From a virus (lineage: Duplodnaviria > Caudoviricetes): a stretch of DNA of 54,959 bases. Numbering within the stretch: position 1 is the first letter of the stretch; every line of letters starts with the position of its first letter. This document shows positions 1 to 54,959 of this stretch, one piece after another. Position numbers and translations under genes: made by a program. A model generated the notes under the pieces. That model was not told the origin of the DNA, made no database searches, and worked only from the letters and a program-made list of their open reading frames with translations. Where the stretch lies: IMG/VR virus record IMGVR_UViG_3300032232_001103, positions 1 through 54,959 of that record. One strand, written 5' to 3'.

Positions 1-300
1 GTTGTACCAATAGAACCCGCTACCACCTTCTGCTGGTGTTTTTTGAATAGACAGTTGGAATGAACTGGACACATTAGACAACACCATTGTTGCCGCACCG
101 CCATTTCCTAGCGCGGTTGGAAGAACAAAACATTCAACAGTAAAGTTTCCCGTGCCAAAGTTCAACGCAGATGAATTTGGCCCTGTAATGTAATTCGTGC
201 CGTTGAAGACCGCCGCATAAGTATTGCCAAACGGAGCATTCCATGCCTTCTGTTGTAGGCCTTGCAACTGCTGTTTTAAGGTAAAAAGACCTCGTGCCAT
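1..300 (-). CDS. Partial (runs off left edge) virion-associated protein with probable LamG/concanavalin-A-like domain
   Basis: Manual translation from ATG at 300: MARGLFTLKQQLQGLQQKAWNAPFGNTYAAVFNGTNYITGPNSSALNFGTGNFTVECF; the FGTGNFTVEC motif is typical of phage LamG-like domains. Confidence 0.6.
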   Translation of the reverse strand, partial: MARGLFTLKQQLQGLQQKAWNAPFGNTYAAVFNGTNYITGPNSSALNFGTGNFTVECFVLPTALGNGGAATMVLSNVSSSFQLSIQKTPAEGGSGFYWYN

Positions 301-311
301 TGTATACTACC

Positions 312-1229
312 TTAAAAAGTTATTGTGCCACTACTGGTCCAAACATATACACGCCACGCACCTGTGACGTATGTTTGTGGGCTTCCAGTTGTTGATGTCG
401 CGGGTGCTAGATACGATGGGTAACGGATGACTACTATGCCTGAACCACCACCTCCTTGACCAGCGGAGGTATTGTTATAATCTGTCCAAGTTCCACCACC
501 CCCGCCTCCGGTGTTTGGCGCTCCGTAAGTTGGCGGAATATAAGCCCCAGAAGTATCTTTGCCGTTTCCATTACCGCCACCGCCACCGCCACCAAGAGAG
601 GGTGGGAATCCGGCTGGTGGATTATAAAACCCACCTCCTCCTCCACCAGCATATTGAACGGGAGATCCAGTGATTGAAGAAACAATTCCTGTTCCTCCAT
701 TTCCCGCATACGCTCCTGATGTGCCAGATGACGGTACACGTCCGTTTCCGCCAATCGAGCCAGCTCCACCGCCGCCACCGCCTACATAAGCGGCACCACC
801 ATTGTTGCCCCCAATTCCTCCGTTGTTTCCTTGTCCAGCAGTCCCCAAACCGGGATAATCGCCACCGTAAATTCCTCCGCAACCGCTTCCACCCGCAGGA
901 GCGCCGTACTGAGAGCCGCCACTGTTAGCATTTCCTCCTCCTCGAGGAGCAATATTGCCAAAACTAGAAACTCCACCGTTGGTAGTAGAGGTAGTGCTTG
1001 GGGCATTACCAGCGCCAACAGTTACAGTAATTGATGTTCCAACAGTTACAGGGTATCCGATCCCAGTCAGTACGCCGCCTGCACCTCCACCACCCCCAAG
1101 GACTCCACCACCTCCGGCGCCACCATTACCACCACCACCAACTACTAGGTACTCTACTGTGGTTACAGGACCATTTAAACCGGTTACTTGACCGTTGGAT
1201 AAGTATCCACCATTATGTTTAAGGGACAT
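312..1229 (-). CDS. Glycine-rich virion/tail-associated protein
   Basis: 305 aa; VEYLVVGGGG, YAGGGGG, NTGGGGGG and GGSGIVVIRY motifs of the common phage glycine-rich domain family. Confidence 0.75.
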   Translation of the reverse strand: MSLKHNGGYLSNGQVTGLNGPVTTVEYLVVGGGGNGGAGGGGVLGGGGGAGGVLTGIGYPVTVGTSITVTVGAGNAPSTTSTTNGGVSSFGNIAPRGGGNANSGGSQYGAPAGGSGCGGIYGGDYPGLGTAGQGNNGGIGGNNGGAAYVGGGGGGAGSIGGNGRVPSSGTSGAYAGNGGTGIVSSITGSPVQYAGGGGGGFYNPPAGFPPSLGGGGGGGNGNGKDTSGAYIPPTYGAPNTGGGGGGTWTDYNNTSAGQGGGGSGIVVIRYPSYLAPATSTTGSPQTYVTGAWRVYVWTSSGTITF

Positions 1230-1240
1230 AATGCCCCCTA

Positions 1241-1612
1241 TTAAGTAATGGCTTCATAAGTAGCTACAAATTCTAGTGCATTTGCAGTGCCACTGGTAAC
1301 TACCACACTTTGTGCATCATTGACATAAAAGCCAGTAGTTTTGTCTACTATGATTAGTGAGGCATTTGCTGGTACACTAATTTGATAACATAATCTATAA
1401 GCAGTGCCGCCGCCAGCAGTGGCACTGTTAATTGATACCGTTACAGCTACAGCACTGCTGGTAACATTAGTAGCAGTAATGTTACCAACTTTATTTACCA
1501 CATTTGTAGCTGGTGTTAATGCAGTCCACACAGTAGCACTAGTAGTGCTAGGAATAATGTAAACTGTATTACCGCGAATGTCGGTTACGCCTACTATATT
1601 TGGTGTTGCCAT
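1241..1612 (-). CDS. Small virion structural protein (hypothetical)
   Basis: 123-aa beta-rich ORF with GGA RBS, in the tail fibre cluster. Confidence 0.65.
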   Translation of the reverse strand: MATPNIVGVTDIRGNTVYIIPSTTSATVWTALTPATNVVNKVGNITATNVTSSAVAVTVSINSATAGGGTAYRLCYQISVPANASLIIVDKTTGFYVNDAQSVVVTSGTANALEFVATYEAIT

Positions 1613-1621
1613 TGTTTATCC

Positions 1622-1894
1622 TTAAAATCCAAAAATCATTGACATAGCAATAGCTTTACCCGTTGAGGCACCTGCTTGAATAGTTGTCCAAGTTGGCGCG
1701 CTGCTACCATTTGACTGTAAAAATTGACCACTAGTTCCGGTTGCAGTAAAACCGGTAGTATTTGCTGCAGTTTGATAAGGGATCTGACCTGCTGCTCCAC
1801 CAGTTAACCATGCTATAGAACCTAACAAGGTATCACCAGTTTGTAGCTCTTGAATTTGTGACCCATTAATAATTAATGAATACCTTGTTGCCAT
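1622..1894 (-). CDS. Small tail-fibre-associated protein
   Basis: 90 aa, GTSGQFLQSNG fibre-type motif and C-terminal GKAIAMSMIFG; AGGA RBS. Confidence 0.6.
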   Translation of the reverse strand: MATRYSLIINGSQIQELQTGDTLLGSIAWLTGGAAGQIPYQTAANTTGFTATGTSGQFLQSNGSSAPTWTTIQAGASTGKAIAMSMIFGF

Positions 1895-1906
1895 TTTATT
1901 TCCTTA

Positions 1907-4900
1907 CTAAGTTATGTATATACTAGTTGATTGACCGGCATTATTTAACACAGTAAAATAACCTTGTCCAACTGAAATAGTGGCTGTTAAACCGGAATTT
2001 AATAGTATGGGTAATGCATTTAAGTTATATCTATTAGTAGCAGTACCCATTTCAACCCACTGTGAACTATCTTGATCTGTATAGTATGTATACTCAACGC
2101 CGTTGGTAGTATTAACCCACTTATTACCAACATTAGGTGAAGTAGGTGCAGTTGTACCTATTGAAGTAACAGCTCCAGTACTAAAAGCAATTGTTTCTAC
2201 TAATTCGCCTGCGCTAGCAGCTACGGCTAATGTAATAGAAATACCATTAGTTGCTGTGTAATCCGAACTATTAAGTAGTATACCGTTAACATAAACCTGT
2301 AGATAACCAACTATATAGTTAACATTAAATACAGTCTGACCAGCTGTAGCTGTTGCACTAGTACGAGTATAAGAAGTATATCCAGCACTAACTGTAGGAC
2401 CACTAGTACCATTAGTAGCACTAGTAACTCTACCTTTAGCGTCTACTGTAATATTAGCACTAGTATAACTACCGGGTGTTACTGCAGTACTAGCTAAAGT
2501 AAGCGCTGTTGAACTGCCCGTTGTACCAGTACCAGTTACATCACCGGTAAAAGTAAGTGAACCACTAGGAATACTTACGTTACTAGTGGTTACACCAGTA
2601 ACTAAACCTTTGGCATTAACAGTAATAACTGGAATTGCTGTAGCGCTACCAAAACTACCTACGTTACTATTTACTGTAGCTAGTGTGGCAGTAATAGCTG
2701 TTGTACCACTACCAGTAATATCGCCACTTATTGAAACGCTTTGATTACCAGTTAAATATGTACTAGTATCAAGTGTCCAAGTATCTGCGGCTGTTTTCTT
2801 TAATAAACCGCTAGTTCCTGCTAGAGCAGCAATGGCGGTTAAGTCAGCATCTAGTGGTTGTTTACCTGCTAGTGCTGTAGTAAGAGTACTAGCATAATTA
2901 GCATCATTGTTTAATGCTGCTGCTAGTTCTTGTAGGGTGTCTAGTGCAGTTGGAGCTCCTCCAACTAAATTAGTAACTGCTGTAACAACGTATGCTTGTG
3001 TTGCATAACTACTAGGATTAGTGGCGTTGTAAGGAGTATATCCTAGTGCAGTAGTAATTTGACTACTAGTAATACCAGTTAAATATGTACTAGTATCTAG
3101 GGTCCAAGTATCTGCGGCAGTTTTCTTTAGTAATCCGCTAGTTCCTGCTAATGCAGCAATAGCAGTTAAATCAGCATCTAATGGTTGTTTAGTTGCTACT
3201 GCTGTATCAACATAAGTTTGTGTTGAGGCATTAGTAATACCGTATCCGGCTAAAGTAGTTGGCTTGTTGATTAAATCACTAAAACTACCAGTAAGTCCTA
3301 CAGTAGCTACCGTACTACTAATTCCATAAACTATAAATTCAATTGTTTGATTTGCTGTAGCAGCAACATTTAGTATAACACTAGTTCCGCTAGTAGCAGT
3401 ATAATCACTACTATCTAATAATACGCCATTAACATATACTTGAATTAATCCTGGAGTATATGTAACTGAAAAAGTTGTTTGACCTGCCGTTGCAGTAACA
3501 GTTGTTCTAGCATAAGTATTACCACTAGTACCTAAACTAGTAGCACTAGTAATTCTGCCTTTAGCATCAACTGTAATATTAGCCGTAGTATAAGTACCAG
3601 CTGTTACACCAGAATTTGCTAATGTTAATGCAGTACTACTACCAGTTGTACCTGCCCCAGTAACGTCGCCAGTAAAAGTAAGTGATCCACTAGGGATACT
3701 AACATTACTAGTACTTACAGCAGTAACTAAACCTTTAGCATTAACTGTAATAACTGGAATTGCTGTGGCACTACCAAAACTACCAACATTAGTATTTACA
3801 GTAGCTAAAGTAGCTGTAATGCCAGTTGTACCACTACCAGTAATGTCACCAGTTATTGAAACACTTTGATTACCAGTAATATATCCATTTGGATTAGTAG
3901 CATTATAAGGAGTATATCCCAGCGCAGTAGTAACTTGACTACTAGTAATACCAGTTAAATAACCGCTGGGATTTGTAGCATTATAAGGAGTATATCCCAG
4001 TGCAGTAGTAACTTGACCACTAGTAATACCAGTTAAATAAGTACTAGTATCTAAGGTCCAAGTATCTGCTGCTGTTTTCTTTAGTAATCCACTAGTTCCT
4101 GCTAATGCAGCAATAGCGGTTAAGTCAGCATCTAATGGTTGTTTATTTGATAATGCAGTAGTAATACTAGAAGCATAATTAGCGTCGTTATTTAATGCTG
4201 CAGATAGTTCTTGTAGTGTATCTAAGGCTGCTGGCGCACTGCCGACCAAATTACTAATTGCAGTAGTAACGTAACTTTGTGTAGCATATGTTTGATTAGT
4301 AGCAGCAGTAATAATACCTTTAGCATTAACAGTTACACTATTATATGTTCCAGCAATAACGCCACTATTAGCTAAAGTTAATGTTGTACTTGATCCTGTT
4401 GTTCCTGTACCACTTACATCGCCACTAAAACTTAGTGAACCACTAGGAATGCTTGCCCAACTAGTTACGCTACCATTTGTAGTTAAATATTTACCACTAT
4501 TACCTGTTTGTGTAGGAATAGTATATCCATCGGTAATACCATATCCAGATAAAGTAGTTGGTTTATTTATTAAATCACTAAAATTACCCGTAAGTCCTAC
4601 AGTAACTACTGTACTGCTTGCACCATAAACTATGAATTCAACTATTTGACTTGCTGTAGAAGTATTGTTAGTTAATACAACGCTACTTCCAGTAGTAGCA
4701 GTATAATCGCTACTATTTAATAATATACCATTAACATATACTTGAATTAATCCTGGAGTATATGCAACCGAAAAAGTTGTTTGGCCAGGAGTTGCAATAA
4801 CACTTGTGCGAGTATATGTATTTCCATAAGTACCAGCAGCTCCGTTGCTAGCACTAGTAATTCTGCCTTTAGCATCTACGGTAATATTAGCAGCGGTATA

Positions 4901-5299
4901 ACTACCTGCTGTAACTCCAGAAGAAGCTAAGGTTAGGGTGGTACTACTTCCCGTAGTACCAGTCCCTGTAATATCGCCCGTAAAACTTAAAGATCCACTA
5001 GGAATGCTTACAGCAGTAGTAGTTACTGCTGTAACTAATCCTTTAGCATTAACAGTAATAACTGGAATAGCTGTGGCACTACCAAAACTACCAGTATTAC
5101 TATTTACTGTGGCTAAAGTACCGGTAATACTGGTACTACCGGTACCTGTAATATCACCAGTTATTGAAATTTGCTGATTTTGAGTTAACTTAGTAGCAAG
5201 ATCAGTATTTAAATTAATAAAGTTATTATCTAACTCTGTGTTGGTTAAGGGACGGTTTACGGCAGTCGCCCCAGTATCTCGTGTGACAATAGTTGCCAT
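1907..5299 (-). CDS. Long tail fibre protein with modular internal repeats
   Basis: 1130 aa Thr/Gly/Ser-rich; LTNTELDNNF N-terminus; ITVDAKGRITSA repeats; APxALDTLQELxAALNNDANYAS x2; KQPLDADLTAIAALAGTSGLLKKTAADTWTLD x3; QVYVNG.LL..SDYTAT x3. Confidence 0.85.
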   Translation of the reverse strand: MATIVTRDTGATAVNRPLTNTELDNNFINLNTDLATKLTQNQQISITGDITGTGSTSITGTLATVNSNTGSFGSATAIPVITVNAKGLVTAVTTTAVSIPSGSLSFTGDITGTGTTGSSTTLTLASSGVTAGSYTAANITVDAKGRITSASNGAAGTYGNTYTRTSVIATPGQTTFSVAYTPGLIQVYVNGILLNSSDYTATTGSSVVLTNNTSTASQIVEFIVYGASSTVVTVGLTGNFSDLINKPTTLSGYGITDGYTIPTQTGNSGKYLTTNGSVTSWASIPSGSLSFSGDVSGTGTTGSSTTLTLANSGVIAGTYNSVTVNAKGIITAATNQTYATQSYVTTAISNLVGSAPAALDTLQELSAALNNDANYASSITTALSNKQPLDADLTAIAALAGTSGLLKKTAADTWTLDTSTYLTGITSGQVTTALGYTPYNATNPSGYLTGITSSQVTTALGYTPYNATNPNGYITGNQSVSITGDITGSGTTGITATLATVNTNVGSFGSATAIPVITVNAKGLVTAVSTSNVSIPSGSLTFTGDVTGAGTTGSSTALTLANSGVTAGTYTTANITVDAKGRITSATSLGTSGNTYARTTVTATAGQTTFSVTYTPGLIQVYVNGVLLDSSDYTATSGTSVILNVAATANQTIEFIVYGISSTVATVGLTGSFSDLINKPTTLAGYGITNASTQTYVDTAVATKQPLDADLTAIAALAGTSGLLKKTAADTWTLDTSTYLTGITSSQITTALGYTPYNATNPSSYATQAYVVTAVTNLVGGAPTALDTLQELAAALNNDANYASTLTTALAGKQPLDADLTAIAALAGTSGLLKKTAADTWTLDTSTYLTGNQSVSISGDITGSGTTAITATLATVNSNVGSFGSATAIPVITVNAKGLVTGVTTSNVSIPSGSLTFTGDVTGTGTTGSSTALTLASTAVTPGSYTSANITVDAKGRVTSATNGTSGPTVSAGYTSYTRTSATATAGQTVFNVNYIVGYLQVYVNGILLNSSDYTATNGISITLAVAASAGELVETIAFSTGAVTSIGTTAPTSPNVGNKWVNTTNGVEYTYYTDQDSSQWVEMGTATNRYNLNALPILLNSGLTATISVGQGYFTVLNNAGQSTSIYIT

Positions 5300-5323
5300 A
5301 TTAGTCCCTTAAACCTATTAAAA

Positions 5324-5779
5324 TTAAGCTACTGTAACTTTCCAAGTAATAACTAAGGTATCAAGTGGACCTTTGTTGATAACATCAAACTTTGTACGGC
5401 AAAGCATTGTGCCAGCACTTGAAGCGTTAAAAATACCAGCTTCTGTAATTGCACCAGTACCTGTACCAGCAGCAAAAGTAGCAACATATTGAACCGCATC
5501 ATTAGTAGCAGCTGTAGTTACTAATGTTGTAGAATCTAGTGCTACACGGCCAAGTTGTGTTCCAAGACCAGTATCTGCAGCAGCAGCATTAATATTACCG
5601 CTACCAACAGCCATATGACTCATAGCTGTAGCTGTCGAATCTTTAATACGGCTAGCGATGTAGGCCAAACCACTGTTAACAACTAGGTTTGGGATTTCGC
5701 GAGTTTCTTTAACTTTACCAGCAGCATCAAGCAATTCAACTTGTACTAGGCCTTTGGTTTTTAATGAATCATCTAACAT
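5324..5779 (-). CDS. Virion structural protein (tail/collar-associated)
   Basis: 151 aa; NLVVNSG, MAVGSG, ITEAGIFNA..G.MLCR motifs common in phage fibre-attachment-type proteins. Confidence 0.65.
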   Translation of the reverse strand: MLDDSLKTKGLVQVELLDAAGKVKETREIPNLVVNSGLAYIASRIKDSTATAMSHMAVGSGNINAAAADTGLGTQLGRVALDSTTLVTTAATNDAVQYVATFAAGTGTGAITEAGIFNASSAGTMLCRTKFDVINKGPLDTLVITWKVTVA

Positions 5780-5799
5780 GATAAGTTTCCTTTAAAATT

Positions 5800-8700
5800 T
5801 TAAGTACCAAAGTATGTATTAGTACCAGCATATCCTGGTGTAACATAACTACTGGCAAAGTAATTCTGGTTATTAATGGTTCCAGAATCGGTTGAGAAAA
5901 TTGTTTCTGTAAAAGTTTTACCACCAAATTTATAATATGTTAAAATATCTACAGGTGAGATAGTTTCTATTTTATTTGGCTTTATAGTGTTATTTGAGCT
6001 GTCAGAAGTAGTTAAAGTTCTATAATCACTGAATATTTTATAAGTACTAAATTGATTAATATCTATATTTGTTGCGTTGTCTACAGTGACTTTGGCAAAG
6101 CTAGCATATTCATCGTCGCCAACAGTAGCTGCACCATAATAGTCATCAGTAGCATCTGTTTGATCTTGAAAATTACGTGAATAATTAATTTGAGTATTAA
6201 TTGTATCACTTCTATTTAAAATATCTAATAAATATTTATTTGCTGATATAGCTTTACTATCATTAGTATTGCCAATATCTGATGTGTTTTTATTAACTTC
6301 AAATACTTTATATTCACTAAAAGTTAAATTGTCAGATAGTTGCGGTCGATAATTAACTATTTTATTAAATAATTCATTAATATTAGTAGTGTCTTGTTTA
6401 ATTATTTCCAATTTAATATTAACTAATTCTTGTAATAATTTAATTTCTGTAAAATTACGCAGATATTGTAATAGTGTTGCAATTACTTCGCTATTAATTA
6501 CAGAATTATTTATTACGGAGTTAGTATTAAAATAATTTATTTCATTAGTATTAGTATAATCTGATTTTAAACTACTAAATACTTTGGTATTAGTATCTGA
6601 ATTATTTAACTGTGTAGTTAAATATTTGCCTGTACTAAATTTTGAAGTATCTATAGCAGTACTACTATTGGCTAATATACTTGCAATATTAAAATTAGTA
6701 ACGTCTTGTTGTAAGATGCTATCTACAGTGACTTTGGTAAAGCTAGCGTATTCATCGTCACCAATGGTGGCGGCGCCATAATAGTCATCTGTAGCGTCTA
6801 CTAGGTCTTCAAAACTGCGTAAATAATTAACTTGAGTATTAGTTGTATCGCTTCTGTTTAAAATATCTAATAAATATTTATTTGCTGATATAGCTTTACT
6901 ATCATTAATATTTAAAATATCTACTACATTTTTATCAATTAATGATAAAATATATTCTGTAAATATAATACTATCAAATAGTTGTGGCTGATAATTAATT
7001 AACCTACTAAATAAATCAGTAATCCTAACACTATGCTGTTTAACTATACTTGTATTAAATACAGCCAAATCTTCAGTAATATTGGTTTCTGTAAAACTTC
7101 GGAAATATTGCAGAAGTGATCTAAATAATTCCGTAGCAATTACGTTATTACTTAACACCGAACTAATATTAAAATATTTTAGCTCATTTGTATTGCTAGA
7201 GTCTGTGTTTAAACTACTAATAGTTTTACTGTTAGTTTCGCTACTATTAAACTGTGTGGTTAAACCTTTACCAGTATTAGCTGCTAAACTATCTGTAGCA
7301 TTACTACTATCTACCAATATGCTTGTAATATTAAATACAGCAGTATCTTGTTGTAAGATGCTATCTACAGTAACTTTTACAAAACTAGCATACTCATCGT
7401 CACCAACAGTAGCAGCACCATAATAATCATCTGTAGCATCTATTAAATCTTCAAAACTACGCAAGTAGTTTACTTGATTACTAGATACATCACTAATACT
7501 AAAAGCATTTGAGAAGTATTTACTTGTTGTTGCAGATTTACTTTCGCTAATACTGCCAGTATCTAATATATTTTTATTAATTGTGTATAAAGTATATTCG
7601 CTAAATACTGTGCTATCAAATAACCGGGGGTTATAATAAACTGTTCTAGTAAATATATCATTAATATTGGCATTATGTTGTTTAACTATACTAGTATTAG
7701 TGGATACTATTTCTTGTGGTATAACGGCTTCTGTAAAGCTACGCAGATACTGCACAAGTGATCTAAATAATTCCGTAACATTTACGTTATTACTTAGCAC
7801 CGAACTAATATTAAAATATTTTAGCTCATTTGTATTGCTAGAGTCTGTATTTAAACTACTAATAGTTTTACTGTTAGTTTCACTACTATTAAATTGTGTA
7901 GTTAAAAATTTACCAGTATTAGCTGCTAAACTATCTGTAGGATTACTATTATCTGCTAGTATGCTTGTAATATTAAATGCAGTAGTATCTTGTTGTAAGA
8001 TATTATCTACAGTAACTTTACTAAAGCTGGCGTATTCATCATCGCCAATTGTAGCAGCACCATAGTAATCATCTGTAGCATCTATTAAATCTTCAAAACT
8101 ACGCAAATAATTTATTTGATTACTAGATACATCACTAATACTATTACTGTCGCTAGTAATCTTACTAATAAATACAGCTGGTGTATCTAATAAGTTACCA
8201 TTTTCATTTAGATATTTATTTACATAATAATAACTGAACTCACTGGTAACTGTATTATCAGCAGTAATATTTCTATTATAATTAACTAATCTATTAAATA
8301 AATCGCTAATCCTAACATTATCCTGTTTAACTATACTTGTATTAAATACAGCCAAATCTTCAGTAGTACTAGTTTCCGTAAAGTTACGCAGATATTGCAG
8401 AAGTGAGATTAATAAATCACTATTAGTTATAGTACTACTTAGCACCGAACTAATATTAAAATATTTTAGCTCATTTGTATTGATAAGGTCTAGCTTTAAA
8501 CTATTGATAGTTTTATTGTTAGTTTCGCTACTATTAAATTGTGTACTTAAAAACTTACTAGTGTTAGCCGCTAAACTATCTATAGCATTACTACTATCTG
8601 CTAGTATGCTTGTAATATCAAATGCGGTAGTATCTTGTTGTAAGATGCTATCTACAGTAACTTTTACAAAACTAGCATACTCATCGTCACCAACAGTAGC

Positions 8701-11700
8701 GGCACCATAGTAATCATCTGTAGCATCTACTAAGTCTTCAAAGCTACGTAAATAGCTTACTTGAGTATTAAATAAATCATTGATACTAAAAGCATTTGAG
8801 AAGTATTTGCCAGCTGTTATAGCTTTAGTTTCAGTAATAGTTATAGTATTAATTAATACTTGACTAATATCAAAGTAATTTATACTGTCGGTAGTATTTA
8901 TTAAATTATTAAAGTTACGTAAATAGTCTACTTGAGTAGTAGCTGTATCACTGCTACTAAAAATATTTGATAAATATTTACCTGTTGTAACAGTCTTAGT
9001 TTGAGTAATACCTACAGCACTACTTAATACTGACCTAATGTTAAAATAACTTAATTCACTAGTAATAAGAGTTTCTAGTTTTAAATTATTTGTTAATTTA
9101 GTATTAGTTTCACTACTATTAAACTGTGTACTTAAAAATTTACCAGTGTTAGCGGCTAAACTATCTATAGTATCAGCAGTATCTGCTAATATATTTGCAA
9201 CATTAAATTTAGTAACATCTAGTTGCAGAATATTATCTGCAATAACTTTCGTAAAACTTGCGTACTCATCGTCGTCAATTGTAGCAGCACCATAGTAATC
9301 ATCTGTAGCATCTACTAGGTCTTCAAAACTGCGTAAATAATCAATTGTTTTAATAAACGAATCATTAATACCAGCACTATGTTGTTTAACTATATTTGTA
9401 CTAAATATATTTAAATCTTCAACAGTATTAGTTTCGGTAAAACTGCGTAAGTATTGTAAGAGTGTAGTAGCTAAATCCGTGGTAGTTACTGTATTATTTA
9501 CTACTGAAGTAATAGTAAAGTAATTTATTTCAGTAGTAATAAATGTATTTAATTTTAAACTATTAAATTCTTTAGTATTACTTTCACTACCATTGATACG
9601 ATTAGTTAAAAATTTGCCTGTAGTATACGCAGAAGTTTCTGTAACAGTATTATTATCTGATAATATTTTTGCAACATTGAATGCAGCAGTATCTTCTTGC
9701 AGTATAGTGTCTATAGTAACTTTGACAAAACTTGCGTATTCATCATCGCCAATAGTAGCAGCACCGTAGTAATCATCAGTTGCATCTATTAAATCTTCAA
9801 AGCTACGCAAATAGCTTACTTGACTGCTGGATGTATCACTAATAATAGTGGAATGTTGTTTAACTATACTAGTATTAAGTGTGGTTAAATCTTCTGTATT
9901 ATTAGTTTCTGCGATGTTACGCGAATACTGTAAAAGCCTGGAAAATACATCATTATTATTTACAATACTACTTAGTATTGAAATAATATTAACGTATCTT
10001 ACTTCACTAGTATTAACAGTTTCTAATTTTGTACTATAAACTAATTTAGTATTGCTTTCTGTACTATTAAATTGTGTGCTTAAAAATTTACCAGTATTAT
10101 AAATTGAAATATCTGTAATACTATTAGTACTAATAGTTGCTAGTATTTTTGCTAGATCAAATCTAGTAATATCTTGTTGTAAAATATTATCTACAGTGAC
10201 TTTACTAAAGCTGGCGTATTCATCGTCACCAATGGTGGCCGCACCATAATAATCATCAGTTGCATCTACTAGGTCTTCAAAACTACGCAGGTAGTTTACC
10301 TGCGTACTAGACGTATCAGTAATGCCAAAATTATTTGAAAAATACTTGCTAGTTAATATAGCACTAGTTTCAGTAATTGTACCAATATTTAATATGGTTT
10401 TATCAATTAAAGCTACGGTATATTCACTAAATATTCCAGCATCAACTAATTGTCGTTGATAATCAACTGTTCTAGTAAATACATCAGTGCTAAAAATACT
10501 GTGTTGTTTAGCTATACTTGTACGAATAGTAGCTAAATCTTGTACGATATTAGCTTCTGCAAAATCACGATAATATTGTAGTAGTGTGGCAAGTAAATCA
10601 GTATTAGTTATAGTATTATTAACTATAGAACTAATACTTAAATACTTAAGTTCATTAATTGCAAGAGTATTTAGTTTTAAACTATTAATAGTTTTAGTAT
10701 TACTTTCTGCGCTATTAAACTGTGTGCTTAAAGGCTTACTGGTATTAACTGCAAAAATATCTAAATTGGTTGCACTATCTGATAATATCTTTGCAATATC
10801 AAATATAGTGGCATCTACTTCTAAAATACTGTCTACAGTAACTTTAGTAAAGCTAGCATACTCATCATCATCAATATTAGCTGCACCGTAATAATCGTCT
10901 GTAGCATCTACTAAGTCTTCAAAGCTGCGCAAATAACTTACTTGCGTATTAGCCGCATCACTAATACTAAAAGCATTTAATAAGTACTTGCCAGTTAGTA
11001 TAGCACTAGTTTCAATAATGGTATTAGTATTTAGTAAATTTTTATTTACTAGTGATACTAAATATTCATTAAATACTATAGTATTAAGTACTTCAGGACG
11101 ATAATCAACCGTTCTGGTAAATACGTCATTAATACTAATATTATGTTGTTTAACTGCGCGAATATTAAAAAATGCTAAATCTTGCTGTATATTACTAATT
11201 TCTGTAAAATTACGATTATATTCTAGCAGTCTAGTAAATAGATGATTAGCAGTTATACCGTTAGCTAATATAGAACTAAAATTAAAGTACTTTGTTTCAG
11301 TTACAGCAAGGTTATCTACTTTAACGGCACCAAATATTTTACTAGTAGTTTCTGCACTAATAAATTGGGTGTTTAAAAATTTGCCAATATTATTAGACTG
11401 TGGATCTGAAATATAAGTAAAAATGCTGTTTAATATGGTAGATATATTAAATGCAGTAATATCTTGTGGAAGTATTGTATCTACAGTTATTTTTGTAAAT
11501 GTAACATACTCGTCATCATCAATATTAGCCACACCGTAGTAATCGTCAGTAGCGTCTACTAGGTCTTCAAAGCTACGCAAATAATCTATTTGTGTATTAA
11601 ACAGGTCACTAATGTTATTGCTATCACTAGTAATTTTACTAACAATATTACTATTAGTATCTAATAAACTATTAGTTTCTGTAAAATATTTACTAGCATT

Positions 11701-12804
11701 GTAGTAAGTAGTTTCACTAGTAATTATATCTTGATCAAATGTTCTGTTATAGCTAACTAACGTATTAAATACATCACCAGCTACAGAAATATTTTCTTGC
11801 TTGTTTAAATACGCAAGTTTTACAAAAACTTCTTGAGTATACGCATCATCCGAATAGTCTCTGATATAATTAATAATTCTACTAAATAAATCACTAACTA
11901 TATATCTATCAGAACTTACGCGTTCAAAGTACTTAGTATTTGTGTCTGCTAAACTTATTAAATTTTCAACATTTTTGCCAATGTTGTATTCATTGTACTC
12001 TGCAAAGCTAACCAAATTAGCAAATATTTTACCTACATTACTTGATTGTTCGCTAGTGTTTACAACGAGGTCAAACAGCTTAGTGGCAACAGCTTTGTTA
12101 ATTAGTTCGTAATTTTCAATGTTATCTATAGTAACTTTGGTAAATGTAGCGTACTCGTCATCATCAATATTAGCCGCGCCATAATAGTCGTCTGTAGCAT
12201 CTACTAAGTCTTCAAAACTACGTAGGTAGTTTGTAACAGTAATAATGCCATTAATATCTGAAATACTAACACTATTAAAAATGGGCTTTGTAGCTACAAA
12301 TTTAGCAACTTCAAGAGCAGCAGCAGTATCACTAAGATTTTTAAATACACCAATGGTAACAAGTACATCTGTTACACTAGCAGTTTCAGTGCTTAAAACT
12401 TTTGAGAAGCCGCGATAAATTACACTATCATTGGTACTTACGGTTTCTAAAACGCTGCGATTATATATTATGGAAACAAAGAAACTGTCCAGCAGTGCAA
12501 TGTTTTCACTAAAAGGCTTTCTCAGAGTAATTGCCGCAGGGTCGCTAATGGTGACCTGATCTAATCCACGAACAAATAATATTGCTGTTGCTTCACTAGG
12601 TCCCGCTGCGGCTGCCGTTGCTATAAACGTAGGCTGACTAACTGAAGTAACCGTATTACCAATCTTGGTGGCTGTAGTTATACTTGCTGTAGTTACACCA
12701 GTAGTTATTCCAGTATCAGGTTGTACAGCTGTAGTTATTTCAGTAGTAACTACATTTGCACTAAGGTTAGGTTTTGGAACTACAGCATCGAATTCTATAG
12801 CCAT
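5800..12804 (-). CDS. Giant repetitive structural protein (2334 aa), probable fibre or appendage
   Basis: Single 7-kb ORF in the late region with 11 copies of YLRSFEDL.DATDDYYGAA.I.DDEYASF.KV. Confidence 0.7.
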   Translation of the reverse strand: MAIEFDAVVPKPNLSANVVTTEITTAVQPDTGITTGVTTASITTATKIGNTVTSVSQPTFIATAAAAGPSEATAILFVRGLDQVTISDPAAITLRKPFSENIALLDSFFVSIIYNRSVLETVSTNDSVIYRGFSKVLSTETASVTDVLVTIGVFKNLSDTAAALEVAKFVATKPIFNSVSISDINGIITVTNYLRSFEDLVDATDDYYGAANIDDDEYATFTKVTIDNIENYELINKAVATKLFDLVVNTSEQSSNVGKIFANLVSFAEYNEYNIGKNVENLISLADTNTKYFERVSSDRYIVSDLFSRIINYIRDYSDDAYTQEVFVKLAYLNKQENISVAGDVFNTLVSYNRTFDQDIITSETTYYNASKYFTETNSLLDTNSNIVSKITSDSNNISDLFNTQIDYLRSFEDLVDATDDYYGVANIDDDEYVTFTKITVDTILPQDITAFNISTILNSIFTYISDPQSNNIGKFLNTQFISAETTSKIFGAVKVDNLAVTETKYFNFSSILANGITANHLFTRLLEYNRNFTEISNIQQDLAFFNIRAVKQHNISINDVFTRTVDYRPEVLNTIVFNEYLVSLVNKNLLNTNTIIETSAILTGKYLLNAFSISDAANTQVSYLRSFEDLVDATDDYYGAANIDDDEYASFTKVTVDSILEVDATIFDIAKILSDSATNLDIFAVNTSKPLSTQFNSAESNTKTINSLKLNTLAINELKYLSISSIVNNTITNTDLLATLLQYYRDFAEANIVQDLATIRTSIAKQHSIFSTDVFTRTVDYQRQLVDAGIFSEYTVALIDKTILNIGTITETSAILTSKYFSNNFGITDTSSTQVNYLRSFEDLVDATDDYYGAATIGDDEYASFSKVTVDNILQQDITRFDLAKILATISTNSITDISIYNTGKFLSTQFNSTESNTKLVYSTKLETVNTSEVRYVNIISILSSIVNNNDVFSRLLQYSRNIAETNNTEDLTTLNTSIVKQHSTIISDTSSSQVSYLRSFEDLIDATDDYYGAATIGDDEYASFVKVTIDTILQEDTAAFNVAKILSDNNTVTETSAYTTGKFLTNRINGSESNTKEFNSLKLNTFITTEINYFTITSVVNNTVTTTDLATTLLQYLRSFTETNTVEDLNIFSTNIVKQHSAGINDSFIKTIDYLRSFEDLVDATDDYYGAATIDDDEYASFTKVIADNILQLDVTKFNVANILADTADTIDSLAANTGKFLSTQFNSSETNTKLTNNLKLETLITSELSYFNIRSVLSSAVGITQTKTVTTGKYLSNIFSSSDTATTQVDYLRNFNNLINTTDSINYFDISQVLINTITITETKAITAGKYFSNAFSINDLFNTQVSYLRSFEDLVDATDDYYGAATVGDDEYASFVKVTVDSILQQDTTAFDITSILADSSNAIDSLAANTSKFLSTQFNSSETNNKTINSLKLDLINTNELKYFNISSVLSSTITNSDLLISLLQYLRNFTETSTTEDLAVFNTSIVKQDNVRISDLFNRLVNYNRNITADNTVTSEFSYYYVNKYLNENGNLLDTPAVFISKITSDSNSISDVSSNQINYLRSFEDLIDATDDYYGAATIGDDEYASFSKVTVDNILQQDTTAFNITSILADNSNPTDSLAANTGKFLTTQFNSSETNSKTISSLNTDSSNTNELKYFNISSVLSNNVNVTELFRSLVQYLRSFTEAVIPQEIVSTNTSIVKQHNANINDIFTRTVYYNPRLFDSTVFSEYTLYTINKNILDTGSISESKSATTSKYFSNAFSISDVSSNQVNYLRSFEDLIDATDDYYGAATVGDDEYASFVKVTVDSILQQDTAVFNITSILVDSSNATDSLAANTGKGLTTQFNSSETNSKTISSLNTDSSNTNELKYFNISSVLSNNVIATELFRSLLQYFRSFTETNITEDLAVFNTSIVKQHSVRITDLFSRLINYQPQLFDSIIFTEYILSLIDKNVVDILNINDSKAISANKYLLDILNRSDTTNTQVNYLRSFEDLVDATDDYYGAATIGDDEYASFTKVTVDSILQQDVTNFNIASILANSSTAIDTSKFSTGKYLTTQLNNSDTNTKVFSSLKSDYTNTNEINYFNTNSVINNSVINSEVIATLLQYLRNFTEIKLLQELVNIKLEIIKQDTTNINELFNKIVNYRPQLSDNLTFSEYKVFEVNKNTSDIGNTNDSKAISANKYLLDILNRSDTINTQINYSRNFQDQTDATDDYYGAATVGDDEYASFAKVTVDNATNIDINQFSTYKIFSDYRTLTTSDSSNNTIKPNKIETISPVDILTYYKFGGKTFTETIFSTDSGTINNQNYFASSYVTPGYAGTNTYFGT
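6085..12230. repeat. 11 intragenic copies of a ~100-bp conserved block spaced ~480-650 bp apart
   Basis: Near-identical DNA (…catcgtc…gcaccatagtaatcatctgtagcatctactaagtcttcaaaactacg…) near 6140, 6780, 7420, 8065, 8710, 9290, 9770, 10250, 10890, 11540, 12180. Confidence 0.9.
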
Positions 12805-12815
12805 ATTGCCCCCTA

Positions 12816-13439
12816 TTAGTAGGTGGTCTGATTCGGTTGATCGCTTGTTTGATCAGTAGGGCTAAATAAAATTTCTACCATTCCACGCACAGGTTTATAG
12901 GTGTGCGTAAAAACTGCATCCGTAGGCTCGGTTACACGCAGCTCGAAAAACCCATAACTAGCACTGTCTGCTAGCGGCTGAACCGACCAGTCTGTGCCTA
13001 AAGTATTAGGAAATTGAATGTAGATTTTATTTAGTGCGGTTACTTCCCACTTTGCGTCTAAGTCAGGTGTTACTGCGCTAGTTCTGGCAATACCACTTAA
13101 TAATTTATAGTAAAGTCCGTTGTATAAGATGACTTCTTCTTTATTATAGGCCGATGCAGCAGACCAAACCCCAATGTACCTAGGAAGCCTGACAAATAAT
13201 CTAGTAGTAACGCCACCAGGTTGAATTAGTGTAGGCCTGTCGGTTTGACCACTAACATTTTTAGCCTCTACAATAACTGCTTCGTAGCTATAATTACCAC
13301 TAGCTTTTACAGTTGCGTCGGTAATAAAGTTTAGGGTAATTGGAAATTCTAGCTGCTCACCTTTAACCATAGACCAGAGTACGGCACCAGCATCTGTTAC
13401 TAAATCTAGGGTAGTATCAGTTAGTCTTGATCGTGCCAT
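12816..13439 (-). CDS. Virion structural protein with a CBM5/12-like aromatic motif
   Basis: 207 aa; WSAASAYNKEEVILYNGLYYK resembles a small carbohydrate-binding module. Confidence 0.55.
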   Translation of the reverse strand: MARSRLTDTTLDLVTDAGAVLWSMVKGEQLEFPITLNFITDATVKASGNYSYEAVIVEAKNVSGQTDRPTLIQPGGVTTRLFVRLPRYIGVWSAASAYNKEEVILYNGLYYKLLSGIARTSAVTPDLDAKWEVTALNKIYIQFPNTLGTDWSVQPLADSASYGFFELRVTEPTDAVFTHTYKPVRGMVEILFSPTDQTSDQPNQTTY

Positions 13440-13783
13440 GCTGTCTCCCTGTGTTTAACAATGCTAAGCTCTTTAAGCTTAGTAATTTCCTTGGTTAAGG
13501 TACAAATCTCTTCATGTAATCGTTGATTTTCTGTGGTTAAATTACGTATTTGTTGATTTAACTCAATAACTTCTTCTTGCAGCTTGCCAAGCTCTGTGCT
13601 AAGCTTTGTATTTTGCTCGCTCATGCGTTCCAGCTCTTGGTGCATCATATTGAGTATTGAATTTTCTGTACTTTCTCGCTTAAAACCAGTAAAGAATTTT
13701 TGAAGTAAAAATCCTACTACTAATAAACTAGCAAAGCCGCCGCCTAATATGTGTGCGACCGAGTATGTTTCATCTGGATTCAT
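13421..13783 (-). CDS. Membrane protein with one N-terminal TM helix and a C-terminal coiled coil
   Basis: ILGGGFASLLVVGFLL hydrophobic stretch followed by heptads; first gene behind the promoter at 13845-13873. Confidence 0.7.
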   Translation of the reverse strand: MNPDETYSVAHILGGGFASLLVVGFLLQKFFTGFKRESTENSILNMMHQELERMSEQNTKLSTELGKLQEEVIELNQQIRNLTTENQRLHEEICTLTKEITKLKELSIVKHRETAWHDQD

Positions 13784-13844
13784 AGGGCCTACTCTTTAAA
13801 AATTTATTACTATGGAAAAAGGTTTAGCATAATAATTTTGTTAT

Positions 13845-13873
13845 ATTATATCACGCCAGCATATTTGTGTCAA
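13845..13873 (-). promoter_or_regulatory. Consensus sigma70 promoter
   Basis: Minus strand TTGACA-17 bp-TATAAT in the intergenic gap. Confidence 0.85.
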
Positions 13874-13876
13874 TAT

Positions 13877-13913
13877 AAAAAAATACCTACCCCTTTAGGA
13901 GTAGGTATTTTTT
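13877..13913. terminator. Intrinsic terminator (bidirectional type)
   Basis: AAAAAAATACCTAC-loop-GTAGGTATTTTTT inverted repeat after 13920..14753. Confidence 0.8.
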
Positions 13914-13919
13914 GTTTTG

Positions 13920-14753
13920 TTACCAACTGTTTAACTGTACACTGCTACTGTAGTAGTTAAAGAATTGGTACTGTAGGGCATTTGCTTGTAATCTACCGTA
14001 TATGCTATAGGCTTGCGTTAGTTCTGGATTTGTGTTATCTGGAAATACGCATACGTATACCAGACCAGTGCTACCCCAACTACGCATAATTTTCATAAAC
14101 TGTTGACGATCTGATTCCACCAAGTACTGCAGCTGAAAATTCATAGTTTCTGTAATAGGCTTACGGTCTACATAGGTATTACCACTGCGTGTAGTAATAA
14201 CTTCGCTTTGATCTGTAAAACCCAGCTCAATACCTTTATCTACCTGTCGGGTAGGTGCCCAGTATTCGCCACATACAATTCTAGCGCAGTCAATTGGACT
14301 ATTACCAGCACTAGTTAGTTTAATTTCTAGTTTAGAAGTAAGGTCTGAAGGCCATGTAGGCCACCATACGCTAGTTTTAGTAGCACCACCAAAACTAAAC
14401 TGTGTGTAGTCTGAAGTAGTTGAGCCACTTTGTAATAGTATGTTTCTGCCAAGGCATGCATAATTGCTAATAGTAGTGTGTAAAACATCATTATAATATG
14501 CTTTGACTTCAATACCATCATTATCCGCTAAATTAGTGGCTGGTAGTGCTATGCCATTAATTCTTTGACCAGTTGCCCAGTTTAGAGTATAGGTTACACT
14601 ACCAGCACTACCAGCACGATGCACACTAGTTTTTTGCGCGTTTTGCATATTGCTGGCGGCAAATCCATTTGGAGTAGTAGTACTAGCAGTAGTACTAGCA
14701 GTAATTGTTGCTAAATCCGCAACGTTGTTGTAGAGTATTCGTAGATTTGCCAT
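13920..14753 (-). CDS. Tail structural protein (possibly distal-tail-like)
   Basis: 277 aa with AGGA RBS in the tail module; function inferred from position only. Confidence 0.55.
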   Translation of the reverse strand: MANLRILYNNVADLATITASTTASTTTPNGFAASNMQNAQKTSVHRAGSAGSVTYTLNWATGQRINGIALPATNLADNDGIEVKAYYNDVLHTTISNYACLGRNILLQSGSTTSDYTQFSFGGATKTSVWWPTWPSDLTSKLEIKLTSAGNSPIDCARIVCGEYWAPTRQVDKGIELGFTDQSEVITTRSGNTYVDRKPITETMNFQLQYLVESDRQQFMKIMRSWGSTGLVYVCVFPDNTNPELTQAYSIYGRLQANALQYQFFNYYSSSVQLNSW

Positions 14754-14765
14754 GTAGGTTCCTGG

Positions 14766-15104
14766 TTAGGGAGCAGGATTGGGTACAGTTAATTGAATAT
14801 CCCTGCTTTCTGCTATATCTAAGTATAATGAATAAATAGCTTGATAAACTTTGCTTTGTGCAATAGTTTCACCAGTTTTTTCACCAGTACTAGGATTACG
14901 TAATTCAATTAATTTATCTGCTGAAAAGTATGTGCTACAATATCCGCTATCTGATTTAATTACAGTATCGTCTACTTGTACCACAGTCTCTTCAAAAAAT
15001 GAAATTTGTTTTGGTATATTTGACTCAAGCGGGTTTAAAATCATTACACGATTTGCTCTAGTCCATGCGGTTGCGGGTCCTGTTGTTTCTTTATAGTTTG
15101 CCAT
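14766..15104 (-). CDS. Hypothetical tail-associated protein
   Basis: 112 aa, AAGGA RBS, follows the adhesin gene. Confidence 0.6.
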   Translation of the reverse strand: MANYKETTGPATAWTRANRVMILNPLESNIPKQISFFEETVVQVDDTVIKSDSGYCSTYFSADKLIELRNPSTGEKTGETIAQSKVYQAIYSLYLDIAESRDIQLTVPNPAP

Positions 15105-15122
15105 TTAAAAATCCTTGTTAAA

Positions 15123-18100
15123 TTAAGTAGCACTCCAAGTCCAAGCGCCACTAACATAGTCATATACCCCATTAACACTGCCGTCTTTTGTATACCTTAC
15201 TTGTATACTATGAGATCCGGCGGGAACTGCGACTTTTGTATTGTTTAAAGAATATCCGCTACCACTGCTTTGATTTTGTAGTACGCCATCAAGATAAAGA
15301 TAAGCAAAATCCCAACCACTTTCAGTGCTTTTATCCAGAAATAAGTAAATATATCCGGCTATATTTGTAGTATAATAAGCTATTCCATAGTAATCTATAT
15401 TTTGATTGCCTGTACCATAAATAACTATATTATTACTACCATTCCAGTATACATTAGGACCTGCTGTTTGACTTGGAAATGATGTAAATCCGGTAAATGT
15501 TGCAGCAAAAGTAGGTGGTGCATTAAGAGTAAAATATACTGTTGCACTAGTCGTATTCCCAGTACTAGAATAAGCTGTTAGTGTTACAGTATATTGTCCT
15601 ATTGAATTTGCGGAATTGCCATAGTAAGTATAAGAAGTATTAGTACCTACTGTTTGATTAACAATGTTACTACCGCCAGGATTATTTATTGAAATATTAA
15701 CATAACTGGCATTGCTTGTAGTCCAACTAATGGAGATATTATCAGTATTATATGCTGAAGTAGGTGATGCACTATAAGAACCGAAGCTCGGATATATTGG
15801 CTGTTGAATAACCGTATAATATTGTGTTTGACTTGTAGTATTACCAGTACTAGAGTACGCAGTTAAAGTAACTGTATATGTTCCAAGAGTTCTGCTAGCA
15901 CTACCATAGTAAATATATGAACTATTAGCACCAACCGTTCCAGCAACAACAGTATTACCACCAGGATCATATACATAAATAGTTACATAACTAGCATTTG
16001 AAGTAGTCCAACTAATAGTTACATCTGCACTAGGATAAGCATTGGGTCTGGTAATTCCAAAACTAGTAAATGAAGGAATAATAGGAGTTATACTAGTATC
16101 ATAGATAGTTACGCTAGTACTTGCTCCCATTGAAGATATAGTAAATGTTTCGGTACCTTCTGTGCTGCTATCTGCTGTTGTATAGAAGGTAATTTGACTA
16201 CCGTTACTTACACTTCCACTTAGTGCTGCACTGTTAATATCAGCACTACTTACACCACTAATACTATAGGAGAAACTTCCGCTTTGATTTGTGGCAAAAG
16301 TAACCGTAAAATTATCACCTTCATTAACACTAGACTTATTAGTACTAAAACTATAAGTAGCAGGGGTTAAACTAGTATCAAGAATTAAAAGGGTACCATT
16401 AGCCTGTCCGTTATCCAAAGAAATATTAAAAGCTTCTAAGCCTTCTGTTGTATTATCAGCAGTTACATTATAACTAAGTCTAGAACCATTACTTACAGTG
16501 CCGGTTAGTGAGGCTCCACCAATATCGGCACTACTTAAACCACTAATAGTATACCCAAAACTCCCGGGTTGATTTGTAGCAAAATCAAAGTAAAAACTGC
16601 CGCCCTCACTAACTGAACTTGCAGATCTGGTCCAACTATACGTAGGTGTTTGACTAGTATCGTAAATAGTTACACTTGTACTTGCTTGACCGTTATTTAA
16701 TGCAATTGTAAATGTTTCTGTGCCTTCAGTACTATTATCTGCGGCTGCAGTAAAATTAAGCCTATTACCATTAGTTACACTACCTGTTAATTGGCTAACT
16801 CCAATATCTGCAGTGCTTACTCCACTAATAGTATAATTAAAGCTGCCGCTTTGATTTGTGGTAAAATCAACATAAAATGAACTGCCTTCATTAACAGCGC
16901 TAGTAGATCTTGTAAAAGTATAATATGGGGGATCTTTACTGCTATCATTAATAGTTACACTTGTACTTGCTTGACCATTATCTAATGAAATCTGAAAGTA
17001 TTCTGTGCCCTCTGTTGAATTGTCAGCAGTTGAAGTATAGTTAAGCCTATTACCATTACTTACACTACCAGTTAGTGATGCTCCTCCAATATCAGCACTA
17101 CTTACTCCGCTAATAGTATAAGCAAAACTGCCACTTTGATTTGTACTAAAATCAATATAAAAGGGATCACCTTCGTTAACACCCGGTGTAGATCTTGTAA
17201 GAGTATAGTAAGGCGTTTGACTAGTATCGTAAATAAGTACAGATGTAGTTGCGCTTCTACAAGTAATATTAAATACTTCATTACCTTCTGTTGTATTATC
17301 AGCAGTAGCAGTATAACTAAGTCTATCACCATTGCTTATATTGCCAGTTAAAGAAGCACCTCCAATATCTGCACTACTTACACCACTAATAGTATATGGA
17401 TGAGTTCCAGGTTGATTTGTACTAAAATCAATGTAAAAACCAGTGCCTTCATTTACACTGGAAGTAGATCTTGTAAGAGTATAGTAAGGTGTTTGACTAG
17501 TATCATAAATATTTACACTAACACTAGCTAATCCATTATTTAATGCAATATTAAAAGTTTCTGGATTGGCCGAATCTGTTGTATTATCAGCAGTTGCTGT
17601 ATAAGTAATTTGATTACCATTACTTAAACTACCTGACATAGAAGCACTGCCAATATCTTCAGTACCTACACCACTAATAGTATATGGAAAACTACCACTT
17701 TGATTTGTAACAAAAGTAATAGTAAAATTGTCACCCTCATTAACACTGCTTTTATTACTAGTTAAACTATATGTAGCAGGAGTTTGACTTGTATCATTAA
17801 TAGTTATACTGGTACTAGCTTGCCCATTATTTAGTGAAAATACAAATGTTTCTGTACCTTCAGTTGTGCTATCTGCTGTTACATTATAGGTAATTTGATT
17901 ACCATTACTTATACTACCAGTTAATGCAGCATTACCAATGTCTGCACTACTTACACCACTAATTGTATATAAGAAACTATTTGGTTGATTTGTAGCAAAG
18001 GTAATAGTAAAACTACCGCCTTCATTAACATTATAGCTATTAGAAGTTAAACTGTACGTAGCCGTACTAGTATCAGCAATAGTTATTAGGTCGCTTGTAA

Positions 18101-18845
18101 GAACTATTGTTCCGTATATAGAATTAATTCTAACAGTAACTCTAAATGTTTCTGAACCTTCGGTAGTAATATCAGCGATTGGTAAAACTGTGAAAGATCC
18201 AGTATTTCCAGAAATAGTAAATGATCCACTAGCTGCATTAAAATCTGCATCTGAAGTTGTAGCATTAGCAACGGTCCAGTAAAGTGTTGTACCATTAACT
18301 ACATTTGTTGTACTAATACTAAAAGATGCCGAACTGCCCTCATTAACATTAGTAGTTTGACTACTAAAAGCATAAGTTGCTGGCGCACTTACTGTTACAT
18401 TTACAGTATTACTTGTTGCTAATAATGCGTTTGTACTACTATACCCTGTTGCATATACTGAACCCGCACCGGTTCCAATAGTGCTGCCCCAAGTTACTTG
18501 TGCTGTACCATTTATTGGTTGATTAGTAAGTTGACTAGTAGTACCGTTGGGATAGGTAATATTAAGGTTAACATATCCGCCGACTGGTAAATTACTTGTC
18601 CAAGTAAGCGTAGAAGTAAATGGATATGTTCCAGTACTAGGACTTATACTTAAACTAATAGCATAAATAATTTTTGTTTTGCCGCGCAAATCATCTAAAC
18701 CTATAGTACCACTGGTAGGCACACCACTAACTGTTGCGGGCACATAACTACCACCAGCATAATATTCTGTTAATTCAATGGGGTTTGTGCCACCAAATTC
18801 TGTTTGAACATCATCTAGTCCAATTGTACCAGTAGGTGTAGTCAC
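15123..18845 (-). CDS. Putative fibre-tip adhesin with 8 Calx-beta/Ig-like repeats and 2 PKD-like repeats
   Basis: N-terminal IGLDDVQTEFGG.NPIELTEYYAGG adaptor motif; 8 repeats of SVNEG..F....TNQ.GSF.YTISGVSSADI...TAD..TEG.ETF. Confidence 0.7.
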   Translation of the reverse strand: MTTPTGTIGLDDVQTEFGGTNPIELTEYYAGGSYVPATVSGVPTSGTIGLDDLRGKTKIIYAISLSISPSTGTYPFTSTLTWTSNLPVGGYVNLNITYPNGTTSQLTNQPINGTAQVTWGSTIGTGAGSVYATGYSSTNALLATSNTVNVTVSAPATYAFSSQTTNVNEGSSASFSISTTNVVNGTTLYWTVANATTSDADFNAASGSFTISGNTGSFTVLPIADITTEGSETFRVTVRINSIYGTIVLTSDLITIADTSTATYSLTSNSYNVNEGGSFTITFATNQPNSFLYTISGVSSADIGNAALTGSISNGNQITYNVTADSTTEGTETFVFSLNNGQASTSITINDTSQTPATYSLTSNKSSVNEGDNFTITFVTNQSGSFPYTISGVGTEDIGSASMSGSLSNGNQITYTATADNTTDSANPETFNIALNNGLASVSVNIYDTSQTPYYTLTRSTSSVNEGTGFYIDFSTNQPGTHPYTISGVSSADIGGASLTGNISNGDRLSYTATADNTTEGNEVFNITCRSATTSVLIYDTSQTPYYTLTRSTPGVNEGDPFYIDFSTNQSGSFAYTISGVSSADIGGASLTGSVSNGNRLNYTSTADNSTEGTEYFQISLDNGQASTSVTINDSSKDPPYYTFTRSTSAVNEGSSFYVDFTTNQSGSFNYTISGVSTADIGVSQLTGSVTNGNRLNFTAAADNSTEGTETFTIALNNGQASTSVTIYDTSQTPTYSWTRSASSVSEGGSFYFDFATNQPGSFGYTISGLSSADIGGASLTGTVSNGSRLSYNVTADNTTEGLEAFNISLDNGQANGTLLILDTSLTPATYSFSTNKSSVNEGDNFTVTFATNQSGSFSYSISGVSSADINSAALSGSVSNGSQITFYTTADSSTEGTETFTISSMGASTSVTIYDTSITPIIPSFTSFGITRPNAYPSADVTISWTTSNASYVTIYVYDPGGNTVVAGTVGANSSYIYYGSASRTLGTYTVTLTAYSSTGNTTSQTQYYTVIQQPIYPSFGSYSASPTSAYNTDNISISWTTSNASYVNISINNPGGSNIVNQTVGTNTSYTYYGNSANSIGQYTVTLTAYSSTGNTTSATVYFTLNAPPTFAATFTGFTSFPSQTAGPNVYWNGSNNIVIYGTGNQNIDYYGIAYYTTNIAGYIYLFLDKSTESGWDFAYLYLDGVLQNQSSGSGYSLNNTKVAVPAGSHSIQVRYTKDGSVNGVYDYVSGAWTWSAT

Positions 18846-21682
18846 TTAGTTCTCCTATCTAACTCTTTAATAGCTTCAATAATAAGCGGTATTAATCGTT
18901 CGTAATCTACAGTTAGGTATTTTTCGTCAACTGGTGCATTATGAATAATTTCCGGCAAGATTTTTTGTACGTCTTGGGCACTTACACCAACTTCACGACG
19001 TTTTTCATAGCCTAAACTTTGTGCCGTTTCATTAGGCTCGTAATAAAAACCTGATAGGGTATTTAATTTTTCAAGAGCATTAGATATTAAACCTAATTTA
19101 GTTTTTAATCTGTCATCAGAGTAATAGGCAATAACATTACCAGTTGTTCTAATAATACCTGTAGCATCAATAGCAGGAGAACTAATACCATTACGATTTT
19201 CAACAGTTATAGTAGATAAACTACTAGTGCCACCATAAAATTTGGCAGCAGTACAATTATTACCAGGATTATCTACTAATAATACGCCTTGTTGAGCTAT
19301 ACCGCCATTAATACTGCTAAGGTATAGAGTATATAGAGATCCGCCCCTAATTTTAACAGCATTTACATTTGAAAAACTATTATATCCTGCTAAACATTCA
19401 ATATTAACGCTAGAACTGTATTCAGTCTGTATTTTAAAAGTAGGATATTCATTTATTATATATGCGCTAGATCCAGTCCATGTACTTAAATCGCGAATAC
19501 TTATAGCACTACCTAAAATTCTTTTAACTGTACCTGTTCCATTATCTGTATTGCCTGTTGCTTTAATAGAAGCCCCTACATATGCACCAGTAATACCTGC
19601 AACAGTTTGCCAATTAGTTGTTCCTAATGTTACTATTTGATACCAGTAGCCTTGCGTAAGGTTATTAGCACTTATTGTAGAAAAATTAGAAATATTACGT
19701 GTAATAGATACACCTGTGCTAACTAAACCGCTAACAACTAAACCACTTTCGCTTATAGAAGTAGTATTTCCTATATTAATAGCAAAGTTACTATCAGTAG
19801 AAGTAATAGTGCCGCCAGTAATTTTATCAGCAGTAATACTAGCCGCAACTATTTTATCGCCAGTAATTGAATTATTTTCAATTTTATCATTATTAATTGC
19901 ACTATCTGCAATATTTCCTCGTGCTACAATATTACCATTTAAGGTTAACACATTACCATTGTAAGTAATATTTGTAGTACTATTACCAAAAGCAAAATTA
20001 CCAGTATTATATAATATTCCACCAGCGGTACCATTAGTCATACTAGTACCACTTAAGTCGGCATTACCTGCTTTAAAAGTACCACTAACAGTTAAATTAC
20101 CAGTATTAGCAGTAATTGCCTCTAAAGTGTCTACTTTAAAATAGCTTAAATATGGGGTACTCCAAGTAGTAGTTGTATCACCAGCAGGAGTTTTTCCGTC
20201 GCTTTGAAACTGTGCTTGCGTTCCGGTTAATGCAACTGGAGTAGTAGACCAACCATTAGGAGTTGTACCATTTTGAGTAGTACCGGGCGGGGTTACTGTG
20301 GCACTACTACTTGCAGCAGCTATATAAATTCTATATGTAGATGCTCCACTAATACCTGTGCCTGTTTTACTTTTAGCAATACTATATACTTTGTCTATAG
20401 TAACTCCACCATATACAGCACGTAGTGTAGCATAACCAGTATCAGTATCAGCACTCATTGCTGTAATTGTATAAACACCTGCGGTATCTATTGTAATACT
20501 TACACCTACGGTAGCGGCCGTAACTACACTATAATTTGCAGTACTTGTTTTATCCGTAATACCATCATAAACTTTAAAAGTACCGCCTATTCCAGCAAAA
20601 CTACTAACTGTTCCATTATTATCTGCCGCTACTACGGCAGCTTCATTAGTTAAAAATCCACTTATTGCACTAACTCCAGGAATGCCTGGCTTAATACCAT
20701 ATAAAGATAATACATCAGAAGCTAATACAGTGCTTGAATTTGTTGTTTCTCTAATACGTACTTCAATAATATCGGGCATTAAGCTGTAAGTACTTTGAGG
20801 GCTATAGCTATAGGTATTTGTAGTAGTATTTGTTTGACTAACATTATTTTTTAAAAATTCATAGTATACGGTGCCGCTAGTATTTTGTGCAGTAGCTGTT
20901 ACAATAGCTGTACCTGTGGGATTAGCACCATTACCATCATAAACAAATGCTTGTTGAGTAGTTGTTAAATTAACTACCCTAGCATTAACACCCGTACTAC
21001 CATTACTACCTGCTTTGGCTTTAGTAATAGTGTATATACTATTATAAGATATTGTGTCTTTAACAACAGTTAGTGTAAAATTCTCACTATCCGTAGTCCA
21101 AGCATTAGCACTAGCTTGGGTAACGGTAATTTGACCAGTTGAAGTATTTATAGCAACGGTTAAACCATTTTTAGTGGTTGTAGCAGGACCATAAGTTACG
21201 CCACTAGTAATTTTTACACTACCATTATATAGCTCTAGGTAATTATTAGCACTAGGTAAGGTATAACCAGTGCCATCATTAGCACTGGTTATTAAGTCAA
21301 TAGGTCGTTGAATACGACTGGCTAATTGATTATATACCTTACTTACGCTAACAGAGCTGGTATAAGTTACGCCTAAAAATGCTAGTGTAGCAGTAATGGT
21401 AGCAAAATCACCAGTAATACTATCAGGTAAAATTGTTACAGTGTTTGCACTAGCTGTAGGAGTAGGGCTTAATCCAGTATAAGAAAAAGTCACCGTCTGG
21501 CCACTAAGCGCGCCAATAAGCGATGCTTTAACTACTGACTGTGCAGGTTGAGCAACATTATCACTGCCATATTTAAACTGTGAGCTTGTTGTGCTCAAGC
21601 TAATATAGTTACTACCAACTAATAATAGTCTTGGATCGGTTGCCTGTAATCTTAAATCTCTAGTATTAATTGGTGATTGCAT
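18842..21682 (-). CDS. Tail fibre/spike protein with C-terminal intramolecular chaperone (peptidase S74)
   Basis: C-terminal YYSDDRLK...GVSAQDVQKILPE...LTVDYERLIPLIIEAIKEL. Confidence 0.85.
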   Translation of the reverse strand: MQSPINTRDLRLQATDPRLLLVGSNYISLSTTSSQFKYGSDNVAQPAQSVVKASLIGALSGQTVTFSYTGLSPTPTASANTVTILPDSITGDFATITATLAFLGVTYTSSVSVSKVYNQLASRIQRPIDLITSANDGTGYTLPSANNYLELYNGSVKITSGVTYGPATTTKNGLTVAINTSTGQITVTQASANAWTTDSENFTLTVVKDTISYNSIYTITKAKAGSNGSTGVNARVVNLTTTQQAFVYDGNGANPTGTAIVTATAQNTSGTVYYEFLKNNVSQTNTTTNTYSYSPQSTYSLMPDIIEVRIRETTNSSTVLASDVLSLYGIKPGIPGVSAISGFLTNEAAVVAADNNGTVSSFAGIGGTFKVYDGITDKTSTANYSVVTAATVGVSITIDTAGVYTITAMSADTDTGYATLRAVYGGVTIDKVYSIAKSKTGTGISGASTYRIYIAAASSSATVTPPGTTQNGTTPNGWSTTPVALTGTQAQFQSDGKTPAGDTTTTWSTPYLSYFKVDTLEAITANTGNLTVSGTFKAGNADLSGTSMTNGTAGGILYNTGNFAFGNSTTNITYNGNVLTLNGNIVARGNIADSAINNDKIENNSITGDKIVAASITADKITGGTITSTDSNFAINIGNTTSISESGLVVSGLVSTGVSITRNISNFSTISANNLTQGYWYQIVTLGTTNWQTVAGITGAYVGASIKATGNTDNGTGTVKRILGSAISIRDLSTWTGSSAYIINEYPTFKIQTEYSSSVNIECLAGYNSFSNVNAVKIRGGSLYTLYLSSINGGIAQQGVLLVDNPGNNCTAAKFYGGTSSLSTITVENRNGISSPAIDATGIIRTTGNVIAYYSDDRLKTKLGLISNALEKLNTLSGFYYEPNETAQSLGYEKRREVGVSAQDVQKILPEIIHNAPVDEKYLTVDYERLIPLIIEAIKELDRRTK

Positions 21683-21683
21683 T

Positions 21684-23210
21684 TTATACTAACACTCCTA
21701 TTTGCACTAAGCCAGTAATCCAGTCTCTGCTAATACTGTAAACTACGCCAAGCTTTCCCGAATTTAAGTTAAACCTATTAGATTGAATGGTTACTATGTC
21801 ACCCAACTGTACAAAAATAAATTGTGGCAAATAGGTAGCGGTTACTAACATTCGCTGAGTTTGCCAAAGAGCCAGACGTTTACTAGCTTCTGTATTTGCA
21901 TCTGATTCTGTTAGTAAAAGTGTATTTTCTTCACTAACACTTCCAGTATCACGATATAAACTTGCACTTGTGTTATTAATAGCACTTACTGTTAAGTATT
22001 CATCATCAAACTTACTATCTGGATTAAGTCCTGCAGCTACAGTTTGTTGAATAGTATAGTTTTTACAGTATCCAAGTTTAATACTAGGTTTTACTGGAAA
22101 TAACTGATTGATTGTTAAACTGCCCAAAACCATGTAGTCATCAGTAAGTGTGTGCTTTGAAGTTCCACTAGGTACTTTTAATTCAACTAATTTTAGCTTA
22201 CTAGAACTAATAGTTTCACCATCATTGCCCACAGTAATACTTGGGCAAATTAAATTAGCACGTACACTTTTAGCCAATGCATTGCACACTTCTAAGGTAT
22301 TTAATCTATCACTACAATAAATACCTACTGCTCTGCTAGCATCAGTAAAACTGGTAAAATCAATCTCACTGTCTGTAAACCTATTGCTACTATTGCCGTA
22401 GTTTTTTACAATTTTTGTAATAATACCGGGTATGGTATTAGAATACCCGCCGGTATTATTGCCTTGAACGCTGCAGGTAATAGTGCCGGCAGGATTATTT
22501 CTTAGGGTAATTAATCCCTTTGCAAGATCTACATCAACAGTAATGGGCACACCAGTATCTCTGGCTTCAATAATGCCCTCAATAGGACCATCATTAACCA
22601 TGTAGATATATCCAGTATCAGGAGTGGGTGTAGTACCATTGTCTACAAATAGTGGCTGAATATTAAAGCATTCGCCAAATAGCAGGGGTAATAATACCTT
22701 ATTGGGTAACCCAGATTTTATTTGTTCTGTGTAAGTATTTGAAGGAAGATCACTAAGTGTTTTTTCTGTTAGTGCGTCATTTAAGCGTTGTAGTTTATCA
22801 AATAGCAGTAAACTTAATTCATTTTCACTATTAGTAGTAAGTTGTTGTACTAATCCATCAAAGATTAACACAAAGTCGCTTTTAGGCCAACTAGGGTCGC
22901 CCAAGTAAATCTTTATTGGGCGACGATTCCATACATACGTAAGAAACTGATCATTAACACCATAAACATTAGTTAGATTTAGACTACCAAAATTTACACT
23001 TATTGCACCCTCTGCATTTAGGGATTCGGTAAAGTTAAGCCCACCTACAACGCAAGCATTGTAGGTGGTGCCCGAACTACTATATGGCATAGAAGAAAGA
23101 TTAATTGTAGTAGGTGTTCCAGAAATGGAAACTTCTAGAATATCTACTAGGGTACACTTAATATGGCTTGGCGTTTTAAGCCAAGCCACCATCTCACTTA
23201 CTGTTTTCAT
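21684..23210 (-). CDS. Tail tip/hub-like protein
   Basis: 508 aa directly downstream of the tape measure gene; LPLLFGECFNIQP motif; C-terminal QLGDIVTI OB-fold-like end. Confidence 0.6.
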   Translation of the reverse strand: MKTVSEMVAWLKTPSHIKCTLVDILEVSISGTPTTINLSSMPYSSSGTTYNACVVGGLNFTESLNAEGAISVNFGSLNLTNVYGVNDQFLTYVWNRRPIKIYLGDPSWPKSDFVLIFDGLVQQLTTNSENELSLLLFDKLQRLNDALTEKTLSDLPSNTYTEQIKSGLPNKVLLPLLFGECFNIQPLFVDNGTTPTPDTGYIYMVNDGPIEGIIEARDTGVPITVDVDLAKGLITLRNNPAGTITCSVQGNNTGGYSNTIPGIITKIVKNYGNSSNRFTDSEIDFTSFTDASRAVGIYCSDRLNTLEVCNALAKSVRANLICPSITVGNDGETISSSKLKLVELKVPSGTSKHTLTDDYMVLGSLTINQLFPVKPSIKLGYCKNYTIQQTVAAGLNPDSKFDDEYLTVSAINNTSASLYRDTGSVSEENTLLLTESDANTEASKRLALWQTQRMLVTATYLPQFIFVQLGDIVTIQSNRFNLNSGKLGVVYSISRDWITGLVQIGVLV

Positions 23211-26200
23211 AATTCTGTCGTTCCACTAGATTCCCCACGTTTCATAGTTGCATAAGCAGTAGTAGTATTTCTTATTGTATTAGCTTGAGTAGCAGCAGCT
23301 TGAGTAGTTGCTGCAATTGTTGCTTGACCAGTTTGAGTAGTTACTACAACTGTTGCTTCAGTATTATTATCAACTGCATCAATAAGTCTGTCTATTGCAT
23401 CATCGAATTTTTTACCTAGTGCATCAACCATGTTTTGATTATTTGTTGCAATAATAGGTGGTAGTCCGTTAATAGTATTATCAAGCGTATTTCCTGCTGT
23501 AGTAATTGCGGTAGCATTTGCTGCTCCTGCAAGAGAAATTGCTCCCGCACTTGCAGTTCCTGCTGCAGCAACTCCTGTTGTTATTACAGCTCTTGCAGAA
23601 TCAATAGCAGTTTGCACTGAGTTATAACTAACATCTGAAACATATACCCATCCTGCTACTGGATCTAAAATCCATCCACCAGCATGTACGGCTTGTGTTA
23701 CTGCGGTGCCTCCGGCTACTTGTGTGTTATTAAATAGTGAAGTATTTGCACTACTTGCAACACTTGTAGCACTAGCAGTAGTAGCAGCAGTATTTGCAGT
23801 ATTCATAACTGTTCTAGCTGTATTAAGTCTTGTTAATAATTCAGCAGTTGTTTTACTTGATTCATCAATACTTTGTAAGAAATTATTGCTAGATTCTAAT
23901 TCACTTAGCTGTAATTCAGCAGCAGTTTTTTGAGTTCCTAAACTAGTAGTTACTTCGTCTACTGTACTTAAAACTGTTTGGAAATCTACAGAATATTGAG
24001 CTCCACTAGCATATAGCTGTTTGGATAATCCCAAAAATCTATCAGTTGCTCCAGTTAACTTGCCAAAAGCAATATCTTTTTCTGCTTGAGTACCAGTTTT
24101 AATAGTTTTAACTAAACTTTCTACTTCTGATTTTGCGGTAGCATATTGTTCAGTGGCTGTTAGTGTAGTATTTGCACCAGTCATTAATCCAGACTTATAA
24201 TCATTTAATGTAGTAATTTGCGAAGTTAAAGTTTTTGTGGTATTTTGTAAACTACTTTGGTACGCTTTTGCTGCAGTTTGATAATCAGTTATAGCATTAA
24301 TTTGTCGTTGATATACTTGATTAATGGTGTTTAATTTTGAAATTTCTTTTTCGCGTAATTGTGCCGTAGTCGAAGTTAGCTCAATTACTTTTTCCTGTAA
24401 GCTTAAACGTTCATCTTCGATTTCAACCAAAGTTTTTCCGGCACCATAAACTTTTTGGAATCCTTCTGCAACATTTAATAATGCTACATAAGTTTGCATA
24501 CTAGCTTGGTCAGTTATTCTAAAATTTTGTATTAAGTATTTGAAATCTTGGGTGGTTTTTACAGTACTAAACCCAAGCCTTGTCATTTCCTTATCTACTG
24601 CATTTTGAACTGGTACTAATTGTTCAGCTTTACTTAAAAAGTTTTCACGGAAATAATCAGTTCTATCCAAGAATACATCTAAGCCTCCGGCAATAGCGGC
24701 AAGAGCTTCAGTAAATTGTTCACTAAATTCATTAATCGAGCTATCTCCGCCGCCACGGATATTTACTAACGCTTGATTAATCTTTGTATTAGTGTCAGTT
24801 ACCCTAACCACAGTTTCTAATAAACTTTCGCCAAATTTTTTGTACTGCTTATAACCAGAAAATAATTCCTCAGCTACTATATTAAGTTCTTTAGCAATAT
24901 TTGCATTTAATTCATTAATAGCTTCTTCGCCAGTAAGCTTAGTAAAGTCTATGCTAATATCGATAGGATTTTTATTAAATGCATCTTGTACTTGTTGAAC
25001 AGTGACTCCGGACTTTTCTCCAATAGTTTCAAATAGTGTTTTAGATTCTTTAAATATATCTGATATTGCAGTTCTTACATCAGCTCCTAAAGCTTCTGTT
25101 TCTCGTTTAACTTCTTGCCAATCTCTACTTTTACTAAACCAACCACCGCTTTTATGAAATTGGTAAAGTACATCTTTGTATTGCTGAATACTACCTGCAG
25201 TATCATCAATAAGTTGTTGAAAAGTTCCTTGAAGTTGAATACCTAAACTTTGAATACTAGTTGTAGTACTAGTTTTTCCGCCAAATATAGTACCCACTAT
25301 ACCACTGCTTCCGCCTTTTGTAGTACCAGGTTGAGTTCCAAAACTACCAGTGCCTTGACGAAGTCCGGGAATAGTATAAATAGCTTCAGCAGCTCCTGTC
25401 ATAGCATCCGATAATCTATTAAGTGATTTTAACATCTTATTATCGTAGTCTAAGCCTTCAACACTAGTTGCTGCAATAATTTCAATGCCTTTTCTAATGC
25501 TGTCTACTTTTGCACTACTATCACCAAATACTCCGCCAGCAGTCTCTACTAATTTGCCTTGAGTAGGATTATTTGGATCTGGTATATAAGTACTACCGGT
25601 TCCGCCAGTTTCTTGGCGTTGTTCAGTATTCATTTGAAAATTAGCTGCAGTAGAAGTACTACTACCTTTAAAAGCCGCACCTAAAATACCAGCAATAATT
25701 GTAGTCATTGCAGCGCCGGCAATAAAACCAAGAGGTTGCGGTTCCATTTTATATGCACTAGTAATAGCTTCAAGTCCCTTAGCTCCGGCACGTGCCATAC
25801 TACCAATAATACTCTTAGAAGTCATTACTGATTCTAAACTCATTTCAGTAGCCATTTGAATTAATTTGGCAACATGAATGGCAGTTTCAATTGCACTCAT
25901 TAATTTATAGGCAGCGGTTTTTTCCTTAAACAATTTTTTAACATTGCCAATTTGTCCAAGTGTAGCACTGGCGTCTAGTTTTGCTTGATCTTTGTTATAT
26001 TTAGCATCTATTTCCTTTTTTTGTTGTGATAGTCCTAAAGCACCATCAGCTTCGGTTTCCCAACGCTTTTCTGCTAATTTTATATCTGCGTTTCGTTGTG
26101 TTTCTAGTTTAGTATTTTTATCAGCAAAATCTTGTGTTTGTTCTACTGATTTACCAATAGCTTCACCTACTTTGCCAAATATAGCAGCAAGACTACTAGT

Positions 26201-29200
26201 TGCATCAACTAGTTTACCCATTCGCTCTAGTTGTTTTTCTTGCAACACGTCTTGTTCTGTTTTTAATTGATTAAGTAGTTTTTGTAATGCTATTTCTTTC
26301 TCTAAGCCTGCTCTAGCCTGTGCAGCTTTATCTGTTTCTAATTGTAGTTTACCTTCTACATCAGTCTTTCTACTTTCATACTCTTGCTGTGCTTCTGGAG
26401 ATACAACGTCTCCTGCCACTAATCTAGCAGCATTTAAACTGTCTAATTCTGCTCTTAGTGCTCTTGTGTTATCTAATTCCGTTTTATTAATTTCAGATAG
26501 TTTAGTAGACTGTGTTAAACTAAGCTGTTTTTGTTCATTTATACCTTTTTCCAAGGCGTATTCTGAACCAAGTATTAATCCAACAGCTTTACGCCCTTCT
26601 AGATACTGATTTTGATAATTTATTTGTAGTTGAGCTGCATCAGCAGTTAGTTTGTAACGCTGATAACTTAAGTCATTAACTCTTTGTGTTTGCAAAGCCA
26701 GTTTATTAATTCGCTCAATTTTTCCGGCTAAATCTGCTGTTTTTGTAACAGTAGCGGTTTTAACAGTTAATTCTGTTTTTGCTAATTTTAAACTTTCGCT
26801 TTGCTCATCTGTACTTTGTTTTTGTACAGCATAAGCATTTTGTCTATTATTCCAATCTTGATCGCTTAAAGATAAACCTGCTTTTTGTTTTGCATTAACT
26901 TCATCTATAATTTTTTGTTGAGCACTTACTTCTCTAGTAGTTTTTTGATTTATTTCATTAACTTGTTGAGTATATGTTGACTGAAGTTGCTTTGTCTCTA
27001 GTATAGCTTTTTCTAGTATGTACTCTCCCTGAGTAATACTAGCTAAATCTTTTCTAAGAGTTAGGCCTTCTATTTCAAGTGCTCGAGCTTTTAGGTCAAT
27101 ACTAAGCAAAAAGTTTTGTTGTCTAGCCCGTAATTCAAACACAGCGGTTTCTTTGGCGTACTTTATGTCAATAATCTTTAATTCTCTGGTAAAACTTTCT
27201 TCACTAATTTTTCTATTTAATGCAGCTAATTCTTGAGCTTGCTGTGTTTCTTGTTGTCCTCGATCACGAACAGCAGCATCATACTCTTCAAGATAGGAAA
27301 GTTGTTCTTTACTTAATCCTTTTCTTTTCTCAGATGTATCAAGCTTTTTAGCCATAGCACTTGTGCCTGGCGCAAGTTTATCAATAATGCCAAATCTTGA
27401 TTGAAGCGTCAAGCGTTCTTTTGCTTGTCTTTCAGCAAGTATGTCTCTTTCAAGGCTTTGTTTTTTTATAAAATCTTGATCAGTTAATACAGCTACTAAT
27501 TTTTCTTCATTATTAATTTCATCTAATTGTCCTTGAAGAATCTTTTCCTGATTCTCCATATATTTCATTGATTCCTGAGTAGCTGCTGCAACAGTTTTAG
27601 CAAAAGTACTAATTTTATTTTGCTGAAATTGACTATCCAAGGCCATCATTTGTTTAGTAGCATCACCTAACATTTGCAATATAGGTGCAAGTTCTCCTGC
27701 CGCAGCTTTGGCCTCTTGGCCTAAATTTTCATTAGCTAGTAGTGCTTGTTGTGCAGCTAAAGGATTTTTATTACTTAGTATATTTCGCTGTACAGCTAGA
27801 CTACCCAAAGCAGTACGTGCTGTGGCTTTTTCTTGAGGAGTAGCATTAGGATTTTCTAAAGTTAATTTTTGAGCTAATTCTTGATTACTTAATTTTAGTT
27901 GATAATTACTAAGTATAAGATCCCTAGTAGTAGCTATAACTTCCATTTTAGCTTTAATATCTAGCTCTGTAAGACGTCCTTCCTCTTGAGCTAAACGTGG
28001 TCCTGTAAGTACTGCACTAGCTAAAGCTTTTTTAACTCCAATTGCGGCTTGTACTTGAGCTAATTTTATTTCATTGCCTAAAATTTGTCCGGCTTCTTTA
28101 AACCTATCAATTGCAATTGCTTGCAATATTGGTTTAGCAATTGCAGCACCTTTTTCTTCTGCTTGTTTTAAATCTTCGGCGGCATTTGCTGCTTTAAATT
28201 TAGCTTCAGCTCGTTTTGCAGGAGAAAGATCTGTGTCCATGCTTTGAGCTTCAAACTTTTGAAAATCTTTTCTGGCTTTATCTGCTGCGGCACCAAGTTC
28301 TTCAATTTCTTTTTTTCTGTATGACAATGCTAAAAATTGTTCTTTGGGTAAAATAGTTAGTTTATTAGTATCTTTTATAATTTCTACTAAACTTTGAAAA
28401 GCCTCTCCAGGTTTATTTAAAGCCTGAATTAATTTAAGAGCACTTGTTTGTAAATTAGTAGCAAATTTTTCTAAAGGAGTTTGATTACTTAATGATTGAG
28501 CTAATTCTTTATAAGCTTTATCCGCAGCTTTAAAAGCTTCTGTGGTTTCACTAATTCTAGCTGCTGCTGCTTGTTGTTCTTGAGCAAACTTTTTAGTAAC
28601 TTCAGTAATTCGTTCTAAAGTACCTTGAAAATCACCGCTTTCTTTTAACTTAAGTTCAATATTAGCAGCACTAAAATTTTCACTGATTCCTAATACTTGA
28701 CTTAATGCTTGCTTATAAGCATCTCTGGCTGGACCTGGGTCTGCTAATAATATTCCTTGACTTATGGTTTTACCCACAGTTTCTGAAATATTACTTTTCA
28801 TATCCATATCAAATATTCCAAGAATTGCTTCTCGAAATTGATCATACTCGCCAGCTGACTTATTAGCCATTTTAAAATCTGTTTCTACCTTCTTTATACC
28901 GTCAGCAATTTCATTAAGTGCATTACTGCGTGCTTTTAAACTTTCTACAGTAAACTTATTAAGTGGATCATAATCTCCAAACTTTTTTAATACTGAGGCA
29001 GCAGTTTTTGTGCTTTCCTGTAAACTATCCATACTCTTAGATAGTTCATCCATTTCTTTAGTATTAGTGCGTAAAAATCCATCTAATAAAAGTAGTACTC
29101 CGCCAACAACAGTAAACCAGTTAAATAAACTACCAAGTGCGGCAATAAGTGTAAGTATTCTACTACCAACAAAAGCAATGGTACCGCCTACATATGCAAA

Positions 29201-30793
29201 AACTTTACCAATTATTCCAAGTTTGGATTCGCCAATTGCTTTGTTTAATTCGCCAAAACTTTGAATTAATCCTTGAACTCCGCCATATTCAGCAGCATCA
29301 CTAATAATATTTAAAGTTGTAGCTTTTTCTTTTTGTACAGCAGCCGCAGCTTCTAACTGTGCACGAGCACCAAATACTCTATTATACAAACTTTGTGCTT
29401 CTGTACTTTTCTGGATTTGTTTTGTATAAGCTTCCTCTGCTTTTTTACCTCGTTCAACAGCAGTTAAAACTTCTCGATATACTTTTGCACGAACATCACC
29501 GTTTCTTTCATACTGTTCAGTGCTTAATTTTAGTTGAGCTAAATCTTTTGCACTTACATCTTGTACGCTTTCAGCACCTAATACTTTATTAATAACCTTT
29601 TCTTCTTTACCAAACCTATTTTTGGCTTTTAAAGCTTTATAATTTGCTTCAGCTTTATTTAAGGCATCAACTTCAGCTTCAGCTCTTTGTTCTGCTAACT
29701 TTGCTAAATTTATATTCTCTTTTTTCTGCGCATCTACAGCTCTTTTGGCTTTTTCCTCAAATAACTTTGCACTATCTTCAGCAGTAGCTTTTAAACCTTC
29801 GCGAACTTGACTAATAGCAGGAAAAACTTTTTGAATTATTGTACTAGCAAGAAGTATCATTATACCTGCTAAAGCAGTAGGACTAGATGCTAAAACAGTT
29901 ATAAGTGGGCCAAGGCCTTTATTGATAAGTTCACCAGCTGCAGTAGCTAAATTACTTAAACTAGCGGCTAATTTATTAAAAGGATTAGCGTCTAATTCTA
30001 TGCCGCCAAATTTAGTTTCAAACTCTTTTAACACTGCAGTTGCAAAAGCCTGTCGCCTTTCAAAATCTGTAAGTGATCCTGCTGCTTTACCAATGCTAAG
30101 TGCATATGCCCTAGTGGCATCCTCAATTTTAACAAATATGCCTAATTCGTCCAACAATTCAGGTTCAATCTTAGTAATACCACGACTTAGACGACTAACT
30201 GCATCACTAGCATCAACTCCCAGTGCGGCCGAAATACCTTTAGCGGCCTTACCAATTTTTTCAACAGTACCAGAACCCAAACCTGCAGCAGTAACCTGTG
30301 CGGTAGTTTTCATTGCTTCTTGAAAAGAAATTGCGTCGCCAGTAGCAGTAACTAAGTTTTTGCTAACATTAGCTAAACTAACACCACTTTGTGCGCTTAA
30401 TTGTGAAAGTCCTTGAACCATATTGGTAATATCAGCAGCTTTGCTTAATGCACGAAAAGCGGCCTCAACAGCAAATAAATTAGCAGCATAAAATGCGTAT
30501 AGACGAACTAGTCCACTTAAACCTTGCGATTCTTTAGCAAAGTCTCTGGCCGCCGCACCTGTACCAGCACCAGTGGCACGCGAAATACCATAAGCACTAC
30601 CGCTCATCATACCTTGAGCAACTCCACGCGAACCAGCAGTGCCACCAGGTTCTTGTGCAGACATAGTAGCTTTTGCTTGACGTTCAGCAGCTTTTAAGCT
30701 TTTAACAAGACTTTCAATATTCTTGATAACATTTGCTGTTGAACCATTATCAGTAACTTCAACATTATGCGTAGTTGTATTCTGTGCAGCCAT
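23207..30793 (-). CDS. Tail tape measure protein
   Basis: ~2528-aa Ala/Gln/Glu-rich helical ORF after the tail chaperones; RL.RGITK.EPELLDELGI motif as in T5-like TMPs; start chosen at ATG 30793 (AGGAG RBS). Confidence 0.92.
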   Translation of the reverse strand: MAAQNTTTHNVEVTDNGSTANVIKNIESLVKSLKAAERQAKATMSAQEPGGTAGSRGVAQGMMSGSAYGISRATGAGTGAAARDFAKESQGLSGLVRLYAFYAANLFAVEAAFRALSKAADITNMVQGLSQLSAQSGVSLANVSKNLVTATGDAISFQEAMKTTAQVTAAGLGSGTVEKIGKAAKGISAALGVDASDAVSRLSRGITKIEPELLDELGIFVKIEDATRAYALSIGKAAGSLTDFERRQAFATAVLKEFETKFGGIELDANPFNKLAASLSNLATAAGELINKGLGPLITVLASSPTALAGIMILLASTIIQKVFPAISQVREGLKATAEDSAKLFEEKAKRAVDAQKKENINLAKLAEQRAEAEVDALNKAEANYKALKAKNRFGKEEKVINKVLGAESVQDVSAKDLAQLKLSTEQYERNGDVRAKVYREVLTAVERGKKAEEAYTKQIQKSTEAQSLYNRVFGARAQLEAAAAVQKEKATTLNIISDAAEYGGVQGLIQSFGELNKAIGESKLGIIGKVFAYVGGTIAFVGSRILTLIAALGSLFNWFTVVGGVLLLLDGFLRTNTKEMDELSKSMDSLQESTKTAASVLKKFGDYDPLNKFTVESLKARSNALNEIADGIKKVETDFKMANKSAGEYDQFREAILGIFDMDMKSNISETVGKTISQGILLADPGPARDAYKQALSQVLGISENFSAANIELKLKESGDFQGTLERITEVTKKFAQEQQAAAARISETTEAFKAADKAYKELAQSLSNQTPLEKFATNLQTSALKLIQALNKPGEAFQSLVEIIKDTNKLTILPKEQFLALSYRKKEIEELGAAADKARKDFQKFEAQSMDTDLSPAKRAEAKFKAANAAEDLKQAEEKGAAIAKPILQAIAIDRFKEAGQILGNEIKLAQVQAAIGVKKALASAVLTGPRLAQEEGRLTELDIKAKMEVIATTRDLILSNYQLKLSNQELAQKLTLENPNATPQEKATARTALGSLAVQRNILSNKNPLAAQQALLANENLGQEAKAAAGELAPILQMLGDATKQMMALDSQFQQNKISTFAKTVAAATQESMKYMENQEKILQGQLDEINNEEKLVAVLTDQDFIKKQSLERDILAERQAKERLTLQSRFGIIDKLAPGTSAMAKKLDTSEKRKGLSKEQLSYLEEYDAAVRDRGQQETQQAQELAALNRKISEESFTRELKIIDIKYAKETAVFELRARQQNFLLSIDLKARALEIEGLTLRKDLASITQGEYILEKAILETKQLQSTYTQQVNEINQKTTREVSAQQKIIDEVNAKQKAGLSLSDQDWNNRQNAYAVQKQSTDEQSESLKLAKTELTVKTATVTKTADLAGKIERINKLALQTQRVNDLSYQRYKLTADAAQLQINYQNQYLEGRKAVGLILGSEYALEKGINEQKQLSLTQSTKLSEINKTELDNTRALRAELDSLNAARLVAGDVVSPEAQQEYESRKTDVEGKLQLETDKAAQARAGLEKEIALQKLLNQLKTEQDVLQEKQLERMGKLVDATSSLAAIFGKVGEAIGKSVEQTQDFADKNTKLETQRNADIKLAEKRWETEADGALGLSQQKKEIDAKYNKDQAKLDASATLGQIGNVKKLFKEKTAAYKLMSAIETAIHVAKLIQMATEMSLESVMTSKSIIGSMARAGAKGLEAITSAYKMEPQPLGFIAGAAMTTIIAGILGAAFKGSSTSTAANFQMNTEQRQETGGTGSTYIPDPNNPTQGKLVETAGGVFGDSSAKVDSIRKGIEIIAATSVEGLDYDNKMLKSLNRLSDAMTGAAEAIYTIPGLRQGTGSFGTQPGTTKGGSSGIVGTIFGGKTSTTTSIQSLGIQLQGTFQQLIDDTAGSIQQYKDVLYQFHKSGGWFSKSRDWQEVKRETEALGADVRTAISDIFKESKTLFETIGEKSGVTVQQVQDAFNKNPIDISIDFTKLTGEEAINELNANIAKELNIVAEELFSGYKQYKKFGESLLETVVRVTDTNTKINQALVNIRGGGDSSINEFSEQFTEALAAIAGGLDVFLDRTDYFRENFLSKAEQLVPVQNAVDKEMTRLGFSTVKTTQDFKYLIQNFRITDQASMQTYVALLNVAEGFQKVYGAGKTLVEIEDERLSLQEKVIELTSTTAQLREKEISKLNTINQVYQRQINAITDYQTAAKAYQSSLQNTTKTLTSQITTLNDYKSGLMTGANTTLTATEQYATAKSEVESLVKTIKTGTQAEKDIAFGKLTGATDRFLGLSKQLYASGAQYSVDFQTVLSTVDEVTTSLGTQKTAAELQLSELESSNNFLQSIDESSKTTAELLTRLNTARTVMNTANTAATTASATSVASSANTSLFNNTQVAGGTAVTQAVHAGGWILDPVAGWVYVSDVSYNSVQTAIDSARAVITTGVAAAGTASAGAISLAGAANATAITTAGNTLDNTINGLPPIIATNNQNMVDALGKKFDDAIDRLIDAVDNNTEATVVVTTQTGQATIAATTQAAATQANTIRNTTTAYATMKRGESSGTTEL

Positions 30794-30857
30794 TACATCT
30801 CCTGGTAGCAACTCTTTCTGCATTAAAAATTTTTAAGGCAGTTTTACTTTAAACACG

Positions 30858-30886
30858 ATTATAACACAAGGGCAAGCAATTGTCAA
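30858..30886 (-). promoter_or_regulatory. Consensus sigma70 promoter for the tape measure operon
   Basis: Minus strand TTGACA-17 bp-TATAAT. Confidence 0.85.
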
Positions 30887-30905
30887 CTATAATTTTTATG
30901 GACAC

Positions 30906-30942
30906 AAAAAAGCCCCGCAACTATTAAGTGGCGGGGCTTTTT
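30906..30942. terminator. Intrinsic terminator after the tail chaperone genes
   Basis: AAAAAAGCCCCGC-loop-GCGGGGCTTTTT. Confidence 0.85.
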
Positions 30943-31277
30943 GCTTTGAGTTTTTCCGAAATGCTTTTTGATCTAGTTATATCTATATACTGTAAAAGTT
31001 CTATAGCAACTAATTTTTCACCACGATCTAGCTCGTACAAGTCAAATAACTTAAACACAATGGTATAGTCTTTGCCTAAGTAGTTGCCATTCATAGTATC
31101 CCAGTTATCACTCAATATTCTATATATAATAAAACATTGTTGAACTAGGTCAGGAAAGTCAGCAAAATCTACTGGTGTATTTTCTTCGACCGGCTCTTCA
31201 CCAAGCATTTCACACATTTCATAATAAGTTTCTTTGGTTACGCTTACCTCAGCATTTTGCATATGCCTAGTAATCAT
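30924..31277 (-). CDS. Tail assembly chaperone, downstream (frameshift-extension) ORF
   Basis: Lies between chaperone and TMP; its frame is open back to the GGGAAAC slippery site in the upstream gene. Confidence 0.8.
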   Translation of the reverse strand: MITRHMQNAEVSVTKETYYEMCEMLGEEPVEENTPVDFADFPDLVQQCFIIYRILSDNWDTMNGNYLGKDYTIVFKLFDLYELDRGEKLVAIELLQYIDITRSKSISEKLKAKSPAT

Positions 31278-31291
31278 ATCGTAAATTGTAC

Positions 31292-31699
31292 TTATTTGTT
31301 CGTGGAAAAGTTTCCCAGGTCTGTTACCTGTTCGCTAATAAAACTATCAAAATTTGTGGAATTCTTCATCAAGTACAGTGCGTTTTCTTCGCTGTACTCA
31401 AGTTCTGCATCTGCATCTTGACCGGTTAGGTCAACTGGTGCCAATTGCTCCAGATATTTAAGTTTAAGTCCACTCCAGCCTTTAATACTAGCTTTTACAT
31501 AAAGCTCAAGGAATAGGTCATCATTAAGTTCTTCAACTGGTTGACGATTTTTAAAAGTGGTTTTTGTAGCCTTTTTGCGAATTGTTTGCAGAGTTTCACG
31601 AGATAAAAATGCCAAGTCGATTTTAAAATCAGGCATTCCGGGATACTCAACTTCTAGTGCTTTTGAGGGTACGAGTAGGGTTTTAAGAGAAAGTGACAT
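31292..31699 (-). CDS. Tail assembly chaperone
   Basis: 135 aa between major tail and TMP genes; IKGWSGL motif. Confidence 0.8.
   Translation of the reverse strand: MSLSLKTLLVPSKALEVEYPGMPDFKIDLAFLSRETLQTIRKKATKTTFKNRQPVEELNDDLFLELYVKASIKGWSGLKLKYLEQLAPVDLTGQDADAELEYSEENALYLMKNSTNFDSFISEQVTDLGNFSTNK
31310..31316 (-). other. Programmed -1 ribosomal frameshift site (G GGA AAC)
   Basis: XXXYYYZ heptamer in the last codons of the chaperone; the -1 frame reads ...LFHEQISTIYDMITRH into 30924..31277. Confidence 0.8.
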
Positions 31700-31754
31700 G
31701 GTTACCTTTAAGGGTTAGAACTGGGCTTTAGGGCCCAGTTCTGGTTTGTGTTAA

Positions 31755-32942
31755 TTAGGCTGCGTTAGGAGCAACATAAGTAATTGTTGCTTCATTAAGT
31801 GCTTCAATATCAAAAGCTGCACTTGAAGAGCCTTGAGCTGTAAACGAAATAGTTGTAGATACAACTTGTTCCGTTGCAACTGAAGGAATTGCAAGCATAA
31901 CTGCTGGCATTTCAATATCCACACGAGTTGTGGCACTTGAATTACCACCAATACTAAGTTTCATGTAAAATGCAGGATTAGTAGCTGTAGCACTATTACT
32001 AAGCATAGAAGCTAACAACGCTGCAGTATTACCACTACCACTACGTAAGTAAGCATTCATAGTGCCGCTAATTGCACGAGTGCCTGTAAAGTACACAATA
32101 GGTTCATTAACCACGCCTAAGTTAGCAGGTGTTAAGTAGGTAATATTATTTGCAAATGTTATATTACCGCCGGTTAGTGCAACTGTATAAGCTGTACCAC
32201 CAACATCAATATTTACATCTAGTGCTACAGTGCTTAATTTATTAGCAAGATAAGGCGCTGTAGTATTTTTATAGTTAGCTTCATTAGTGCTGCCAGTAAA
32301 ACCGCCGCCAGTAAATGTAACTATACCAGAAGCCTCACTAAGAGTAATAGTAGTTGCTAATTGACGAAGTTTACTACCTTTACCTGCCCAAGCAATACTA
32401 GCAATAGCATCCAGACCAAAATCAATAGTTGCTGTGTCCATAACACAATTATCGATCACAAAGGTAGTACCACTAAGAACAATAATCAAACCAAATTTTT
32501 GAAGTTGATGCTTGCCGCTATTAAGAAGATTGCAAGTAGCTGACGCAGTACCAGGCTGCCATGCGTTAGTTCCTCTAACAGCACCAGCAGGAATAGCTGA
32601 TGCACTAAACATAGCATTCCAAAGCACACCCTCTTCAGCATCAATATAAGTACCAGCATCGCGCGGGCGCATGTAAGTGCTAAAGGAGAAGTCTACTGCT
32701 TCTAGTGCTGTGTTAAAGTTACGCTGGCCGCGGTTGGGAGTTGCACCCGCTTCGTTAAGCGTAACAGTTTCTGTTGTAGTATTTTGACTAAAACTAAAAC
32801 CATCTTGAACTTGAATTTCCCAAGTATTACCCGTGCCATAGGCTCCACTTGTAAATCCACTGGAAGCTACAACACCATACGTATCGACGTTGGTAGTAAA
32901 GAATACTCTACTGTCGCGAATTAAATTAAATGACGATGCCAT
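31755..32942 (-). CDS. Major tail tube protein (T5 pb6-like)
   Basis: 395 aa; WEIQVQDGFSFSQ, FSFSTYMRP, NNITYLTP..LG.VN, FTGTRAISG motifs; position. Confidence 0.88.
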   Translation of the reverse strand: MASSFNLIRDSRVFFTTNVDTYGVVASSGFTSGAYGTGNTWEIQVQDGFSFSQNTTTETVTLNEAGATPNRGQRNFNTALEAVDFSFSTYMRPRDAGTYIDAEEGVLWNAMFSASAIPAGAVRGTNAWQPGTASATCNLLNSGKHQLQKFGLIIVLSGTTFVIDNCVMDTATIDFGLDAIASIAWAGKGSKLRQLATTITLSEASGIVTFTGGGFTGSTNEANYKNTTAPYLANKLSTVALDVNIDVGGTAYTVALTGGNITFANNITYLTPANLGVVNEPIVYFTGTRAISGTMNAYLRSGSGNTAALLASMLSNSATATNPAFYMKLSIGGNSSATTRVDIEMPAVMLAIPSVATEQVVSTTISFTAQGSSSAAFDIEALNEATITYVAPNAA

Positions 32943-33019
32943 CTTATTTCCTTTTTTGTTAATGCCCTAAGTGCATAAACTAGACATTTATCTGTTTTTA
33001 GCAATAGTGGCATGGTTGC

Positions 33020-33457
33020 TTACATAATCTGATATCGGACTTGTAAGTTAATTTCTCCAACTGCATAAGGTGCTAGCAGCCCCTCATCTGTGGTGATTGA
33101 CTGAATTAAGATTTCAGTCGTGGAATAATTATTGGTTGTATCATATACTAGTTGACGATTAGCATCTACGCAAGTTTCGATATCTACCAATAGTGATTCT
33201 AATTGTTCCGTACTCATTTCGCCGTGACAGTACACTTTTATGCAAACACCTAAAAAGCCCCAGGCAAAATCTGCAGGATGATACTCACGTAGTTCTGTGC
33301 CGGGGGTTACGTATACTGAGGGAAAATCTTGAACTTCATCCCAGAACTTTAGCTTGGGGTAGGCATTTTTAAAAATGTTGACTTTGTATGGATCTTTGCC
33401 ATTAATCAGGGCCAATTTAGTGGTCAGGGCTTTTACAATTTGTGTTCGCTTACTCAT
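33020..33457 (-). CDS. Tail terminator protein (T5 p142-like)
   Basis: 145 aa; FWDEVQDFP and SITTDEGLL.PY.VGE motifs; directly upstream of the tail tube gene. Confidence 0.8.
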   Translation of the reverse strand: MSKRTQIVKALTTKLALINGKDPYKVNIFKNAYPKLKFWDEVQDFPSVYVTPGTELREYHPADFAWGFLGVCIKVYCHGEMSTEQLESLLVDIETCVDANRQLVYDTTNNYSTTEILIQSITTDEGLLAPYAVGEINLQVRYQIM

Positions 33458-35070
33458 ACTAATACCGCCCTTAGTCTATTTTGTACCTTGGTCTCAGCAA
33501 TCTCCCTGATTGTTTTGCTTATAAGTAGTTTGGGATCTCGACTACGTGGGTATTCTTGACGCCCACCATCACTAAATGTTGCATAAGGATTGCGCATATA
33601 AGTATAAAATGCGGTAATCATACCTGCTCTGCTTTCACTTAACCGCTCTACTTTAACACTTTCAGCAAATCTACCAGTACGCAAATTTAATATGTCTCTA
33701 CGATTTCCAGAGCCCATATTTTCTTTAACTCGTTGAGTTAAATTACCATTTATCAATCCCTGTAGATCAGCTAAGGAAACTGGCGCTGCTACTGCTTCTT
33801 TAAAGTTTGGATTATTAATAATACTGTTCTTTAAAGTTTGAAGTTCTTGTTTAGCTTTATTAGCTAGGTTTACTAGCTCTGTAGTTTTAGGTATTGTTAT
33901 TTTTGTTTTATCAGTTTTATACACTGAAACTGAATTATGCTTTACCTTGAGACTTTTAGAAGTCTTTTTTTGCATAACATCGTTTACTGTTTTACCAATA
34001 TACTCATTTATAGAATCTGAACTTTTAAGATCTAAAACATAGCTAGCAGGATTTTCAATATATCCCGCTAAAACTTTTTCTATTTGAGTACTGTACTTTG
34101 CTAATTTTTTAGCTAGATTATCAAAAGATTTTGCAGCTTCTGTTACAGATCCTACTTTGGGAATTCCAATAAGACGTTTTCCATCTTGAGAATATTCAGC
34201 TGTAAGTAATTTCATTAAACTACTTATAATCTGTAATCCTTTAGTAATTTTACCAGTATCTTGATTACCTATACCATCTGCAGTACTTTTTTCCTGAAAT
34301 TCAATATTCATAAATATTTTGCCAGCACTGAAATCTTTTTCAATTGCTGCATTTAATTCAGAATATACTGATTTATTACTAAGGGTACTTGAAGCCCTAT
34401 CTAAATCCATGCTTAGTTTAATAATTCTATCAAGTATATCGTTTTCTTTAGTAATACCGCCTGCACTTATTAACTGACGTCCTGTAGTTTGAGCGTATAT
34501 ATGTCCGCGTTCAAATAATTCAGTTATTTTTTTAGTTGCATCAGCATCACTAATTCCTGTAAAAGCTCCTAAACTTTTTAAGAACTCTACAATATGTCTA
34601 AGTGCATTTTCATGGGAAAAGTTAATTCCTCTAAATGCCGTAGCATTTGCCATATCCTCTTTATCAATAGCAGAACTTAAAATACCTCTGCCAGATTTAG
34701 AAATAATATTTTTTCCTTCGTTAGAGTATATCTCAAAATGCTTAGCTTTTAAATGCCCGTATTTGGTATTTAAAAATTTTAAATACTCTTCTAGACCCCT
34801 ATCTGGATCAACTCCTGGCACAAAAACTTTTATTAAACTTGCAGCACTTTCTCTAGTAATTACTAGTCTGGTTCTTCCTTGTTTTTCACCAACTGCACGA
34901 AATTTGCCACTATCAGCATTTAAAATACTAGCAGCTTTTAACATTTCATTTCTGCTAGCTAAACTTCTAGTACTAAAATTTAATAGTCGTTGTTGAATAC
35001 TAGTTAATTCTTCTGCTGCCGCTGTATTAGCTTTATCTTTAAGCGCTTTACTAAAATCTTGTATGCTCAT
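33454..35070 (-). CDS. Tail completion protein (T5 p143-like C-terminus) with long N-terminal region
   Basis: C-terminal LNLRTGRFA.S...YTYMRNPY.TF...RDP.LLI..TIREIA; position between head adaptor and terminator. Confidence 0.65.
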   Translation of the reverse strand: MSIQDFSKALKDKANTAAAEELTSIQQRLLNFSTRSLASRNEMLKAASILNADSGKFRAVGEKQGRTRLVITRESAASLIKVFVPGVDPDRGLEEYLKFLNTKYGHLKAKHFEIYSNEGKNIISKSGRGILSSAIDKEDMANATAFRGINFSHENALRHIVEFLKSLGAFTGISDADATKKITELFERGHIYAQTTGRQLISAGGITKENDILDRIIKLSMDLDRASSTLSNKSVYSELNAAIEKDFSAGKIFMNIEFQEKSTADGIGNQDTGKITKGLQIISSLMKLLTAEYSQDGKRLIGIPKVGSVTEAAKSFDNLAKKLAKYSTQIEKVLAGYIENPASYVLDLKSSDSINEYIGKTVNDVMQKKTSKSLKVKHNSVSVYKTDKTKITIPKTTELVNLANKAKQELQTLKNSIINNPNFKEAVAAPVSLADLQGLINGNLTQRVKENMGSGNRRDILNLRTGRFAESVKVERLSESRAGMITAFYTYMRNPYATFSDGGRQEYPRSRDPKLLISKTIREIAETKVQNRLRAVLV

Positions 35071-35663
35071 GTGTAGTCCGACTTGTACATATCTAGCACA
35101 CGCTTAATATGGGCTGGCAAACTAGTAGTTGAAATATACTCAATCTGTACATTATTAGTACCGGGCGCTTTAGTGCTATGGATACTCATATCGTTTTTAC
35201 GATAGTAGGTTACCAAGTCCATGATAGCTAATGCAACATCTGCTGGTACGTCATCATAACCTGCGCGATAGGTTACACGATAGCCACGAATTACTTCAGG
35301 AAATCCACGATTAACTGTGATTAAACTATTAACAGCATTTGTATTTAAACTACGAATGCCACCATCATCTAGAATCCAATCTTTATACTGTACTAGATTA
35401 GTGTAAGTTTGGCCAAAGTCTATGCTATAGCCAACGCTACTAACACTAATAACTGGTGTTTCATCTAGGATAAGCTTACTGGTACCACCATTAAAATACT
35501 CGACTTTGTCCTGATCAACATAGTCTACAAAAGTCCTGCCACAATAATTTTTAACAAATTCGCTTACACGAGGAATAAGTCCAACAATCTCTTTATCGTA
35601 GTTGCTGCTTTTGATTCCGGCATAAGTTTTATATTCTGAAATAGTAATTAAATTTAATGCCAT
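35067..35663 (-). CDS. Head completion / head-tail adaptor protein
   Basis: VKNYCGRTF, VTYRAGY..VPADV.LA, LPAHIKRVLDMY; ATG 35663 with GAGGA RBS. Confidence 0.8.
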   Translation of the reverse strand: MALNLITISEYKTYAGIKSSNYDKEIVGLIPRVSEFVKNYCGRTFVDYVDQDKVEYFNGGTSKLILDETPVISVSSVGYSIDFGQTYTNLVQYKDWILDDGGIRSLNTNAVNSLITVNRGFPEVIRGYRVTYRAGYDDVPADVALAIMDLVTYYRKNDMSIHSTKAPGTNNVQIEYISTTSLPAHIKRVLDMYKSDYT

Positions 35664-35709
35664 TATATTCCTCACTTGTCTTTTATATGGATTCCAAAAA
35701 AACCCATAT

Positions 35710-35735
35710 AAAAGACAGGGCTTTTCAGCCCTGTC
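35710..35735 (-). terminator. Intrinsic terminator after the major capsid gene
   Basis: Minus strand GACAGGGC-TGAAAA-GCCCTGTC followed by TTTT. Confidence 0.7.
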
Positions 35736-35751
35736 AGTACTAATCTAAAGA

Positions 35752-37722
35752 TTAGGCGGAGTAAATTAGACGAGTTACACCTGCACCGTAGTTGCTTGTA
35801 ACTTGTGTAAAACCTGTACGCAAGCTAGCAACCATAACGCGACGCTGTGTCTCAACCAATTCTTGTGTGTCGATACGTAGACCACGCTGGTTACCAACAA
35901 CGAAGTTGCCAGGAGCAACGCAAATCGCACCAACGTTAGCAAATGTACTACCAGCTGTTGCGCTAGGATCGTTAAGTTCGCCAGAAACTAGTACTGGTGA
36001 GTTACCGATCTGACCGATTTGGCCAGTAAGTAGTGTAGCAGCAGGACCAACTTGGTTCATTGTCTGGAAAACTGTATCTTCGAGTAGATTGTAGTAAACG
36101 CTGCTGTTAACAATGTAAACTACATCTGCTGGATCTAGACCCCAAACACCTAACTGCTTACGCATATTGCGTAAGTTAGCAACTGTAACAGCTGTTGTAG
36201 TATTAGTAATACCAGTTTGTGTTGAAGCACCAGCAGCACTAGCTAGACCCTTAATAGGATCGCCGGTACCTTCAGCGCCGCGAAGTAGAGCCTTGTCAAC
36301 TGCGCGAGCGATACGACGAATCATACCATCACGAATTACAGGCATAATAGCGATAAGGCTATCTTCTTCTTCTTCGTAAGCTGTATACTCGTTGGTAGCA
36401 ACTTTGTATGCACTGAGAGTAATCTCTTTGAGTGCATGTGTAGCTGTGTTACCAGCGCTTGCACCAGCGGCGCCAAGACTGCCAGGAACAGCACCAAAGT
36501 TAGCGTTATCAACCCAAGTTGCAGTACCTGCTTCTGGATTAACAGGAATACGCATAACGTTTGTTTGCATAGCGATTTGACGGAATAGTGGTGCGACGAC
36601 TAGGCGACGACGAACCTCAGCTTCCATGTTTAGGCTAACTTCTAGTTCCCAAGTAGCGCTTGGTACGTGTGCACCGTACTTTTGAACCATTTCGCGACCA
36701 AACTTGGTGTCTTCAACACCTTTGTTAGCCATGCGAGCAAGTAGAACAGCCTTCTCTTTGTCAGCATAGCTCATTGTGGCTGATGCATTATCAGCAGCAA
36801 ATTGCATACGTGATTTTTGAACAGCCTCAAGTTCAGCAGCTTTTTCTGCTAGTGTAGCTTGTAGACCAGCAATAGCAGACTTGTGTGTTTGCTCTTGTTC
36901 AGCAACACGCTTTTCTACTTCAGCTAGTAGGCGCTCTGCACCTGTATCAACTGTTTGCACTTGTGCAACAGCGGCTTTGATTTTAGCGTCAAGATCAGCT
37001 TGTGCACGATCTTGTGCTGCTTTTTCTACGGCAGCCTGAGCTTGTTGCTCAGCGATAGCTTTTGCTGTTTCAGCAGCAGCTTGCTTAGCTGTGTCAGCTA
37101 GCAATTTTTCCAAATCTTTAGGATCCATGTTCCATTCCTTTGTAGTGTCGCTATTTGCTTCCACGGGGGACTCTAGCCCTTTAGCTGATTCCAACTTGGG
37201 CGCAAATTGCAGTTTGAAAAATTTAAGTTCTTCGTCGGTTTCAAACGACTTAGATAAACTAAATAATGTATTTTGATTAGCAGGTACGGACACTACTGAA
37301 ATTTCATGTAGTTCCAGTTCTTTAACAACAAACAGCTCATTAGCTGCATTATATTCCGCATCAGCGATACGAAAACCAATACTAAAAGCAGTAAGCACTC
37401 CGTCTTTGATAAGATTAAACACTTCGCCTGCTGCTGCAGAAATCCGTGCTTTAATCCACAAACCTTTACTGTCGATTCTATGATCTACCATTCTACCAAT
37501 AGGTTCACTATGGTCATGGTATGCTAGAATTACTGGATTTTTCAAGTAATTTTGCACACCGCTTTTCCATACTGTACTAGGCACAATATCGCCTTGACGA
37601 TCAGTATCGACTGTACTTGCGTAGCCTTCGATCATAATTGAATCAATGCTGATATCTTTGGTAGGTAGAACACTTTTAGTAAATGTACTGGTTAAGGTAA
37701 TTACCTTGTTTTTATCTACCAT
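35752..37722 (-). CDS. Fused prohead protease + scaffold + HK97-fold major capsid protein
   Basis: N-terminal IEGYAST..DRQGD, NPVILAYHDH, FSIGF, EISVVSVPAN (HK97-type protease); Ala/Gln-rich coiled coil; C-terminal capsid domain. Confidence 0.9.
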   Translation of the reverse strand: MVDKNKVITLTSTFTKSVLPTKDISIDSIMIEGYASTVDTDRQGDIVPSTVWKSGVQNYLKNPVILAYHDHSEPIGRMVDHRIDSKGLWIKARISAAAGEVFNLIKDGVLTAFSIGFRIADAEYNAANELFVVKELELHEISVVSVPANQNTLFSLSKSFETDEELKFFKLQFAPKLESAKGLESPVEANSDTTKEWNMDPKDLEKLLADTAKQAAAETAKAIAEQQAQAAVEKAAQDRAQADLDAKIKAAVAQVQTVDTGAERLLAEVEKRVAEQEQTHKSAIAGLQATLAEKAAELEAVQKSRMQFAADNASATMSYADKEKAVLLARMANKGVEDTKFGREMVQKYGAHVPSATWELEVSLNMEAEVRRRLVVAPLFRQIAMQTNVMRIPVNPEAGTATWVDNANFGAVPGSLGAAGASAGNTATHALKEITLSAYKVATNEYTAYEEEEDSLIAIMPVIRDGMIRRIARAVDKALLRGAEGTGDPIKGLASAAGASTQTGITNTTTAVTVANLRNMRKQLGVWGLDPADVVYIVNSSVYYNLLEDTVFQTMNQVGPAATLLTGQIGQIGNSPVLVSGELNDPSATAGSTFANVGAICVAPGNFVVGNQRGLRIDTQELVETQRRVMVASLRTGFTQVTSNYGAGVTRLIYSA

Positions 37723-37734
37723 ATTTTCTCCCTG

Positions 37735-38913
37735 TTATTCTTTAGGGGCTGCGGTGGGACGACCGCCTTGTGCTGGATTAACAGCACTGCCAGCAATATT
37801 AGCAGGAACGCGCAGGTCATCGTATCCTGAAATTGGTTCATATCGCAATTCTTTTCTAGCTTCGTTTGGTGTAATAATACCACCATTTACTAGTGTTTGA
37901 TGATACGTTGCAATATCTTTTAATTCTGGTTGTAGGGCGCTTACATTACTGGTAATTGCGTCCACATCGTATCCATAATAGCGCTCTAGTGCACTAACAA
38001 ATTTTCTAATTACCGGCATAATTGTTTCTAAGTAGAAAAGCCGCAAATTAGGTGAGATGTTAGCGTTATTACCGCCGTTTAGGAGAATAGGTGGAACACC
38101 AATTACTTGTAGTAATATATCGTTGTGAGTTTTAACTGCTTGATCAAAGTCTAAGTCTTTGTAGCTGTTATTGCTTATACTATGTGGTTTTAAACCGCTG
38201 TCTAAGATAACTGGGCGCTTACCGCCTAGTTTAGTACTATAACGTTGTAACCAATATTGAATAGTTTTTTCTTTAGCAACTTGTGACAGTGTATTATCGC
38301 TGGTAAGTACAAAACCAAAAGTAGCACCGTTTTCAAAAAACTGTGTTTGAAACTGGTACATACTATTAAGCAGGTCAATACTATGTTGTGCCGACTCTAG
38401 GCGACTGGCGCCACGATAAATACTCACCGAACTTAAGTCACGAAAGTGAAATACGTCTTTTTCCTCAAACTCGATATAACCGCTGTAGCGGTAACCACGA
38501 ATAAAGGTTTTGGTGTCAGTTAAGATTTCTGTGTACTGTGCTGGCAAGTGATACATAAATACACCATCAAAGTGTATAAACACGTTGCCTTCTAGTAACA
38601 AGTCAGTAAAAATAGCTTGACGAAATTCTTGTATGCTTTGGTAGGGGTTAGGCCTAAAGTTAAGCAAGTTAACTAACTGCTTTTGCCTGATACCACTAAC
38701 AACGCCTTCATTTAACTTATCTTTTACATCGTAGTCTAAGGAGCTTGCTGCTGAGACTACCATGTTTACACCGCGATTTACAACCTCTAGGTTTTTAAAT
38801 GCGTGTTGAAAAGTAAGTTTACTAGTCGAAGGGATATGTGTGCCCTCGCCTTGTGCAATTCTTTCTTGTGCAGGATTCAGTTTTTCACGAATCCAGTCTG
38901 TAAAACGACCCAT
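37735..38913 (-). CDS. Portal protein
   Basis: LLNFRPNPYQ, FFENGA, VPPILL, GGIITPNEAR motifs; ATG 38913 with AGGA RBS. Confidence 0.92.
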   Translation of the reverse strand: MGRFTDWIREKLNPAQERIAQGEGTHIPSTSKLTFQHAFKNLEVVNRGVNMVVSAASSLDYDVKDKLNEGVVSGIRQKQLVNLLNFRPNPYQSIQEFRQAIFTDLLLEGNVFIHFDGVFMYHLPAQYTEILTDTKTFIRGYRYSGYIEFEEKDVFHFRDLSSVSIYRGASRLESAQHSIDLLNSMYQFQTQFFENGATFGFVLTSDNTLSQVAKEKTIQYWLQRYSTKLGGKRPVILDSGLKPHSISNNSYKDLDFDQAVKTHNDILLQVIGVPPILLNGGNNANISPNLRLFYLETIMPVIRKFVSALERYYGYDVDAITSNVSALQPELKDIATYHQTLVNGGIITPNEARKELRYEPISGYDDLRVPANIAGSAVNPAQGGRPTAAPKE

Positions 38914-38921
38914 GTTTTTTC

Positions 38922-39353
38922 CTAACAAAATTCGCTAAAGAAACTTCCATAGCTTTGCTTAGGAACCACAGGACCGTTACCAGCAACTTTGTCACGCTGA
39001 ATTTCTATCCAACGCGCTTGTTTGGGTTCGCTGCCAGGCTGAGGAGTTTTACCGTACACACCATGAAGCGCTATATGATGCGGATTACATAGGGTGTAAA
39101 CCTGTTCATATAACTCACTATGATGTTCACTAATAAACTCATCCCTAACAGCTAAGATACCCTCATCAGTTGAAATATCATATGCCTTGCGACGAGCCCA
39201 GTTTTCTAGCAACAGGGTTACGCTATGCAAGTGATGTAATTCCAAGTCCTGACTTGTGTTGCAAATATAGCAATGATCTTGCTTTTCATAAGCCGACTTG
39301 GCTTTATCTCTAACGTGTTTAACGGGTATACGCTTGTTTGTGTTCTTTGCCAT
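38922..39353 (-). CDS. HNH-type endonuclease, T5 nicking-endonuclease-like
   Basis: K.VRD.AKS.Y, CYIC....LELHH, TLC..HH..LH.VYG; between portal and terminase as in T5. Confidence 0.75.
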   Translation of the reverse strand: MAKNTNKRIPVKHVRDKAKSAYEKQDHCYICNTSQDLELHHLHSVTLLLENWARRKAYDISTDEGILAVRDEFISEHHSELYEQVYTLCNPHHIALHGVYGKTPQPGSEPKQARWIEIQRDKVAGNGPVVPKQSYGSFFSEFC

Positions 39354-39794
39354 TTACTTTAGTGAGCTACGAAGCATCCACGAATGCTTTTTGTGTGCAT
39401 CCTGGCGATCTGCTAAAAAGTTCGACAAACCATGATCACCAAATTCTTCTGCTACCGCAAATAGTTGCTGAAACTTCATTGCCATGGTATCTGAATCCAT
39501 TAGCAGTTCCTGCAACATACTACGCCAGTCACCAGGCACATTCTCGTCTTGAATGTAAGTTAAGCGACTAAAAGCGCTTAAGCTAGCAGGTGTAGTAATT
39601 TGCAGTGCACGTAGTTCTTCTGCATAAGTGTCAATACTGCCGTAGACTTCTGTGTAAATGCGCTCAAATAATTCGTGTAGTTGACCGAATAGTTGGCCTT
39701 CAACATTCCAGTGAAAATTAGCAGACTTTAAGTAAAAGCTAAACTCACTGGCAAAAACGCGTTGTAGCTCTAGGTAGTATTCAGTTCGGTCCAT
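39354..39794 (-). CDS. dps: Dps/ferritin-like DNA protection protein
   Basis: FHWNVEG..F..LH.LFE.IY.....D..AE.LRAL and KHSWML signatures. Confidence 0.9.
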   Translation of the reverse strand: MDRTEYYLELQRVFASEFSFYLKSANFHWNVEGQLFGQLHELFERIYTEVYGSIDTYAEELRALQITTPASLSAFSRLTYIQDENVPGDWRSMLQELLMDSDTMAMKFQQLFAVAEEFGDHGLSNFLADRQDAHKKHSWMLRSSLK

Positions 39795-39827
39795 TGTTTA
39801 GCTCAGTAATTTTTTTATAATACAGGT

Positions 39828-39856
39828 ATTGTACACCAGAAGCATTAATTAGTCAA
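39828..39856 (-). promoter_or_regulatory. sigma70-type promoter upstream of dps and the head operon
   Basis: Minus strand TTGACT-17 bp-TACAAT, directly preceded by TG. Confidence 0.7.
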
Positions 39857-39873
39857 TATAAAATTTTTATGAC

Positions 39874-41163
39874 CTAGATAGTGTAAGTGTACAATGCATA
39901 GCGAATGGCATCGGCCATGTGTGAATATTTGTCGTGGATAGGGCGCTCACGCTGCAAGTTCTCACGATTATCCCAACGATACTGATCCATTACGTCTAAG
40001 ACGTTTGTACAGTGTGGCGCTACTTTTAGCCTGCCAGACTCCACCAATGTCTGCACATAGGCAATGCCTGGTAAGATGTCTTTTTTAGCTTTGGTGGTTG
40101 AGATGTTATAAGTATAGGCAAGGTCACCAGCAAATTGTGCTGCTGCCGAATCAATAAATACTACTTCTACGCCCCAACGATCTAAGTACTCGCGAAATGC
40201 TTCAGCATGTTTGTCTGTGGTAGCCTCACTTTTTAGGTACTCGTCTATGATATGAAATTGATCACTATAAGGATTATAACTGATAACCACAAAAGCAGTA
40301 GCGTCGCGATAGCCTGGATCGCAACCAGCAATGTATTCACATCCTTCTTGGTGTACATAGTCCGAAACTCCCACATCACGACTAAAATTATAGATCTGAC
40401 CCTCAAACACATTAAAGCTGGCTAAGTATTCTTGTTCAAATTCAGCTTTGCTCATCGACCGGCGTGCTTCTTGCACGTCCGACTCCGACATACGCGAATT
40501 TTCAGTATAGTCTGCAGTAATCGAGCACCACTCAGGAAAGTCTGGGCTGTAACCACGTTGGTAGAAACGGCTAAACCAGTTTTGCTGACCGCGGGGAGTG
40601 GAGATAAAAATAGCCTTTGAATTAGGTCTGTCTAGCGTAGGTCTGAGCTGCACATTAAATGCTGACTCACCATCATCGCCTAGTGCAGCCTCGTCAAATA
40701 GGATAATTTGGTAGCTGCGTCCAACTGTACTATCCACTGTGCTCAGCGAGCCCATGCGGATAGTCGAACCATTGCTCAACTCTACTACTTTGTCTTTTAA
40801 GTTATCACGTTCCACTTCTAGGTCAAAGTGTCTGATAAACTTACGCTGCAGTTCAAATGAGATGCTAGATAGGTTGTAGTTTGGTGAAATAATCAACACG
40901 TTGCATTTAGGGACTAGACTTACAAGTTGTGCAATAATATTAGCAATATAGGTTTTGCCTAATCGCCTGGCTAGTGCAGCGCATACAAAGCGGTACTTGG
41001 GATTGTTGATGGCGTTGATTAGTGCGATTTGGGGACGATTCATGGTGTCCCAAGCACCTAGCAGTTTCAAGTAGTTTTCAATAGGCAGTTTAATAAAACG
41101 GTCCTGTACAGGAAACTCTGTAATCTCGTCACGGTCTACATCATCACGCGAAATTTTAAGCAT
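39874..41163 (-). CDS. terL: Terminase large subunit
   Basis: ARRLGKT Walker A, ILFDEAA Walker B, FISTPRG, EFEQEY.A.F, DPGY.D and HMADAIRY nuclease motifs. Confidence 0.95.
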   Translation of the reverse strand: MLKISRDDVDRDEITEFPVQDRFIKLPIENYLKLLGAWDTMNRPQIALINAINNPKYRFVCAALARRLGKTYIANIIAQLVSLVPKCNVLIISPNYNLSSISFELQRKFIRHFDLEVERDNLKDKVVELSNGSTIRMGSLSTVDSTVGRSYQIILFDEAALGDDGESAFNVQLRPTLDRPNSKAIFISTPRGQQNWFSRFYQRGYSPDFPEWCSITADYTENSRMSESDVQEARRSMSKAEFEQEYLASFNVFEGQIYNFSRDVGVSDYVHQEGCEYIAGCDPGYRDATAFVVISYNPYSDQFHIIDEYLKSEATTDKHAEAFREYLDRWGVEVVFIDSAAAQFAGDLAYTYNISTTKAKKDILPGIAYVQTLVESGRLKVAPHCTNVLDVMDQYRWDNRENLQRERPIHDKYSHMADAIRYALYTYTI

Positions 41164-41645
41164 TACAATTTGTCTCCTAAGAGCCGGCTAATAAGGGCTC
41201 CGTACTTGGTACCGTCTCCGCCTTCATTGATTTGCACGTTTACTTGCGATTTAGGTCCTTGACGTTCCGACCGCAGTTTTTCTAACTGAATTTCGCGGTC
41301 TAGTAGTTCCATGCTCATTTTATGTGATAGTGCTAGTAATTCGGCAATGTCTTTGTTTGACCCAACGTCTGCCTCTTCCATTTCCTTGAACTTGCGTTTG
41401 AGCACAGCGTCCATTGCCGACCGCATCTTGAAACGATTGTTAAAGCCTAGGTCAAAGAATACTTGGTTGATATAGCTTTTAACTTCACGGCGACTTAAAA
41501 TCTGTGATACACTTTCAACTGGTAAACACAAATTATCTGCGACCGCTCTAGCGTCTTGGCACTGCAAGTAGCAATTAGCCACCTCTAATGCCTCTGGTGA
41601 AATTTCCAGCACCTCCGCGGGTGCTGTGGTTGGAGTCAGGTTCAT
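41163..41645 (-). CDS. terS: Terminase small subunit (T5-like)
   Basis: 160 aa directly upstream of terL; ISPE.L.VA..YL, REVK.YI...F.D.G.NNR, SNKDI..LL...HKM. Confidence 0.8.
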   Translation of the reverse strand: MNLTPTTAPAEVLEISPEALEVANCYLQCQDARAVADNLCLPVESVSQILSRREVKSYINQVFFDLGFNNRFKMRSAMDAVLKRKFKEMEEADVGSNKDIAELLALSHKMSMELLDREIQLEKLRSERQGPKSQVNVQINEGGDGTKYGALISRLLGDKL

Positions 41646-41962
41646 TTTCGTAACTTTTCTTCTAAGACACTAATACGTTCACGGTTAATGTGGATTTGAT
41701 CGCGATTAACTTGGATCTCCTTTTCAAGATCTTGACGTAGTTTTTCACGAGCTAATTCTGCTCCCGAATTACTAGCCTGCTTATTATCGCTGGTAACTAC
41801 TAGTGAAATTTTGCTGTTTAACACAGTAACATCATGTTGCAGGTTTTGCAGCGCACTCATTAAGTAGACTACGCAGGTGAATAAGAGGGGTAACAGTGCA
41901 AATGTAAGCTTTTCAATAAGTTGGCCCTTGGCATGGGCTTCTTCTAATTTCTGTTCGCTCAT
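41642..41962 (-). CDS. Membrane protein with TM helix and coiled coil
   Basis: LTFALLPLLFTCVVYLM hydrophobic segment; translationally coupled to its neighbours. Confidence 0.65.
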   Translation of the reverse strand: MSEQKLEEAHAKGQLIEKLTFALLPLLFTCVVYLMSALQNLQHDVTVLNSKISLVVTSDNKQASNSGAELAREKLRQDLEKEIQVNRDQIHINRERISVLEEKLRK

Positions 41963-42963
41963 TATATTCTACCTACTAAATTATACTTAAAAATATCCCA
42001 GCATTTTTCCCAAGACCAGCGATAGCTGGCTACCACTACTACGTGTCTAGGAATTGCTAGTGCACGAACCACGGCTAGTTTAAGATCTGGGCTAGTATAT
42101 CCGGTTCTGTCCAGCTCTATTACATCTTGTGGTCCACAAACTGGATAAGCTGCGACCGGAGTACCACACGCCATTGCTTCTAGCATTACAATACCAAAAG
42201 TATCCCAACGGCTGGTAAATACTAGGCAATCTGCTTGCTGGTAATAACTAGCTAAGTCTTTGCCGGTTTTCATACCCACAAACTCCACCTCAGGATACTT
42301 GTTTTGCAAATACTCTAGCTGCGGGCCACTACCTACTACAATCTTTTTAGCTCCTAGGTAGTCCAGCTTACAAAAGTCTTCGCAAGACTTTTCCACCGAC
42401 ACCCTGCCAACCCAGAGCAGTGTAGGATACGTAGTTTCACGACCCACTTCTAGTGGATAAAATTGTTGTCTGTCTACTCCGCGAGTCCAGGGAACTATAG
42501 TTCCAGAAAAGTCGTGCCTTTTAAGTTCGTCTACCATGCTAGTGGTAGTAGCTAATACCTTGCCCGAATGCTTGTGAAACCAACGCAAGTACTTGTACGT
42601 CCAGCTAGTGGGAATTTTATAGTACTTTTTAATAGCTTCTGGCAGTTTGGTATGGTAGCTAGTATTATACCGCCAACCATGTTTATCCATCCAACAACGT
42701 GCAGCTAAGCCCAATGGACCTTCAGTGGCAATGTGTACATAGTCGGGATTTACCCTTTCCAGTATTTCACCAATCCCACGAGGCCACGATAACCTAATAT
42801 CCCCATAGCCAGGAGCACCACAATTAGGGAACTGCCGGGGATCACAATATACAATATCGTAGCCGTGGCTATTTGCTTCGCGTTCCAAGTTGTGGAACGT
42901 TGTAACCACGCCGTTAATTTGCTGGGGCTCATTGTCTGTGACTACTAAGATTTTTTTATGCAT
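41962..42963 (-). CDS. agt: GT4-family glycosyltransferase, Agt-like diacylglycerol glycosyltransferase
   Basis: QINGVV, HIATEGPLGLAAR, TSYHT..PE, WTRGVD, VGRVS.EK, DTFGIV.LEAMACGTPVAA; in the same operon as the PlcP-like gene. Confidence 0.75.
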   Translation of the reverse strand: MHKKILVVTDNEPQQINGVVTTFHNLEREANSHGYDIVYCDPRQFPNCGAPGYGDIRLSWPRGIGEILERVNPDYVHIATEGPLGLAARCWMDKHGWRYNTSYHTKLPEAIKKYYKIPTSWTYKYLRWFHKHSGKVLATTTSMVDELKRHDFSGTIVPWTRGVDRQQFYPLEVGRETTYPTLLWVGRVSVEKSCEDFCKLDYLGAKKIVVGSGPQLEYLQNKYPEVEFVGMKTGKDLASYYQQADCLVFTSRWDTFGIVMLEAMACGTPVAAYPVCGPQDVIELDRTGYTSPDLKLAVVRALAIPRHVVVVASYRWSWEKCWDIFKYNLVGRI

Positions 42964-43118
42964 TGTGAAACTACCTTAAATTGTGGAAACTTAAGCTGCC
43001 AGTCTATAGTACGTTGTGCGGTTATACACTCCGCTTGTGTTTCAAATTCTAAGGTTACACGGCCTGGCACATCCTTAGGGTCCTGTTGGTGTACTGCTAG
43101 GATTATTAACAACCACAT
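42945..43118 (-). CDS. Small hypothetical protein with hydrophobic N-terminus and two Cys
   Basis: MWLLIILAVH...C...C, GGAGG RBS; bridges the plcP-like and agt-like genes with overlaps. Confidence 0.55.
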   Translation of the reverse strand: MWLLIILAVHQQDPKDVPGRVTLEFETQAECITAQRTIDWQLKFPQFKVVSQCIKKS

Positions 43119-43863
43119 CTTTAGGCCTCCAAGTAACAATTTCCCATGTACCGTTTAAATTTTCTACTAGTGCAGTACACGACTCTACCCAATCACCACT
43201 ATTCATGTAACCTACCTCGCCTACCGTTTTAATCTCAGCTTGATGAATGTGTCCACAGATTACGCCAAAAAACTTACGTTTTTCAGCATATTTGGTAATA
43301 GTCTGCTCAAACTTAAATACAAAGTCTACTGCGCGTTTTACCCTGGACTTTAACCACTGCGATAGACTCCAGTAACCAAAGCCTAGTCTATGGCGTAACT
43401 GGTTAAATTGAGTGTTTAAACCTAGAACGAAATCATAGGCACTGTCGCCTAGCCAAGCTAACCAAGGTGCTAGTCTGGTAATACCGTCAAACATATCGCC
43501 GTGTGTAACTAACCAGCGGCGGTTGTTGAGGTCTACGTACTCGCATTGGTTTACTACTTCAATTCTACCAAATTTAAGTCCATAGCTAATTAGTGGCCGT
43601 AGAAATTCATCGTGATTGCCCGCCACGTAAACTACTCTAGTCTTTTCACGATTAGCTTTGGCTAAGACATGACGGACTACATTGGTATGTTGATTAGTCC
43701 AGCGCAGTTTATTTTGCTTGACTTTCCAACCGTCAATAATATCGCCTACTAAGTACAATTCATCACAGGTGTTAGACTTTAAAAATTGGCTTAAGTACTC
43801 AGCTTTACTAGCCTTGGTACCTAAGTGCACGTCCGAAATAAATACGGCGCGGTAGTGTGCCAT
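43075..43863 (-). CDS. plcP: Metallophosphoesterase, PlcP-like phospholipase C (often annotated UDP-2,3-diacylglucosamine hydrolase)
   Basis: FISDVHLG, LVGDIIDGW, GNHDE, HGD.FD, WLA.LGD.AY, GYWSLS, CGHIH, GDWVESCTALVE. Confidence 0.75.
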   Translation of the reverse strand: MAHYRAVFISDVHLGTKASKAEYLSQFLKSNTCDELYLVGDIIDGWKVKQNKLRWTNQHTNVVRHVLAKANREKTRVVYVAGNHDEFLRPLISYGLKFGRIEVVNQCEYVDLNNRRWLVTHGDMFDGITRLAPWLAWLGDSAYDFVLGLNTQFNQLRHRLGFGYWSLSQWLKSRVKRAVDFVFKFEQTITKYAEKRKFFGVICGHIHQAEIKTVGEVGYMNSGDWVESCTALVENLNGTWEIVTWRPKDVVVNNPSSTPTGP

Positions 43864-44015
43864 TATTTGTCACGTTTGTTGTAAAGATCAAATAAACTTT
43901 TTACTTTATCTTCTAAAACTCCTAAACGCATATCTGCTTTGGCAAAAAGCACTACAATCATAATAAAGGCCACAAATACTGGCCAAGCTTTTAACATTAA
44001 CTCGATAATTTCCAT
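43863..44015 (-). CDS. Small membrane protein (50 aa; not in the ORF track)
   Basis: MEIIELMLKAWPVFVAFIMIVVLFAKADMRLGVLEDKVKSLFDLYNKRDK; GGAGG RBS; TAATG coupling to plcP. Confidence 0.75.
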   Translation of the reverse strand: MEIIELMLKAWPVFVAFIMIVVLFAKADMRLGVLEDKVKSLFDLYNKRDK

Positions 44016-44036
44016 GGTCGACCTCCAGTTCACTAG

Positions 44037-44065
44037 AGTATAACACTTTAGGGCTGTAATGTCAA
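44037..44065 (-). promoter_or_regulatory. sigma70 promoter heading the leftward late operon
   Basis: Minus strand TTGACA-17 bp-TATACT with TG extension. Confidence 0.75.
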
Positions 44066-44100
44066 GTTGCGAATATTTTTTGGTGTCCCAAAAAATTTTC

Positions 44101-44129
44101 TTGAATTTGTTTAGTTTTAGTGATATAAT
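44101..44129 (+). promoter_or_regulatory. sigma70 promoter (divergent)
   Basis: TTGAAT-17 bp-TATAAT. Confidence 0.65.
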
Positions 44130-44148
44130 ATATGTTTTGGAGAAAGTT

Positions 44149-44298
44149 ATGTGGCGGCTGTGGGCAAAAGCATTAGGTGATAAGTATGGTTTAACGGATC
44201 GTGAGGCTGATGCGGTTTGTTGGATTAGAACTCTTATCGTGTTATCGTATTTGGTAACAAATGTGGTAATTGTGTTGGGTGTGGTGCATCACTGGTAG
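44149..44298 (+). CDS. Small membrane protein (49 aa)
   Basis: MWRLWAKALG.K.G..DREAD....IRT + TM helix; GGAG RBS; true start is downstream of the ORF-track start. Confidence 0.7.
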   Translation: MWRLWAKALGDKYGLTDREADAVCWIRTLIVLSYLVTNVVIVLGVVHHW

Positions 44299-44495
44299 CT
44301 GGCTTTGGCTTTGGCTTTGGCACCGAAAGTTTTGTGGAAAAAATTATAATGTTGGCCGTGTGGCGGGGTCCATATAGTTATATTTATTATAATGTCAACT
44401 AACCCCCTATCACAATTTTTTGGGCCGCGTCAACCCCTGGTGCAAAAATACAACATAGGGATATACCCTGCGACAAAATGTCGCGGAATTTGCGC

Positions 44496-44524
44496 TTGCA
44501 TTGTGTGCTTGACTAGCCTATAAT
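44496..44524 (+). promoter_or_regulatory. Pre-early sigma70 promoter
   Basis: TTGCAT-17 bp-TATAAT upstream of AAGGAG RBS and 44560 ATG. Confidence 0.75.
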
Positions 44525-44559
44525 TACTACATCGAAACAGCACTCACAAGGAGAGCGCA

Positions 44560-44886
44560 ATGGCAGAAAAAGCCGTAAACTATAGCCCTGAGCAAACCGC
44601 TCAGGTAATCGCGGATTATACCGCTGGTGTCAGCGTGGAAAGCATTGCATTGGCAATGGGTAAATCCGTTCGCTCAATCGTTGCTAAACTGTCACGCGAA
44701 GGCGTGTATCAGAAAAAAGCATACAAAACCAAAACGGGTGAACCCGTTGTAAAGAAGGATGCCCATGCCGATGCAATCGGCGCAATCCTTCGCTTGCCTG
44801 AGAACGATATCGAATCGTTGACTAAGGCTAATAAGAGCGCGCTTAAGGCGATCTTTGAAGCATTGGCTAATTCCAAGCCGATTTAA
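44560..44886 (+). CDS. A2: T5 A2/D3-family small DNA-binding protein, paralog 1
   Basis: NY..EQT, KSVRSI.AKLSREGVY.K, IESL.KA.K..L pattern recalled from T5 A2/D3; pre-early context. Confidence 0.65.
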   Translation: MAEKAVNYSPEQTAQVIADYTAGVSVESIALAMGKSVRSIVAKLSREGVYQKKAYKTKTGEPVVKKDAHADAIGAILRLPENDIESLTKANKSALKAIFEALANSKPI

Positions 44887-44910
44887 ATAAAGGGCGAAAG
44901 CCCTTTATTT
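44885..44910. terminator. Intrinsic terminator
   Basis: AAATAAAGGGC-GAAA-GCCCTTTATTT perfect hairpin. Confidence 0.85.
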
Positions 44911-45064
44911 ATCTTATAACGACCCGCGGTGTTGCGAAAAAACAACAGCGCGGGCGCCAAAATTATAGCATATAATTTTGGGCCGTGTCAAGGCCGCGTG
45001 CAAAAATACAACACTAGGGAAAACCCCTAGGCTTGGCCGCCGAATCCTATGCTATACTAACGTC

Positions 45065-45427
45065 ATGAATAAAGCACAACTCACCCAAGCACTGCAAGCC
45101 CGCCTCGATGAGGTATGGGGTATCTATTGCGACATTAATATTCAATTAATTCGCTTTGCTAAACCCACTATTGAATTAAACGGCAGACTTAGTAAAACGG
45201 CTGGACGCTGTTTTATGCAAGCCAATCATATTGATATTGGCACTAAGTTTTTAATCGCGCACTATGATCAGATCATGACGGAAACTGTACCGCATGAAAT
45301 CGCGCATCAAATTGACTATAACCTTAACGGCAATCCTGCCGGTAATCGTTGGCATGGCCCATCATGGCAACGCATTATGCGTCAATTGGGCGTTAATCCC
45401 GAAACTTATCACGATATGGTGGTTTGA
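45065..45427 (+). CDS. SprT-like zinc metalloprotease
   Basis: RL..TAGR, VPHEIAH, HGPSWQ.IM..LG; start at ATG 45065. Confidence 0.85.
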   Translation: MNKAQLTQALQARLDEVWGIYCDINIQLIRFAKPTIELNGRLSKTAGRCFMQANHIDIGTKFLIAHYDQIMTETVPHEIAHQIDYNLNGNPAGNRWHGPSWQRIMRQLGVNPETYHDMVV

Positions 45428-45634
45428 ATGTTAGCATGGATTGGCACAATTGCCAGCATAGCCGGATCTTTCCTTGTTGCATTAGGCGTAATGAATTGGG
45501 GATATATATGCTTTATTACCGGCACAATATCTTGGCTAATAATTGCAATAGCGCGCAGGGATAGGGCATTAGGCGTATTAAATGGGGCATTCTTAATTGC
45601 CAATGTAATTGGCATTGTTCGTTATGTAATTTAA
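45428..45634 (+). CDS. Small integral membrane protein (~3 TM)
   Basis: 68 aa, almost entirely hydrophobic; WIGT..SI.GSFLVA. Confidence 0.7.
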   Translation: MLAWIGTIASIAGSFLVALGVMNWGYICFITGTISWLIIAIARRDRALGVLNGAFLIANVIGIVRYVI

Positions 45635-45820
45635 TATGGCCAGGTGTTGTATTTTTACAACACGCTGGCGCCAAATTATAGCATATAATTTGGGCCCGTG
45701 TCAACCCCCTGGGCGAAAATACCACACTAGGGGAAACCCTGCGACAACGTGTCGCACCTTGGGCACTTGCACAATCTACAAAACCCTGTATAATACTCTA
45801 CATGAACCGGAGCGAGACAA

Positions 45821-45991
45821 ATGGCAACTAAACTACACTTGGTGTTGGCAATGAAAAAAGCCAGCAAACCCGATGCTAGGGCACATAAGCCCTTGTTTGT
45901 GAATAGCCCATTTAAGCCACAGGTTATTCCCAATAAAAAGAAAATGAAATTGGCTAAACTGTTTAATGGTTGGGGATTTGGCGATGAATAA
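45821..45991 (+). CDS. Small basic protein (56 aa; not in the ORF track)
   Basis: MATKLHLVLAMKKASKPDARAHKPLFVNSPFKPQVIPNKKKMKLAKLFNGWGFGDE; GGAG RBS; promoter TTGCAC-16-TATAAT at 45767-45794. Confidence 0.65.
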   Translation: MATKLHLVLAMKKASKPDARAHKPLFVNSPFKPQVIPNKKKMKLAKLFNGWGFGDE

Positions 45992-46181
45992 ATTCAAATT
46001 GATTGAGGAAGCGGCAAAATTCGAAACGTCGCAATTAAAACGCGATGAATTGATTTATTTTGTAGAATCTGTTAAAATGTACGAAATGATGGAATTAGAT
46101 TATGAGGCTTTAGTAACGCGGATTAACCGTACTGCTAAACACTTGTTGGATGTTAAACAATTTTTTAATGAAGGGGAATAA
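45984..46181 (+). CDS. Hypothetical protein
   Basis: MNKFKLIEE..., GGGA RBS, coupled to the upstream ORF. Confidence 0.6.
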   Translation: MNKFKLIEEAAKFETSQLKRDELIYFVESVKMYEMMELDYEALVTRINRTAKHLLDVKQFFNEGE

Positions 46182-46182
46182 T

Positions 46183-46365
46183 ATGATGTACATGGCAAAA
46201 TCCATTAATGACGATACCATTACCTCAATGGGCGAAAGCGTTCAAGAAGTTTGGGAGGATTTGCAATTCGGTTTTGAATTGACTGATGCAGATTTTGATG
46301 ATTTGCAATGGTTTGAAGTTGAACCAATTAAGGTAACTCGCAAATTGGAATTCGTTATTGAATAA
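46183..46365 (+). CDS. Small acidic hypothetical protein
   Basis: MMYMAKSINDD..., AAGGGG RBS. Confidence 0.65.
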   Translation: MMYMAKSINDDTITSMGESVQEVWEDLQFGFELTDADFDDLQWFEVEPIKVTRKLEFVIE

Positions 46366-46590
46366 ATAACAAGCCAGGGTGTTGTAAATTTACAACACCC
46401 GTGGCGCCAATTTTACCAGTAAAATTGGGCCCGTGTCAAGCAAAATTTGAAAAATTTTTGTTGTATTTATACAACGCTTGACGCGCCAAAATTATACACC
46501 AGCCTGGGCCGGTTGTCAATAGGGGAAAACCCCTATGTTGTATTTTTACAAATTTGCGCACAACCCGATTTTTCGTGTATAATTCTCTAC

Positions 46591-47094
46591 ATGGACACAA
46601 CGCAAGCAAACAAGATGATCAAACGGATCGCAATTTATGACATGGACGGGACTATCGTGGATTCCAGCCACCGTTACCGGACTATTCTCACCGATCAAGG
46701 TGAGCGCATTGATATTGGTTATTGGCGCGATAACCAACATTTGGCAATGTTGGATGGCCTATTGCCATTGGCTGAAAAATATAAACTCGATTGCATGGAT
46801 TTGGAATGTTTCACGATTATCGCTACTGCGCGTGTAATGAATGATCCAGATTGGCAATTTATGCGCGATCAATTGGGTATGCCAGATTATGTTATCTCGC
46901 GCACTCGTGACGATCAACAGTCGGGTTCCACGCTAAAGATTAACGGATTGATTAAATGCTTCGAAACTGCTAATATTAACTTGGCAATGATGACTGATGT
47001 TGTTTTCTATGAAGACAATGTAGATTACCTTAAAGCGGTATGCGATTATTTTAATATTCGCGGTGAATATATTCCAAGTAAACAAGGACACTAA
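46591..47094 (+). CDS. dmp: HAD-family deoxynucleoside-5'-monophosphatase (T5 Dmp-like)
   Basis: IYDMDGTIVDS.HR, D.LLPL, IIATARVM, FYEDN motifs; start 46591 or 46615; promoter -10 TATAAT at 46578. Confidence 0.8.
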   Translation: MDTTQANKMIKRIAIYDMDGTIVDSSHRYRTILTDQGERIDIGYWRDNQHLAMLDGLLPLAEKYKLDCMDLECFTIIATARVMNDPDWQFMRDQLGMPDYVISRTRDDQQSGSTLKINGLIKCFETANINLAMMTDVVFYEDNVDYLKAVCDYFNIRGEYIPSKQGH

Positions 47095-47095
47095 A

Positions 47096-47191
47096 ATGAC
47101 TAACGGAAACGATCCAGACAAAATTGTTTTTTATGCGCTGATTGCCAGCGTTTGTGCGGTTGCTTATCTTGTCTTTACCGGAGCGGTATAA
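47096..47191 (+). CDS. Small single-TM protein (31 aa; not in the ORF track)
   Basis: MTNGNDPDKIVFYALIASVCAVAYLVFTGAV; AAGGA RBS; TAATG coupling to the next gene. Confidence 0.6.
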   Translation: MTNGNDPDKIVFYALIASVCAVAYLVFTGAV

Positions 47192-47556
47192 TGAAAGCAT
47201 GGAATGAATTAACCCAATTGGAACAATTGGCAATAACCCATTGGGATCTTTATAAAGATGCACATAATGTGCGTCCTCGTTGGCTTGATACTAGCCAATG
47301 GACTGAATCCGATTTTGAATTGGCAATCGCTGAATTGTACACTATTTGCGATCGCAATGAGCGTATGCGTAATGCTGATGAAGCGGCCGCATTTGAAATT
47401 GTAAAAACGCGCATTGCCGCATTGCAAGAAATGCATGGTTTTGATTGGGCTGAAGCCGTTAATTGGTTGCACGCTGAATATGAGACTCAGGGCGATCAGG
47501 GTTATTTAGAGTTTCAATTGGGCATTGCATACGGTGCTCTTACCTTAAAGGATTGA
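47191..47556 (+). CDS. Hypothetical phage protein
   Basis: MKAWNELTQLEQ...WDLYKDAHNVRPR; GGAG RBS. Confidence 0.7.
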   Translation: MKAWNELTQLEQLAITHWDLYKDAHNVRPRWLDTSQWTESDFELAIAELYTICDRNERMRNADEAAAFEIVKTRIAALQEMHGFDWAEAVNWLHAEYETQGDQGYLEFQLGIAYGALTLKD

Positions 47557-47765
47557 TCATGGATTTTTTAAATTATGACATTCTGGATTGTTGTGGTGCT
47601 TATGGCCGCAAGGCTACATGGGACGATTGGGTTAATGGCCTAGACTTTAAAATTATTGATGGCCCGTACTTTAGCATTAAAGATTGCAATAAATTAAGCC
47701 AGGAATATGATGAATTGCATTTTCGCTCTGCAATGGGCGTTGAATTCCGGGTGTATTTAAAATAA
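47553..47765 (+). CDS. Hypothetical phage protein
   Basis: AYGR....DDW.NG.DFKI..GPYFSI motif; AAGGA RBS. Confidence 0.65.
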   Translation: MIMDFLNYDILDCCGAYGRKATWDDWVNGLDFKIIDGPYFSIKDCNKLSQEYDELHFRSAMGVEFRVYLK

Positions 47766-48027
47766 ATAACGAAATGTGTTGTATTTTTACAACACATGGC
47801 GCCAATTTTACCATGTAAAATTGGGCCGTGTCAAGAAAAATTTTGTAAATTTTTCGTGCTGTTGTATTTATACAACAGCTGACGCGCCAAAATTTTACCA
47901 CCAAAAAATTTTTTTGTCAATAGGGGAAAACCCCTATGTTGTATTTTTACAAATTTGTGGGTGGTGGCTGTTTTTGTGTTATTATGTGTTCTGGGCGTTG
48001 TGCCCTGGGTTCACACTATTATTTATC

Positions 48028-48729
48028 ATGGCCAAAAAACAGTTTTTCGCAATTCTTGATACTGAAACTACTTGCAATGATACTGTTGCAGATTTTGCAA
48101 TTGTTATTTGTGATCGTAACGGTCGCGTTTATCATAAATGCGCGGTATTGGTTCGCAATCATTTTGATTCAATGGATTTATTCTATGACAAAACAAAACA
48201 AGTCGGTGAAATGTGGTCGCGTGAATACGCAAGCAAAAAGCAAACCCAATACTTTGCAATGCTTGATTCAGGTTCGCGGCAATTGGCGTCTGTTGCCGCA
48301 ATCAATGCGTGGATTCAAAAAGCCATTGGCAAATACAACCCTACATTAACCGCTTATAATCTGGCATTTGATAAAAACAAATGTGCCAATACCGGAATTG
48401 ATCTTTCGGGTTTTGCTGAATCGTTTTGCCTTTGGCAAGCGGCAATTGGCAATATTTGCAAAAAACAATATCGTCAATTTGCATTAGACAATCATTTGTT
48501 TAATGCTCCGACTAAACACGGCAATATGTCCATTAAAACTACTGCTGAATCTGTTTTTGCGTTTTTAAATGGCCAATTTGTTGCAGAACCGCATACTGCA
48601 TTAGAAGATGCACAAGACTTTGAATTGCCAATTCTGGTAAACATTCTGAAAAAACGCAATTGGCGTGACAATATCATTGCACACGATTGGAAAAAGTTTC
48701 AAGTAAAAGATTTTTACAAGGCAATCTAA
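48028..48729 (+). CDS. DEDDh 3'-5' exonuclease
   Basis: ILDTETT (ExoI), AYNLAFD (ExoII), HTALEDA (ExoIII); true start ATG 48028. Confidence 0.85.
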   Translation: MAKKQFFAILDTETTCNDTVADFAIVICDRNGRVYHKCAVLVRNHFDSMDLFYDKTKQVGEMWSREYASKKQTQYFAMLDSGSRQLASVAAINAWIQKAIGKYNPTLTAYNLAFDKNKCANTGIDLSGFAESFCLWQAAIGNICKKQYRQFALDNHLFNAPTKHGNMSIKTTAESVFAFLNGQFVAEPHTALEDAQDFELPILVNILKKRNWRDNIIAHDWKKFQVKDFYKAI

Positions 48730-48730
48730 A

Positions 48731-49072
48731 ATGGAAAATTTAGCATATTATATTAAATTCTTGGGGCTGAAAAGCCCCGTAGAATTAACGCTTAAAACCA
48801 AATCCAATAAACATTCGGATGCAGTTTATTGGCCTAAATTTTCCAATAAAGGTAATTTAAAAGCGCATAAAATTACTGTATTCCTGGGCAATCAAACCCC
48901 TAATTCTCGGCGTTCATTGGATGAATTGATCGCGCACGAATTAATTCATGCTTGGCAACAAGAAAACAATATAGCCGAATTTCACGGACTTAATTTTATT
49001 CTGCTTGCAATTCAAATGAGCGACGAATTTAATTTGCCTAATATTTACCTTGCTGACTTAGACGACGAATAA
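48731..49072 (+). CDS. SprT-like/zincin metalloprotease
   Basis: LIAHELIHAWQ......FHG..F. Confidence 0.7.
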   Translation: MENLAYYIKFLGLKSPVELTLKTKSNKHSDAVYWPKFSNKGNLKAHKITVFLGNQTPNSRRSLDELIAHELIHAWQQENNIAEFHGLNFILLAIQMSDEFNLPNIYLADLDDE

Positions 49073-49079
49073 TTTGCAC

Positions 49080-49108
49080 TTGATTAACCCATCCCAACCC
49101 TGTATAAT
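49080..49108 (+). promoter_or_regulatory. sigma70 promoter
   Basis: TTGATT-17 bp-TATAAT upstream of GGAG RBS and 49133 ATG. Confidence 0.75.
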
Positions 49109-49132
49109 ATTAACTTAACTGGAGAAAACGCA

Positions 49133-49459
49133 ATGGCTGAAAAAACTGTAAACTACACCCCAGAGCAAACCCTGAATTTGATTGCCGATTACAAAAACGG
49201 TTTTACCGTTGAAGAATTGGCTTTGCAAATGGGCAAATCGGTTCGCTCAATTGTTGCTAAACTCTCGCGCGAGGGAGTTTACGAAAAGAAAACCTATAAA
49301 ACAAAAACCGGCGAGGCAGTTGTTAAAAAAGACGCGCACGCTGATGCAATTGGCGCAATTCTCCGATTGCCAGAAAACGACATTGAATCCCTGACCAAAT
49401 GCAATAAATCTGCATTAAAAGCAATTTTCGACGCATTGGCTAATTCAAAACCCATTTAA
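49133..49459 (+). CDS. A2: T5 A2/D3-family DNA-binding protein, paralog 2
   Basis: 91/108 aa identical to 44560..44886 by manual comparison. Confidence 0.65.
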   Translation: MAEKTVNYTPEQTLNLIADYKNGFTVEELALQMGKSVRSIVAKLSREGVYEKKTYKTKTGEAVVKKDAHADAIGAILRLPENDIESLTKCNKSALKAIFDALANSKPI

Positions 49460-49470
49460 TTGGGCGTTTA

Positions 49471-49499
49471 ATAAAACCGGCAATTGCCGGTTTTATTTT
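49471..49499. terminator. Intrinsic terminator
   Basis: ATAAAACCGGC-AATT-GCCGGTTTTATTTT. Confidence 0.8.
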
Positions 49500-49736
49500 A
49501 TGTAAATCGTTTTAAAAAATATAATCATTATATTTTTTAAAACGGCGCCAATTATACTAGTATAATTGGGAGCGTGTCAAGCGTTTTGCAAAAATACAAC
49601 ATAGGGACAAACCCTTAGAGTCGTTATAAATTTTGGAACCATGTGGCGCCAAAATTATACCATAATTTTGCGGCCCGTGTCAAGAGGATGTGCAAAAATA
49701 CAACATAGGGACAAACCCTAATAGGGTAAACCCTGA

Positions 49737-49854
49737 GCACCGGCCAGGTGCGCACCACTTTGGTGCATGCACCGTTCTGGGGCGCACCAAGTTGGTGCAT
49801 GCACTACTTTGGTGCAGCCATGCACCAGCATGGTGCAGAGGTAGGTACCTCTGC
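49737..49854. repeat. Tandem array of six 15-bp palindromes GCACC-N5-GGTGC
   Basis: Copies start at 49737, 49752, 49769, 49784, 49801, 49822; followed by palindrome GCAGAGGTA-GG-TACCTCTGC. Confidence 0.9.
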
Positions 49855-50023
49855 GCCAGTGCGAAATCTAGTGCAAATTCTTGCAGGTCCTACCGCGCCG
49901 ATTATACAGTGCTAAAGCTATCCGTGTCAAGTCAATTTTTCTGGGCCTCCAACCCGCAAAAATTTACAGTTGAGCGAGCCTGCCGAAGTCTGTATAATAT
50001 TATTTATAGACAGTAGGGAACCA

Positions 50024-50137
50024 ATGAAAGATTACCAAGAATGGCTTGAGGATTGGCGCGACGAGCATTTCGACTATCCACAGTATCCAGACCAGCAGCC
50101 AGACCCCAGTAATTTTGATCTTGATATTGACAACTGA
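50024..50137 (+). CDS. Small acidic protein (37 aa; not in the ORF track)
   Basis: MKDYQEWLEDWRDEHFDYPQYPDQQPDPSNFDLDIDN; promoter TTGAGC-17-TATAAT (49970-49998) and AGGG RBS. Confidence 0.55.
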   Translation: MKDYQEWLEDWRDEHFDYPQYPDQQPDPSNFDLDIDN

Positions 50138-50189
50138 ACACTGTATAATAGAATCTTCAACAGCGCAGAAACCGAAACACAAAGGACAT

Positions 50190-50501
50190 ATGATGACTGA
50201 CAAAACTGTAAACTACACCCCAGAGCAAACCGCTACCATTATCGGCCTGTACACCACGGGTAACTCTGTGGAGATGATCGCCGAGCAGGTTGGCAAATCG
50301 GTGCGGTCGATTGTGGCAAAACTCTCCCGTGAGGGAGTGTACATCCCTAAGACCGCGGCTAAGGGTCAGGGCCGGGTTACTAAAAGTGATTTGGTTACCA
50401 AACTGGCCGAGCATTTTAGTATTGATGCTGCTGAGCTTGTAAGCTTTGAAAAAGCCAGCTTTGCCGCACTAGAGTTGCTGGCCAGCAAACTCAAGGCATA
50501 A
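50190..50501 (+). CDS. T5 A2/D3-family DNA-binding protein, paralog 3
   Basis: KTVNYTPEQT...GKSVRSIVAKLSREGVY; AAGGA RBS; promoter TTGATA-17-TATAAT at 50121-50149. Confidence 0.7.
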   Translation: MMTDKTVNYTPEQTATIIGLYTTGNSVEMIAEQVGKSVRSIVAKLSREGVYIPKTAAKGQGRVTKSDLVTKLAEHFSIDAAELVSFEKASFAALELLASKLKA

Positions 50502-50526
50502 GCTCCAGGGGAGAAGAAATTTAATC

Positions 50527-50555
50527 TTGATTCTTCTCCCCAAACCCTGTATAAT
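50527..50555 (+). promoter_or_regulatory. sigma70 promoter for the putative large ncRNA
   Basis: TTGATT-17 bp-TATAAT; overlaps the GGGGAGAAGAA/TTCTTCTCCCC hairpin. Confidence 0.8.
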
Positions 50556-50561
50556 ATTATT

Positions 50562-51133
50562 ATAGACAGTTAGGAAAGAGCTTATCTGAAAGGACAAAGC
50601 GCAGATACCAGCATCACGGACCACTACCCCGCCCGCAAGCCAATGTATAGCTAGCAACCTGTAGTGCCAAGTCCACGGCTGACGACTGTCGAACAATTTG
50701 GGTGACAGCGGCGCGCATTTGGTGCAGCGTCTTAATTGTGGGGAATCTATGTTAGAGCCGAGCCACAGCCCTTAGCTAAATTAAAATCCTGGACCCTAAG
50801 GTTCGCAACCCAGATGGCTACCAGGTGGTTGTAAGCACCAAAACTTACCAAGTTGTCTAGAACTTGTAAATAACTTAGACAGTGTTCCTCCGGGACTTTA
50901 CGAGAGGTGTGCAACTAGAGCAGTACTGTCTAGCGGTTAGGCCCGCTGGTTAAAATATAGGCCTGGGTTGACGACGCAGTGTGCTAGCGTTTACGTTAGT
51001 TGCTCTGCCAGACCCAACGCGGAATGACAGGTCGCTGTAGCAAACCGGTTTGCGAAAACCACGTCGGACCAGCATAAAAACTTGTAAGAGTTCAAAACCC
51101 CGCAAGGCGACGGCTTTGGCGGGGTTTTGTTTT
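50562..51133 (+). ncRNA. Putative large (~570 nt) structured non-coding RNA of unknown family
   Basis: No plus-strand ORF of 60 aa or more between a strong promoter and a terminator; many local and long-range complementary segments. Confidence 0.65.
51094..51133. terminator. Intrinsic terminator (bidirectional type)
   Basis: AAAACCCCGC-loop-GCGGGGTTTTGTTTT. Confidence 0.85.
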
Positions 51134-51166
51134 GCCTAAATTTAGTAGCTTAGTAATTTTAGTGGC

Positions 51167-51230
51167 TAGTCTATTTTGCTCACTAGTCTATTTTGGTCAA
51201 TAGTCTGTTTTTGGACCTAGTCTGTTTGCC
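51167..51230. repeat. Four 17-bp-period direct repeats (TAGTCT(A/G)TTT core)
   Basis: TAGTCT at 51167, 51184, 51201, 51218. Confidence 0.85.
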
Positions 51231-51325
51231 AGCAAGGTGCTGCGCCAATATTATACAGTGCAAAACCTATGCTAGTCAAGTAAGAATTTTTTCTCTGACC
51301 CTAAACCGTGGCAAACTGTCACCCA

Positions 51326-51360
51326 CAAAAAAGCCCCACACAGACTTCTCTGTATGGGGC
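51326..51360 (-). terminator. Terminator after the D3-like gene
   Basis: Minus strand GCCCCATACAGA-GAAG-TCTGTGTGGGGC-TTTTTT; nested within an 11-bp CTGACCCTAAA/TTTAGGGTCAG inverted repeat. Confidence 0.75.
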
Positions 51361-51381
51361 GATTTAGGGTCAGATTTGGGA

Positions 51382-51708
51382 TTATGTGACTTTTGGGCAG
51401 TTATTTTCACTTAATCTAGTTTCTAGGACTTGTAGGATGCCTTTATTGACTTTTTCTAGACTTTCCAATAATTCAGGGTCCATTTTTAGCAATTTTGCTA
51501 TATTTTCTATGTGTTCTGACTTTTTTGTGGGTACTTCACCGCGTTTGTTTAAGTAGGCCTTTTTCTGGTAAACACCCAAACTGCTCAGTTTAGCAATAAT
51601 TGACCGTTCCGGCACCTCAAGCTCCTGAGCAATTTTTTGGACGTGAGTGCCGGTTTTGTACTGTTCAACCAGACGGTCAGTAATTTCTTTAGTATATTTC
51701 AAGTACAT
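51382..51708 (-). CDS. D3: T5 D3-like DNA-binding protein (A2/D3 family, paralog 4)
   Basis: KYT.E.T..LV..Y, RSIIAKLSSLGVY.K, LESLEK.NK..L; directly downstream of the D2-like gene as in T5; AGGA RBS. Confidence 0.6.
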   Translation of the reverse strand: MYLKYTKEITDRLVEQYKTGTHVQKIAQELEVPERSIIAKLSSLGVYQKKAYLNKRGEVPTKKSEHIENIAKLLKMDPELLESLEKVNKGILQVLETRLSENNCPKVT

Positions 51709-51714
51709 CTCCTA

Positions 51715-52505
51715 TTAATCTTCCCAAGGGAGTTTAAGCTCACCCTGGGGCATTTTAACATTAGTTTTTTCTTTGGACCCTAAACCGCCGAAGACTTCAC
51801 CTACCACTAACGGTTTGGGCATTTGATCCCAATTTTCAGGATCTAGGATCATCAGTTCAGTTCTGAGGCTAGGATGTGCAACCCAGATTTGGCACATAAT
51901 AGTGCTCAACAGTGTTGGAGCACCAGCAAATTGTGTAGCCCCCAAACCATGCAACTTCCATTGACTAGTAGGTTTGTTTTGTTGACCACTTTTGACGCCG
52001 GTTCTAGCAGTCAATCCAAAGTTTCTTATTTCAATCAGCTCCTCTGACCCTAAACCTAAACAATCTCCCCGATACTGCATAACTTCCAGCAGCTCTTTGT
52101 GCACTAGTGAATCTAAACCCTCAAGCTCCCAACGACTATAAGGGATCCCTTGATGTCGTTTCATGCCTGCTAGGATAAAGGTACAAGTTGCGAATAATTT
52201 CTACCCCACTCCGAACTCTGCGTTTTTACTAGTGCTCCACGCTTTAGCTGGGTAACTACTCGCCACAAACCAATATCCCAGCTGGTTTTAATGTTGCGGC
52301 GTGCCGTTGCCCTAGGGTCTAGTCTGCAATCATCAAGTGGGACCGCCTGCCAGGTGCCAAAGTACGCGGCAATTTGGGGCAGCATCCACAAGCCATAAAG
52401 GTTGAGTTGATGCTCCTCAGCTTGCTTTAGCAAATCCTCATGATTCAAATCATGATAAGCCTCAAAAGGCACAAGTTTAAGTTCGTTTGATTTTAATTTT
52501 AGCAT
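51715..52505 (-). pseudogene. D2: T5 D2-like gene split by a 1-nt frameshift near 52170-52180
   Basis: Upstream ORF ends ...NYSQLVPLS*; the shifted frame reads ILAGMKRHQGIPYSRW; joined YS.LVPL.L...K....IPYS.W and later M.CQ.WV match the recalled D2 pattern. Confidence 0.6.
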
Positions 52506-52705
52506 ATACGTATAGATACAATTTGCCTTAGTTGCTAGAAATTTTTTTAACTGTGTAAACTTCGAAAACTTGTACATTACAAAAGCTAAATTTTATTAAC
52601 GCTCTCCCCGTGGGGCTCAGGCGAGAGCTATAAAATTTGCTTTTTTATGTTTTCTTGTTTACTTGTAAAAAATTTCTTTGTTTAAACCTCTGTAGATTTA
52701 ACAAT

Positions 52706-52734
52706 ATTATAGCATAAATTATTCGATGTGTAAA
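52706..52734 (-). promoter_or_regulatory. sigma70 promoter for the D2-D3 unit
   Basis: Minus strand TTTACA-17 bp-TATAAT with TG extension. Confidence 0.7.
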
Positions 52735-52743
52735 GGTTGATTT

Positions 52744-53043
52744 TTAGTCGTGCCTATGATTTAGATACGAGTCTTGGTGGCTGTCGAAATACTCTGCGAA
52801 TGAGAGGTCTTGATCCTTGCCAAAGTCGTGCTCGTAAATCCAGTTTAAGGTATGCTCAAAAAGATCTGAGCCTAAGAGGTTATCTACCAGCTCATCATAT
52901 GCTCTATGCACAGGGCCGTAGATATTAACCTGGTTGTCTTGATCCAGCAATTTGATAGCTGCGTCTAGCCGCCGTTCCATGTCTTGATGGTGTAGCATAG
53001 TGTTAACATACTGTTCTGCAACTAAAAATTTAGTTAATGCCAT
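52744..53043 (-). CDS. Hypothetical protein
   Basis: MALTKFLVAEQY...WIYEHDFG; GAGGA RBS at the internal ATG. Confidence 0.65.
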   Translation of the reverse strand: MALTKFLVAEQYVNTMLHHQDMERRLDAAIKLLDQDNQVNIYGPVHRAYDELVDNLLGSDLFEHTLNWIYEHDFGKDQDLSFAEYFDSHQDSYLNHRHD

Positions 53044-53216
53044 AGCAAATCCTCTGGTAGTTGGTTGGTAAAGTGTTGTGCTGCTTGTGGAAATGTTTGA
53101 TTGGTGGCAAGCATTTGTCTGCTGATATTTAGCAACCACCAACGTGTGTCCGGCATTGTGTGCGGTAGCTTAGTGGCCGTTACGCGCACTTGCTCTGCTT
53201 CTTGAAATGTGGTCAT
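53034..53216 (-). CDS. Hypothetical protein
   Basis: 60 aa, AGGAG RBS, overlaps its neighbours in the operon. Confidence 0.55.
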   Translation of the reverse strand: MTTFQEAEQVRVTATKLPHTMPDTRWWLLNISRQMLATNQTFPQAAQHFTNQLPEDLLWH

Positions 53217-53401
53217 TTAAAGTGCTCCTGGATTGCTAGCGCTGCTCCATAGCAACTGGTTTGAGTTTTATCTCCGCGAAGGCAAACTTGCACACAACGG
53301 TTAACGATTAGCTGGCTATAACGATTTAGCCTGTCTTCCGTAATACCGTGATGCAAGTCTGCTTGCACCTGCAGTTCTCTAAATACGTTCTGTGGGTCCA
53401 T
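53213..53401 (-). CDS. Hypothetical protein
   Basis: MDPQNVFRE...LIV..C...C....I.EHF; GAGGA RBS at ATG 53401. Confidence 0.6.
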   Translation of the reverse strand: MDPQNVFRELQVQADLHHGITEDRLNRYSQLIVNRCVQVCLRGDKTQTSCYGAALAIQEHFK

Positions 53402-53597
53402 AATCCTCGTCCGTTCCAAATCCAGCGGTTTTAAAACTGTAGCCGTCATCGCTGTCGCAATCTGGCTCCTCATGCATATCTATAACTTGTTGCAGGATAT
53501 TGCTGATCAATTGATTTAAGGTAATGTCTTGCTCGTGTGCCAGTTGCATTAGCCTGAACATTTCGTCTTCGCTTAGGTCTAGTTCAATAGTTTCCAT
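53379..53597 (-). CDS. Putative ribbon-helix-helix DNA-binding protein
   Basis: IELDLSEDEMFRLMQLAHEQDITLNQLI pattern; acidic tail. Confidence 0.55.
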   Translation of the reverse strand: METIELDLSEDEMFRLMQLAHEQDITLNQLISNILQQVIDMHEEPDCDSDDGYSFKTAGFGTDEDYGPTERI

Positions 53598-53785
53598 TAG
53601 TAATAGTCTCCGCTACAGTGAGTAATTATATAATTGTATACTGGTGTGGGGTCTAAGATCCATTGACCCTCAGGCGTTAAACCACCAAAAGCTTTGTTTG
53701 GACTATGCCACCAAGCTTTGGCAAAGTCTGGGCCTAAAAGGTTTTCAAGCATTAAATCACAGCGTTGTTTTATGATTTCATTCAC
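53597..53785 (-). CDS. Stand-alone Xre/MbcA/ParS antitoxin C-terminal-like domain
   Basis: A.AWW.SPN.AFGG.TP motif. Confidence 0.55.
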   Translation of the reverse strand: MNEIIKQRCDLMLENLLGPDFAKAWWHSPNKAFGGLTPEGQWILDPTPVYNYIITHCSGDYY

Positions 53786-54146
53786 TATAAGTATCCCAAG
53801 TAATCTTAGGGTTGGTACGTTCGTATAGTTCTACCAGTTGGTCTAGTGTCCACGGCGCATCAGTTTCAAAGGTATCCAGCCAACGACTAAACCTGGCCCA
53901 GTCTAGGCTAAGCATGGGCGGCACACCAATTTCTTCTCCGTAGGGGTCACCAGTGCCGCGCACATCAATTCTACCACAACTATAGTTGTCAGTAATTAAT
54001 TCCATTTTGTAGTGTTCACCAGCTTTGCGTCCAGTATAAGGGCTATCCTGTTCTTGTACATGATGTTCCAGTGTGGTCAAATCACGTTGACGATACCAGT
54101 CTAGGCTTGTGGGACCCATCCAGTTAGTGCTGTATCTGAGCTTCAT
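53778..54146 (-). CDS. Hypothetical protein
   Basis: MKLRYSTNWMGP...YSCGRIDV; ATGA overlap with the upstream stop. Confidence 0.65.
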   Translation of the reverse strand: MKLRYSTNWMGPTSLDWYRQRDLTTLEHHVQEQDSPYTGRKAGEHYKMELITDNYSCGRIDVRGTGDPYGEEIGVPPMLSLDWARFSRWLDTFETDAPWTLDQLVELYERTNPKITWDTYSE

Positions 54147-54478
54147 GCTGTGATCCACTTAATGTCCTCTTTAAGCACAATAGTTTCAATGCCGTCATAC
54201 TCACGAATAATAAACTCCTGACCCTCAGGCATCCAAGTCAGCCTCAATCCATCAAATCCGCGAAAGCTAACGTCTGGGTGTGCCTCTTTAAGATAAAGAT
54301 AGGCAGCATCCTCAACTTCTAGCTGCAATTGAGTACCTGGTGTAGTATCCTGCCACCACAAGTACAGTTTAATCAACTCACCATCAAACATAGTTTCAGG
54401 ATACCAGGTAGCCCAAGCCGTGCCCCAATCATCGCTGTGGATTAGTGCTACTTGACCGTTAAATACATATTTTGCCAT
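54143..54478 (-). CDS. Hypothetical phage protein
   Basis: VALI.S...G..W.TW ... W.PEG..F.I.EYDG.E motif family. Confidence 0.7.
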   Translation of the reverse strand: MAKYVFNGQVALIHSDDWGTAWATWYPETMFDGELIKLYLWWQDTTPGTQLQLEVEDAAYLYLKEAHPDVSFRGFDGLRLTWMPEGQEFIIREYDGIETIVLKEDIKWITA

Positions 54479-54750
54479 TAGTTTAGGTTCCGCTTAGGTT
54501 GATTGGGGTCATTTAAACCAATAATCTTTTGCTTAGTAGACTCGCTTAGTGTGTCAAAGTCCTCGTCAGTTAACTCACGGCCTTCTGTAAGAAACTTGCC
54601 AGCAGCAAACATTTCTTTGATATGTTCAACTAGGGCATCCAAGTCTTCTTGCGAACCCTCAAAGTCATCAAAACAACCGGGAGCAAATTCTAACTGCATT
54701 TCCTCTGGGTTAAAGTCTTCAGGTTCAGTAATATCATCAAACTTATTCAT
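54478..54750 (-). CDS. Acidic hypothetical protein
   Basis: FAPGCFDDFEGSQEDLD; AAGGA RBS. Confidence 0.65.
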   Translation of the reverse strand: MNKFDDITEPEDFNPEEMQLEFAPGCFDDFEGSQEDLDALVEHIKEMFAAGKFLTEGRELTDEDFDTLSESTKQKIIGLNDPNQPKRNLN

Positions 54751-54935
54751 TGCTCTATATCCTTTAGTAGTTCTAGTACTTGATCGCCTTCTTGTTTGCC
54801 AATCTCATAAGCAGCTTTAAGCCAGTTTACAACTATCTCATACCGCTCGTAATCACTGCCCAAGTCAGCAAACAGTCTGTCAGCACGAAGGCCAAAGCCC
54901 TCCTGCTCCCACAACCAATCATTAAACCTTTTCAT
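54747..54935 (-). CDS. Hypothetical protein
   Basis: F.DWL.E.EGFGLR.DR...WL.AAYE.G; GAGG RBS. Confidence 0.65.
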   Translation of the reverse strand: MKRFNDWLWEQEGFGLRADRLFADLGSDYERYEIVVNWLKAAYEIGKQEGDQVLELLKDIEQ

Positions 54936-54959
54936 TGTCTTCCTCTACAACTTCCCACA

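Follow-up and report, generated by a model that had tools for sequence, protein, structure and literature searches.

Do a metallophosphoesterase (MPE) and a GT4 glycosyltransferase, carried by an uncultured T5-like freshwater phage directly upstream of its terminase genes, form a phage-borne version of the PlcP-Agt lipid-renovation pathway of bacteria, and what would a phage gain from it? In small aquatic bacteria, phospholipids hold a large store of phosphorus, which phage DNA synthesis needs in quantity. Judged from its sequence, the cassette is a real and probably functional auxiliary module of the PlcP-Agt type with a predicted biochemistry. We consider it likely that it is the phage counterpart of the bacterial pathway, with substrates, products, timing and a benefit to the phage that we infer. 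A literature search found no paper on a PlcP-Agt cassette in phages.

The window (the whole stretch of DNA that was analysed, 54,959 nt) represents half of a genome. The cassette lies on its minus strand in the order tm50, MPE, sp57, GT4 and p106, directly upstream of terS and terL (Table 1). All five cassette ORFs overlap or abut behind a single sigma-70-like promoter: the tm50 stop and the MPE start have 1 nt in common, the MPE gene runs 44 nt into sp57, sp57 runs 19 nt into GT4 and GT4 runs 1 nt into p106, and the series continues with overlaps of 4 nt between p106 and terS and 1 nt between terS and terL. The tight coupling ahead of the terminase genes that a sequence-only reading of this DNA had described is thus borne out by these overlaps of 1–44 nt and by the PHROGs matches of terS and terL. 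The nearest cultured relatives by terL are Vibrio phages of 113–118 kb (~50% identity), with phages of Salmonella and Escherichia making up the other most frequent matches. The same reading had placed the cassette where T5 has its receptor genes, and this position agrees with T5, in which the gene immediately upstream of terS is pb5 (oad), with llp divergent from it.

Table 1 Features of the cassette and the adjoining terminase genes (positions in the window)
Feature	Position	Strand	Basis or remark
Sigma-70-like promoter, TTGACA-17-TATACT with extended TG	44037..44065	-	11/12 consensus positions; directly upstream of the operon; putative function
tm50, 50 aa, one hydrophobic helix	43863..44015	-	likely start ATG 44015 behind GGAGG, favoured over GTG 44033 of the ORF list
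PlcP-like MPE, 262 aa, predicted membrane-phospholipid phospholipase C	43075..43863	-	family kinship, motifs, fold
sp57, 57 aa, virus-specific	42945..43118	-	ATG 43118 behind GGAGG; overlaps MPE 3' end and GT4 5' end
Agt-like GT4, 333 aa, predicted diacylglycerol glycosyltransferase	41962..42963	-	Pfam domains, Agt1 identity, motifs
p106, 106 aa, one hydrophobic helix and charged helical-looking tail	41642..41962	-	between GT4 and terS
terS, terminase small subunit (context)	41163..41645	-	PHROGs phrog_3802, E 1.2e-37
terL, terminase large subunit (context)	39874..41163	-	PHROGs phrog_2, E 2.9e-41

The MPE matches the Pfam Metallophos family (E 5.5e-12). It is 51.7% identical to PlcP of P. aeruginosa, whose gene precedes a glycosyltransferase and an adenylate cyclase gene, and 46.1% identical to PlcP of S. 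meliloti, whose gene adjoins LuxR and AHL-synthase genes. We take these homologues to be PA3219 (of the PA3219/PA3218 locus) and SMc00171, respectively, going by species, synteny and gene numbers. The two PlcPs are 47% identical to each other (46% according to Jones et al.), and in full-length identity the phage enzyme is as near to these two characterised proteins as they are to one another. The motifs that the sequence-only reading had quoted for both enzymes are present in the translations: GNHDE at residues 82–86, WLAWLGDSAY at 134–143, GYWSLS at 163–168 and GDWVESCTAL at 223–232 of the MPE, and HIATEGPLG at 77–85 and YHT at 103–105 of the GT4. GNHDEFLR, LGDxAY, YWSLS, GDWVESCTA and ICGHIH are common to the MPE and both PlcPs and are missing in E. 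coli LpxH, and the metal-binding motifs of the MPE (D11, H13, G40-D41, G82-N83-H84-D85, H121, G204-H205 and H207) are invariant in 69 of 69 aligned sequences.

The GT4 carries GT-B/GT4 domains in Pfam (Glyco_trans_1_4, Glycos_transf_1 and Glyco_transf_4) and shares 40% identity with P. aeruginosa Agt1 over 324 residues (E 8e-78). According to published work, Agt1 expressed in E. coli yields MGDG and is 41% identical to the Agt of MED193. The catalytic dyad is kept in the phage protein, where H104 and D254, the latter in DTFG, align with the same residues of Agt1. Agt of SAR11 HTCC7211 (GTcp) has a His104-Asp256 dyad in which Asp replaces the Glu of other GT4s, the UDP-sugar motifs GRVAXEKN and FPSXTDTFG, and the diacylglycerol (DAG)-contact residues Thr162, Arg163 and Trp320 (PMC8231724). 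The phage GT4 has GRVSVEKS (186–193) and FTSRWDTFG (249–257), with two substitutions each, outside the mutated positions, and its T160, R161 and W318 stand at an offset of 2 from the GTcp DAG-contact residues, a match by numbering only. Compared by motif and published numbering, not by alignment, T160-R161, W318, G82, G85, E262 and both sugar motifs correspond to SAR11 Agt residues whose mutation abolished activity. Among the NCBIfam equivalogs the GT4 reached no cut-off (best 55 bits against 480).

Both enzymes are under strong purifying selection, with dN/dS of about 0.1 (0.06–0.11 for the MPE and 0.08–0.17 for the GT4, against 9 relatives). Such intact, selected copies of both enzymes suggest that the phage probably remodels the host membrane and may thereby free phosphorus for phage DNA.

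Membrane-type hydrophobic stretches are found in the translations of only two of the three small ORFs, tm50 and p106. The description of the small proteins as membrane-type therefore holds for tm50 and p106 and fails for the interleaved sp57, which is predicted to be a compact soluble beta-beta-alpha-beta domain (pLDDT 92). tm50 is 87–98% conserved in 12 of 15 close relatives, is skipped by some metagenome contigs and has no family match in Pfam or PHROGs; p106 is variable among relatives and precisely skipped in one metagenome contig. For sp57, searches of Pfam, PHROGs and NCBIfam returned no match, and none of 48,161 PDB representatives reached Z 8 (best Z 7.0, PurS); the predicted fold is a common small alpha/beta arrangement, which assigns no family. 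sp57 is absent from all 54 bacterial loci examined, and neither the small ORF after the MPE gene of Pelagibacter phage Mosig nor the basic 43–45-aa ORFs in the same place in four further loci (L032, L041, L050 and L081) align with it. The predicted MPE-sp57 complex scored 0.07 (mark 0.32), which speaks neither for nor against an interaction.

The sequence-only reading had proposed looking for the pair across viral genomes, and it recurs there. In IMG/VR, 194 of 198 pattern-matched stretches encode a relative, and a glycosyltransferase directly follows the MPE in 71 of the best 80 related loci, a GT4 in 44 and an unrelated GT2, which received no specific name from NCBIfam, in 27. The replacement of the GT4 by a non-homologous GT2 in viral loci argues for a coupled reaction. 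Hallmark phage genes occur in 3 of 10 non-T5-like loci, viewed as 12-kb slices, and the viral assignment of the remainder is the IMG/VR classification. A GT4 is also directly downstream of the MPE in 45 of the best 54 bacterial loci. Matches were present in 124 of 401 Pseudomonadota genomes, none of those sampled exceeding 55% identity. Homologues at ~65% identity carry the names of 'Betaproteobacteria bacterium' MAGs, which may stand for hosts or for phage contigs caught in the binning. No cultured phage matched the cassette in Megablast, and a pattern scan of genome contigs yielded only 6 loci, as the patterns used are suited to close relatives. In a quick-search tree, rooted on a very long LpxH branch (length 10), the 67 viral MPE rows form one clade (SH-aLRT 98) that is sister to, and not within, a 60-row bacterial clade holding both characterised PlcPs; the row of phage Mosig and two bacterial rows fall outside these two clades.

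The best Pho-box match upstream of the cassette has 6 mismatches within 460 nt, and over the whole window such matches are no more frequent than by chance, as many being found in 84 of 100 shuffled sequences. The sigma-70-like promoter and the lack of a Pho box suggest that the operon is probably switched on by infection itself and not by phosphate starvation of the host. Among the relatives, 7 of 77 upstream windows hold Pho-box-like sites (≤3 mismatches) compared to 19 of 1540 control windows, pstS is present in 11 of the best 80 IMG/VR loci and also adjoins the MPE homologue of phage Mosig, and the MPE is linked to porins as well. In this half-genome of 55 kb pstS was not found, and the phosphate motive here rests on relatives.

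In the mechanism that we propose, the MPE would act in the cytoplasm, peripheral to the membrane, as a PlcP-family phospholipase C with an LpxH-type fold and would remove the phospho-head group from host glycerophospholipids to leave DAG. The GT4 would act as an Agt-type retaining glycosyltransferase that uses a UDP-sugar to attach a hexose or hexuronate to DAG, and the product, a phosphorus-free glycolipid, would keep the bilayer intact. The freed phospho-head groups would enter the host phosphate pool and could feed phage DNA synthesis.

The same two reactions might serve another aim, namely that the changed inner-membrane lipids alter the envelope, with superinfection exclusion, a changed function of receptors or transporters in the membrane, protection from membrane-acting defences or a shift in lysis timing as possible effects, rather than harvest phosphorus. 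The constitutive-looking promoter, the lack of a Pho box and the absence of pstS from the half-genome would fit this explanation, as would the small membrane ORFs flanking the cassette and its location exactly at the place of T5 pb5, where the receptor-blocking llp is divergent; in P. aeruginosa, moreover, the lipid swap alters membrane protein content and polymyxin tolerance, according to the published account. However, a location in a variable slot says little about function, each of the small ORFs is dispensable among close relatives, and the MPE of relatives is tied to pstS, porins and Pho-box-like sites. We regard an envelope function as unlikely.

That the enzymes act on something other than lipid appears improbable. 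The MPE could then be a phosphodiesterase of nucleotides or cyclic nucleotides, such as one directed against host signalling defences, and the GT4 could glycosylate protein, DNA or a small molecule. The best PHROGs matches of the MPE are indeed generic phosphoesterases and exonucleases, the GT4 has a sub-threshold Pfam GT4-conflict match (22.8 bits against 26), and among solved GT4 structures its sequence comes closest to a tetrahydrobiopterin glucosyltransferase (E 1.4e-11). These matches are generic and at the level of domains, whereas the full-length identities of 46–52% and 40% to lipid-active enzymes are far stronger, and the predicted MPE model shows a helical lid that is characteristic of LpxH-group enzymes, which bind lipid.

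LpxH itself shares much of the predicted MPE architecture. The AF2 model (pLDDT 85) is a lipid-directed MPE fold with a calcineurin-like two-metal core and an inserted helical lid of the LpxH type, and LpxH entries fill its best 23 Foldseek rows (E 1e-10 to 2e-8, TM 0.47–0.55, 15–19% identity). In sequence the two differ. The MPE stays under both NCBIfam LpxH equivalog cut-offs (NF003743, 46.6 bits against 134; TIGR01854, 32.2 against 190.35), and a six-frame LpxH profile search of the record reached 43.6 bits. Identity to E. coli LpxH is 22–25% and confined to the N-terminal half (25% over 124 residues), PDB LpxH sequences match at E ~0.008, and the GNHD in place of GNRD to which the sequence-only reading had pointed is visible in the alignments with E. 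coli and PDB LpxH. Rather than clustering with LpxH or with a non-lipid GT4, the MPE lies far from LpxH and close to the PlcPs, and the GT4 is related to Agt1. It is thus very improbable that the pair comprises an LpxH-type UDP-2,3-diacylglucosamine hydrolase and an LPS or cell-wall glycosyltransferase with which the phage modifies lipid A or LPS, as the JGI and NCBI names of homologues ('LpxH', 'UDP-2,3-diacylglucosamine diphosphatase', 'glycosyltransferase involved in cell wall biosynthesis'), the top of the fold search and viral AMG lists, which place 'lpxH' under LPS biosynthesis, would have it, given the profile scores and confined identity above, the LpxH branch length of 10 in the tree, the PlcP-type lid and C-terminal motifs and a partner gene product that matches Agt1.

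Returning to lipid renovation, a broader proposal can be made, which we offer tentatively. PlcP with a swappable glycosyltransferase may be a long-held, phage-owned module and not a recent pick-up from a host, one that passes between T5-like, T4-like and very large freshwater phages, has its own virus-specific 57-aa partner and is here uncoupled from the host Pho regulon, such that infection turns the phospholipid membrane of the host into a phosphorus reserve for virion DNA. If so, viral phosphorus mobilisation would be widespread and is now filed in surveys as 'lpxH / LPS biosynthesis'. If phages do convert this lipid store during infection, viral auxiliary metabolism would extend to membrane lipids, the glycolipid signals of phosphorus-poor waters could be partly virus-driven, and the 'lpxH' entries of viral gene catalogues would need re-reading.

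Among known systems, the closest are the bacterial PlcP-Agt operons, such as the 'type 2' layout of Sebastian et al. (PMC4796936), PA3219-PA3218 of P. aeruginosa (PMC8528852), BCAL2364-2365 of B. cenocepacia (PMC13691135) and the Agt (GTcp) example of SAR11 HTCC7211 (PMC8231724). As in these, the MPE precedes the GT4 on one strand, and the phage pair keeps the family motifs, metal ligands and His/Asp dyad, with the DAG-contact residues matched by numbering. In contrast to them, the cassette is phage-carried and belongs to an IMG/VR clade sister to the sampled bacterial one, has neither Pho box nor dagK, and holds the extra virus-specific sp57 gene between its enzymes. The pb5 (oad)/llp locus of T5 occupies the corresponding place, immediately upstream of terS and with a divergent promoter region, but has no sequence relation to the cassette, which is enzymatic where the T5 genes are receptor-binding or receptor-blocking. 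Phosphate-stress genes such as pstS are carried by T4-like cyanophages and pelagiphages, and the cassette resembles them in that MPE relatives stand beside pstS and a subset lies behind Pho-box-like sites; it differs in that pstS and a Pho box were not found in its 55 kb and in that it would draw on phosphorus stored inside the cell, in the membrane lipid, instead of on phosphate uptake.

The 54,959-bp record, estimated by CheckV to be ~51% complete and with no tRNA genes along its length, carries a siphovirus structural module recognised with PHROGs. Its TerL has 113–118 kb Vibrio phages as nearest cultured relatives (~50% identity), the other commonest matches being Salmonella and Escherichia phages; none of the 1,286 matched records exceeded 60% identity. 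The order portal, small ORF, terL, terS, variable slot and divergent promoters is shared with T5, as the sequence-only reading had held in placing a PlcP-Agt-like lipid-remodelling cassette in the T5 slot beside terS. On the TerL relatives and this gene order we treat the window as T5-like with half of the genome present. Between terL and the portal-side genes is a Dps/ferritin-like gene that is kept in relatives and in a sister lineage (counterpart at 7395–7907 of IMG/VR locus L023); T5 has an endonuclease at that place. One ORF of 656 aa has hits to the head maturation protease family and to that of the major head protein alike, and may be a protease-capsid fusion or two genes called as one. 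Family matches of a 2,334-aa ORF are trivial only, and G+C in its region (6000–12000) is 0.28, compared with 0.35–0.45 elsewhere in the window.

The cassette pairs a metallophosphoesterase (MPE, 262 aa) with a GT4 glycosyltransferase (333 aa), accompanied by the small ORFs tm50, sp57 and p106 (50, 57 and 106 aa). Each gene overlaps the next by 1 to 44 nt, which bears out the proposed tight coupling ahead of terS/terL, and the MPE and GT4 motifs quoted from the sequence were all located in the translations. The listed starts of tm50 and sp57 are upstream GTG/TTG codons, that of tm50 (GTG) falling within the promoter discriminator; an ATG lies 6–7 nt after GGAGG in both and is more likely the true start. 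Cassette G+C (0.43) equals that of the flanks, so the cassette is not a compositional island.

Features of the cassette and its surroundings in the window
Feature	Position	Strand	Remark
Sigma-70-like promoter	44065–44037	minus	TTGACA-17-TATACT with TG
tm50	43863–44015	minus	
MPE	43075–43863	minus	
sp57	42945–43118	minus	
GT4	41962–42963	minus	
p106	41642–41962	minus	
terS, then terL		minus	downstream of p106
Structural module		minus	portal, prohead protease/major head fusion, adaptor, tail terminator, major tail protein
Structural module, rest		minus	2,538-aa tape measure, fibres
Dps/ferritin-like gene	39354–39794		
656-aa ORF	35752–37722		
2,334-aa ORF	5800–12804		
Early-type region	44380–50560	plus	repeated intergenic element families between genes
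phrog_1725-type copy 1	44560–44886		
phrog_1725-type copy 2	49133–49459		
phrog_1725-type copy 3	~50193–50501		
Exact 44-nt repeat	46513 and 47914		

The repeat families of the early-type region comprise a 39-nt unit (six copies) that contains a hairpin and, on the opposite strand, a TTGACA box, a TGTTGTATTTxTACAACA palindrome (four to six copies) and a promoter-like unit TTGA...TGTATAATA (five copies). The same region holds three paralogues of a small DNA-binding-type gene (phrog_1725/D5-like regulator), copies 1 and 2 of which share 71% DNA identity over 300 nt.

The MPE had been assigned to PlcP, the phospholipase C that yields diacylglycerol (DAG), rather than to LpxH, and scores, identities and motifs uphold this. 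As an LpxH it is rejected: it scored 46.6 bits against the NCBIfam equivalog NF003743 (cut-off 134) and 32.2 bits against TIGR01854 (cut-off 190), PDB LpxH sequences matched it only at E ~0.008, and it shares 25% identity with the first 124 residues of E. coli LpxH; clustering with LpxH was not seen. The named PlcP references were two mislabelled chromosomal pieces in PLSDB. In that of P. aeruginosa the MPE is followed by a glycosyltransferase and a convergent adenylate cyclase, and we take the locus to be PA3219/PA3218; in that of S. meliloti, presumably SMc00171, the MPE adjoins a LuxR-type regulator and an AHL synthase (species and synteny were observed). These two PlcPs are 47% identical, which agrees with the gene assignments, as Jones et al. 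give 46% for the same pair. The window MPE is 51.7% identical to the P. aeruginosa protein and 46.1% to that of S. meliloti. The motifs DGW, GNHDE(F/M)LR, LGDxAY, YWS(L/F)S, ICGHIH and GDWVES(C/R)TA are common to the window MPE, both PlcPs and the protein of the cultured Pelagibacter phage Mosig, and in the five-way alignment E. coli LpxH has none of the six. The calcineurin-like metal ligands are all invariant among 69 sequences. In the AF2 model (pLDDT 85; helical insertion at 124–195) strand 1 begins the chain, leaving no N-terminal signal or membrane helix. The best 23 rows from Foldseek were LpxH structures without exception (E 1e-10 to 2e-8; TM about 0.5, 15–19% identity), and the predicted fold is that of the lipid-binding branch of the superfamily.

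The GT4 likewise proved Agt-like, that is, similar to DAG glycosyltransferases. Over 324 residues it shares 40% identity with Agt1, the P. aeruginosa glycosyltransferase encoded after PlcP; Agt1 by itself is reported to let E. coli make MGDG and to be 41% identical to MED193 Agt. For SAR11 Agt, Wei et al. (PMC8231724) mapped by mutagenesis a His104-Asp256 dyad (D256E causing >90% activity loss), the motifs GRVAXEKN and FPSXTDTFG, a donor site of G16, G82, G85, R190, K195, T257, F258, G259 and E264, and DAG contacts by T162, R163 and W320. The window GT4 has H104, G82, G85, E262, T160-R161 and W318, together with GRVSVEKS at 186–193 and FTSRWDTFG at 249–257 with D254, all matched by motif and near-identical numbering, not by alignment. 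It reached none of the NCBIfam equivalog cut-offs (best 55 bits versus 480), and the solved structures closest to it in sequence are those of unrelated GT4s.

Between the window and 9 of 15 close relatives, dN/dS is 0.06–0.11 for MPE and 0.08–0.17 for GT4; for sp57 it is 0.13–0.28 (five relatives with sp57). Contigs from four runs of four studies, two of the runs labelled freshwater, cover 30, 29, 30 and 29 of 30 cassette bins at 85% likeness or more. In contigs of metagenome runs X5 and X7, position 42947 is linked to 43120 through 17 nt of other sequence, an exact omission of sp57. One X5 contig omits p106 (41644 to 41968) and one X5 contig omits tm50 (43842 to 44033; the short side is only 21). 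Among the 15 close IMG/VR relatives, sp57 is present in five and absent from ten, tm50 is missed in three and p106 in one. MPE and GT4 make up the core that stays constant; each small ORF is optional.

Twenty sp57 sequences align gap-free over 57 residues, with W2, D16, P18, C31, K43, F44, F47 and C53 invariant. Because it is found beside GT4 (17 loci) and GT2 (four) in 21 of the best 80 viral loci, sp57 goes with MPE and not with one glycosyltransferase. Its AF2 model (pLDDT 92) is a beta-beta-alpha-beta domain whose hydrophobic N-terminal end forms a strand rather than a membrane helix; of the small membrane-type proteins said to be interleaved in the cassette, tm50 and p106 have a hydrophobic stretch of that kind and sp57 does not. 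No structural relative stood out in the structure search, and in the ESM Atlas sp57 falls in unnamed clusters, and the two with recorded taxa are 95–96% viral. Our guess is that sp57 might be a regulator or adaptor of MPE.

Only five cultured phage records match MPE. Mosig is the best of them (42.7%), its gene running divergently from one of pstS type; cultured phages gave only remote matches to GT4 (30% or less). In IMG/VR, 194 of 198 pattern-matched stretches encode a relative, and the best 80 were analysed. Fifteen (L008–L022) are the window's own group, with MPE at 83–91% identity and the cassette adjoining terS/terL; L023, L024 and L026 form a sister T5-like lineage, L023 having the order terS, 168-aa ORF, MPE, GT2, class II aldolase-like gene, terL. 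In this survey of viral genomes, which the sequence-only reading had proposed, GT4 follows MPE in 44 of the 80, a GT2/GT21-type gene in 27 and neither in nine. The GT2/GT21-type protein (~236 aa; L037, L041, L053, L063, L069 and 22 more) is unrelated to GT4 and stands in its place; in L041 genes for ketoacyl synthase and fatty-acid desaturase come next, and in L069 a class 3 lipase is encoded close by. In some loci RimK-like or GATase-like genes are inserted: a RimK-type ATP-grasp gene directly follows MPE in L027, L043, L045 and L046 (then GT4) and L031 (then GT2), and a GATase/BPL_N-like gene takes that position in L042 and L044. In L058, of a T4-like contig group, MPE (5989–6741) sits alone between the large and small RNR subunit genes with no glycosyltransferase. 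The small gene p106 also travels with the region; homologues (58–77% identity) lie no more than a few kb upstream of MPE in T4-like L067, L069, L070 and L072. A hallmark scan covered 149 ORFs in 10 loci, chosen for full length and tree spread out of the 62 non-T5-like ones. Three of the 10 have T4-type genes (RegA, clamp loader, family B polymerase, RNase H, SegE, RNR). The 12-kb slices of the other seven contain no hallmark phage genes; they carry chaperone, Fe-S, lipid or transport genes, and their viral status is that given by the IMG/VR classification.

Trees were built from the 80 most window-like viral rows and a thin bacterial sample from one phylum. In the MPE tree (131 distinct rows, 16 identical duplicates of 145 extracted having been merged; quick search, LG+C20, SH-aLRT support only), all 67 IMG/VR rows group with the window in a single clade (support 98). 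Its sister is a clade of 60 bacterial rows (support 96), among them both named PlcPs and the five from Bacteroidota. Outside these two clades fall Mosig and two further bacterial rows, and the LpxH branch has length 10. The GT4 tree (81 rows, three dropped for length; LG+G4, quick) splits 38 viral from 43 bacterial rows including Agt1 with support 76, and 37 of the 38 viral rows group with support 99. Homologues of ~65% identity carry the name 'Betaproteobacteria bacterium' and could come from a lineage of cellular donors or from phage DNA caught in binning.

Pho boxes were scored with the consensus printed by Jones et al. The best match window-wide had three mismatches, a score equalled in 84 of 100 shuffles; in the 460 nt 5' of MPE the best had six, and the window has no pstS. 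With up to three mismatches allowed, 7 of the 77 upstream windows of viral loci have a site, versus 19 of 1,540 controls. In several T4-like loci a CTGTAAC-N4-CTGTAAC-type repeat stands 25–36 nt 5' of the start, and pstS lies within 11 of the 80 best loci. The Pho-box-like sites in relatives tie the MPE family to phosphate stress in some phages; the window lineage instead appears, from its upstream sequence, to use the near-consensus sigma-70 promoter. By analogy with the early promoters of T5, this promoter suggests that the cassette may be expressed early and unconditionally by host polymerase.

The cassette is a real, intact and selected PlcP-Agt-type unit in a T5-like freshwater phage. Its best-supported reading, which we hold to be probable, is lipid-swap biochemistry; phosphorus supply and envelope change are candidate benefits in the window lineage. 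A literature search, with ~1.7 million PMC articles and most subscription journals outside it, found no paper naming PlcP together with auxiliary metabolism and, among the papers listed, no description of a phage-borne PlcP/glycosyltransferase gene. Viral AMG lists in eight papers enter 'lpxH' by name under LPS biosynthesis.

In bacteria, MPE matches occur in 107 of 301 genomes of an alphaproteobacterial MAG's class (E 1e-20 or better; one of the 107, G242, is flagged unpublished) and in 124 of the 401 from its phylum (E 1e-30 or better), none exceeding 55% identity in the class and phylum sets sampled. Among the 54 best-matching loci, taken with 1.5-kb flanks only, sp57 is found in none, and a GT4 homologue (33–46% identity) lies directly 3' of MPE on the same strand in 45. 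This bacterial layout is the 'type 2' plcP-agt layout of Sebastian et al., and also that of the published plcP-agt-dagK operon of B. cenocepacia.

What the first reader, a model, noticed from the sequence alone, without database searches (positions are those of the whole stretch)
50527..51133. Candidate large ornate phage ncRNA (~570 nt) with its own promoter and terminator
Seen: TTGATT-17-TATAAT promoter (50527-50555), then ~570 nt with no plus-strand ORF of 60 aa or more, then a strong terminator (51094-51133), in an otherwise densely coding genome. The purine tract after the promoter is not followed by a start codon. Local complementary segments found by eye: TATCTG 50583/CAGATA 50602; GGAC-CACTAC 50618/GTAGTG..GTCC 50661-74; CCTTAG 50770/CTAAGG 50796; TGTCTA 50854/TAGACA 50876; GCTAGCG/CGTTAGT 50983-51000; GGTTT-GCGA-AAACC 51047 (GNRA loop). 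Longer-range pairs: AGAGCA 50917/TGCTCT 51001; ACAGCGGC 50705/GTCGCTGT 51031; CTGACG 50679/CGTCGG 51062. Possible pseudoknots: stem TAGCGG/CCGCTG whose loop TAGGC pairs with GCCTG near 50961, and CCTGG 50788/CCAGG 50821. ACCAGCAT (50607, 51068) and AACTTGTAA (50861, 51079) each occur twice. Knowledge: large structured RNAs such as ROOL and GOLLD are phage-associated; this one lacks tmRNA and RNase P signatures. Inference: an unassigned, possibly new large RNA class.
Basis: partly seen in the sequence, partly recalled or inferred. Interest (0 to 1): 0.9.

Follow-up and report, generated by a model that had tools for sequence, protein, structure and literature searches.

The report
Modular structured RNA gene in phage
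A freshwater T5-like phage makes a roughly 570-base non-coding RNA built from three structured modules, two of which are widespread RNA families absent from the standard RNA library, and their function is still unknown.

Summary
Window 50527-51133 has a sigma-70 promoter, about 570 nt without an ORF, and a conserved terminator. It has 12 distinct full-length homologs, and near-identical sequence sits in lake metatranscriptome assemblies.

It is not shown to be one ornate fold.

It is a fusion of modules:
- **D1 (50563-50692):** found in 72 of 107 related phage stretches, mostly as a separate unit.
- **Core (50700-50771):** a three-way junction with a pseudoknot. Pairing covaries strongly in variants A and B. 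There is one variant A copy per genome in 5 of 5 complete genomes.
- **D3 (50787-51075):** specific to this clade.

In relatives the core is followed, with few or no spacer bases where read, by variant B, often a tRNA-Glu, and a hammerhead ribozyme. The window clade has D3 there instead.

D1 and variants A and B have no Rfam 15 match even at E <= 10. Function is inferred only. My leading guess is early, stable, protein-binding RNAs. A new self-cleaving or tRNA-like processing module is the boldest reading still open.

The parts
50527..50555 (+). Sigma-70-type promoter (TTGATT, 17 nt, TATAAT). It is one of four copies of a + strand promoter family in this region.
   Evidence: scores it 10 of 12. 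family D1, gives copies at 49080, 49970, 50121 and 50527. The -35 and -10 hexamers and the first ~22 transcribed bases are identical in the 5 homologs aligned with the promoter.
50563..50692 (+). Module D1: a closed multi-hairpin domain. The closing stem pairs 50565-50571 with 50684-50690. Inside are a GNRA-capped hairpin and a long hairpin spanning 50609-50681.
   Evidence: A profile finds D1 in 72 of 107 sources. In the window clade, helices 1-6 carry 4 pairs with changes on both sides. In the wide family of 55 distinct sequences, the closing stem plus the GGGC/GCCC stem are 87.3% paired. They show 26 double-change cells against 9.3 in shuffles, reached by 0 of 500 shuffles.
50700..50771 (+). 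Core motif, variant A: a three-way junction with a pseudoknot.
- P1: 50700-03 with 50768-71.
- P2: 50704-06 with 50729-31.
- P3: variable hairpin at 50712-27.
- Junction: UUAAU.
- P4: 50737-41 with 50763-67.
- P5: 50746-49 with 50753-56.
- Pseudoknot: CGG 50709-11 with CCG 50758-60.
   Evidence: On 50 distinct copies, 15 pairs are 100% paired and 4 pairs change on both sides; 0 of 500 shuffles reach this. The covariance model gives 66 matches of 53.8 bits or more in 100 sources, and the window scores 69.8 bits. There is one copy in each of 5 of 5 complete genomes. Four diverged copies carry further compensated P2 and P4 changes (read directly).
50787..50960 (+). Module D3a: the conserved part of the clade-specific 3' domain, with hairpins at about 50885-50906 and 50930-50949.
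   Evidence: It is present in all 13 clade sequences, 12 full-length and 1 partial. Helix 19 has 7 pairs, 3 of them with changes on both sides. The CCUC/GAGG hairpin becomes CUUC/GAAG, CCUA/UAGG or CCA/UGG in homologs (read). No match is found outside the clade.
50839..50871 (+). Invariant 33-nt block AAACTTACCAAGTTGTCTAGAACTTGTAAATAA inside D3a (50836-50882 was the wider stretch searched).
   Evidence: These 33 bases are identical in all 13 sequences although overall identity is 75-97%. Its predicted pairs never vary (helix 16), so they say nothing about structure. It has no significant complement elsewhere in the window.
50961..51075 (+). Module D3b: the variable, partly dispensable 3' part, with hairpins at 50983-51000 and 51040-51053.
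   Evidence: Helices 21 and 23 have 3 and 2 pairs with changes on both sides. Large parts are deleted or replaced in L085, L150 and L154.
51079..51092 (+). Small hairpin (AACUU, GUAA loop, GAGUU) just before the terminator.
   Evidence: helix 24: the closing pair switches between C-G and G-C in 4 of 12 sequences.
51094..51133 (+). Intrinsic terminator: a long G+C-rich hairpin followed by TTTTGTTTT.
   Evidence: Fold. helix 25: 16 pairs, 100% paired in 12 sequences, and one pair changes C-G to A-U in 3 of them.
51167..51227 (.). Four direct DNA repeats of TAGTCTRTTT, exactly 17 bp apart. They are probably binding sites for a DNA-binding protein. They are linked to the RNA gene but movable.
   Evidence: 5 matches in the window against 0.59 expected, with 0 of 100 shuffles reaching 5; four of the matches lie here. 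In 5 of 12 homologs (L003, L150, L151, L154, L155) the same repeats lie inside the RNA gene, right after the core.

Best explanation
**What it is**
Window 50527-51133 is a real non-coding RNA gene of an uncultivated freshwater T5-like phage. A strong sigma-70-type promoter drives one + strand transcript of about 570 nt, which ends at an intrinsic terminator.

The transcript is not one integrated fold. It is a fusion of three structured modules.
- **D1 (50563-50692)** is a closed multi-hairpin domain.
- **The core (50700-50771)** is a compact three-way junction locked by a 3-bp pseudoknot. It has about 31 invariant bases.
- **D3 (50787-51075)** is specific to this clade.

**How the relatives are arranged**
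In distant relatives D1 is a separate small-RNA unit. The core then starts a second unit. That unit reads core A, a sister motif B, often a tRNA-Glu, then a type I hammerhead ribozyme, with the parts 0-6 nt apart where read. It therefore looks like an operon of non-coding RNAs that is cut into pieces. In the window's clade, variant B, the tRNA and the hammerhead are gone, and D3 takes their place.

**What is shown and what is inferred**
Shown here:
- absence of coding capacity;
- conservation;
- compensatory base changes in D1, in variants A and B including the pseudoknot, and in several D3 hairpins;
- one locus per genome;
- presence in RNA-seq assemblies.

Inferred, at about 0.35 on its own: the modules act in trans as abundant, stable, early RNAs that bind a protein, whether a host factor, a defence nuclease or a phage regulator. 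The invariant loops and junctions would be the contact surface. The 570-nt RNA would work whole or after host RNase cuts.
For: **Non-coding**
- The longest + strand ORF is 32 aa.
- No single stop reassignment opens more than 75 aa on the + strand.
- Homologs differ by 1-2 nt insertions and deletions throughout.

**Transcription signals**
- The promoter is found and is invariant in the 5 homologs aligned with it.
- The terminator carries a compensated pair.

**Homologs**
- There are 12 distinct full-length sequences plus 1 partial, at 75-97% identity.

**Structure in the clade**
- 137 curated pairs are 97.9% paired.
- 21 pairs and 45 cells change on both sides, against 8.4 and 13.1 in shuffles. 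None of 500 shuffles reaches this.
- Controls with the partner slid by 1-3 columns give 0-6 such pairs.

**Core variant A**
- 15 of 15 pairs are 100% paired in 50 distinct copies, and 4 pairs are compensated.
- The model gives 66 strong matches in 100 sources.

**Variant B** (46 distinct sequences collected by sequence profile only)
- 98.1% of cells are paired against 72.5% in shuffles.
- 161 double-change cells compare with 43.6 in shuffles and 9-18 in slid controls.
- All 3 pseudoknot pairs covary.

**D1**
- Found in 72 of 107 sources, with covariation in its two alignable stems.

**Modularity**
- Architectures over 107 sources: D1-A-B-HH 28, D1-A-B-tRNA-Glu-HH 18, D1-A 13 (the window's clade).
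- A TATAAT-like hexamer ends 4-15 nt before the core in 41 of 46 distinct flanks outside the clade. A T run follows D1 in 26 of 45.
- A repeat insertion lies between the core and D3 in 5 of 12 homologs.

**Single locus**
- One match in each of 5 of 5 complete genomes.

**RNA libraries**
- Contigs from 4 lake or freshwater metatranscriptome runs of 4 studies lie on 50496-51069 at 90-99% identity or more.
- Contigs over the RNA have word depth 182 (X2), 180 (X3) and 28-291 (X4). Contigs on the neighbouring small gene have about 34-36 (X2, X3) and about 3 (X4).
- Single contigs bridge D1, the core, the insertion and D3.

**No known family**
-.
Against: **Folding and structure**
- Single-sequence folding is no better than shuffles (z = -0.6).
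- D3 is known only from 13 closely related sequences.
- In 12 sequences an all-against-all scan finds 627 column pairs that appear to covary. Shared ancestry therefore inflates such counts.
- RNAalifold gives different D3 folds for the whole RNA and for the domain alone.
- The clade structure was derived from the same sequences on which it was scored.

**Strand**
- Alignment folding prefers the + strand only weakly. For D1 it favours the - strand.
- The strand therefore rests on the promoter, the terminator, U-G pairs such as 45 of 50 at the fourth P1 pair, and the + strand tRNA and hammerhead in relatives.

**Selection bias**
- The 50 variant A copies were picked with a pattern that allowed only some substitutions. 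The 100% paired figure is therefore partly built in.

**Expression**
- The evidence is assembled contigs only. It gives no ends, no strand and no true abundance, and DNA carry-over is possible.
- In X1 one 710-nt contig covers both the gene and the RNA at the same depth.

**Function**
- Nothing tested here bears on protein binding.
Confidence: 0.6

Rival explanations
1. The core motif, in variants A and B, is a new class of self-cleaving ribozyme. It would cut the transcript at its own border, and D1 and D3 are the RNAs it releases. In relatives it would work beside the hammerhead to dice the non-coding RNA operon.
For: - The fold is compact and pseudoknotted, with about 31 invariant and 11 nearly invariant positions, many of them unpaired.
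- Covariation is strong.
- A and B are packed 0-6 nt from their neighbours where read (A to B 0-23 nt), beside a tRNA and a hammerhead whose core is intact in 33 of 35 distinct copies.
- Recalled, not checked here: new ribozyme classes were previously found by looking near hammerhead and twister ribozymes in phage-like DNA.
Against: - No cleavage site can be named.
- There is no match to any Rfam ribozyme model at E <= 10.
- Metatranscriptome contigs run across both borders of the core without a break (records 1, 7 and 14). Contigs cannot show cleavage either way.
- In most distant relatives the core appears to start the transcript, so a cut at its 5' border would have little to release.
Confidence: 0.15
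2. Variants A and B are tRNA-like modules. P1 stacked on P4 would mimic the acceptor and T arms. The pseudoknot would mimic the contact between the D loop and the T loop. Host RNase P and other tRNA-processing enzymes would cut them out, and they would then act as tRNA mimics or decoys.
For: - The modules are tRNA-sized, at 72-90 nt.
- They sit head to tail with a genuine tRNA-Glu, with 1-6 nt spacers where read.
- The 3' strand of P4 runs straight into the 3' strand of P1, as the T stem does into the acceptor stem.
- A 3-bp contact joins an internal loop to the P4 loop.
- D3 carries a 19 of 21 nt match to the D arm of the relatives' tRNA-Glu, scoring 27 against a shuffle mean of 17.4, sd 2.8 and maximum 28.
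Against: - ARAGORN and the Rfam tRNA model do not call the modules.
- P1 has only 4 bp.
- No CCA or discriminator base follows P1.
- There is no anticodon-like loop, because the P3 loop is variable.
- The D-arm similarity is marginal.
Confidence: 0.12
3. The whole 570 nt is one large integrated RNA machine of the ROOL or GOLLD type, and its domains must fold together.
For: - One promoter and one terminator are conserved in 12 homologs.
- Single RNA-seq contigs bridge D1, the core and D3.
- A 33-nt invariant block lies in D3.
- RNAalifold on the whole alignment proposes some long-range helices.
Against: - Those long-range helices pair core bases that the 50- and 46-sequence families show to be paired within the core.
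- D1 and the core occur without D3 in 28 + 18 or more relatives.
- An insertion of about 60-70 nt is tolerated between the core and D3, and D3b is partly deleted in 3 homologs.
- The folding z-score is -0.6.
Confidence: 0.1
4. The region is mainly a DNA-level control element, such as an origin of replication or a regulatory hub. The transcript would serve as a primer or activator, and the conservation would reflect protein-binding DNA sites.
For: - Four 17-bp-spaced repeats lie next to the gene, or inside it in 5 of 12 homologs.
- Promoter-like sites are dense: 23 against 7.5 expected in 48500-53000.
- Three paralogous small DNA-binding proteins flank the region.
Against: - DNA sites do not explain compensatory changes that keep RNA-type pairs, including G-U, or a pseudoknot.
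- The repeats change position relative to the RNA, so their placement is not tied to its structure.
- A strong terminator ends the transcript before the repeats in the window.
Confidence: 0.06

Closest known systems
ROOL and GOLLD large structured RNAs of phages and bacteria
   Same: A phage-borne non-coding RNA several hundred nt long, richer in G+C than its surroundings, with unknown function.
   Different: There is no match to any Rfam 15 model. It is made of modules that occur separately in relatives. No conserved long-range architecture was found.
Stable small RNAs co-transcribed with the tRNA cluster of phage T4
   Same: Phage non-coding RNAs of unknown function, packed next to tRNA genes in one transcription unit and released by processing.
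   Different: No sequence comparison was made. Here the modules carry a pseudoknotted three-way junction and a hammerhead is part of the unit in relatives. The window's own version has lost the tRNA.
Type I hammerhead ribozyme (Rfam clan CL00010)
   Same: Relatives carry CUGANGA, stem II, GAAA, stem III and GUC at the place where the window has D3. Stems I, II and III show compensated changes (read).
   Different: The window's RNA has no hammerhead core on either strand. Even in relatives the Rfam models reach only 17.8 bits against a threshold of 48.5, because stem III holds an insertion of about 50 nt.
Theta (HDV-like) ribozymes next to phage tRNAs (PMC10879173; I saw only the search listing and the start of the abstract)
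   Same: Small structured RNAs placed directly beside phage tRNA genes and proposed to act in tRNA maturation.
   Different: There is no Rfam HDV-type match at E <= 10. The core's helix order (P1 closes both ends; P2 with P3 and P4 with P5 as arms; a loop-to-loop pseudoknot) is not the nested double pseudoknot of HDV-like ribozymes. The comparison of topology is my own reading.
Candidate structured RNAs predicted from IMG/VR (Fremin et al. 2023, PMC10690425; passages read with 'find')
   Same: That study mined the same kind of viral contigs and reports 8495 candidates from DNA viruses, including tRNA-like ones.
   Different: The passages read name no hammerhead or ribozyme (0 occurrences each).

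Membership tests
Any Rfam 15 family, including ROOL, GOLLD, tmRNA, RNase P, 6S, riboswitches and the self-cleaving ribozyme classes | A covariance-model match at the family's gathering score | tested here: not met
   There are 0 matches on the whole window. At E <= 10 on 49000-52000 only chance-level hits appear, and those that touch 50556-51133 (FsrA 15.3 bits at the 5' edge, istR 18.3 bits and isrJ 18.7 bits at the terminator) score at most 18.7 bits, far below their gathering scores. D1, A and B of relative L006 also have none at E <= 10.
Large integrated RNAs of the ROOL or GOLLD type | One conserved architecture spanning the whole RNA, with long-range helices kept in all members | tested here: not met
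   Modules occur separately. Long-range pairs are not compensated. An insertion and deletions between and within domains are tolerated.
Hammerhead ribozyme | Core CUGANGA, stem II, GAAA, stem III and a UH cleavage site | tested here: not met
   A pattern scan of the window on both strands finds none in 50556-51133. The only hit lies in a coding region at the far end of the window. The feature is met in relatives: 33 of 35 distinct copies.
tRNA or tmRNA | A cloverleaf with anticodon arm and T loop that ARAGORN or the Rfam tRNA model recognises | tested here: not met
   ARAGORN finds 0 genes in the window and Rfam finds none. Relatives do carry a tRNA-Glu(UUC) in the locus, in 17 of 60 loci scanned.
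Riboswitch or cis-regulatory leader | Position in the 5' leader of a regulated coding gene | tested here: not met
   No ORF of 33 aa or more follows on the + strand before the terminator. In relatives the motif is followed by another RNA module, a tRNA or a hammerhead.
Self-cleaving ribozyme (new class) | Site-specific self-scission of the transcript | not testable with these tools
   Only assembled contigs were available, and they cannot show RNA ends.
Independent bacterial-type transcription unit | A sigma-70 promoter upstream and an intrinsic terminator downstream, both conserved | tested here: met
New motif family 'GGGU...CUUAAU...GCCC' (variants A and B, defined here) | P1, P2, P4 and a 3-bp pseudoknot in the stated order, with the UUAAU junction | tested here: met
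   The window copy scores 69.8 bits with model R1. All 15 pairs are formed in it.

The most novel reading that the evidence does not exclude
The pseudoknotted three-way junction (GGGU, P2, pseudoknot strand, P3, P2', CUUAAU, P4 with a GAA loop and the second pseudoknot strand, then GCCC; variants A and B) is a new class of catalytic or tRNA-mimicking RNA. Freshwater T5-like phages would use it, together with a hammerhead and a tRNA-Glu, to build and dice an early operon of non-coding RNAs. The products, including D1 and the window's D3, would be RNA-only effectors that disarm or redirect a host protein.
Probability: 0.2. Interest if true: 0.9.

Novelty: categorically new. Interest (0 to 1): 0.78.

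Why it matters
Two RNA families, D1 and the A/B pseudoknot motif, turn up in dozens of roughly 100-kb T5-like phage genomes from lakes. Their pairing covaries, many unpaired bases are invariant, and no Rfam model matches them.

They sit in a tightly packed unit with a tRNA-Glu and a hammerhead ribozyme. That is the genomic neighbourhood in which new ribozyme classes were found before (recalled, not checked here).

The window shows a natural fusion in which the tRNA and hammerhead are replaced by a third module. That gives ready-made constructs for testing which parts are needed.

If the core is catalytic or a tRNA mimic, it adds a new RNA class. If the RNAs are protein decoys, it adds an RNA-only layer to early phage takeover.

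The novelty claim is at the level of RNA family. It rests on Rfam 15 and on text searches. The supplementary lists of PMC10690425 could not be seen.

Tried and rejected
**Homologs in cultured phages**
- blastn of 50500-51140 and megablast of 40000-54959 against 50,697 phage records found no match.
- The A-B-tRNA-hammerhead stretch of L025 also found none.
- The terminase is about 50% identical to Vibrio T5-like phages.

**D3 outside the clade**
- A profile search with all filters off at E <= 10 hit only terminators.
- The pattern AAGTTGTCTAGAACTTG gave 3 extra stretches, all of them chance.

**Cellular genomes**
- A core pattern in one genome for each of 185,579 species gave 1 hit. It is a 2.9-kb contig of a Saccharibacteria MAG, probably binned phage DNA.

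**Coding**
- Rejected. Frame-breaking insertions and deletions occur throughout.

**Targets of the invariant block**
- No complement beyond chance was found in the window. The other half of the genome and the host were not searched.

**Strand by alignment folding**
- Not decisive.

**All-against-all covariation in 12 sequences**
- Useless: 627 pairs appear to covary.

**RNAalifold on the 55-sequence D1 alignment**
- It returned no structure. I therefore scored only two stems that I could place by eye.

**Region after the hammerhead in relatives**
- Poorly conserved.

**Metatranscriptome observations I do not use as evidence**
- No contig lies on 51087-51368.
- Contigs end near 50780-50784.
- Adapter letters follow 51069 in X4.
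- Contigs cannot show ends, and the breaks coincide with the variable insertion.

**Literature**
- Five core sequence strings found only unrelated primers, in 20 papers.
- Three topic searches found nothing on these motifs.

- Supplementary files were not requested because they are closed.
Full report
**1. What the window is**

The window is an IMG/VR virus record of 54,959 bp, estimated 51% complete. It encodes siphovirus-type head, portal, terminase and tail proteins. Its large terminase is about 50% identical to those of 113-118-kb Vibrio T5-like phages. Complete relatives are 99-104 kb with direct terminal repeats.

**2. The observation**

The promoter TTGATT-17-TATAAT lies at 50527-50555. 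It belongs to a family of four + strand promoters in this region. The longest + strand ORF between it and the terminator is 32 aa. No single stop reassignment opens a long frame.

The terminator hairpin at 51094-51133 appears in the fold and is kept in 12 of 12 homologs, with one compensated pair.

Some things are no better than chance. The folding energy gives z = -0.60. The repeated 8- and 9-mers are within shuffle expectation. No Rfam family matches at gathering scores or at E <= 10. ARAGORN finds no tRNA or tmRNA.

**3. Homologs**

I searched IMG/VR with the 103-aa DNA-binding protein encoded just upstream (50190-50498). The search returned 594 confirmed relatives, of which the best 80 loci were kept.

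- Full-length RNA homologs were at first only L003 and L004.
- Exact-pattern scans added L085 and L086.
- A metagenome scan added nine more stretches.
- In total there are 12 distinct full-length sequences and one partial, at 75-97% identity.

A stretch of about 90 nt (window 50698-50786) matched 43 loci in the profile search.

**4. The core motif**

The conserved stretch folds as follows:
- P1: GGGY with GCCC.
- P2: GAC with GUC.
- P3: a variable hairpin.
- A UUAAU junction.
- P4: UGUGG with CCACA.
- P5: a variable hairpin inside the P4 loop.
- A 3-bp pseudoknot between CGG (50709-11) and CCG (50758-60).

On 50 distinct copies, all 750 cells of these 15 pairs are standard pairs. Four pairs change on both sides, in 7 cells. 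None of 500 shuffles and none of the slid controls reaches this. Those copies were selected with a pattern that allowed only certain substitutions, which inflates the paired percentage.

A covariance model without the pseudoknot found 66 matches of 53.8 bits or more in 100 sources, one of them in the window. Four diverged copies showed further compensated changes. In P2, GAC/GUC becomes GGAA/UUCC or GUA/UAC. In P4, GUGG/CCAC becomes GACA/UGUC, GCAG/CUGC or GUUG/CAAC (read directly).

**5. Variant B**

The weaker model matches turned out to be a sister motif, variant B. It keeps the same helix order, the CUUAAU junction and a GAA-containing P4 loop.

I collected variant B by sequence profile only, giving 60 hits and 46 distinct sequences. 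Its 16 pairs are 98.1% paired, against 72.5% in shuffles. It has 161 double-change cells, against 43.6 in shuffles and 9-18 in slid controls. All three pseudoknot pairs covary, for example GAG/CUC, AAG/CUU, AAC/GUU and AGG/CCU. This is the strongest evidence that the fold, pseudoknot included, is real.

Variant B is absent from the window's clade.

**6. D1**

The first 130 nt of the transcript form a domain closed by GACAGUU (50565-71) pairing with GACUGUC (50684-90). A profile finds this domain in 72 of 107 sources.

In distant relatives D1 starts right after a TATAAT. In 26 of 45 distinct cases it ends in a T run. A new promoter-like site then precedes the core in 41 of 46 distinct flanks. 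D1 and the core therefore look like separate units there, and they are fused in the window.

Only two D1 stems could be aligned reliably across the family. They are 87.3% paired, with 26 double-change cells against 9.3 in shuffles. None of 500 shuffles reaches this, and slid controls give 1-12. RNAalifold itself returned nothing on that alignment.

**7. What relatives have where the window has D3**

Over 107 sources the module orders are as follows:

| Order | Sources |
|---|---|
| D1-A-B-hammerhead | 28 |
| D1-A-B-tRNA-Glu-hammerhead | 18 |
| D1-A (the window's clade) | 13 |
| None | 20 |
| Partial or truncated | the rest |

- Neighbouring modules are 0-6 nt apart in the compact loci read (A to B 0-23 nt); in a few loci such as L009 and L025 the gaps exceed 100 nt.
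- The only tRNA in the locus is tRNA-Glu(UUC), found in 17 of 60 loci scanned.
- The hammerhead has CUGANGA, a covarying stem II and GAAA in 33 of 35 distinct copies. Stems I and III also show compensated changes (read).
- Rfam's hammerhead models give only 17.8 bits, probably because stem III holds an insertion of about 50 nt.
- The window's RNA has no hammerhead core.

**8. D3**

D3 has no detectable relative outside the clade. On the 12-sequence alignment, a curated structure of 137 pairs is 97.9% paired. It combines the core from the wide family with the other domains from RNAalifold. It has 21 pairs and 45 cells changed on both sides, against 8.4 and 13.1 in shuffles. None of 500 shuffles reaches this, and slid controls give 0-6 pairs.

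Several local hairpins are convincing: 50930-49, 50983-51000, 51040-53 and the CCUC/GAGG hairpin. The overall D3 fold is not settled, for four reasons.
- RNAalifold changes its answer with the stretch given.
- Twelve related sequences yield 627 spurious covarying column pairs.
- The most conserved 33 nt never vary.
- D3b is partly deleted in L085, L150 and L154.

A 19 of 21 nt match between D3 (50927-47) and the D arm of the relatives' tRNA-Glu is marginal, scoring 27 against a shuffle maximum of 28. It hints that D3 may contain tRNA debris.

**9. Expression**

Twenty-three RNA runs share sampled words with 50100-51500. I laid four runs from four studies, three from lake water in 2017 and one from freshwater in 2025. 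All carry contigs at 90-99% identity or more over 50496-51069.

- Word depth over the RNA: 182 (X2), 180 (X3) and 28-291 per contig (X4).
- Word depth on contigs over the neighbouring gene: about 34-36 (X2, X3) and about 3 (X4).
- In X1, one contig covers both at depth 8.

Single contigs bridge D1, the core, a 65-nt insertion and D3. This agrees with an abundant co-transcript. Contigs give no strand, no ends and no true level, and DNA carry-over cannot be excluded.

**10. Interpretation**

The evidence supports a genuine non-coding, structured, modular RNA gene. I put that at 0.6, a figure that includes my functional guess only as a flagged inference.

The function is not shown. I rank the options as follows:
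- stable early RNAs that bind a protein (about 0.35 on its own);
- a new self-cleaving class for the core (0.15);
- tRNA-like modules handled by RNase P (0.12);
- one integrated large RNA (0.10);
- a DNA-level origin or control element (0.06).

**11. Novelty**

D1, A and B match nothing in Rfam 15. They were not found in print by sequence string or by topic. One study predicted 8495 candidate RNAs from IMG/VR (PMC10690425, passages read). Its lists are in supplements I could not open, so prior computational prediction cannot be ruled out.

Noticed in passing
window 49460-50020: A second stretch without ORFs. It holds three perfect-consensus - strand promoters (TTGACA, 18 nt, TATAAT, at 49930, 49683 and 49580). 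Short hairpin-plus-T terminator-like sites follow (49720-49706, and a repeat copy near 49616). These could give very short transcripts.
   Followed up: no
window 49737-49840: Four or more copies of the palindrome GCACCA-N4-TGGTGC, overlapping one another. They look like an operator array for a dimeric DNA-binding protein (D5, D8, I1-I13).
   Followed up: no
window 49133-49459 (+), 50190-50501 (+), 51382-51708 (-): Three paralogous proteins of about 105 aa share the motif KLSREGVY and match PHROG families for DNA-binding and D5-like regulators. They flank the RNA gene. One of them lies directly upstream of D1 in the relatives, but those loci were fetched with that protein, so the linkage is partly by construction.
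   Followed up: partly
window 51167-51227; L003, L150, L151, L154, L155 inside the RNA gene: Four TAGTCTRTTT repeats lie 17 bp apart, after the terminator in the window. In 5 of 12 homologs the same repeats are inserted between the core and D3. RNA-seq contigs carry that insertion.
   Followed up: partly
window 50511-50544, and the same place in relatives: An inverted repeat (GGGGAGAAGAA ... TTCTTCTCCCC) encloses the -35 hexamer of the promoter in its loop. Relatives keep such a hairpin with different arm sequences, for example AGGGGTCAGA ... TCTGACCCCT in L025.
   Followed up: no
relatives, e.g. L041 5305-5429, L006 4826-4943, L013 4724-4834: A type I hammerhead ribozyme with an insertion of about 50 nt in stem III lies directly after tRNA-Glu or variant B. 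It scores below Rfam's thresholds.
   Followed up: partly
L108 7674-8028: ARAGORN calls a permuted tmRNA with tag peptide ANDEVFALAA, plus eight tRNAs, on a related phage contig.
   Followed up: no
window 50025-50137: A 37-aa, very acidic ORF (MKDYQEWLEDW...) sits behind a promoter and leader nearly identical to those of the RNA gene (D12).
   Followed up: no
window 51294-51308, 51360-51374, 51776-51789, 52045-52055: The word GACCCTAAAC or its complement recurs (D4, I19, I21). TTAGGGTCAG also recurs upstream of promoters in relatives and inside the hammerhead's cleavage region. Whether this is one protein site or a coincidence is open.
   Followed up: no
L156 (2.9-kb contig of a Candidatus Saccharibacteria MAG): This is the only hit for the core pattern among genomes of 185,579 species. 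It is probably a phage contig binned by mistake.
   Followed up: no
L036, L120 and L135 (one 100,412-bp contig): The core lies near both ends of the contig. In that genome the RNA locus therefore falls within or next to the terminal repeat.
   Followed up: no
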